Below are positions 1 to 45,437 of a stretch of 45,437 nucleotides of DNA, in pieces. Each line of letters opens with the position of its first letter. The stretch's first letter is position 1. The position numbers were made by a program, and so were the translations under genes. Source of the DNA: Asterionella formosa (taxonomy: Eukaryota); the NCBI GenBank assembly GCA_002256025.1, contig NKIB01014258.1, positions 1 through 45,437 on the forward strand, in the 5' to 3' direction. The notes under the pieces are model-generated. The model had not been told where the DNA came from and ran no database searches. It saw nothing but the letters and a program-made list of their open reading frames with translations.

Positions 1-25
1 GGTACCAGGGTACCGGGTACCAGGG

Positions 26-401
26 TGATAAAATATATGGAATCCAATGAGTCGAGACTCAATATTCTTAGTAGTGATTAGAAACCAAGACCCAAAACAT
101 GCGACACTTATTGACAAATGACTGGAGATGTTTACTTATTGACAAGTGAATCAGATGCTCACTTATTGTCAAATGAATAAGTGATGCTCACTTATTGTCA
201 AAGTAAGCAAGATCATTTTGATGGGATCAAGGAAAGTGTGAGAAGTCTTGTTCAGGATTACATGAGTAATCAGGCAAGAACAAGACTAGATAGACTATTA
301 ACAGAAAGCTCACAATATTACAAAGTGTTAAGTGAAAATAAGTTTTCAGCTTTAGTGATCTTTAAAGTAAGATCTGTGATATTTCAACTAGACAATTTAA
401 C
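26..401 (+). repeat. 5' LTR (right boundary approximate)
   Basis: Starts TG and aligns with 4686-4949 over about 270 nt. A plausible CA end (AATTTAACA at 401) precedes the gag ATG at 434. Confidence 0.75.
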
Positions 402-433
402 ACGTTTTATAATGAACCTACAGGTCTAGAGAA

Positions 434-3400
434 ATGGTTATGGCCAATGAGAAATCAGGTGAGACTGTTTGCTTGATCAAGTTTGATGGAAGCGAAACTG
501 CTTGGCATGAGTGGAGTATCAAGACTCTTCAGCTTGCGAAATCTAAAGGTTTTAGGCATCTTTATGCCAAAGACACGAAGCCAATCAATGATGATGCCTA
601 TTTGGTGTCTACTGATGATGACGAGAAGAAGAAGTACAAGTTGAATGACAAGGCATATCAGCTATTGATTCTTCGTGTCAGTGGGATTGCATTTGGGATT
701 TTTACTGTTGCTGAAGGAATGGGTACTATTACTTTATCAGATTTGAAATCTAAACTTCGTGCATTCTACAAAAGAAAGTTCAAGGATTTAAATACCAACG
801 AGATTGCTTTGTCTGCAAATGGTAAATTCAAGGGACTATGCAAGAATTGTGGAAAACAAGGACACAAGGCAGCCGACTGCCGATCCAAGAACAATACAGC
901 AGGCGCAAACAAAGAAACGAAAGGCAAAGGTGTCAAATGTTTCAATTGCAACAAGTATGCAGGTCACATTGCTAAGGATTGTCCTGAAGAAAAGAAAACA
1001 AAGGAAAAGAAAGAAACTGGAATGTTTGTTGGTATTGTTGAAACGATCGAAATTCATGATGAAAAGTCTGATACAGATGATGATTTTGAAATAATTGACT
1101 TGACTACAAACAACAAGACGTTTTTTGACTATGAATATGTTGAAGACACAAAGGTCTACATTACATGCGAAGAAACAGAAAAAGAGATCAATCAAGCACA
1201 ATCTGCAAGCATCAAAAACAGTGAGAGTAAAATTTGCGCATCAAGCGAGGAAAATGAACGTTGGTTAGCTGATACAGGCGCAACCAGTCATATTACTATG
1301 TGCAATAATTATATGACAAATGTGAAAGCAGTAAATGTACGCGTTGTTATAGGCGATGGTAAAGAATTCATTTGCAAGGAAGGCGGAGATGTCTGCGTGC
1401 AAAACAAAGTGACCAATGAGACTCTCTTGCTTAAGAATGTCATATATACACCTACCTTTCATAAAAATATTATCAGCATTGGTACTTTTTTACGTGATGG
1501 TAAATACGAACTAAGTATGAAGCACAACAAAATGACTTTGACAAAAGCGGGAAAAACTGAGATGCTAGATTTCAAATGATGTGATCATTCGGATGTTTTG
1601 TACTATTTCCAAGGAACTCGTGGAATTTACCCAGGTGGGAGTGATATCTTATCTGCAGAGGTCATCACAACGAAATCGACCAGTATGGACATTAATGAAG
1701 CTCACGCTAAATACAAACATATTGGGGAAGCAGCATTGCGGGCTACTATGAAATTGCTTGGTATCAAAATGACAGGTGTGATGTATACATGTGAAGGATG
1801 TGCGCTAGCTAAGTGCTAAAGCAAAAAGTGTTCCTAAAATGACTGTGAGCAAGGCTACTCAACCGGCTGGGCGAATGTTTGTGCACAGATATCAGCGGTC
1901 TATATAAAAAGTCGATTTTAGGAACAAATGACTATTGGATCCTTGTTGTTGACGATTACACCGGAAAATCTTGGAGTTTCTTTGTTAAGAAGAAGTCACA
2001 GGTTGCTTCAAAGATTGAAGATTTGTTGACTAAACTCAAAACGGCTGAGTATGTTACCAAGTTTCTCCGTTGTGACAATGCGGGTGAAAACGTCTCAGGT
2101 TTGACAAAGCTATGTGACAAATTCAATATTCAAATTGAGTTTATGGCACACTACACGCCACAACAGAATGGAATTGTTGAGCAAAAGTTTGTAATCATTC
2201 GTCAACGAGCATGTGCAGCAATGTTTGCTGCAAAATTTAATGATGAATTTCAAGGTTTACTTTGGGCAGAGGCCATCAACACCAACACACGAATCACGAA
2301 CATTGTGGCCACATCTAATGATGTAAAAAGTGCAGATGAGAAGTTTTACAAAAAGGTTCCAATGATTTACGATCATCTAATGCATTTTGGCAGGATCGGA
2401 TGGGTGAAAATTGGTGCTAAGAAAACAAATAAACTCGAAGAAAAGGCCATTAAATGTGTGATGGTTGGTTATTCTCATGATCATGCTGGAGAAACTTACC
2501 GAATGTTTAACCCTCAGACACGAAAGATTTTAAATAGTCGAAACATTTCCTGGGCTAATTGGCATGGCCAAACAAGTCCAATCGCAGGTTTGAGGGGGGT
2601 TTTCAATGTGGAAGGGGAAACAGAAGTGGTTGTTATTCCAATTGATGATGAAAAGCAGGACGAAGATGTTATTCCTGCTGTCGTGCCACCTATCCAGCAG
2701 GAAATTGATCTGGAAACACCTGTTCCAGTTGTGAAACAAACAAGATTTCAGCTATCCGAAGCAGAGGGGAAGTTAGATGATGAGATCAACAAAGATGCTT
2801 CGAAGAAAGCAAAATTGGAACGAGAATTGAAACGACGCCTTGATGGTTGGAAAGAAGTTACTGGCAAACGCACCAGTGCTCGGCGCAACATACAACTAGA
2901 TGACAAGGACAAAGGATCAATTGAAGGAATCGATAATGCTGAATCGGACTATCAACAAGATGATTATGAAATATTTCAAAGTGAAGAAGGAGTAGAGAGG
3001 TTCTATGTATATTCTACTACTCTTGCTTCAGATCCTGGTGAGCCAAAGCATTACAAGAAGGCTAGTATGAAAGTAGATGAGAGCAAGCAGTGGACCGTTG
3101 CTATTAAAAATGAAATCAACAACTTCTACAAGCGAAATTTTTGGAAAATGGTTCCTCTTGACAATCTCAATGGCAGAAAACCGTTAGGCACACGCTGTGT
3201 ATTCAAGAAGAAGTCTGAACAGGATAAAAGTATTTGATACAAAGGATGTATTGTAGTGAAATGCTACATTCAGATCCCAGGACTGGATTTCACTGATTCA
3301 TTTGCTCCAGTTGCAACAGATGCTTCAATGCGTATGATATTCGCTCTCTCGTTCTACAAATGGGATAAGTCTGAAGAAATACGATGGGTTTGTGAAATCA

Positions 3401-4685
3401 TTGATGTTGAAGCTGCTTTTCTTGAAGGAGACATGGAAGAGCAAATCTATATTGAATGGCCAGATGGGGTTTTAGACTTTGTTTTCGAAACAAAAGAAAC
3501 AATGAAAAACAAATGCATTAAGTGGAGAAGGCCATGTATGGCACAGTTCAAGCAGCGCTACAATTCTTTAAGAAGATGGTTCAAAACTTAACCAAAGCAA
3601 GTTGGAATGCGACAAAGCAAGGTCGATCCATGTGTTGTATTCTTCATCAAGGAAAATAATGCACTAATCCTAATAATTGCCACACATGTCGACAATTGGT
3701 TTGCAGTTGCTGGAAAGCCAAATAATATTAAATGGTTCAAAAATGAAATCAAGAAACACTTCACAAGTAAGGAGCTTGGCCCTTTGAAAAAGCATTTGGG
3801 AGTGTGGTACAATTGGGGCGAAGATAAAGTGGGACGGTACTTGGAGTCGAGCATGGAGGATTTTGTGCATGTTATGCTCCAAGATTCTCATGATCTTTTT
3901 GGAAAGTATCCAAAAGATGCATCAACCCCAGCATTTCCAGGAATTGTTCTCAGAAAGAATCCAGACAAAGTGACTCTCCATAAAGAATATCGTTCAATGG
4001 TTGGAAAATTGTTGTATTTTGTGAAGAAAGTTGGACAAATATGCGCGAATGCATGTCGTGAACTTTCTCAACATTTAGAGAATCCAGGTGATGCCCATTG
4101 CAGTGCTGTTGAACGTTTGTTTGGTTTCATTGCAACTGATGAAAGGAACAGAAAATTATAAATGAGACCACCAGCACATGAATTACGAGTTCAAGATGTG
4201 GTAGACAGCTCATTTGGGGACAATCCACCAGATACTAGGAAATCGACAAGTGCATATTTGGGTACGATTGGTGGTGCATAGCTAGTGAATTGGATTTCGA
4301 AAGGACAGAAGATTGTTACTGTTTCCAGCACTGAAGCAGAGTATGTGGCTCTATCAGATGGATCAAAGGAAACTACTTTTATGATGAATCTACTCAATGA
4401 AGTTGAATACGTGGAAATAACCAGTATCATTGCAGAAGACAATACAGGTGCAATTTTTCTATCAAAGAATCAGCAGGTTGGTTCACAAACTAAGCATATT
4501 GATGTGAGATATCATTTCATTCGAGAGAAGGTAAAGGCTGGGGATATTAGAGTTGACTATGGAATACTTTGAAGAATCCCGCAGACCTACTTTCAAAGAA
4601 TGTCACTCAAAAAATTCATGACACTCATGCAACCCACATTACTATGAATGGGACTATGGATTGTTGGTTTCGAGATCAGGGAGGG
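434..4685 (+). pseudogene. copia gag-pol polyprotein, disrupted
   Basis: Zn knuckles CKNCGKQGHKAADC and CFNCNKYAGHIAKDC; protease WLADTGAT; integrase HAKYKH..CEGC, VVDDY, LRCDNAGE, TPQQNGIVE; RT DVEAAFL and HVDN; RNase H SSTEAEYVALS, EDNTGAI, KHIDVRYHFIRE. Stops at about 1579, 3237, 4161 and 4281, plus frameshifts. Confidence 0.93.
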
Positions 4686-4949
4686 TGATAAAATATATGA
4701 AATCCAATGAGTCGAGAATCAATATTCTTAGTAGTAGTGATTAAAAACCAAGATCCAAAACATGCGACACTTATTGACGAATGACTGGAGATGTTTACTT
4801 ATTGACAAGTGAATCAGATGCTCACTTATTGTCAAATGAATATGCTTACTTATTGTCAAAGTAAGCAAGATCATTTTGACGGGATCAAGGAAAGTGTGAG
4901 AAGTCTTGTTCAGGATTACATGAGTAATCAGACAAGAACAAGCAAGACT
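4686..4949 (+). repeat. 3' LTR, truncated
   Basis: Near-identical to 26-295. Similarity stops after GTAGACTA (about 4949). Confidence 0.88.
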
Positions 4950-5425
4950 GGGTAGACTAGAACGTATCTCCAATATTCGTGCCAAAACGTGTGATTACCC
5001 TGTTTAAGGATGACTCTCAGTTTAAAAAAAATAAGAATGACTCTCAGTTTTTAGGTGGTACCCTGGTGTTAGGCTGAAATTACGGTGCACGAAATACGAA
5101 GATCGAATATTGCGAAGCTATCGCAGCAAAATCTTCGATCTTTGTATTCGGGAAATTTTATGGCCACCTTACGGTCCCAAAGATTAAATAGTATGTCAAT
5201 CCATATGTCAAATCACCGATCTCGAGAATTGAAATTTATTTCCTACATGAAAATTAGTAGTCTCGTCCGCAGGAATATTATAGTAATTAATTATGATGAA
5301 AATTGTCAACACTCAATGCTCCATCATCATCATTGCTATTGTTGTTTTAAGGTGATCGGCCTTCACATCGTCCTATATCCTTTCTCCTCTGCTCGTCCCA
5401 CCACCAGCATCTCTCTATTATCACA

Positions 5426-6240
5426 ATGGCGACTGAAGGACCAATAGAATACTCAACTGAGGAGGAGCATTCCTTTTGCGACCGTATTCGATATTGGATA
5501 GGCGGCCCCATTTAAGTGCACATGCTTCGAAGTGTACAGATTGCCATTATATTTGCTGCTGGTTGTGAACTTCAACACAGGTTTGCATCTAGGGAGGAGA
5601 AGAAATTTCGAGATATGGCTGAAGCGTATTTTCGAATTCTGGATGAAGACCTCAAGGATGATATGTGTGATACCGCTATAAAAACTCAACTGCGATATGC
5701 ATTGGGGTCCAAGGATAAGTCGAGCATGACTGGCGATACCTTATGGAGAAAGTGGCAGGAGATTAGAAACAAACTTCGCAACAGTATCATTTCTAGTTCA
5801 AACATCGCCCAGGATATGCACAAACTTCCAAGTGGACAAGGTTTGAAGGATGCATATTTCAAATTTGTCTGCAATATTTAAAAGCAAAGTTTCCAAAAGA
5901 AGAATCCAATGTATCAAATCATGATTGATGGAGTTGATCTACCTGGTCAATCAACCAGCAGACTCGAAATCATGGTTGTTCCAAGCCCACCCAATCATTG
6001 GGAATACAGGGATCCAACTTTGTGCTATTTGCTTACTTTAAAGATTTTTCGGAAGAATATGCAATTGGTTCCAGATGAGAAAAGACAGTGATGTTGTAAA
6101 TATAGTCGACAAGAGATGCTGCTGGCAGATCGCGAAGAGAAGAGGAATAAGGAGCATGGAAGGAGCAACAAACGAAAGCATCATCATGATGAATATTCAT
6201 CACCAAGCAAACAGAAAACCCCAACTATGATGGATGTCGA
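5426..6240 (+). pseudogene. Disrupted ORF, probably transposon-associated (possible Myb/SANT-like helix)
   Basis: ATG at 5426 is in frame with ORF 5516-5881 across a TAA at 5513. Contains LWRKWQEIRNKLR. Continues through further stops and frameshifts, convergent with a DDE remnant. Confidence 0.4.
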
Positions 6241-6279
6241 TGCTCAATTTTCAAGGTTGCCACCATTTATTGTCTATAC

Positions 6280-6790
6280 CAATTTTCGAATGCGTTCAGC
6301 TATGATAACTGTTGCTCCTAGACACTATCTCACCACCATTGTCATAGACTTTTCTTTATCCTTTGGCTGCAGAGGCCCAGGTTACTCAATGCTTTCATCT
6401 GCAAGTTCAGCCAAGCACATTGGCGTCAAGAAAACATCAACCCCGATTTTCCTCACATGCTCCGCCCATCGATTTCTTCATTGATGAAGTCGAGGTAGCT
6501 ATATTGACGACATCAGGTGGCGCAGGCTTGTGTATAGATTGATGATGCCAAAAGCATTGCTTCCTTTTCCGGTAGGTACCTATTTGTCAACATTGTTTGG
6601 GTCAATCCATTCTTGTTCCCGCAAGACCAGAAGCAGTTATCCCTTTACTTCTCCCCCCAAGAACCTTCATTTCTCTTTCACAATTGTCCTGACGTTTGCA
6701 GAGCATTTTTAGTTCCCTTTTATTTTTTCTACTGGTTTTGATCCCTTTGGCATTCAAGTCAAAAAATCAAGCGACTCATTGAGATTTCTA
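6280..6790 (-). pseudogene. IS630/Tc1-like DDE transposase remnant (not in ORF track)
   Basis: Minus-strand translation across stops and shifts gives LVLREQEWID..GKGSNAFGIINLYTSLRHLMS..DFINEE..KIGVDVFLTPMCLAELADESIE, collinear with the 36332-36944 copy. Confidence 0.65.
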
Positions 6791-7707
6791 GAGGTTTCGG
6801 TCAGTGGCACCATACAGCAACAATCAACACATCATGGCGGCTGTTCTCCATTTTCTGTAGCAAGTGACATGAAAGAAGGTCAGGGATCATTGGGGGGAAA
6901 ATTAGTAGGCTTCTCTGTGTTTGCCCCCTCCCGTTTGGCATTCTACCCCCATTGCTTCCTCTCAATCAAAAACAGTAAAATTGAAAACCGTAATTAGATG
7001 AAATGTTACTTGCGGTTTCTAATATTTTACATTGTTGCACAACTGAAACATGAATACATAAATGGGCATTCAACTTGTGCTTCTTGCAGTTTTGCAGTAT
7101 AGACTGGCCGGTGGGCGATAGGTCAAAGTGTCTGGCTTTTCATTTACAAAATAGTGCTTTTGTCAAGGTTTGTGTCTAAATCCAACTGCTGCCATTCATT
7201 GAACCCTTCCAGATACATCAAAGTATACGCTCCTGTCTTCAAAGGTAAGGAACTAGTACGATGACAAAGGAAATCTAATGAGACATGAAAATTACGAAAC
7301 CAGAATCACTCTGTTACTATACATATACAGTCTCATGCTTCTTCGTGCATATCGCCTGCTATGCTGCATTTCAATTCTAGATGTATTACGTTTTTGTTAG
7401 AGAGACGATGTAACATAGAAGTAGATTATGCTGTTCTATAATGGATGCTATTTAGCTATGATTGAGGTTGTAACACTCATCGATGCTCTGGTGACAGACC
7501 GGAAATATTCTTTTTGTGTGATGAGCCATTTGGTTTTCATTGGATTTCTTTTCAAGCTCTTAACGGATTGCATACGAACATACTGTACACTGTAGATAGT
7601 GATTCATCAAAGACATATAGTGACTTGAACGACAAATGAAGATTTTATCACAAACACTTGTTCCTCTGCTCTACATGGCTGCTTTGTCGTTGTTGCAAGA
7701 ATCAGAG

Positions 7708-7958
7708 TGAGGACTGGAGAGGATGATGAGCCAAACCACATTACTTTAGCTGGTACGACATTATCCTACCAAGAAATTTAAATAAAGGAGCCTAACAGAA
7801 ACAGTACATATAATAATTAAATTTACATAGTCAAAAGGGTTACTATTTAAATTACAAGGGCATTTATCAAAATTATTAGATGATATAACGAAAAATTATG
7901 ATCAGATGATCATAATCCTATGATGCATCATGGAAATATGATGGTTTTATTTTGCAGA
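7708..7958 (+). repeat. ~250-bp dispersed repeat, copy 1
   Basis: Near-identical to 35657-35910 (TGAGGACTGGAGAGGATGATGAGCC...TTTGCAGA). Confidence 0.93.
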
Positions 7959-10799
7959 AGATGTCACATGGAGCGCTGTTGCTCCGTCCTGTTCACCACG
8001 CATTGATTCAAGGCAGCGATCAATTTACCGGTATGTACGCACTGACGGCAGAATCTCACCAGCGTATAAATCTATTTTTTGCCGGCATTATCATTATGTA
8101 CAACCATTAAAACAAATGAAAAGCTATGTTGTTATTAGTCCTCTGAGTAGAATAGATTATTTGCTAGTATATTATGAAACGAATTTTATTGTAGCTTGTA
8201 TACTTGTTTAGATATAGTCGAAAATGTATAATCGGAAAACTCACAATGGCGCTCAACACTATCGATGATTTCTCGATCCCTCTTTGTCGCATCAAGATGC
8301 AACACTTTCGAACAGATGCGCCATTCTACGATAAAACATAATCTACTCGAGATTACATTTTAAAAACCCATTATTCATTCATAATTCAATATTTAAACAA
8401 AATTGTCTTTCATCGTTGTCATGGCTTCTTGGTCAATCAGCAGCATCGTCATGATGCTTACCTGTTACCATTACCAGGTTATCTCCAGCAGTTACTATTG
8501 TATGACCTATATGTTTTATGTATGAGAATTGTCAAACAACAAGTGGAAGGCTGTCACGCGATAGACCTAATTAAATATTTCTCAAACCGTCACGAAAAAA
8601 ATGGAAGATCAAAATTTCCTCATGTATGTGTTAAAAACCAATATACTGAAAGTCATCCTTTTGAGGCAAAACGATGACATCAGAATCTTTTATATCTCAA
8701 GAAATATTGAGCTCACCCAAGTTATAATTAGATCTAGTAGTACCCGAGAGGATGAGCTACAATAACCTTCAAACTTGCTTCAACATTGCCATGTAATCGG
8801 ACTAAAATAATTTGAGTCGTAATATAGGGTAAAATAGGGATGACTCTCAGTTTTTATCCCCCCCCCCAAGCAATTCTTCTTCTTCACACCCTGAATTTTG
8901 TTAAAGTAACTTTTTAGATACATCTTTATCATTAGACAAAGGAGGTTATAGATAGAGACATTTGTTTTTCTTTCGTTTCTATTTTCTTATTGTGAGTTAC
9001 TAAACTAGTTAGATAGACCCATGTCTATCTCACACTTACTGATCATAGGTTTATAATCAGTGATCATTCATTTCAAACTATCGATCTTCCGAAATAGCTT
9101 ATATCATTCCAGCTCATTGTAGGTAGACGAATAACAAGGTTGAACGTGTGGCTGATGAGAGCTTGGTACATCAAAATTGACTCATTCGAATCATTTGACT
9201 CATTTGAATCCGAGTCATAACTACGTAGATGAGCTCACTTTAAGAGACTTCTTTCTCGGGTGGACCACACCCAACCATACCTAATACAGAAAGAACTGAT
9301 AATGCGTTGCAAGGCGGACGAGGATACGACAAAAAATATTGTTACTATACTAGGATGAACACAAAATTTAAATAACAACTCACAATCACTTCATTTCAAC
9401 TTCAAGCAAATGATAGAATGTAGATGAAATGATTAGTGAATATAATAAATAGCTAGCAATTTGTAGTCTCAGTGCTACTAGTTCTGTCGACAATTATTGA
9501 CAGCATTCAATAATGGCATCATTATTGAAAGCTTCTTCTGGCAGATGCTTGAACCAAATTCCCCCATTTATTTCAATAACTAGCAATTCATTTGAATCAA
9601 AGTTTCAAAATCAGAATTTTGATCGCAAAATTATAGTCTTAAGTAAATCTATCCAGACTACTAGCTGGTATGAATAATCTTGCACAATGAGCAGAGCTTA
9701 GCTATGATATGCACTTCCATCGCTCATGAAGCCCTTTGTTGAGGAGTCTATTATTAAAAACCTGATGGAGTTCAATCATCACTGCCTTATATAATTCAAT
9801 GAATCATGTTCTTTCTTCTTTTGTTTGCATGTTTATCAAGCCAACCTGATTTACCAGCTTGCAACAAATGGTGGACTCCCAGTGAGAAATATACATCATG
9901 GTGACAGAGAAGCCACTAAGCTCGGTCGTTTCCATCATTCAACAATCAAAAATGTGCTGGAGTTACAAATATTAAAATTGATCATTATTAGGCAGCAAGT
10001 ACATTCTAAGGAAGGGTCTAGAAAGGAGAACAGGGTGGTTAATCGATGATTGCTGGCAATCAATTGGGCTTGAATTTGGCAGAATTGACAACGAAAACAA
10101 ATGATTCATTCTCCATACTAGTTTTGTAAACAGAATTGATCAGACAACTACATAATCAAACTAATATTTACAAGGCTGTAACTTATGATCGTTAACAGCC
10201 TATGTTAAAAACCACATGCCACACATGCAACGAGCTGTTAGGATGGTAGCTGCTTTACCAACATGCAACCAACGCAACATACCACAACACAAAGTTCACT
10301 TACAATTTCTCTGAAGAGCTAGAAAGTATATTAAAGAATGAATATGAATTATGGATTTTGTTTGATTGCTTTGATGAGCTTTATAGTGCAGGAATACCAA
10401 AGGTGAGCTGTGGTAAACTGCAGATCAATAATATATGGTTTCGCAATATTGAATGTTTTTTAATGATTGTGACAAGGACAACGAAAAGTTCATGCCAACA
10501 ATATTCTTTCCAACTCTGGGATGTACTTAAATGATCCTCTGGTACTTGATATTCCATACCCCAGTCATACTTACAGGTATTGTTATCAATCTCCCATTAA
10601 TAGAAAAATCTAGATTTTCCGGTCTTTTATCTACGTGTAGAACCATCATACCAGGTAAATGTAGTAGGGCACCAGGAACTGGTACTGTACCGGTAACCCA
10701 ATGCATCATGTACCAAGATCAATCTATACACCTGAATCCGTCATCCGTTTTACACTGTACAAAAGTATTGAAGGCAGCAAGTCATTATTAGGTTTTCCT

Positions 10800-11071
10800 G
10801 AACCTAAAATTCCAAGAATTGAAATGGAAGTTTAACTTTGTCTGTAGCCTTTTACCAATATTTGTCTTTTTTGTCATCCACCATCCACTTAAATTGCAGC
10901 GTCCTCGTCTGCATAGTTCTTCCCAAGGCGACAGAGGCTTATTTCAGCAAGGACATTCATTGGTATCTGTAGGAGTAACCCATGCTCAAGAGAGACAAAT
11001 GCAGAAATCATTGAGCCTGTACCTTCATCCTTTGGAAGTAGTGGCCATTCTCCCTTTGAACCAACCCACAT
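10800..11071 (-). pseudogene. Fragment of a DDE transposase, probably the same IS630/Tc1-like family
   Basis: WVGSKGEWPLLPKDEGTGSMISAFVSLEHG resembles the upstream catalytic-domain segment of this family (recalled motif PKxxGxxxMISAF). Confidence 0.55.
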
Positions 11072-11097
11072 CTTAGGGATTACATGAAAAAGACAGC

Positions 11098-11163
11098 TGG
11101 AGAATGCAGGAATCGAACCCGCCGCTGCAGAAGGGTGTGCTAACCACTGAGGAGCCGTTCCCC
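11098..11163 (-). pseudogene. tRNA-Ala(UGC)-like pseudogene or tRNA-derived element
   Basis: Reverse complement reads GGGGAAC..CAGTGGTTAGCAC..TCTGCAG..GCGGGTTCGATTCCTGC ATTCTCCA, then TTTTT. It shows a G3:U70-type acceptor stem, A/B boxes and a TGC triplet, but is only 66 nt. Confidence 0.65.
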
Positions 11164-12076
11164 TGACAATCGCTTACTCTGACTGCCTGCTAAAAGCCTT
11201 GTCACTAAAAAAACTTTTCCCATCATGACGGTTTCAACTGTGAAGGGAGGGTAGGAAAGACTTTCAATTTGATGGTAACAAAGAAGAAATAGTGATGTTT
11301 CCGATTTTGGAAGGAATGCATGGTGTATACCTGCACTTATTGGCCACCTTGAATCTCTAGAGTGTTGGGTGCAGAACTTATGTGAGGAAGCACCTTGTTG
11401 ACCAACCTTATCATCAAAGCTTAATTAAACTGTACTGTATCCTCAATTGAGTACTTCTGGAGCATGTATAGCTGCAATTGGTCTGCCAGTAGCTAGCGGT
11501 CATGAAGTGCTTGTTCCCTTAGCTAATTGCAGCCTTGAAACAAGTCAATATAAATGGATGGGTGTATTGTTTGCTGTGTGCACCAATGTCTCTTTGGCTC
11601 ATGATGGTTAAATACAGCTATCAATGCATGCAGGAGACAAAGTGATCTGGAGAAATACACCACCATTGTCAGAGGGAACGAAGCAAGTGTAATGATGAAG
11701 CAAGTGTAATGACATAGCTAATAGAATCTTCATCCAACCGAAAGCTAAAAAAATAACATACCAGCTCTACTATTTCTTCGTGCACCCAGCCATTATAGAA
11801 ATGCTTCTTCTAATTGGCTACGGTCAGAAAATATAATAAGGGGGTCATTCTCGACCAAGACCGAAGCAAATATGGTCTTGGTTTATGCGGTGGCTAAAAT
11901 ATTTTAGCTTATTGGACCAATGTGACGCATCGTGACATTTAATGACCCCCCAACTGCAATTGATCTTGGTCCTGGTCGATGCGGTGGCCCTGCTCAAATT
12001 CTGGTTGAAACTAACTTGTGTCAACAGCAATTTATCTCATTTTTGCAATCGTTTGCCAGTTATTTCTATTAGCAGT

Positions 12077-12802
12077 ATGTCCACTGATTCGATATCCCCA
12101 GGCTGCCAACGAGTCCGCTTCGAGATGGAGGGTGAAGAGATAAAGACGTCGATTCACCCTTCCAACTTTGTTCGCGAGTCATCCGATGATTTCCGTCTCT
12201 GGTGGCAACCGGATGAATTCGTATCCATGAGGAAAGCATCCTTCAATGTCGCGAACATAGCGAAAGAGTTCGACCGCTCATTTGCCATTAACAAGGCAAT
12301 ACCATCCTATACTGCGACACTCTCCAAGGTCTACGCGAAGATAACAAATGGCAAAGTTTTATCGAAAGCTTTGCTTGGTGATCTTGTCTACTGGACTTCA
12401 AACGGTCACTCTCGTCGAGGTTTGGAGACCATCATCATCGAGGACATTCTGCAAGAGCGAGTGAAGCGACGAAAAAATATTACTATTGCGATCCTTTACA
12501 TGCAAGAGAGGTGCATTGAAATCGAAATGGAAGATGAGCAAAGAACGGAAATGATGCGAATCGCGTCTGAGCGTTTGAGCTTTGCTGCTACTGAAATTGC
12601 CCTCGTTATGGGAAATGCAGATATGGTAGCTGTCTATGGTACTACTCGAACCAATGTGCGAAAGTCTTCTGTTGATTCCAAGAATGAAAAGCTAGAAAAG
12701 GAACACATGCACGGAGACGACAAGGCGTCACATGTGAACGGCACCCTCCTTTCACCCTTGCTTTTGCCTACACCCCTATTGATCATGAACCGATCTGCTT
12801 AG
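12077..12802 (+). CDS. Hypothetical protein (241 aa) with VRF..WW..E..RGLE motif pattern
   Basis: Long clean ORF with likely start at the ATG at 12077 (MSTDS). The motif pattern recalls a diatom-expanded uncharacterised family. Confidence 0.75.
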   Translation: MSTDSISPGCQRVRFEMEGEEIKTSIHPSNFVRESSDDFRLWWQPDEFVSMRKASFNVANIAKEFDRSFAINKAIPSYTATLSKVYAKITNGKVLSKALLGDLVYWTSNGHSRRGLETIIIEDILQERVKRRKNITIAILYMQERCIEIEMEDEQRTEMMRIASERLSFAATEIALVMGNADMVAVYGTTRTNVRKSSVDSKNEKLEKEHMHGDDKASHVNGTLLSPLLLPTPLLIMNRSA

Positions 12803-15339
12803 ATACCATGTTAAATTACGTAATCTATCGCACCTAAATATACCTTAAATGACTCGAGTCCACCATAGCTCATGTTTTCATTTTTCACGGGTAATCGGCT
12901 TGAAACCGTCATGCGTTGATTTGATGTTGGCTTCATGATAGTCATGAATCGACATCCATGGCGCCGACAGTGCAGCAGGAGCGACAGGCTCAATTGTTTA
13001 TCTGGGCGGTCGACAATCTGCATCATGACCATCGTCCTATTATATACTGGTTGTGTGACTACTTGGCTGTCGTAAATGTCCTGGGGACATACAGGAACGA
13101 TACTACCGGTATTGCTCTTGTGTTCGAACTTCCTGAGTGCGCTCCAGTCACTAACGAAGCCGACGACGGGAACCAGCCAGTTTGCATTATTATACAGTAC
13201 TGCGATTGCTCGACGAATATGATGACCTTTCGTGCGTGATTGTGGCTTGTGGCGTGTACCGGTAGAGGTCCAAAATAGATTTAAGTAGAACCAGGTACAA
13301 GGGTACCAGGTACTACGATTACAATAGAGTACAAAATTATCCAACTGGTCGGTACAGAGCTCTTGACATATGATTGGACATTTTCAAAAGGGGCATATCA
13401 TGAAAGGTTCCTATGACTGCTTAAATAGATGCCCCGTTTATGAAAAGACGGCAGCAATGTCCAAGGGTAGCCAATAACTATTCATTGGTTTGAACCGAAA
13501 CCTTTTGTAAGTTTAGTCCAATCAAAAGTTCAGCTGTTTTTTCATAAATTGACTGTTCCAACCACAAGCAGACCCTCATCATTCCCTGATGACCTATGGT
13601 GCTTACCATAGCATTACCTATACATCAGACTACTATGCATGTGAATAATCTAGCTATATTTATATAAATCTTTAGCATACGACAAACGTTACCTATATGG
13701 TCGAGCTCTACTATTGTAAGAATTAAACTACTAGCTCGATGGATCTGACATAAGTAGTGGGAACACTAATCCAGTTATATGATTCAGTTATAGACATCTA
13801 GAACTAATATTTAGGCTAGTGAAAGGCATTACCCTTTCAGACCACTTACTACAATGTCTGATCTTGATGTAGGGACTCATACATTGATTCCCTAAGAATG
13901 GTTAAAGGGTCACCTAGACTAAACTAAGACTTATTCTCTAGTAACTGATAACCCATAAGCAATATTTACTTATTATCAAAGCCAGGACTAGACTTGGCAA
14001 ATATAACTAAATGGAATAGATTAGCCTTTAGTCTAAACCAATGGTAACAAGACCTAAAAGTATATACAGACTCCAGGGATCTCAAATGACCCTTTCCAAG
14101 AATGGATCAAACAAGCAAGCAAGCAAATATGGTTCTATTTAGGGCACCTGACATTGTTTTGCTCCTGATTGCCAACAGTGTTCCCACCAAGCCAAAGATA
14201 CTCCATTTCTAAATGTGTGCCTTCACCATTTCAGTTCAATTCATCAGCCCCTGAAGTAGCACCAGCCAAGTGAGGGTGTCATGTACCTGAAGATGTTGGA
14301 ATGATGATATTATAGCAGAAGAAGCTGAAGTAAATGAGGGAAGCAATCAAAGATCTAGCATTTGAATCATATTTTATATCATTTTGCATTGTTGCATGCC
14401 TTTCAACAATGTATTAGATCAAATGCTCAAAACATTCACATTTTTCTGGAATCACTTGATTAATTTCTCATCCTCATCAGATGATGTTCATATAGCATTA
14501 TCTCTTTCAGCAAAATCATCCATATCAATCCATTCCTCTCCTGGGAATTCAATATTGGACTTTCCTATCTTGTTATTCGCCTTTAAACTACTTAGCTAGC
14601 TAGCCACACAGCTATGGATAGTGAAGTCTATGTGGCGCTTCCTGGCCTAGTATCCAGCCTAGGTTCCAAGGTTGCAAAACCAACCCATGATCAACTCAAC
14701 AGAAGTTGTGATGATTGATACTGGAACACTGCTGGGGGAGGTGCATGGTCGGTTACACTCCCTTGTATGGTGGGAGTTGGACTAAATGTGCTGTGTGGCT
14801 GCACTTGTAATGCTGTACATATGAGTCAGTCATAGTGAGCTTCAGAACTCACCAATGCATCATGGACTTTGACACAACCTGTGTGAAGGGTGCATTGTTA
14901 TACTGGTAGCAATGTAATGTATGTAAGCTACTTGGTACCCCTGGTAATCAATTTTCTTTTGATGCATCAACAGAATGAATCACTGTGCCTGCCGTTGGTT
15001 TATTGTGTAGCAGGATGATATTTATTTATGGCTAAAATTCTATCATACTATCGTAGATCTTACACAAGGAGTACTCTACTAACTTCAGAGGTGAGTTATT
15101 GATCGTCGCTCATTTCACAATTTCATCATGACACCACCAGGAGGATGAATAAAATATGTATACCGGTATATACTGGTAGCTACATAAAAGAACACTAGAC
15201 CGGCATAAAATCAACGAGAACATTGAATGCTACCTGGTACAATGGGTTTGTGAGATGATCGAGTCGTTGGCCCGTCGCATGCTTGATACTGTATATTCTC
15301 CAAGGACATATTAGCTCGGTTTGTCCTCCATTCTTCACC

Positions 15340-17493
15340 ATGACAATCACTGCCCCTGTGAACAACAAGGAGCAGCAACAGCAGCAACCGCTCGACACCA
15401 TTCGACACGCCGGAAGGTGCCATGTTCGTGGCAAGATCCAACGAGTCTGGCGACCGCGGTACTTAGAATTGTGGGATCATGGGGTGGTACGGTACTACGA
15501 ACTTCCGCATCAGACACTCAAATGCACATTGCAAGTATTGCAGGCTCGTATCATTGATGTTACTACCCTGCGAGATATGCATGTTGGATTGCCACGGGGC
15601 ACGTTTGGATTCTGTTTGTCGGCTCTGCGGTCCGAACATGGCGCCAATTGTACGGAGCCATCCTTCGGGAAACGAGACTTTCTATGTGCTGTTGCGACAT
15701 TGGAAGAAGCACAAAGTTGGGTCGTTGCCTTGCAGTGGGCAGCGTCATTGGCACACACTAGCGCTTGGGAAAGCGATGAAGAATTGTACCACGCGGCTGC
15801 AACATTGATGCACCCTCTCAAAGCAAATGCATTACAAGTTGTGGCTCAGTCAGTGCCCTCTATGGAACTGACTGCAAAGAAAATAAACACGCAACTAACA
15901 AAACAAAAACAGCAACTACAAGGAACTATTGTGGTGACCAAGGTACAATCATTGCGAATCATAAGACATGCCACAGGAGGGGTCAATGTGGCATATCAAA
16001 TTTCGCTCTTGTTGGTACGACCTGGATCATCAAGGGCAGAACAAAGACTTATTGCTCGCACTCGTCAAGATATTTATGATGTACTTTTGGACTTACGAGA
16101 AGAATCAACGTCATCATCGCGACTGGTATTGACGGAGGCACAGGAACTCATGAAAGACATACCGACCAATTACTTCGACTTTGTCACATCCCTTGCCCGG
16201 ATTGAACGTGTCATGAGATCTTTGGCAATGGATGCTGGGATATGCAATTCAGCTGCCCTACGTCGATTTTGGGCCTTGGATAAGTCACTGCTGCATCGTC
16301 CCTTATTGAATGTTCACATCACCAACAATGTCATTTCCATACAAGATTTGGGAGATGTAGGAGATACGGAGGCGTTTGTCAAGGAATGGTTGAGTCGAGG
16401 AACCATGGAAAAATATTCTTGGTACAAATCACTAATGTTGTGGGGGTTGCAGAATCCATTTTATGTTGCTGGGGGGTTCTTGATACCACTTGTGGTGGTT
16501 CGACCCGTATTGTACTTGCGAGAACATGCCATACCAGCTCTTCACATGAAATCAGATGTTTTGCTTCTATCGTGGGTCGTGGCGGCCTATTTGGGACGAG
16601 AATATGAAAAGCAACAACGTCCTAGGCGGCGTAGACCTTCTGTAGACGAAGATGTCAATTCCTTGGATGACGAAGAGCCCTCGACCAGTATTGACGATGA
16701 GATAATTTCGGAACAGCAACAAACAGCAACAATATCGTCCACCCTACTCTCCTCTCCTCTTCCTCGGTATCCTGCCAATGGAGGAACTTCGTGTTGGTCG
16801 AAACCCAATGATACTATTTTCCGAGTCCGGAGTGTCACATACCTTCAAGACCGCATCAAGGCCCCCTCAGGTCCTGCTCCCTTCAAATGTCGAGGCGTCG
16901 ACGTATGGCTCACGGACAACCCAGAACGGCACATTGCTAGACATCCAAGTGTATTGGGTGGATTGTTGGAAAAAGAAGATACATTTTTAGTGAACTTTCT
17001 ACTGCCCTTCGGAAACTTTGTATCCTACTTTGGAATCCCACCTCTCAATGAGTTCCCACCAAAATTACGGGGTGTATGGACGCGATTTTTACAGGGCGAT
17101 CAGCAATACCGCGATGCTCGATTGAAATTATTGCCTGTGGTGGTGGACGGACCTTGGATTGTGAAGGCTGCTGTGGGTCAAGGAACTGCTCCAGCCTTGT
17201 TGGGAAAAGTCATTCCATTGCAATATTACTTTCGATCCCCCACTGAGAATCAAAAGGGTGTGTACGAAGTCGATGTTATTATTACTGCGTCAAGAATAGC
17301 CAAGGGTATTTTAAGTGTGGTCAAGGGACATACCAATGCATTGACCATTGCATTTGGATTCATCATTGAAGCCTCCGAACAAGACGACTTGCCCGAAACG
17401 GTACTTTGTAGCTTTCAAATGCATTCGCTCCACTTGGAAGATTGCTCCGCGCTTCCAGACTGCAACCTCGATGAACTGACTGGGGAGCATTAG
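15340..17493 (+). CDS. PH-domain / EDR2 C-terminal (DUF1336-like) membrane protein
   Basis: N-terminal PH (WRPRYLEL..VRYY..EEAQSWVVAL), two hydrophobic segments, C-terminal WSKP..FRVRSVTYLQDRIKAPS, RLKLLPVVVDGPWIVKAAVG, IIEASEQDDLPETVL. First likely ATG at 15340. Confidence 0.9.
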   Translation: MTITAPVNNKEQQQQQPLDTIRHAGRCHVRGKIQRVWRPRYLELWDHGVVRYYELPHQTLKCTLQVLQARIIDVTTLRDMHVGLPRGTFGFCLSALRSEHGANCTEPSFGKRDFLCAVATLEEAQSWVVALQWAASLAHTSAWESDEELYHAAATLMHPLKANALQVVAQSVPSMELTAKKINTQLTKQKQQLQGTIVVTKVQSLRIIRHATGGVNVAYQISLLLVRPGSSRAEQRLIARTRQDIYDVLLDLREESTSSSRLVLTEAQELMKDIPTNYFDFVTSLARIERVMRSLAMDAGICNSAALRRFWALDKSLLHRPLLNVHITNNVISIQDLGDVGDTEAFVKEWLSRGTMEKYSWYKSLMLWGLQNPFYVAGGFLIPLVVVRPVLYLREHAIPALHMKSDVLLLSWVVAAYLGREYEKQQRPRRRRPSVDEDVNSLDDEEPSTSIDDEIISEQQQTATISSTLLSSPLPRYPANGGTSCWSKPNDTIFRVRSVTYLQDRIKAPSGPAPFKCRGVDVWLTDNPERHIARHPSVLGGLLEKEDTFLVNFLLPFGNFVSYFGIPPLNEFPPKLRGVWTRFLQGDQQYRDARLKLLPVVVDGPWIVKAAVGQGTAPALLGKVIPLQYYFRSPTENQKGVYEVDVIITASRIAKGILSVVKGHTNALTIAFGFIIEASEQDDLPETVLCSFQMHSLHLEDCSALPDCNLDELTGEH

Positions 17494-17703
17494 GGAAAGT
17501 ATGAAGTGAAGGATCGTTAATTATTTATAGATGAGATGATGTATCTGTTTCATTTTGACAAGTGATCCATAAAGAAATGTCATTCGTATGGTAGATGTAT
17601 CATCCTGCCTGCTATAGTGCACACAGTGCCGATGTTCATTGTCGGTCCAAGTCTCCTAGTTGCAAGCCTTGTGGAATCGATTTACTATTTTTGTGCAAAT
17701 ATT

Positions 17704-18444
17704 CTACTGCCTATTTTCAAAAATGTCGTCCGATGTCTTGTTGCCAATACTAGAATTTGACCCATCGAAAACGACGAGTTTGGACGATGGCCCCTCCATT
17801 GTTAGGTCCTTACAAAGCACCATGTGTGGCCTTTCCTCTACACGTTGTTTGAGTTGTACTTTGACCACAACCGTCTGACCTGTTGTCACAAATCCTTGTT
17901 TCTCAAAGAACTGAATTGCCGATTGGTTGGAGTCTTCAACTTCCACGTATAGACTACAGTCCTTCCATACACGACATACCACATCGATGCATTTGTTTAA
18001 TAGCATCGTCCCTACCCCACACCCTTGCCAATTGGGGTCAACGCATACAACCCCAACTGTCGCTCTTCGACTTGTGCTAACTCCCAATTCAACCATACCA
18101 ATAACAGCCCCGTGTTGTTCTTCTTTGGCAACCAATACAACATATTTCGTACTACCCTGCAATTGGCGAGCGGTAGCAACATGACGTTGATAGACTTGGT
18201 TGATAGTTTGTTGTTGTTCCAACAAAGTCCATGTTAGCCACTCGAGGGTCCCACTTTTGATTTGTGGTGCATCAAAGACATGTACCACCAACGTTGCCAA
18301 TTGTTGCCAGTCTTGCTTGGACCTTGGTGCTGCAATCAGAATGTTCTGTTTCCTTGGGAAAGAGGTACTGAAGCAACCAACGAGGCTTGTACTGCAATAC
18401 AGAAAAAGTACCAGACGACGCAATGTCAGCAGCGGTGGCGTCAT
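17704..18444 (-). CDS. GNAT-family N-acetyltransferase, probably plastid-targeted
   Basis: VCVDPNWQGCGVGTMLL acetyl-CoA motif and NQSAIQFFEKQGF. N-terminal signal peptide ends VGC-FS. Confidence 0.9.
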   Translation of the reverse strand: MTPPLLTLRRLVLFLYCSTSLVGCFSTSFPRKQNILIAAPRSKQDWQQLATLVVHVFDAPQIKSGTLEWLTWTLLEQQQTINQVYQRHVATARQLQGSTKYVVLVAKEEQHGAVIGMVELGVSTSRRATVGVVCVDPNWQGCGVGTMLLNKCIDVVCRVWKDCSLYVEVEDSNQSAIQFFEKQGFVTTGQTVVVKVQLKQRVEERPHMVLCKDLTMEGPSSKLVVFDGSNSSIGNKTSDDIFENRQ

Positions 18445-19343
18445 GATGATTAGGACTATAAATGGATTACCGGTAGTATAGCAACTCTTTTAGTCTTTGG
18501 TGTTGTGGAGAAGAAATAAACAAACACACGTCAAAAAGGTCTGTTTAGTCCTTCAGTTATTTTGTGAGGCATGCATTGGTACAAGACTCAAAGGGCCGAA
18601 TAATGTAATTGATTAGGACTAGACCGACAGTTTGTCATACTACTATAGTAATAGACTAGTTAATCTACTGGTAGTCTACTCCTGACAATAGACGATAGGA
18701 CAAGGAATACAAAGGAAACCGCGAGGTAAAAGAGAAACAATGAAATGGCAAAAGGACGAAGTCTCGCGCATGGCTGTATACTGTGCTGCCTCGGCCACTC
18801 CAACAAGCGGCGGCATGCAACGCGTGCACCGCATCAGTCCACGCCTTACCGGTACTTCAGCGCTCCTGCATGATGATGGTCAGCATTATTTCATAGATTA
18901 GGAAAATGAACAGTACATGTGCATCATGAATATTTCTGTTGCAAGTTCTTCCAAGAGAGATTTGTGATTCCAGTTTGCACACAAAATGATATATTGACAT
19001 GCACTCCGGTAGATCCGGACTAACCTAACTAATTGATGATAGTAGACTAAATGTACCAACATCATGCTCGCTTTGTATGATGAAACAAGAAGCTGTTTGT
19101 TGTCATACTATTTGCGCCAAGTTAAATGCAACTCATAAATTGAAAAATAACAACTTTCAGCACAACCACCTGTGCCCTGCCAAACAACATTATGACAAGA
19201 CCAGATAGCAAGAATAGAATGGTTTAGTTCAGTTCAGTTCCCTCCAAAGAGTAGATATAGCAACTCAGGTTTTCTACATTTCAGATTCGTTCAAGTTGAT
19301 AAAAAGTAAAAGGTTCACCGAAAGAGGATCAATTCAGAATAAT

Positions 19344-20118
19344 TTACTCCTCCGCTGGAGCTGCCTTTTCCTCCTTCTTTGCAGCATTGGGGTGAATCTT
19401 ATCCCAAGCAGTAGCAAGCTGCTTAGGGGATGCCTCAAGGAATCCGTCATATCCCATAGATCCCACCAGCTCAGCCATGGCTTCTTCCTTTCCCTTAAAT
19501 TCAAAGGGAGACGTCTCCGCGAAGGCATCAATCTTGAAGGATGCAGCTTCCTTTGTGAATGCCTTGAGGGTGTCTTCCGCCTTGGCCAAATCCAAACTGA
19601 CGGTGGAGACGGCCTCAGAAAACCAAGGTTCGTCGCCTCCATCGGCAGCACCGGCGTAAGACTTTTGTCCAACAGGAGACGTTCCAGGCACTCTCCAGTT
19701 GTTGGGGGAGACAGCACCAAATGTTCCCTGACCGCCATCACCAATCGAGGCTGGGACGTAGGAGTTCTTCTTGCCGTAGTCCAAGTCGTACTCGGCCATC
19801 GTCAACGACGACGCTGTCAATGGTAGTGAGGAACATGAGCAACGAGTTAGTTTCTGTTTGCTGGAATTAGTTGATGTTTGGAATAGATCACTGCCTAACA
19901 GGTCGTCATGGTCGGCAAGAAGGTACAAAGGGGGGCTGAAAGCAGAAATCTACTGGCACTGCAAGGGGACTAAACTAGGCGCTTCGAAATGACGAACAAA
20001 AAGGGATTTCATGGTCCTTCTATCGGCAGTTCTTTCACGTACAACGAGTGATGAACGCAGTTGGGGCGAAAGCCGCAACAGAGGAGGCGGTGAGAGCAAA
20101 AACAGCGGCGACCTTCAT
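19344..20118 (-). CDS. Plastid-targeted uncharacterised protein, 181 aa, two exons (20118-20043, 19813-19344)
   Basis: Exon 1 encodes MKVAAVFALTASSVAA-FAPTAFITR. Intron GTACGT...TTGACAG (20042-19814) joins in frame to SSSLTMAEYDLDYG. Strongly biased codon usage suggests high expression. Confidence 0.88.
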
Positions 20119-20489
20119 GGTGAATCAAGGGTTCTTTGATAGGCAATCGGAATGTGATGGGCGTCTTTCGGGTTGCTTTGTCGCGATCCTTTTTGTTCAA
20201 CGTTAGTCGAATAAGTCCTACAGACAACTTTGCCTGATGCCCTGGCATATGCCCAAGCAAATGCCCCGTCGTACTGTATGTAGGTACTAGTACCTGGTAC
20301 GGAGTACCCAGTATGTTTTCTAGTTGCTTTGCTGTCATGCATACCGGTATTCTTCTTGTCCACCTACATAAACGTTCCTCATTTATCTATGTATGGGTAT
20401 GACGATAATCAATACTACATTGAGTCCAGAAACACCCGCACCGCCCAACCCATTCCTTGACGACGTCAGGATGATGTTCGGATTGATAG

Positions 20490-20497
20490 TGACGTCA
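20490..20497. promoter_or_regulatory. TGACGTCA bZIP (CRE/aureochrome-type) motif in a divergent intergenic region
   Basis: Perfect palindrome at 20490-20497, with TGACGACGTCA at about 20458-20468, between divergent starts at 20118 and 20662. Confidence 0.35.
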
Positions 20498-20661
20498 TCA
20501 TGTGGCACCGGAAAACGCACTTCCTTGATCTGATGCATATTTAATCCTCAGCATGCATCGGCCTGATTGGTTAATATACCGGTATTGCAAGATGCATGGA
20601 TGAAAAATCGAGGAGAGGTTGGGAATCTCCTGCGTGGTCAAGTTGACTCTTCCCCCCCCCA

Positions 20662-21573
20662 ATGGCGATACCACTCAAGGCAAAAATGTCTCCATCGCAC
20701 TCTCGAGTGTTCAATCTTATTGTGTCATTACTAATTTTATGGCCAAGAGCGCTGCGATCCTTTCCTCTCGGTAGAATCCACTCAACAGGATGGACAACGA
20801 CCAGAACAAGTGTTCGTTTCTCATCACCGGAACACTTTGTTCCTGACGTTGAGGTTGTCACCTCCATGCCGGAACCTTTGCCTGCTAATCTTAAGAACAC
20901 CTACTACATGCTGCGCCACGGTCAGTCGACGGCAAATGTACAAGGCATCATATCCTCTGCGCGAACATTGGCCTATTCGAGCAAACATGGCCTGACTCAA
21001 CTGGGGTATGATCAAGGCCGTCTTGCAAGCCATCAGCTCCTTGACTTGATAGCACAAGTAGGCAAGGGCGAAAGAATCATTATGATATCATCTCCCTTTG
21101 CCAGAGCTCGTCAGACAGCACAGGCATGCTTAGATGGCCTTGTCGATGACTGTTCGGAACAAGTCCAATCTATGGGCATTCGCATACAGACAGAAATACA
21201 ATTGGAGGACCGCTTGATGGAAAGATACTTCGGTCGACTCGATGATGAAGCGATATACACGTATGCATATGTTTGGCCTGTCGATAAGTTCAATGTCACT
21301 CACACAGCCTTTGGTGTTGAATCTGTGGCTGCAGTTGCGACGAGATTGAGAGACGTTGTGTTGAGTCTAGAAGAAACGTATTCCGAATGCCATCTTGTTC
21401 TGGTGTCGCATGCCGATGTGCTTCAAATATGTCAACTTTACGCAGCCAACGTAGAGAATGTGGGCATGTTTAGCAGCTACCGATTTGTAAATGGTGAAGT
21501 TCGAGTTATGAAACGAACTCCTAATTCGCTTCCAGAACCGAGTCCCTTGCAGGCCCCAAAGCGAGGGACATAG
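20662..21573 (+). CDS. Histidine phosphatase / phosphoglycerate mutase-family protein, probably plastid-targeted
   Basis: LRHGQS, SSPFARARQTA, LMERYFG and VSHAD motifs. Hydrophobic leader ends LRS-FP. The start may be the second Met (20686). Confidence 0.92.
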   Translation: MAIPLKAKMSPSHSRVFNLIVSLLILWPRALRSFPLGRIHSTGWTTTRTSVRFSSPEHFVPDVEVVTSMPEPLPANLKNTYYMLRHGQSTANVQGIISSARTLAYSSKHGLTQLGYDQGRLASHQLLDLIAQVGKGERIIMISSPFARARQTAQACLDGLVDDCSEQVQSMGIRIQTEIQLEDRLMERYFGRLDDEAIYTYAYVWPVDKFNVTHTAFGVESVAAVATRLRDVVLSLEETYSECHLVLVSHADVLQICQLYAANVENVGMFSSYRFVNGEVRVMKRTPNSLPEPSPLQAPKRGT

Positions 21574-21732
21574 GCTTACATCATATTGAGCGCTAAATAA
21601 TAAATTAAGTAGAAGCTGACAGTAACGGAATTCTATACTAGCGATTGAATTGATAGCATCGCTTCTGGTGGCATGCTATTTGCCCTAGCTTGTTTTTGTG
21701 CACAGAATAGAAAGTGCCCCGCCCTTGAGTAT

Positions 21733-22246
21733 TCACATGAGTTCCTCAATCATCTCTTGCAAACGGCCTGGATTGGCACCCATCAATCGATCAATCACTT
21801 CACCAGCCTTGATAAAGATAAAGGTAGGCATGGCAGACACGCCATATTTGGCAGCCGTTTCAGGATTTTCGTCCACATCAACCTTCAAAAAAACAACGTT
21901 GGCGAAATCCTCAGACTCCGAGAGCTCCTTGTAAAAAGGGGAAATCTGTTTACAAGGACCACACCATGTGGCACCTGGCCAATACAATCATGAGAAGGTG
22001 GGTTGCGCACTTCTTGGAAGTCACATAAACATCCTACTTACTGAAATCAATCACCACAAGCTGATTTTCGGAGCCAGCTTTTGAAAGAATGTCTTGAACA
22101 TTTTGTAGTGTTGTTGGCTCTAGAACTTCGCCACCTCTCGTTTGAAGCGCAAGCTTGGAGACTCCGAAGAACGATGGGCACTGAGATCTTGGAGGAGTTG
22201 CCACTGCTGAAGCCAACAATAGGAAAAGTGTCAAAAGGCGCGTCAT
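21733..22246 (-). CDS. Thioredoxin with signal peptide, 148 aa, two exons (22246-22042, 21974-21733)
   Basis: Intron GTAAGT...GGCCAG restores VVIDFS-ATWCGPCK; also FLKVDVDE and MPTF. Leader MTRLLTLFLLLASAVA followed by a transit-like segment with RGG. Confidence 0.92.
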
Positions 22247-22669
22247 GGTTAATTTTCTTGAAGAGTGAAGGAATGTGATGAGTGGAAGTTTGTTAAAATT
22301 TTCGTTCATGAAGTATGATCGGATTTGTCAATTTTATTAGCCGTTTAATATACAATGTATGTCCGTCCGCTGATGGCATTTAAAATGTATGCCGTATGGC
22401 TGGTTGCAACCTGAAGATCAATATATAGTAGGATACATGTAGGCCTTAGGGCCAATCTTAGCAGAGATACAAATTATTTTTTGTTGTATCTTCAGAAAAA
22501 AATGAATCTTTACAGAGATACATTTCACAAATATATCTCTGTAACGGTAAAACAGTTAGCCGTTTTCTTTATGTCTCTGCAAACATGTGGATCAGACTCA
22601 GCAAAAATATTTGCTATGTGAGTTTCAATTATTCAATGTGTCTGACCATTATCATTGCTGTAACAACAA

Positions 22670-22960
22670 TGACAAATCGACCGGAAGAACCTGACAGTTG
22701 GGATGTCATTGACAATCTTGATAAAGAAGCAGAACAACAGAGTTTTTTGTTAATTGCAGCAGTTAGTACATTATCATTTTTGGAGTCCTATGAACAAAAC
22801 TCGAAGCCAGGAGTGCGAATTCCAAAATGGGAGCATTGATGAATTGACTGAAATGAGCATGTCACAAAGCTTCTTCACGAGAATAGATTTCATCGTGAAT
22901 ATTGCATGTCTCTTGAAGCTTTTCAACCAACTTCTGGAACTCCTTCAACATTCCATCACA
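22670..22960 (+). pseudogene. Harbinger (DDE_Tnp_4-type) transposase N-terminal stub
   Basis: PKWEH**ID*NEHVTKLLHENRFHREYCMSLEAF parallels TKWEHERMSWHSHFKKLCNEDAYEKTY in the 34098 transposase. Confidence 0.65.
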
Positions 22961-22962
22961 TC

Positions 22963-23046
22963 ATTGGTGGTCAAGAAATTTTGTCAGGGGCTCAGAGTGT
23001 TCATGACCCAGACTTGTTGGAAGAGCGGGCCAAAGCATGGGGAATC
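22963..23046 (+). pseudogene. Aspartyl-tRNA synthetase fragment (about 28 codons)
   Basis: GGQEILSGAQSVHDPDLLEERAKAWGI matches the eukaryotic AspRS segment G(E/Q)EILSGAQR(I/V)HDP.LL.ERA...GI. Confidence 0.8.
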
Positions 23047-23115
23047 GTTGTCAGAAATGATTCGACAAATATCATGACATTTTTTACCTTACTGAGACTT
23101 TTAATTATAGAGTTT

Positions 23116-23668
23116 TCACCAGTAGGCTCGTTGCTGCGGTTGCAAATCAATAACCAGAATTGTCATGTTATCTCCGCCAATACCTTGGGTAGATCGAGGA
23201 TCTTCACTAATGATTTCATCTAGCATCTCAATTCCAATCTCTACTGCTGGCGTCTTGGTGTCAATTCGCTCTCTAACATATTTTACCGCCTGTTCGTTAG
23301 TAAAGCAATCCCAAATACCATCACAACCCAAAATCATTTGGATGCAGAATCACCTGAACAATATCGGGTTCCGCTGTAATCATTTGTCCTGCTGGGGGAG
23401 TTCCAGGAACTTGTTTATATTTCAGATCACCAATGGATCGAGAAACAAGGTTCAAGTTTCCATTCACACGCCCGAATTGGTTGAGAAATCGACCAGCCTT
23501 GTGAATTCTATCCATTTCTCGATCTTTCTGTGGTTTGTGGTCGAAACTTAATGCTTCCGTATTCCCACCCGCCCTACAAAGGACAGCTCGGGAATCCCCA
23601 GTATTCGCAACAGTTAGTGTACGTCCAATGAGAACCGCCACGATTGCTGTACAGCCGGCATGAACTTG
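23116..23668 (-). pseudogene. Protein phosphatase 2C (PPM1G-like) C-terminal half, frameshifted
   Basis: VHAGCTAIVAVL, VANTGDSRAVLCR, LSFDHKP, RVNGNLNLVSRSIGD, ITAEPDI, ILGCDGIWD, GGDNMT. No N-terminal half; frameshift at about 23337. Confidence 0.92.
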
Positions 23669-23669
23669 G

Positions 23670-24435
23670 GAGCCGTTGCAGCATTTCTTTTCCTCTGATT
23701 CTTGGGAGGCCGTCCCTGTTTCTTAATAATCCGGTGGGATCTTTTAGAATCGTCATCCAATAAAATATCAGCAGGAGCTGTAGATGTAAGTGCAGATAAT
23801 TGGGAAGGAAATAATTCGGAATCTGTACTTGAGTCATTGGCATTCTTCTCTGGCTGGTAGTAGAAAGTTGCTTTGATAGTAGTAGGCGAGGAGATTTCCT
23901 TGTTGATGATTCAGGAGTAAAGGGAGAGCCTTTTCTTTTCAGATACTTCTTTAGGCAAGGAGACAACCTTGTTGATGATTCAGGAGTAAACGGAGCTCCG
24001 TGTCTTTTCAGATACTTCTTTGGTTCTTTTGATGACTTTTTGTTGTTGTGCCCCATCATGTCTCAAAGATCAAGAGTCTTTAAGCAATTCTTAGTAAGTT
24101 TTATCATTATCATCTTTTTTTCTGTATCCAGCGATTTTAAAGTGAATGCAAATACGACGAAGTTGTTGTAGCAATATCTGTTGAATGAGCATGTCTTTTA
24201 TCGTCCTCAAAGACCCTTTGCTTGTTGTCAATGAAAAAATCAGCAGGAGTGATACATGAAACCCACTGGTCATCCTGTTTTCTTGCTGCAAAGTAAGTTT
24301 CATGGTCCGAAGATTCAAATGATGCCATTGCGCAAGTCGTTTACAAGTGATGAAAGGCATTATTCCATGAGAAGCTAGAGATAATAATAATTGCTGAGAA
24401 TCCCTCCCCCCAAAATTCATTTCTGTTGTTGCCAT
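23670..24435 (-). pseudogene. Harbinger partner-ORF 5' part, frameshifted
   Basis: ITPADFFIDNK..IKDMLIQQILLQQLRRICIHFKIAGY aligns with ILPDDFVLDSK..IKGVAMKQISVKVLRKICIRYKVSGY at 31427. Confidence 0.7.
23898..24021. repeat. Tandem duplication, 69-bp period
   Basis: CCTTGTTGATGATTCAGGAGTAAA...TTTTCAGATACTTCTTT occurs twice; encodes KKYLKRxGxPFTPESSTR twice on the minus strand. Confidence 0.9.
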
Positions 24436-24879
24436 TAGAGATAAAAATGGTGTCTTTGTTGATTAATTTAATTACATGACACATATTAATTTTATAAAAT
24501 TAGTGTTGCTTAACGCTGTATCTGCAGCGATACACACAGATACACATATCGGAGCAACAAAAGATGTGTTGCTGGAAGCAACATATCACCCGGATATGTG
24601 AGATACAAAAAATTCTGCGGAGCAACATGTCTTTGATTTTTTATCTTTGTTAAGATTGGCCCTATTAGAATTGGTTTTCTTTTGCATTTATTTTAATCAT
24701 TAATAAGATTAAAAAATTGTGATGCATTCAAAAATTGATGCAAATTCTTTGATATATATATATATTGCCCTCCACTCATTTCCCCTCAAAAAGTATGTAA
24801 CATCGATCTGTTGTCGTAGTTCATGTTTGTTGATTTTGCTGCTTGCTTCTTATTTGCTTCATTGCTCTGTTGTTCGCTA

Positions 24880-25600
24880 TGTTAGATTGTAGACATAGGT
24901 TGCCTTGCAAAAAGTTGTGTCGAAATTGAGGGCACAGCGGTGTGTTTTGATTTGTTTGACAAACTTCTCAATGCTGATGGGGTCTGCTTCATGTGTTGTT
25001 GTGTCAACTTTGCTGTCCATCCTGTCATCTTGTTGTTTGTCAAGATCTTTCCAAATCTTGAAATGTGCACATATATATTGCTTGTCTTGCTCGCCTTAAA
25101 AAAGTCTTAACCCTTTTGTTGTTAACACTTTGCTTGTCTGTCAGCATACTCTCTTTCACCACAGACCTGAAGTTCTCTTGACCCCTTTTTCTCTTCAGAG
25201 AAACCCGACTGTAAAAATTCTTGGCGCAAGCCCAAGAATACTTGATTCCCTCTCCTGCAAGTTCACAGTGACATTTCGCCGTTCGGCCAGTCAACAAGTA
25301 CTCCCATTTCCATTGTTACCATTGACTGCAATAGTGTCTCCTCTTCTTCGAAATCAAGTCAGCCAGTTTTCCATTAACGACTTCAAAGAAAAAAAATTCT
25401 GGACAAATCTAAATATATCCTGCTTTCCATTCATTGCTTTCTAACTCTTCAATCTCAATTTGTCAATAAATCCACGCTCCCAAAGTGCTTTTCTGCAAGC
25501 AACAGACCCTTTTTGCATTCGAAAACTTTTGCTTTAGTCTCTTCAATTGGTAAGTTGTGTTCTCGAGCCTTTGATTGTATTGCTTGCTTCTTACCCTTTG
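24880..25600 (-). pseudogene. IS630/Tc1-like DDE transposase remnant
   Basis: ALWERGFID (about 25490) and TAKCHCELAGEGIKYSWACAKNFY..KRGQENFRSVVKESM..RRARQ; homologous to 36332-36944. Confidence 0.7.
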
Positions 25601-28600
25601 CTCCATGTGTGGTTTGAATTTGTTTCAATTTTGACTTTTACTCCTCAGAGTACAATTTGCAGGGCAACAAAAGCTAACACTCTGCTCCTCATTGTACCCC
25701 TAAACAGTTTCATTGAATTTCGAATGGAAAAGTGCTGGTAGAGCCTTTTGATGTACATATTTTGAAAGCTTCATTCAATATCCTGTTTTTCTTTGGCATA
25801 TTGTTGAATACTCATGCATGCAGATGTCAGGGTTGGCGTGGTAGGAGGGTGATAGATCTTTTGAGTTTATTCTGAATTGGTGGAGCTTGCGGTGTTTTCG
25901 TAGATTGTGGTACCACCACTTGGAGACAATGTTTGCATGTGTGGCAAGTGTGAGAACAGTGCAACAATGTCCCCAGCCAGCTTCAGATATTCATGTCATC
26001 TTTTGCAATTTGGTGTGAGTGGGCAATGAATTAGCAATTTTGATGGATGTTACACCTGTGATGATGAGTGATGTTGTATCCTTGGTTAAGTGGGTTCAGA
26101 TTCTGAATCAATGATGGGAGGTATCCAGAGCTGGATTTATTTGCTTGCATAAAGATTTCTTTTCTTTTGTGATTGCATTCAGGGTGGACTCCTTTGGTAA
26201 AGGGTTGAAGGTTTTCTTGGCTTCAGGGGAGTGGCCCCATTGTGTTGTTTTTGGTTGCTGCTGAGAGTAGTGGATGATTGCAGGGTGAAAAATGACTTAA
26301 ATGGTGAGTCCTCTAGCTAGCTGGATGTCCTTTCTCAGTAATTTGGGTAAATGAAGCAGTAGCTGGTTCTGATGAAACATCAGTCCCCCCTTTAGCATTA
26401 AAAATTTACTAATACTAGCTAGTATTGGTACTTTTCCTTCTCCTTTGTCTTGAATTCAATTCTTCTCCTACTAGTACTAGACTAGTCATAATAGCTTTAC
26501 TATTGGAATCAAAACTAGTGCGTGCCGTAGAGAAACTGCTTTCTCCAATAGTCGAGGTGAATCACTACTACCACTAGATGATTTCAAATGACAATTACAA
26601 AATTTTCGACCGTCATGACCCCGATTTCCACTTCTTAGCAGCCTCTTCCATTTATATTCCCACTCAGATAATATACATACTATGTAGGAAGCTTAGGAAC
26701 TGCTGCTGATGCGTCTTTTCTGTGATATAAACAAGTACTTGCCTACTTTTTTCTTTGTTTGATACTCAAGTCGAAATATCATCACCTTCCTGCCTGTAGA
26801 AATCTCGATCTCATTTGCTTCCAAAGATAGATTTAGAAACACTGTATTGATATACCTTATCGATCTATTAGTAGTATTAACGTTTATATTATCGCCAAGA
26901 GAGTGCTTTCATGATGGACAATATTCTCTGAATTGATTGACCAGCAACCAAACACCATGAATGGCAGAGTCACTGATGGCAGCCATAACTGATATTCCTA
27001 CAACTTTTTGAATATCATGTGACAAGTGATTCCCCAAAAGCGTTCCACTCATAACTAGAAGAATGCATCTAAAAGCCTTTGGGGAATCACTTTTGCGCAA
27101 GTAACGGCGGCAATATTGAGCAACATGGTGAGGTGATCGAAGCAAAAAAATTGGCATGATATTCCTTACACCTATAGAGATAAGGATGATGTTTTGTACC
27201 AGTTCTACGTGGGCTACTGTAATAATTTTTTAGATGTAACCAGCTGTATATGGTTGCCCACAAGATCCAAATGGTGACGACAATCCAACAATAGGCCAGT
27301 CAACTTCCCCAGAGTACTATAAAAAACTGGTCTGCTTTTTGCACATTCTACAAAATTATCTGTCAACATATTCATGATGTTGTGGCTGCTGCTCGCGAAA
27401 TGATATTGACTTCAGGGGGTGCTGAAAGCAAACAAAGAAGCAAATTGATACTTACTTAGTAGTAGCTACTAGATGTGGAGCTTCATTATCCTGATCCAAA
27501 GGTTGCAGCTTCGCTTTGCATTAGAGGACCACCATGTAAGTATGTTCTTGCCAAGAAATGCGGTCTTTCAGACAAGTGGCTCCTGGAATACTAGTAGTAT
27601 GTTGTTCCAAACATTTTCGCACAGTGTCCACGTGCTCAGCTTTGAAGTTTGTCTGCCCAAATTTGTGGGCGTCTATTGATCTACCAGCTGCTCTGACATG
27701 GCAAACTTGGTCAGCATATGATTTAATCTCTGCATCTACCTCAAGACGAAAATCCTGTGAGAAACAGTTGGTTGAGGTCACTGGGTCAGAGGCAAAGCTT
27801 TATATTGACGAAATTAGCACTGAATTGTTGTAGACAGTCATAGCACGTATGATGTGTTATTTCTACAGGATATGTACCTACCGGTATATATGCATTACCA
27901 GTATGTAAGAAATGATCTACCAGCAGTGGACTACTTAGACTAGGATAAAGCATTTCAAATCAGTGGGAAAAATCGTCCACATTTTTCCGTCCATTGAGGT
28001 TGGCGTTTTTGTCCACGGTTAGCACCGGCCTTAAGTACCAAAAAACGCCTATTTACTTTCAACTTTAGCATCAAACGCTTAGTTATTTTTAAAAAGCACC
28101 AAAGGCTTATTTACTTTTTAACTTAAGCAGGAAGGGTCACGAGCACAAGCCAAGCCTCCATGGAAGCGTGCAATCTCTTGCACGACGCGCTCTCTCTCTA
28201 TATAAAGTTCTGTAAAATAAGCTGATAATATTTAACCCCCCAAATTTCTGTTTCCTGGTATGTACCGATAATACACTGCATACGTCATGAATCGAAATTT
28301 GGGCTATACAATAGAATGTTTTACACAAATTTGTTATAACGCGATCACTAAATGTACAATTTCGTTTTCTTAAATAAATAGATTTAGACCGGAGCAAATG
28401 TTTCTACCGGTACCTGCAAACGACAAGTGCTCCATCTGGTTGCATCTTTTAAGTCGTTTACTGGTACCGTATTTCATTTGTGACTGCGCGCGAGTGTGAC
28501 TGATGGGGCCAGTGTTAATTTTAAAAACACACATGACATTCAAATTGTGAATCCCATCTAGGTTCAAGCCTAAAATTATTCCCGCCCTGGTACGGCGGGA

Positions 28601-28767
28601 GGCCTCGGGAATACAACATATTTTGAGTGGCACACGTTCTTCTGAAGAGTGTCAATGATAAGATTGCTCGTGTTCCTGGCAAAATATAGCAGCACTTAAA
28701 TGAGTGATCACTGTATGTTATGTTAATCTAATTTAGGACTTGTTTCTTAATTACGTCATTCTGTTAG

Positions 28768-30234
28768 CTAGATCCTTGAAGTGAAGAACTCTTGAGCCAT
28801 AGTGACCATGTCCTCCATGACAGCCAGCGTTGCCAATCTAGCAATCACAACCTTCCATCGTGTCATAATGGCATCTCTCTCGTGGGTCGAAGATGCTTCA
28901 AATAAAAATTCTTCGCCCGTGATAATTCGCAATAAAAAACTCCTATCGGCATGTGCCAAAGGATACGTCGCCTTATCAAAAGTTGCTACAACTCGACAAG
29001 CATGCAAAAGGCGGACACTATTGGGGTTTTGATAAGACTCGCTGAGCTTTCGTATTCCCAAATCGCCTTGATAAACTTCGCGCCACATAAGTTTCGGTTC
29101 AACAATCACATTTCCTTCATTGAGAATGTTCCCTCGTTCCATCCACACTTCGACGGGTGTAGACTTTTGGTCCGTATGATAGGTCAAGGACCAAGTGTAG
29201 TTGAGCGTGTGTTCTACCACTTCCGATAGCAGCTCATCATCGAGTTTACTCTTTGGCACTTGTGCGGATTGTGGTGTTTGTAGCGCTGAGGAAAATTGGC
29301 CATGATTACTTGCGATGGATTCCTTTGCGACCGCCAAAAATTCAGGATCACTATCATACCCAATGTCCTCTTCGATAGCGATTGCTTCCATACCCTTGCC
29401 GATGAGCTGATCCAAGTCTTCGTCTCCAAACAAGCTCACCCCAAACGCACTATGAAAAGAAACTTCATCTTCTTGTTGAAAGCTGCGTGAAAGAAGCGAA
29501 TCATTCATGGATCTGACTCTGACAAGCCCAGCCGGGTCCACCCCGACTCGCTCTTGTCTGACTCTGCGAATGGCAGCTGCCCTGCTGTGAATCGATCGCT
29601 TACACACCTTTCTTTTAGCAATTTGTGTCATCGGAGGCTTGTGAAGAATCGCCCAGGCTTGCAACTCGTCCGCCGTAGGATTTTCCAAGCACCCAAGCAT
29701 GGCCACAACGTCGTCGTTGACTTGATCGTGTAAGAAAAACGGCGTGTTCACTTCATGAATAATGTCTCCACATGACTCCGAGAAACAAATAACATCGACA
29801 AATGATTCCGTGACATTGTTAAGAGAATAGGTAGATGAGTCCAACCAATCCGTTAAGACATTAGAAGGCGCCGCGGGCACACAACATGCCAGTTGTCGTT
29901 GCTGATTGGTTGGAGAGGTTTGCGTCGGAGGGTGACGGTCAAACTCGCGCGGCGCATGGGGAAAGTCCTCATCAAAGAGGTTGCCGATATTGTCGTCCTC
30001 GGCGTCGGAGGAGTCATCTGAATCAGAAGTCACATTCAGGATGGAATTGTGCGTATTCACCGATTGTCGGATTTCTTCCGACACTTCGCGAAGACAAGTC
30101 GATGTATCGCGGCAGTTGCTGTAGTTCATCACGACGGGGAAGTTGTGGTAATGATGATGGTCTTGCAACTCAACAATTTCGTGACTGCTGTCAATGAGCG
30201 TGTCATCGCGGCTGTGGGAAATCTCAACTACCAT
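28768..30234 (-). CDS. Hypothetical protein (488 aa) with C-terminal PH-like domain
   Basis: Clean long ORF with an acidic, disordered N-terminus and a GYDSDPE motif. C-terminal RSFLLRIITGEEFLFEASSTHERDAIMTRWK resembles the PH terminal strands and helix. Confidence 0.85.
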   Translation of the reverse strand: MVVEISHSRDDTLIDSSHEIVELQDHHHYHNFPVVMNYSNCRDTSTCLREVSEEIRQSVNTHNSILNVTSDSDDSSDAEDDNIGNLFDEDFPHAPREFDRHPPTQTSPTNQQRQLACCVPAAPSNVLTDWLDSSTYSLNNVTESFVDVICFSESCGDIIHEVNTPFFLHDQVNDDVVAMLGCLENPTADELQAWAILHKPPMTQIAKRKVCKRSIHSRAAAIRRVRQERVGVDPAGLVRVRSMNDSLLSRSFQQEDEVSFHSAFGVSLFGDEDLDQLIGKGMEAIAIEEDIGYDSDPEFLAVAKESIASNHGQFSSALQTPQSAQVPKSKLDDELLSEVVEHTLNYTWSLTYHTDQKSTPVEVWMERGNILNEGNVIVEPKLMWREVYQGDLGIRKLSESYQNPNSVRLLHACRVVATFDKATYPLAHADRSFLLRIITGEEFLFEASSTHERDAIMTRWKVVIARLATLAVMEDMVTMAQEFFTSRI

Positions 30235-30904
30235 TTTGCAATGACGAGGGCAATCTCAAAAAAGGAAATGGCAAGGTAGATAATCCAACACTGGAAGAAT
30301 GAGAATCCAGCGTGACACTTTCTTCGTGAATTGGTTCTCGTTGTCGTTGGCTTTGGGGTGCTATGTATGGACGAGCTGGCTCTGAGATGCCGACAACATG
30401 CAGTACAGACCGCTTTTGCTTTCACCTTGTTGGTGTGGCAGAACAATCAGGAAACAACTCAACGGCGCAATGATAGAAATGTAAAATAGGCACGAGAGCG
30501 AGGAGAATGCGTCGTTTCACTTCAGGTCCATTCAACCCGTTCTCTTTATGTTATGGCTTAAATTTTATGATCAAATGCACATAAAACAGAGATTTTGTAC
30601 CAGCTCTGGATCCTCTGGTGGGATTTGAAACTCACTCCAAATGTCACTGTGAATGCAGCGCACGCAAGCCGACCACACACGCCCTACCGCGGCAATTCAT
30701 CCACATAGAAAATCCAAAAGCAAGGTCTGTTTTGAAAATTTTATATACTTAAGACAGCGGATTCAAAAAAGCGCACGAAACATCGCAAGAACCCCGGGAG
30801 ATCCAGATTTGTGACTTGAAGAAAATTGATGGTTTGTCGGTATATTTCTACTTACAATAGATTACCTTGTACCTTGTGCCTTGTACTGCATGTATGTATA
30901 AATG

Positions 30905-31100
30905 AAATACCAGGTAGATTGTACCAAGACCAGGTACCAGGTACCCTGGTACTCGGAATATTCCTACCTGTTACTCGTACCAGGTACCAGGACCATACAT
31001 ACATGCACACATGCATCAATACATGTATACAAACATAACACATACTTACCATAGGGCAGTTGTGTTTTCTTACCTCGTAACAGGTACCAGGTACCTGGTC
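30905..31100. repeat. GGTACC/CCAGGT low-complexity palindromic repeat cluster
   Basis: CAGGTACCAGGTACCCTGGTAC and variants. The same motif occurs at 1-25, about 13290, about 20290, 34594-34615 and 45421-45437. Confidence 0.8.
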
Positions 31101-31426
31101 AGTTTAAATCTATGTCTGAACGTATGAGAAACGTGAGGTGATGATGATAATACCCAGCCGAGTACCGGTATATACAATGTACTGTACGAGCACCGTACAG
31201 ACTGTACTCGTATCGCCCTAAGCAAGTTCCGGTAATCTTGCCGTACTGAAGATTTAGCTATCTTTATCCTAGATTAAAATGTTTGTCTAAGGGTCGTTCT
31301 TATCATTCCGAATTTGTTACAACAGATCAGTCATTGGAATCTCCCTGAAGATACTACAAGCAAGGCAAATGGAACCACATAGTATGGAACCAGTCACACA
31401 AACGCAGACAACAACTGGCTGTTGAT

Positions 31427-32815
31427 GTGGAGACCACTGTACATCAAGATCGACCCAATACCTTCAACAATACAATGCAGTCTCTTGCTACAGATACTGA
31501 AGTCAATCGATTTGTTGATTCCCTCATACTTCCTGATGACTTTGTGCTTGATAGTAAAAGGACACAGGTGATTATCATCAAAGGTGTTGCAATGAAGCAG
31601 ATCTCGGTCAAGGTTCTCCGAAAAATTTGCATCAGATACAAAGTTTCTGGATACAAAAATGCGAAGAAGGCTTTCACTGTTGCTTTGATTGTTCGACTTT
31701 TGAAGAGGAGAGACAGCTTGTCACAGAGGATATACCCTAGATCTTTCAATGTCAATGAATCGGACATTGAATTGGATAGTGATAATGATAATCATCACGA
31801 ACATGGTTCAATTAATGATGAGGAATTCAAAGTCAATGAAGATTGCGAAGATGATAATGATGAAATGAATGACAAAGTTCAAGAGGCAACAGCAGTGCAG
31901 CCAAATAAGTCTTTGGTCGATCATCAGTTTGAACAAGAGGAAGAGAACCCTCCTGTAAAAAAGCGAAAAACAATAAGGCACAGGCAAAGTCAACTCCTCC
32001 AGATGCTGTGACCTGCAGCAACACTTATTTCCGTGTCATTAATGTCTACATGTGCAACAAGCATCGCAGTGATGTTTTGCGTCTATGTCAGCCACCAACT
32101 CTGGCTGAACTTGATGCAAGAAGATTTCGACACAAGTCCATTTTCGATCGACTTGTTGTCACATATATTGATGATGAGGATGACGACTGCACCATTCTAG
32201 AATTTTCCGAAGATGAATACTGGGACCAAGTGGGAATTGATGCTCTGACTACGCAAAAAATTTGATGTCCTCACTTCCAAAGACTTTTCATTGGTAATGG
32301 GATACATTAATCATCATTATCAAGTTGCCTATCGAAAAAACAAGCAATCAGGCAGTCATGATGATTTTGTCAACTTTGTTGAGTCACATCATTTCCTATA
32401 TTACTACCATCTTTGGTTGTGTCAAGTTCCGCATCTATTGAATTTTGCTGTACCACTGTTTCTAAATTATGCCTCCCGTGAGAGTATAGACATTGATGAT
32501 ACAGCTGCCACCACATTGTCATCAAAATCAAAGTCTATAGACATTGACGATATGGCTGCCACCACATTGTCATCAACATCAAAATTAAAATCTTCAAGTC
32601 TACAACTGCACCACGCAGAGAAAAATGATCTACTGGATGTTTTGTATAAGTATAATGTCCGACTAAGAGTTGCGCAGGAGGAACTGGAAGAACTCGAAAA
32701 TAAAGATTATGACTCTTCAAGTTCTGACATTGTCCAAGCTCGAATAAAAAAATTGAATTGTGTAAAAGAAAGCGTGATCAGGTCTTCAATCTCTTATCTC
32801 AAGGTGACACATTGA
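31427..32815 (+). pseudogene. Harbinger partner (putative DNA-binding) ORF, frameshifted
   Basis: Three consecutive ORF pieces (31427-32011, 32008-32265, 32291-32815) convergent with the transposase. Includes a 51-bp tandem duplication at about 32482-32584. Confidence 0.7.
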
Positions 32816-32869
32816 AATGAATAATATATTTTTTCAACAATCAATTATAATCTACATTAAATTTGATTC

Positions 32870-34098
32870 ATGCAATTCCAACCTTTTTCTTTCAATATTA
32901 GCTGGAGGTCTTTGCAAGCCCATGTTAGCCATTCTTTCAATAATAACATCTGGAATGACAGAACTACCAGGCATTAAACCATCCAATTTCTAAGTCGTTG
33001 GCAAATATCCCTTCCAAAAAATCCAGAAATATCCTCCTTATCAACTTTATTTTCGTCTATGACATAATTGTGCAATCGTGCACATAGCTCAAGCACTTTT
33101 GCAGTTGTTTCCAAGCCAGTTGTTAAGTTTTTTTAGAACAACCCATTTTGTCTGTAAGAAACCAAATGCCATCTCTTTCCAAATCCGTATCTGATGTGAA
33201 AGAAAGAAATTATAGGCATCTTGTGTTTGGTCATCACGCTGAGAACCAACAAATGGAACTAACATGACATACGACAATGTAGTATATGCTGCATCACCCC
33301 ACAAGATAGAAACCAGAATCAAATAATGTATTTTGTTGGGTAGAGCAGTTCTCTCAAACGCAACTTGATCACTGCTTCGTCCAGGAGCAATCACCCCAAA
33401 AATATATATATCTACTAGCTACTCTCAACATCACAGATAGCCTGAACATTGATACCATAAATGATGTAATGTCTAGAATATAAAGCTCCTGGATTGTTTC
33501 CACAGTCACGTTGCGTGGGACGACTAATTGTGGCTAAAAAACAATGGCACCAACACACCCTCTGATCAACTTTTCTGTACTCTTTTGTTCAAAGGCTAGC
33601 AGCCATAGCCAATTTCACCAAATCACTCCTTGTTTTGGGAAATATAATTTTCAGATAATCACACTTAAGCACAGCTTCAAGAAATAAATCTCGGCATCTA
33701 TAGATTGAAGCTAGTATGCTACATCCATATGCATGACAAATGTCAATGTAGCTGCCTCCAGCCAACCATCAAATGCCAATGGCCAGCACAATTTCTTGGT
33801 AAATGGGAGTAGCTGTACCGCACTTGGAGAAATTCCGAAGGGACGGTCAATAAGTCTTTTCATAAGCGTCCTCATTACACAGTTTCTTGAAATGAGAATG
33901 CCATGACATTCTCTCATGCTCCCATTTTGTCTTCCTCTTTTTAAATTTCGTTTCAGCCTCGAGAGCCAGATGACAAAGGATAAAGAATTGATCATGGTAA
34001 TCGTAATCAAAGAATATATGGTTGTTTTCATTATCAAAAATTTGATTACTGATGACATCATTACCATCATCATCATTGCCATCGTTCATCATTGCCAT
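32870..34098 (-). pseudogene. PIF/Harbinger DDE_Tnp_4 transposase, disrupted
   Basis: RGCVGAI, YGINVQAICD, APGRSSDQVAF, WGDAAY, DAYNFFLS..RI..EMAFGFLQTKW, CARLHNYVID; many stops and frameshifts. Confidence 0.9.
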
Positions 34099-35656
34099 CG
34101 TTGATATTGCTTCACGGCACCTTTAGTCCAATGTTGATCCACTTGTTCGTCGTTGTGCACTGACAATGATGACATGGTGCTGATTGCTTGTAAACCTGAA
34201 AGGGGACGATGGCAAGCAGAAGTATAAAGACGATTTTGCATGTCTGTGTTGACTCATGATGGCAAATCAAGAATTTAGCAGGTATGTCAGCTATATATTC
34301 CATACTGGTACATAATACGCGTAGTTTTCCTACATGGTTTTAGTACTGGAAAATCATCGAAATAGTCTGGAGGGAAGCCTGGAGGGATATGCACATGATT
34401 GTAGCCAGCCCGTAACCGTTGAATTTTTTGTGATACTTTTTGGTGATACAATTTCATCTTTATTTTTGTGGAGAAGAATGGATTTTTTCGGTTTAAATCG
34501 AGTAGCCATTGCATGATAGGCACTTTTTCAAAAAATATGATACCAAATCGAAAATGATCAGAACAACCTTAAGCAAAATGACCGCAACTTGCTGGTACCC
34601 TGGTACCAGGGTACCTATAAACGCATAAATAGATGCCTGAATGTATCATAGGAAATGTGAGTCGATGTTGTTAATACTCAGCCAAGTACAATGTTCTGTA
34701 AGAGCACCGTACAACTGTATGCGTCTGGCCCCTAGCAAGTTGCGATAATCTTTCTGAACTAAAGATTTACCTACTAAATATGGCTGGATGCATGATCGAA
34801 GAACATAAAGTAGCTCTCGTAGGCCTGGCACAAACCATCATTTCTAAAAATATAGCTAAATATTTTTCACGCAATGGTTCTCTTCTTGCGACAACCAGCA
34901 CCATGTTGATTGGGCTACATTTGTTCCCTTTGCTTCCCTTCTATGCCTTGTGTTTTGCAACATATCATGAGGACCATGTTCATAGTGCCAATCAGAAACC
35001 AAACCGCAAAACAGATGATAACAAACTTTCAGTTGTTTTGACGATATTTTTCTTTGGTGATGGCGGGGTCATCACAACGTGGGCACTGGATTCCGTCCGA
35101 CCTTCTCATTCACTACATGAACCAACAATACAACATCGGAAGTGACATGCTATTGACTAAGCGAACATTGATAACATACGTGAACAAGTGCTACCCTTCA
35201 ATGTCCTATGATCCCAATAGAATCATCATTCCAAGTGGCACTGTGGTGGACTTCTATAGAGCCAACGGTCAAGTCTAGAGCGTCCACTACAACCTATTTT
35301 TCTTTTCTGACCATGGTTCTCGTGCTCCTTTGTTTCCCAAGAACATCAATGTCGCTTCTTTTCTTAATAATAGCGTCACAAAGCGACTATTTGGGGGTTC
35401 AAGGCAAATTCGAATTGGAGAGGCGATGGATAATCTTGAATTTGGATCGCTCAACAGCAAACAAGCCAAAATGATGAACTCAAATGAAGCTGATAATCCC
35501 TCCATTGAAGCCATAAATCAACCTCAATCATAACCAACAATTTCGGATACTACAGAGCAAGGTCAGGCTCGTCTGAGCATAGATTATTGGAAGTCAGGTG
35601 AGGCCAGGACAAATGATGATTTTATCAAAAACACTCGGCGTTCCTCTCGACATGGC

Positions 35657-35910
35657 TGAGGACTGGAGAGGATGATGAGCCAAACCACATAACTTTAGCT
35701 GGTACGACATTATCCTACCAAGAAATTTAAATAAAGGAACCTAAAGGAAACAACAATACATATAATAATTAAATTTACATAGTCAAAAGTGTTACTATTT
35801 AAATTACGAGGGCATTTATCAAAATTATTAGATGATATAACGAAAAATTATGATCAGATGATCATAATTCTATGATGCATCATAGGAATATGATGGTTTT
35901 TATTTGCAGA
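35657..35910 (+). repeat. ~250-bp dispersed repeat, copy 2
   Basis: Near-identical to 7708-7958. Confidence 0.93.
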
Positions 35911-36049
35911 CGATTGTAGTACTCCCATGGTAGAAGTAATACCCAGCAAGTTTACAGTACTACTACCGGTAGGCTACTATATGAATTTTTTAAATATACA
36001 TGGTCAATTTGTCTAAATTCATAATTGTATGATTTAGACCATTTGAAAA

Positions 36050-36990
36050 ATTTGTGGAAAAGGGTTGCCCATGAGATCTACAATCATTGAACAAGAAGCA
36101 GGATTCCTTGGCCCCTTTCAAAGAAAAATATAGCCTGGTCAAACACAGCACCTAACATTCTAACCTGATAATGTGGGCCCATGTTGGATGACTCCTACTG
36201 AACAAGAAGCAATTTGACATGATACCATCATTAGAATACCCAAGGAAATTCAAAGAAGTCATGCTTAATTAATATTCGATCTTGCTGCTAAGGGAGCCAA
36301 TACTAACAAAGGGAAGAATGAAAACGATCTGATGATCCTCTGTCCACAATATCAAGTGCCAACATCGACAAAAATTTCAAGGGTCAATGAGGATTGGGAA
36401 GTACAATCGAAAGGATTAGTTCAAGTGCTTTGGGAAAGGGGATTTATTGATGGAACAAAGTTGAATAGCTACACACTTACTGGTCGAAAAGATGCATTTG
36501 GCCTAATAGATTGCAGCACTAATAGTCTTCGACATCTTATGTCCGTGTGTTCTGACTTCTTGAATGAGCAACAAGGCATGATGCAATATATTGGGACCAA
36601 ACTTGGAGTGGAAGTAATGCTAACTCCAAAATGCCATGCCAAGATATCTGGGGAAGGTGTGGAATACATGTGGGCGAGTGCCAAAGGCACATAGTACGCA
36701 CCGGAACCTGGTAGTACTGAAGGAAAAGAAGGGGAAATCGAATTTCATGGCAAGTGTTAGAACATGTTTGTCAGCAGAAGTGATTACAGGAGCCCGAATA
36801 AGGAAAGTTTCTCTACAATCTCGCCAGTACATGTTGGCTTACCAGCATGCTCTTGATTCTGACTTGTTATTTGAACCAGAACTGCAACAGCAGCGCTCTA
36901 AGCATGGCCCTGTCAAAATCGACAACCTTGTAAAGAAGATGTAGACACATCGATGTGCCTTGGACTTCGATTACAAGTTTGTAATGAATG
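36050..36990 (+). pseudogene. IS630/Tc1-like DDE transposase C-terminal remnant
   Basis: KGLVQVLWERGFID..SLRHLMSVCSDFLNE..LTPKCHAKISGEGVEYMWASAKG; the PKxH-E-W-aK pattern resembles the DDE_3 third catalytic motif. Confidence 0.7.
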
Positions 36991-37886
36991 TAGATAAATA
37001 AAGCGAGTGCCGACGTTGTTATATCATGCTTGTCAACATTACATAACCTCATATGCATTCCCTATGCTAATTATCTATCATACTAGGGCTACGGTGGCTA
37101 CTCTATGTACTCTGAGCATGATTCCAGCCATATCTTTATCCCAGATTAATTTGTTGATTTAAGGTTCCTGCATTGCAACCCTAAGGCAAAAATTACAATA
37201 TTGCTTAGGGTTGCCGATATTCCCTGGAACTAAGAATTTATATGAGCTATTTTTGAGTTACATGATTCCATTTGAAATATTCAAATCAGTGGAAATTTGC
37301 GCGTTCATGCCTACTAGATTCCTTTTCAAATTCGCTGAATACCGGGGTATATAGCTAGATAGATTGTACATCTGTATGTATATACCGGTATACACTCTAT
37401 ACACCAAGTGACGGTTGATGTGTCATACGACCCGGCGGCTCCGCAAATATTTGAAGTGCTTTCTAGGAGTGGTTCGCATGTGTCAAATGATAATCATCTA
37501 CCGGTACCCGTAGTGGATATTGGTACCGGCATACCGACGATCAGCCACCAAAGAAATTTTAAATCCAGTGTGACCGGTGTGGGTTTGCAAGACCTCTCAA
37601 ACCGGGCCAATAAAATATCGCTAAGTAATTGAACTTGACCAATCAAAATATTTATAGTGAAGCGGACACTTACAATGGAACTTTTGTACAGAAGATTGTA
37701 GGACGAAAAACTGAATCACAAGCAAGACTTCAGTTCCGATGATGACGTTTTGGCGATTATTGATTCTGATTCCGACGTTTTGGAGACCGTTGAGAAGGCC
37801 AATATTGTCGAATTTTTTAACGACAATAGCAAAGAAGACTTAAGTACATAGGGAATCTTCATATAGCCCCAGAAGTTAACTTTCGG

Positions 37887-38005
37887 CGAGAAAGTGCAGA
37901 AAGGAACTTCGGTTTTTTAATTCGGCCAAATAAACGAGTTGGCCCAGTAAAATCCACTATTTCCAGCATAGTTAAAAAACCGAATTTCCTTTCTGCTCTT
38001 TCTCG
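37887..38005. repeat. 34-bp inverted repeat hairpin (MITE-like)
   Basis: CGAGAAAGTGCAGAAAGGAACTTCGGTTTTTTAA vs the reverse complement of 37972-38005, 32/34 match; 51-nt spacer. Confidence 0.9.
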
Positions 38006-38206
38006 ACATATCCTGTATCCTGACGATATATAGTGTTGACCTATAGTACCCCTATCTTATTTTGTCAGAAGACTTTATCTAAGCATATGGAAAGGTTGCA
38101 TATTGGTGAAAGCTCCGTTTAGCGATATACATTTATGTTTCACTCGTAAGAAGTGTGTGTTTGAGTTCTCTGACTCAATATTATTTTTTAACCCTACCTC
38201 TAAACT

Positions 38207-39144
38207 NNNNNNNNNNNNNNNNNNNNNNNNNNNNNNNNNNNNNNNNNNNNNNNNNNNNNNNNNNNNNNNNNNNNNNNNNNNNNNNNNNNNNNNNNNNNNN
38301 NNNNNNNNNNNNNNNNNNNNNNNNNNNNNNNNNNNNNNNNNNNNNNNNNNNNNNNNNNNNNNNNNNNNNNNNNNNNNNNNNNNNNNNNNNNNNNNNNNNN
38401 NNNNNNNNNNNNNNNNNNNNNNNNNNNNNNNNNNNNNNNNNNNNNNNNNNNNNNNNNNNNNNNNNNNNNNNNNNNNNNNNNNNNNNNNNNNNNNNNNNNN
38501 NNNNNNNNNNNNNNNNNNNNNNNNNNNNNNNNNNNNNNNNNNNNNNNNNNNNNNNNNNNNNNNNNNNNNNNNNNNNNNNNNNNNNNNNNNNNNNNNNNNN
38601 NNNNNNNNNNNNNNNNNNNNNNNNNNNNNNNNNNNNNNNNNNNNNNNNNNNNNNNNNNNNNNNNNNNNNNNNNNNNNNNNNNNNNNNNNNNNNNNNNNNN
38701 NNNNNNNNNNNNNNNNNNNNNNNNNNNNNNNNNNNNNNNNNNNNNNNNNNNNNNNNNNNNNNNNNNNNNNNNNNNNNNNNNNNNNNNNNNNNNNNNNNNN
38801 NNNNNNNNNNNNNNNNNNNNNNNNNNNNNNNNNNNNNNNNNNNNNNNNNNNNNNNNNNNNNNNNNNNNNNNNNNNNNNNNNNNNNNNNNNNNNNNNNNNN
38901 NNNNNNNNNNNNNNNNNNNNNNNNNNNNNNNNNNNNNNNNNNNNNNNNNNNNNNNNNNNNNNNNNNNNNNNNNNNNNNNNNNNNNNNNNNNNNNNNNNNN
39001 NNNNNNNNNNNNNNNNNNNNNNNNNNNNNNNNNNNNNNNNNNNNNNNNNNNNNNNNNNNNNNNNNNNNNNNNNNNNNNNNNNNNNNNNNNNNNNNNNNNN
39101 NNNNNNNNNNNNNNNNNNNNNNNNNNNNNNNNNNNNNNNNNNNN
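38207..39144. other. Assembly gap (938 N)
   Basis: Run of N. Confidence 1.
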
Positions 39145-39309
39145 AATAATGTTATGACGTGATTTAAACCCGAGTAGCTGGTACCGGTAATTATAGTATC
39201 AACAAAAGTATTAAAAAATAGTTTTTGTGGAAAAAATCAAATAAAATAAACACGGCCGGTTTGGGTGAAAAAATCTTCATATATTGTTATGAGCATTCCC
39301 TATTTAGTT

Positions 39310-40224
39310 GGATGTGAGTGAAAAAGTGAGACAGTGTTTTCTGCACATCGTTGTAAAGGATAAGAAATATAACTTGGATGAATTATTTTTGTTATGTCAA
39401 TAAACAGCATCGACTCAGCCAGTGATGATTCCCAGTTATATATGCATATACTATGCTATTATACACAGTCAGTACAGAATAAATTCAGTGAGAACATATC
39501 CTATGCCAAATATTGTATTCTTTTGCCAACGTTAATAACAATTTTGCTATTTTAACAAGAAACGAATACATTATTGAGTCCTACAGCAATAGAGAATTTC
39601 TGAAAGTGTTTGAATCATGTTGGTTTTTCGAGTCCAAGCATTGCCATCATCGCAATTCACCAATCCTTCACCATCCGTCAATTCGAATTGGAGCGCTCGG
39701 AACGATGTTGACAGTGCATGCACAAACAATACAACGACAAAACCTTTCACCAATTTGGACTACTTCCATCATTTTGAATGAAACAACCGGAGCTGACTGT
39801 CACTCAACAATTCACTGATCCTTCAATTGCATCGAAAGGAGCACTGAGACAGCAGGGATGGTGTCTCTGAAGCACTCCTGCACTGAACAGAATCACGATG
39901 GGTGAGAAATAATTTGAAGACAATATTTTGGTATGTCCAAAAATGTCGCAGGACCTACCTGCTATGCCATAAAACAACTTCAATTCCTTAAACATGGCAC
40001 CTTACCTATGATTGTGACATTCCTTGTTCAACTGGTGGAGATGAGTGAAACAGTGAGAAAATGTTTTCTGCACATCATTGTTGTAAAGGATAAGAAATAA
40101 CTTGGAGGTATTATTTTTGTGATGTCAATAAATAGCGTTGACTCTGTGATGATTTCCATGTATTTGCTATGCTATTATACAAAGTCAGTAAAGTATAATT
40201 TGAGCGACAAGTTATCATATGCCA
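39310..40224. repeat. Pair of diverged ~190-bp direct repeats (39310-39508 and 40037-40224)
   Basis: Shared TGAGTGAAA..TGTTTTCTGCACATC..GTTGTAAAGGATAAGAAATA..CTATGCTATTATACA..AGTCAGTA. Confidence 0.85.
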
Positions 40225-40413
40225 GCCAGACACATTAAAAATTTGAAAGTTGATGGTTTTATATGATGAATATTTATTGCAGACACATAGCCAAAAATCT
40301 GAAAATGTTGAAAGTATCGATTACTGTATGATCATAAAAATCAAAAATTAACGGTTTTATCAATATGCATTGTACTACTATGATATCATATGCACACTCT
40401 ACCAGCACCATAG

Positions 40414-40958
40414 ACCATTACAGGGTCAACCTTGAATTACTAAATATTGTCACTGAGCATTGGAACTTGTGACCTCCTTGTATTGGGATAGTACTGCCAA
40501 AACCCAATACAGGAGCAACCTTGAATTGGAAAATATTATCAACTTGTTTTGGAGCTCATGACCTTGTATTGGGATGTAATGTAGTACAGCCAAAAACCAA
40601 GACAGGGGCAACGTTGAATTGCAAAATGTTGCAACCTTGTTTTGGGAAATAAACAGAGCCCAATACAGGGAATAGCTTGTATTGGATGATGTTCTCACGA
40701 GATATAACGGAACACCTTGAATGGGAGTGATAACCAGATATATTATCACCTTGTATTGGACTTGACATGCTGACCCTTTGCCAATACAAGGTGAACCTTG
40801 AATTTGAATGTTATATCACCTACCGGTATTGGAAAAAACAAATGACCAATACCTTGTTTTGTTTTGGAAAATGTTGCGACGCCCGATACAAGGTAGGCAT
40901 GGCTTTGGAGGACGAAAACCGATTGAAAACGTACCAAAAAATTGCCATTACAGGGTAC
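40414..40958. repeat. Array of CCAATACARG motifs in alternating orientation
   Basis: Repeated CTTGTATTGG / CCAATACAGG and AACCTTGAATT units; perfect 14-bp stem at 40746-40794. Confidence 0.8.
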
Positions 40959-41413
40959 TTTCGTTTCCTCTGAACTGGTACTCTGTTAAATACTGTGACA
41001 CGAGTTGGTGCTTTGTCTCGTCGCTCCCAATCATGCAGTCATTCTTTGAAAAACAAAGCAAAGCAAAAATTTATAATAAGCAACCGTGGTTATGTATGAG
41101 CCAAGGTGTGGTTGGGCATGATGGTAAACCAGGTTGCGGGCGGAAATTTCTTAGTGATAAATCTATCACAAATAACAGATCGGAAAACCGGCAGTGCTTC
41201 ATAGGTCCAGATGAATGCGAAGGCAGCAAACTGTTCTATATCCTGAGTTTAACACCAGTTCTGGTACCCTGCAGTTTAGTAAGCCACTTCTACTGCCATT
41301 ACATCATGGCCATCGTATTACCAATATTACAATAGGCCTCGACTAGCAACGATGAATTATTGTTATATATTATTATGCATCGGTAATACATTTCATGACG
41401 TGAAGCTATCATG

Positions 41414-44400
41414 TCATCCAGTGCTTCCTTCATTCCTGGGGTTGGCAGCGTGACTCTTAGTCATGGCAATCAAAAGTCCATTACCTTCAATATCATCACC
41501 TTGACCAAATCTGACGCACAATTGACTTGGGTTCGAATCGTCGGTGTTACGCAACATGTACTCTCGCAACATCGGGGTTGCCACAATTTCATTTTGCTGT
41601 TTTGCAATGGCTGCAAGTATTCCTTCGCGACCAACTTGCGAGTCCAATGGTATGGTATCAGAATCAGGTCGACACAATATGCTTTGAACTAAATCGTATT
41701 GATTGGGAAACTTGTGGAGTAAGGACATGGCCCGGCACAGTAATGTTTCAGCTTCGGCAATGGCGTTGCAGACAGTTTCACAGGCTCGAATGGATTCCAA
41801 CGACGCGTATCGAGGTAAACGGTCCTTGTGATGGTTAACATTAGGAAGATTGCCATTAGAAACGTCACGGGAAAGTAACTGAATCGCGTGATTCGTCTTT
41901 TCTTTCAATCGATACAGTCCCTTCTCCACTACACCAATAAACTTTGTTTCACCAGCAGACGCGACTAGCGCAAAGTACGAACTAGAAAGATTCACTGCCA
42001 TGATTTGGTTCATCAAACTGGCTGGGTGCATGGTGCTGAGGTAGTCCAAGACCATTTCAACTGTATTCATCACATCGAAGAGGGGCTCCTGGTCCATGGC
42101 TGGGCAGGCAGTAGCTTCATCCCACGTTACGGACCAAAAGTCACTTGTTCTCACTAGAATCTGATTAGTTTCGGACATGTCATTTAACTCGGCTGCACCC
42201 GAATCACCTGAACTTGTGGTAGACTGAGTTACGACTGGGTGATCCTCACTGTAATCATCGAGAGGATTACCAGGGTCACCATACCACATAATAAAATCTT
42301 GAAAAACAGCACCAGGATTGGCAGCCTTGAACGCCATCATATCACTCAGCAGCTTGGGCTTTTGGAGTCGATGAGCAATGCTAACACGGCTTTGAATGTT
42401 GCCCATAAACGAAGGGTCTGTGTCGCTCTGCGACGACAACATCATGCGCCTCTCAAGAATCAGATCATCTGTGAGTGGATAGGGACGTTGCAAGTAGGGA
42501 GCATAAAGTTGATTGCCATTAGCAGCCAAAGTTGCCCCATGGACAGGACAGCGAGCTCCTTGTCGACATTGTGGTTCATTGATATTTGTTGTGTAATTGT
42601 CTTGAATATTGCTTTGTAAAACACCTTGAACGCTTCCCTCCCTTGCATCGTAGAATTCCAATCTGTATGTGCTGCTACTTAACATAGATTTTTCTTCATC
42701 GACGATTTCAATCGCGCGCACAGGGGCAGGAACTGTGTCCACCATGTTAGATGACTTGGTGTTCAAGCGATAATTTGGAAGCAACCCTGTAGTTGCTTTG
42801 TGCGGGATGGTAGCCATATCACTCTCATTCTCAATATTTTCTGTTGATGCAACACTTGTGGCACATTCAAAGTCCGTCCCATCACTTGAAAGATGCGTCT
42901 CGGACATTGGATTTGATCCTTGCTCCATCCTATCAATATCTCTCATCTCCAATGCAACAGCGCATTCGATTCCAAGATTGAATACTTGGAGCTTCTGGCC
43001 AACCAAGCAATACGAATCGTCTGGCTCTGGTTCTGAGGAATTAATGTATGCAGAATAATTCGCCTTGGTACCAATGGTGGAAATTCCTTTTTTCTTTGTC
43101 TGGAGGTCTGGAGATGGATCCAAGCCAGGAACATGACCCATGTTTGGTAGGCTATCTCGGTGATCCCACCGAGTTCGTAGCTCCTCGATAAATGACATCC
43201 AAAGTAATGACATAGATGAAGGAGAGCGGAGGCGGGCCATATGAAGGAATAACAGTGATACTAGTCTACCTGGAGGTGCCGATTTGCTCATAAAGTGTTC
43301 AATATCCTCAGTGCCATCCATGGCGAAGACCTCTTCGGGTGGGCTGGGAAATCCAAGATATATGGTTCCATCAAATATTTGATCCAATATACGTTGTGCT
43401 TGCCATGGTTCAATCATGTCGTCAGCAACTGCAGCCCAATCCATTGCATCAACCAACTGACGGGTTACGGAGCTAATATTAGCAAGGGAAGCAATATTTG
43501 CTGTCGCACTTTCAACTATTTCTGAACGCCACTGGTCCATAAGTGCTTCATTGGTGAGATGATTTATTAGCACGCTAGATGGTAGAGTCGCAGTACGAAT
43601 GAGTGCAGCTAGGAGACATCGTTGGCTGGCCGCAAGTGTTGAAACTGACGTTGTTCGATCATAATGAGTCTGGACGACAAACGACGATGGAAGTAGAGGG
43701 TTTAGAATTGTTCGCTCAACAGATTCCTCCATTTCAATCCAATCACTTCGAGTCATGGAGCGCCGCGATCGGATCTTCAGGGGGAATGACAGCAATTCTT
43801 CAACTGTCCCGTCTAGTCGTTTCTTTCCATTCCACGTTACACATGCTCGAACACTTGTTATTGGATCATCCAAAGGTCCCCATATTGGTTCAGTTGATGA
43901 TGCGCCAATAGCATGTTCCAACAATGATAATGCATATGATTGACACAGACCACGGTAGCTTTCTATACTTTCTTCTGACATATCTGGGTCGATAACAACC
44001 TCCGTCCACTTTCTCCATTCATTGGGTTCCAAACGACCAAAGAGGATGCTGATTCGAGGTGAGGGTGGTGCTTTTTTCCACTTGTATACATGTCGAGCTC
44101 CTGAAAGCACTACATTGTCACTATCGGAGTGCTTCATCAACAATTGTCCCCATACAGTCAGGCGACTGGATGTCGCTGATTGAAAGGGCAATATGGAAAC
44201 CGAAAAGGAATGCTGCTGGAGCAAATTGGCACTCACAATAGGAGGCAGATAGTGCTGGTTAAGGTGATGACATCGTTTTTGAAAAATTGATAACCTTCGT
44301 CTTAGGGGAATATGCTTGCTGGTAAGCATCCAAGATGGGAAAATGCTTGGTTCCGAGGTTTGCATGGATTGTAACCATTGGGGCATTCGGTGGTACTGCT

Positions 44401-45217
44401 GCTCGGGAGCATAAATACCCCATAGACCAAATGCGGGTATTCTACAGTGAATATTGGAAACTGCGCACTGTAGAGCAGTTTGCAGCAAACCAGAAAATGA
44501 AGCCGTCACCATCCAGGGAGCAAGCTTGTCAGAATGTCTTTGAACTATGGACTCGCCAAGAGCCCAAACTAGATCCGAAGTGACATCTAATCCTGGTTGT
44601 AATGATAGTGTCAGATGTTGGCCAATTCCAAATAAAGTAGAAAGATTTCCAAATGGATCATGGGGTATATGAAGAAGCGGCAGTCTTTTAAGGGATTGGG
44701 CCAGCTGTTCGTCCGATTCCACGCCTGAAGGCCCATCCCACAGAGTCAGCGCCAACGCCACAGCTACTTTGCCGCCATTCGCCAAATTTACAATCCACTG
44801 TATGTTTTCGCTTCGGATCATTTGAACAGTAGCTTCTACTGCCTTGCTTCTGATAATCTTCGTTGTCTTTGGTCGTGTCGGTGTGGAATGACAGGACGAC
44901 GATTCCGAGATGACGAGCTTGCGCTGACCATCTTCTTGTGTCGCAAAGAATGCGCCCAAGGATCCTAGGACCTTGTCTTGATGTCCAAATCTGTCGTGTG
45001 ATGTAGCTGAGAGTGCACCTGTATCCAAGCTGTCGGATGCGTCTTCCGAGAGGGAATGAGGTAGCGTCGCTCGCTTGTTCGGATCTTGAAATTGTGAAAA
45101 CGAAACATGACGATCAGAACCCACCAAATGCCAAGAACGCAGAAGCGTCTCTACGTCTCGAGCCAATCGTTCTACAGGAGTCGAACAGGAGTAGTCTGTA
45201 TACTCGTCGTGGTTCAT
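41414..45217 (-). CDS. RAB3GAP1: Rab3 GTPase-activating protein catalytic subunit
   Basis: N-terminal DYSCSTPVERLARDVETLLRSW; SAPPGRLVS; CLVGQKLQVFN; LYAPYLQRPYPLTDD; LLSDMMAFKAANPGAVFQDFIMWY. Intronless 1267-aa ORF. Confidence 0.93.
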   Translation of the reverse strand: MNHDEYTDYSCSTPVERLARDVETLLRSWHLVGSDRHVSFSQFQDPNKRATLPHSLSEDASDSLDTGALSATSHDRFGHQDKVLGSLGAFFATQEDGQRKLVISESSSCHSTPTRPKTTKIIRSKAVEATVQMIRSENIQWIVNLANGGKVAVALALTLWDGPSGVESDEQLAQSLKRLPLLHIPHDPFGNLSTLFGIGQHLTLSLQPGLDVTSDLVWALGESIVQRHSDKLAPWMVTASFSGLLQTALQCAVSNIHCRIPAFGLWGIYAPEQQYHRMPQWLQSMQTSEPSIFPSWMLTSKHIPLRRRLSIFQKRCHHLNQHYLPPIVSANLLQQHSFSVSILPFQSATSSRLTVWGQLLMKHSDSDNVVLSGARHVYKWKKAPPSPRISILFGRLEPNEWRKWTEVVIDPDMSEESIESYRGLCQSYALSLLEHAIGASSTEPIWGPLDDPITSVRACVTWNGKKRLDGTVEELLSFPLKIRSRRSMTRSDWIEMEESVERTILNPLLPSSFVVQTHYDRTTSVSTLAASQRCLLAALIRTATLPSSVLINHLTNEALMDQWRSEIVESATANIASLANISSVTRQLVDAMDWAAVADDMIEPWQAQRILDQIFDGTIYLGFPSPPEEVFAMDGTEDIEHFMSKSAPPGRLVSLLFLHMARLRSPSSMSLLWMSFIEELRTRWDHRDSLPNMGHVPGLDPSPDLQTKKKGISTIGTKANYSAYINSSEPEPDDSYCLVGQKLQVFNLGIECAVALEMRDIDRMEQGSNPMSETHLSSDGTDFECATSVASTENIENESDMATIPHKATTGLLPNYRLNTKSSNMVDTVPAPVRAIEIVDEEKSMLSSSTYRLEFYDAREGSVQGVLQSNIQDNYTTNINEPQCRQGARCPVHGATLAANGNQLYAPYLQRPYPLTDDLILERRMMLSSQSDTDPSFMGNIQSRVSIAHRLQKPKLLSDMMAFKAANPGAVFQDFIMWYGDPGNPLDDYSEDHPVVTQSTTSSGDSGAAELNDMSETNQILVRTSDFWSVTWDEATACPAMDQEPLFDVMNTVEMVLDYLSTMHPASLMNQIMAVNLSSSYFALVASAGETKFIGVVEKGLYRLKEKTNHAIQLLSRDVSNGNLPNVNHHKDRLPRYASLESIRACETVCNAIAEAETLLCRAMSLLHKFPNQYDLVQSILCRPDSDTIPLDSQVGREGILAAIAKQQNEIVATPMLREYMLRNTDDSNPSQLCVRFGQGDDIEGNGLLIAMTKSHAANPRNEGSTG

Positions 45218-45437
45218 TGTCAGCGTAACATAGGCAGGAGGACCTAGAAACCAAAATCAGCCAATGTTTGCATGATAACAGCACTTTCTATGAGAACAAA
45301 AATACTACAGGTGTACTCCGGTAGGTATTTAAAAAGATTGCCAAACCGGTCGTAGTACTAAATTTAGCTACATGTATTTTGTACAATAAATGCGAGCTGA
45401 CTGCTATTTGACTACCACCAGGTTACCGGTACCAGGT

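Follow-up and report, generated by a model that had tools for sequence, protein, structure and literature searches.

A composite, defective Harbinger-type transposon of about 2.2 kb is found in a 45,437-nt stretch of DNA from the diatom Asterionella formosa (contig NKIB01014258.1, in the following the window). Its middle is gone, and pieces of two host genes are found there instead. Most probably, the element is a non-autonomous PIF/Harbinger deletion derivative that took up its host-gene cargo by an internal event and was later multiplied. An earlier note on this DNA had proposed a Pack-type Harbinger element with two captured host fragments. This proposal is supported by the ends of the element, by the stubs of both transposon genes and by the genic G+C content of the cargo. 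With host coding DNA in its interior, the element would classify as Pack-type on sequence grounds. The window copy is one old, decayed insertion in another repeat. It encodes nothing functional, given the three stops and the frameshift in its transposase stub and a further frameshift in its phosphatase piece. The element and its insertion site are laid out as follows, with depths from the public sequencing run X1.

22395-22446, unstranded: left piece of host repeat B; single-copy DNA stops at about 22395
22447-22473, plus strand: left terminal inverted repeat (TIR), 27 nt, 24/27 paired, outer 14 bases identical
22474-22668, plus strand: left subterminal region or 5' leader, high-copy, with a 16-nt local palindrome at 22510-22544
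22669-22960, plus strand: decayed 5' stub, about 97 codons long, of a transposase of PIF/Harbinger type (DDE_Tnp_4)
22961-23046, plus strand: captured exon piece of a cytosolic-type aspartyl-tRNA synthetase (AspRS), 86 nt or about 28 codons, interior of the class II core
23047-23115, unstranded: AT-rich spacer, 69 nt, 27.5% G+C, holding the junction of the two cargo pieces
23116-23689, minus strand: captured piece of a gene for a PP2C phosphatase, its C-terminal 41%, natural stop codon at 23116-23118 kept
about 23700-24340, minus strand: 5' part of a second gene (partner ORF), frameshifted, start codon at 24326-24328
24341-24637, unstranded: right subterminal region with the peak depth of the element, 486,755 in X1
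24638-24664, minus strand: right TIR, partner of the left arm
24665-25700 (right limit approximate), unstranded: right piece of host repeat B, high-copy, depth 82,000-264,000 in X1

The two TIR arms are 89% complementary over 27 nt, as determined by a repeat search of the window and a base-by-base check. The repeats had been claimed before, with a length of 22 bp, and their presence is confirmed. A 21-nt end pattern allowing up to three mismatches occurs only at these two sites in the 45-kb window and was matched in none of 100 shuffles. Neither of two subterminal motifs is significantly enriched window-wide: AGAGATAYA occurs three times where 0.92 is expected, always in the left end (three are reached in 6 of 100 shuffles), and GAGATAMA has six against 4.04 expected (six are reached in 22 of 100). 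Base composition differs between the parts of the element, with 45-50% G+C in the captured gene pieces compared to 36-37% in the transposon parts.

A scan of metagenomes with the TIR pattern returned two loci. L001 is a genuine copy that is 91% identical to the window over 24240-24664, and L002, which lies in phage-like DNA, matches by chance. The window copy is preceded by TTA and followed by TAT, which form no clean 3-bp target duplication, and the base check here confirms the earlier reading. TAA follows the corresponding right end in L001, and the expected TTA/TAA target is present at two of the three flanks visible in the two copies. At the insertion site, the divergence of sister copies of the target repeat is too high for the target duplication to be reconstructed.

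The left stub can be assigned through its relatives. Among 1.84 billion proteins, 30 matches were found at E<=1e-3 and 13 at E<=1e-10. A profile of the stub and ten of its matches led to three full-length proteins (E 2.4e-39, 5.8e-31 and 2.7e-10), all of which carry the Pfam family DDE_Tnp_4 (PF13359; 8.7e-25, 9.7e-27 and 6.1e-16). In pairwise comparison the stub matches P0173 at 49% over 37 aa (E 9e-12), and the alignment with a close family member extends over 92 aa (E 6e-21). P0149 is 98% identical to the stub and reads through the left leader at 22474-22668. These DDE_Tnp_4-family relatives confirm a transposase 5' stub on the plus strand at 22669-22960, as had been read from the sequence before. 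Two long matches, P0159 (1786 aa) and P0161 (963 aa), are repetitive proteins and were taken as spurious. A word search with the stub and the AspRS piece returned AspRS and no transposase, and none of 68 pattern matches to the transposase profile in viral contigs was confirmed.

Pfam detects no catalytic DDE domain within the element, and it finds no transposase family in either stub, the L001 ORFs or the short relatives; these pieces precede the DDE domain. The stub itself carries three in-frame TGA codons at 22837-22851 and a frameshift near 22920. Reading of TGA as tryptophan was considered and rejected, because the three codons correspond to Q, R and W in the relatives and differ in other copies; the stops are decay. 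The element is without a functional transposase and is non-autonomous, and its short TIRs together with the DDE_Tnp_4-type relatives of the stub place it as a non-autonomous member of PIF/Harbinger.

The stub at the right belongs to a second gene on the opposite strand. It resembles an ORF at 31349-32011 of the window (36% over 39 aa, E 7e-08 by tblastx and BLASTP; in the neighbouring frame, 50% over 14 aa at E 0.005), which is convergent with and adjoins another DDE_Tnp_4 gene at 31.3-34.0 kb. This likeness supports the partner-ORF 5' stub that had been proposed on the minus strand. The start region of the second gene is conserved in L001, and a 69-nt tandem duplication lies inside the stub at 23883-24021. 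A Myb/SANT-like domain was sought by Pfam, which reports no known domain in the stub and no Myb-like family in ORF 31349-32011, and an ESM Atlas look-up of both second-gene ORFs gave no usable match. The other Harbinger-like element of the window, at 31-34.6 kb, shows no likeness to this one at the nucleotide level, and the two belong to different families.

Between the stubs lies the cargo. The AspRS fragment claimed on the plus strand is real but tiny. Its well-conserved core of 27 residues is identical to diatom AspRS at 24 positions, and all 21 matches in the protein database at E<=0.1 are AspRS, the best at 8.1e-5; Pfam tRNA-synt_2 scores below the cut-off of the family (E 0.039). The piece has 50% G+C. 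An extension of the similarity upstream (residue 65-74 of the read-through) is mostly chance, with identity falling from 24/27 to 7/31 columns, and was rejected because this stretch is transposase by homology. Past 23046, where the alignment with P0127 ends, there is no significant similarity, and a weak tail reaching 23082 shows identity at 2 of 12 residues. The adjoining 69-nt spacer is possibly donor intron or 3' UTR.

The PP2C piece is far larger. Pfam PP2C is detected at 3.6e-36 and 1.3e-07, covering profile positions 92-247 of 255, which confirms the C-terminal half claimed on the minus strand, with a measured extent of 41%. The piece is colinear with residues 283-475 of the 476-aa diatom PP2C P0002 and 78% identical to it (94/121 for residues 283-402 and 56/72 for residues 405-475). 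The piece is interrupted by a frameshift near 23335, which we attribute to the loss of about 11 nt; it also has one additional codon and no in-frame stop. At E<=0.001 it has 529 protein relatives, the best of them 79% identical and from other diatoms; the cargo is inferred to derive from the same genome's own genes. In prokaryote genome contigs, none of 154 pattern matches to the PP2C fragment was confirmed.

The left cargo junction at 22960|22961 is resolved to the base. L001 can be aligned up to 22960 and then continues as transposase where the window has AspRS. In agreement with this, depth and contig counts drop between 22931 and 22971. The right junction lies between about 23690 and 23710, and contig counts in X1 climb from 14 at 23665 to 57 at 23710. 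At both junctions the AspRS/PP2C cargo abuts internal transposon sequence and not transposon ends. The stubs and, at the left, the end of homology to L001 bear out the view that the 3' halves of both transposon genes have been replaced by cargo.

The element is inserted as a unit in repeat B. Other copies of this repeat are without the 2.2-kb unit, and the limits of the unit coincide with the TIRs. Contigs in X16, X12 and X2 pass from 22436 directly into the sequence right of the element, and X1 and X2 contain the empty-site joints 22423->24704 and 22423->24710, with joint sides of just 22-25 nt, below the advised 30. To the left, the single-copy DNA ends with repeat B: a 10,645-nt X2 contig and one X1 contig stop at 22395/22393, nine X2 contigs start at about 22395 with different upstream sequence, and depth in X1 leaps from 718 to more than 160,000 at this position. 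Immediately to the left, the neighbours are a histidine phosphatase gene and, from inspection of its translation, a thioredoxin-like ORF.

Copy number was estimated from summed depths of short Logan contigs at 85% likeness, which are not a true count and may include other organisms. On this measure the cargo reaches a depth of 13,468-45,518 in X1, on 10-35 variant-bearing contigs, compared to 718 for the left flank. In the independent study X2 the cargo has 182-1,665, on 2-7 variant-bearing contigs, compared to 97.5 for the flank, which is 99.7% identical to the left flank of the window. The public contigs suggest that the element ends are present at hundreds of single-copy equivalents in Asterionella formosa. 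The cargo seems to be present at roughly 15-50 single-copy equivalents, and the composite seems to have multiplied. At position 23157, 26 contigs with a depth of 27,021 of 27,821 carry T, and the window copy has G, a pattern as expected of many sister copies. Five listed contigs of the element and repeat B have a depth of 907-953 in X1, near single-copy level. In the freshwater metatranscriptome X12, contigs 91-93% alike to the PP2C cargo have a depth of 24-37, while the flanking genes have 6-8; these values do not distinguish mRNA of the donor from transcripts of the element or from DNA carried over. The same or a similar TIR pattern was found in neither viral contigs nor prokaryote genome contigs, and the metagenome, viral and prokaryote collections yielded no autonomous element that has these ends.

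We propose the following origin of the composite. The parent element would have had two convergent genes, a DDE_Tnp_4 transposase reading inward from the left and the second gene reading inward from the right. In one internal event the 3' halves of both genes would have been lost and about 740 bp of foreign DNA substituted; given the convergent arrangement, a single central deletion explains both losses. The most likely route of capture would be interrupted repair of the double-strand gap left after excision, during which the repair strand would have changed over to ectopic templates of the host; such a mechanism has been proposed for Pack-type elements and filler DNA of plants. Since the two ends and their subterminal regions are preserved, a transposase from autonomous relatives could still move the composite in trans. 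It has apparently multiplied to some tens of copies.

Three other explanations have to be weighed against this origin. That the composite is an assembly artefact, either a chimera of high-copy family members or a mis-join between non-contiguous ends, we consider very unlikely. The ends seem to be present at hundreds of single-copy equivalents, the listed contigs over the element are short (164-571 nt), and none of them bridges either cargo junction or spans the whole element. In addition, a run of 938 N lies elsewhere in the window at 38207-39144; if it is a real gap, the assembly is gapped and a 2.2-kb high-copy member could be part mosaic. However, 80% of the 31-mers sampled from 22300-24800 are present in the probable source run, and the private variants of the window copy have roughly single-copy depth, such as about 800 of 27,821 at 23157. 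The sharp left breakpoint is also the end of homology to the independent copy L001, and the cargo is multi-copy in two independent studies. Among the best-supported loose ends listed (1,032 others exist), none is strong at 22960, 23046/23116 or about 23700.

The composite could also have arisen once and then, dead and never mobilised, have been carried along as repeat-rich DNA underwent segmental or tandem duplication. The window copy without a clean target duplication would fit this, as would a copy number that is inferred from depth alone, yet the left flank is single-copy up to 22395, the other copies of repeat B are without the unit, and the limits of the unit are the TIRs. Tens of copies, with many shared differences from the window copy, better fit a dispersed family, and we regard duplication as highly improbable. 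The case named in the earlier note as its refutation, in which PP2C is the remnant of a resident gene flanked by two transposon fragments that inserted independently of each other, does not fit and is extremely improbable. The imperfect flanks and the genic neighbourhood speak for it. Against it, both captured pieces adjoin internal transposon sequence and are multi-copy next to single-copy neighbouring genes and a single-copy flank. Moreover, the transposon parts are complementary, properly oriented 5' portions of one convergent two-gene element with matching TIRs, and the whole unit is missing from sister copies of repeat B.

Beyond a multiplied deletion derivative, a bolder reading can be formulated, which we consider unlikely. 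A still-mobile, gene-carrying Harbinger family would shuffle fragments of host exons in a common diatom of fresh water, and double-stranded RNA from the cargo would tune the parental PP2C and AspRS genes. Two inward promoters would transcribe both strands, the left one giving AspRS sense and PP2C antisense and the right one PP2C sense, and tens of copies could supply the double-stranded RNA. If true, no system of this kind would have been known before from beyond the land plants.

Returning to the preferred reading of a non-autonomous deletion derivative with captured cargo, the element can be compared with several known systems. Tourist-type MITEs such as mPing are deletion derivatives of PIF/Pong elements, a few hundred bp in length and without host cargo, and their ends open with a GGCC-like G/C-rich motif. 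Our element shares the internal deletion and this motif at its ends with these MITEs, which are mobilised in trans and multiply far beyond their autonomous parent, as our element may do. In contrast to them it is 2.2 kb long, of which 740 bp are foreign DNA. Pack-MULEs are members of the Mutator superfamily, with long TIRs and 9-bp duplications, and differ from the element here with its DDE_Tnp_4 transposase. Similar to the Pack-MULEs of rice and other plants (PMC6446971), it contains fragments of more than one unrelated host gene in differing orientations between transposon ends, seemingly amplified, and as non-functional pseudo-exons.

Pack-PIF elements have already been described in maize and rice (PMC8903248). 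They share with our element the non-autonomous PIF/Harbinger architecture of TIRs, conserved ends and host coding DNA inside, an interior less repeated than the ends and, by the depths given above, seemingly a multi-copy cluster. Their expected target is TTA/TAA. Unlike these maize and rice elements, ours has a diatom host, retains the 5' stubs of both transposon genes and has no intact target duplication in the window copy (PMC8903248). Harbinger-like transposons also occur in the diatom Thalassiosira pseudonana, where the accessible portion of the report mentions their presence and abundance (PMC2806351). They belong to the same superfamily and come from the same algal group; that portion mentions no gene-carrying derivative such as the one found here (PMC2806351). 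Our literature search found no report of Pack-PIF in diatoms. Only the host lineage is new, as this kind of element is already known from maize and rice, and the understanding of how Pack-type elements work is unchanged.

For annotators of diatom genomes, a multiplied element of this kind would explain where spurious PP2C and AspRS gene fragments come from. As a small, natural non-autonomous element with defined ends, it would also be a starting point for diatom transposon tools. Capture of host fragments by cut-and-paste transposons is a recognised plant route to exon shuffling and regulatory RNAs. To our knowledge, such gene capture and amplification has been studied almost only in plants. 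A multiplied Harbinger example in a diatom would show the same repair-mediated capture in stramenopile algae.

The earlier note had described a Pack-type Harbinger element here, and the paired ends, both 5′ stubs and the AspRS and PP2C cargo confirm that observation for the composite at 22447–24664. The following features are discussed:

22447–22473 and 24638–24664: inverted repeats of the composite, 27 nt each, 89% complementary, from a repeat search
22669 (ATG)–22960, plus strand: transposase 5′ stub, an open frame with three TGA codons at 22837–22851
22961–23046, plus strand: AspRS piece, a 28-residue coding fragment from a class II aspartyl-tRNA synthetase
directly after the AspRS piece: spacer of 69 nt, 27.5% G+C
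23689 down to 23122, minus strand: PP2C C-terminal piece with its own stop at 23116–23118, from Pfam and protein alignment
~23700–24340, minus strand: broken ORFs of the right arm, ATG at 24326–24328, a start kept in the metagenome locus L001
23883–24021: 69-nt tandem duplication in the right arm
31349–32815, plus strand: ORF series of a second Harbinger-like element, converging on its transposase
32855–33987, minus strand: decayed transposase of this second element, from tblastn of the database proteins P0173–P0175
22–4942: Ty1/copia-like LTR retrotransposon with direct repeats 22–284 and 4682–4942, 96–97% identical

The inverted ends match at 24 of 27 positions and their outermost 14 bases are identical. 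With up to three mismatches, the 21-nt end pattern is confined, across the 45-kb window, to both ends of the composite, and in a shuffled control 0 of 100 shuffles matched. The left flank reads TTA and the right flank TAT, in agreement with the earlier note; a clean 3-bp duplication is absent at the window copy.

The left arm was compared, as a query of 94 residues with X at the TGA codons, with 1.84 billion representative proteins. Thirty matches reached E ≤ 1e-3; 13 of these were at or below 1e-10 and 2 at or below 1e-30. They are mostly short ORFs of 65–98% identity, evidently further copies of the transposon family. Relatives show Q, R and W at the three TGA positions, so the stops in the stub represent decay, and a variant genetic code is ruled out. 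Two long repetitive proteins among the matches, P0159 and P0161, look spurious. In the relative P0143, the conserved transposase N-terminal motif is duplicated internally, which suggests additional rearranged derivatives in the family. A profile built from the stub together with ten of its matches, searched among 5,328 longer candidates, retrieves three proteins at E ≤ 0.01, P0173 (2.4e-39), P0174 (5.8e-31) and P0175 (2.7e-10), and all three carry Pfam DDE_Tnp_4 (8.7e-25, 9.7e-27 and 6.1e-16). P0173 also aligns directly with the stub (49% over 37 residues, E 9e-12) and with the close stub relative P0151 (92 residues, E 6e-21). On these profile and direct matches, the left arm represents the N-terminal part of a transposase of PIF/Harbinger type and lacks its catalytic domain.

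The right-arm ORFs match nothing in a Pfam search or an Atlas neighbour search. The transposase of the second element is recognised by DDE_Tnp_4 (2e-07 at 33089–33418), and nucleotide comparison of the composite with the second element (31221–34593) finds no similarity. At the protein level, the right-arm ORF matches the start of the second element's plus-strand ORF with 36% over 39 residues (E 7e-08), and with 50% over 14 residues (E 0.005) in an adjoining frame. By this match, the two elements share one plan, in which transposase and partner gene run inward from opposite ends. A single central deletion explains why the composite retains only the 5′ parts of both genes. A Myb-like domain was not found in the partner gene of either element. 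Candidate inverted ends of the second element are 21 nt long (31221–31241 and 34573–34593, 86%), and a third copy of this motif lies at 34734–34758.

The AspRS core shares 24 of its 27 residues with a diatom AspRS; directly upstream, identity drops to 7 of 31 columns. Pfam itself gives E 0.039, which falls short of its cut-off. Of 150 candidate proteins, 21 match at E ≤ 0.1 (best 8.1e-5), and every one of them has PF00152. The PP2C piece covers profile positions 92–247 of 255 (Pfam 3.6e-36 and 1.3e-07) and aligns with the 476-aa diatom PP2C P0002 at residues 283–402 (94/121 identical) and 405–475 (56/72). Its two parts lie in different frames, which fits a deletion of ~11 nt near 23335. Matches at E ≤ 0.001 comprise 529 of 920 longer candidates; all 120 listed are PP2C proteins, and the named ones are from diatoms. 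Since none of the listed matches exceeds 79% identity, the donor PP2C gene of the host genome was not seen among them. The G+C content is 50% in the AspRS piece, 45% in the PP2C piece, 46% in neighbouring genes and 36–37.5% in the transposon arms. Metatranscriptome RNA contigs are 91–93% alike to the PP2C cargo, with the element, the donor and DNA carry-over all as possible sources.

The region is present, in whole or in part, in 23 of 24 listed public runs, one of which has 0.80 of the sampled 31-mers from 22300–24800. Four runs, all consisting of short Logan contigs, were compared with 20400–26700 at 85% likeness. X1 is the probable source run and X2 an independent study whose flank has 6 differences in 1,996 nt. 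Expressed as sums of contig depths, which are not counts, the single-copy left flank reaches 718 in X1 (up to ~22395) and 97.5 in X2, the arms 118,536–486,755 and up to 14,112 by bin, the cargo bins 22932–23564 28,336–52,721 and 780–1,118, and the cargo by position 13,468–45,518 and 182–1,665. Variant-bearing X1 contigs in the cargo number 10 (22971), 26 (23157), 35 (23527), 24 (23564), 22 (23602) and 14 (23665), with 69 at 22878 and 57 at 23710 outside it. Much of the cargo shows sites where almost every other contig agrees on a letter absent from the window copy; at 23157, for instance, T accounts for 27,021 of 27,821 in X1. Five listed X1 contigs within the element or the surrounding repeat B have depths of 907–953, close to the single-copy level. 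On our reading, the composite with its cargo has some tens of sister copies, whereas the ends number in the hundreds. The evidence points to a multiplied composite, which strengthens the finding; among the contigs listed from public runs, none bridges a cargo junction or the entire element.

The repeat zone begins at 22395 and not at the terminal repeat. Two contigs end at this position, one from X1 and a 10.6-kb one from X2, while nine further X2 contigs begin at it with different upstream sequence. High copy number also marks the right flank, 24665–~25700. The composite sits 52 nt from the left limit of repeat B (22395–22446 and 24665–~25700). An ORF in this repeat (25040–25315, minus strand) matches no Pfam family. 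Contigs from X16, X12 (a freshwater metatranscriptome) and X2 run from 22436 straight into sequence right of the element, and X1 and X2 contain joints 22423→24704 and 22423→24710 whose sides span only 22–25 nt. These describe the 2.2-kb unit as an insertion into repeat B with empty sister copies, and are supportive rather than decisive.

The end-pattern scan of metagenome contigs returned two loci, of which L002 is a chance match. L001, 1,158 nt long, is genuinely related, its first 452 nt being 91% identical to 24240–24664; its family end shares the terminal bases of the window copy, followed by TAA. Beyond lies a second, 5′-truncated copy aligned with 22613–22960. The alignment ends exactly at 22960, from where L001 continues transposase-like versus the AspRS piece in the window. 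At 429–460, L001 passes from the right end of one copy through TAA into the interior of a family copy without its left end, which suggests nesting or truncation. Viral and prokaryote collections yielded nothing on scanning. Neither the donor genes of the AspRS and PP2C pieces nor an autonomous master element bearing these ends was seen.

Between the LTRs of the retrotransposon lie zf-CCHC, Pol_BBD, SH3_retrovirus and a sub-threshold RVT_2. A repeat of ~255 nt occurs twice, 28 kb apart (7708–7962 and 35657–35914, 94–96% identical). A 938-N run at 38207–39144 is either a gap in the assembly or a withheld stretch, and the long ORFs called across it in every frame are spurious; if it is a real gap, the assembly is gapped and a high-copy family member could be partly mosaic.

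The reading as Harbinger gene capture, proposed earlier, is supported by the DDE_Tnp_4 relatives and the host-gene cargo. A Harbinger element would have lost its interior, and the gap would have been filled during repair from ectopic host templates, using two pieces in opposite orientation; the composite may later have been mobilised in trans and amplified. We infer this capture mechanism and the trans-mobilisation from established Pack-type elements. PMC8903248 describes Pack-TYPE elements in maize and rice from four superfamilies (PIF/Harbinger, hAT, CACTA and Mariner), where PIF elements have mostly TTA/TAA duplications and ends more repeated than interiors. Harbinger-like transposons are recorded for Thalassiosira pseudonana in PMC2806351, and a preprint on a diatom MULE states explicitly that its element is not a Pack-MULE. 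A search of the literature outside subscription journals found no report, for diatoms or any other algae, of a Harbinger element with gene cargo or of another Pack-type element. Elements of this kind are already known; the lineage is new.
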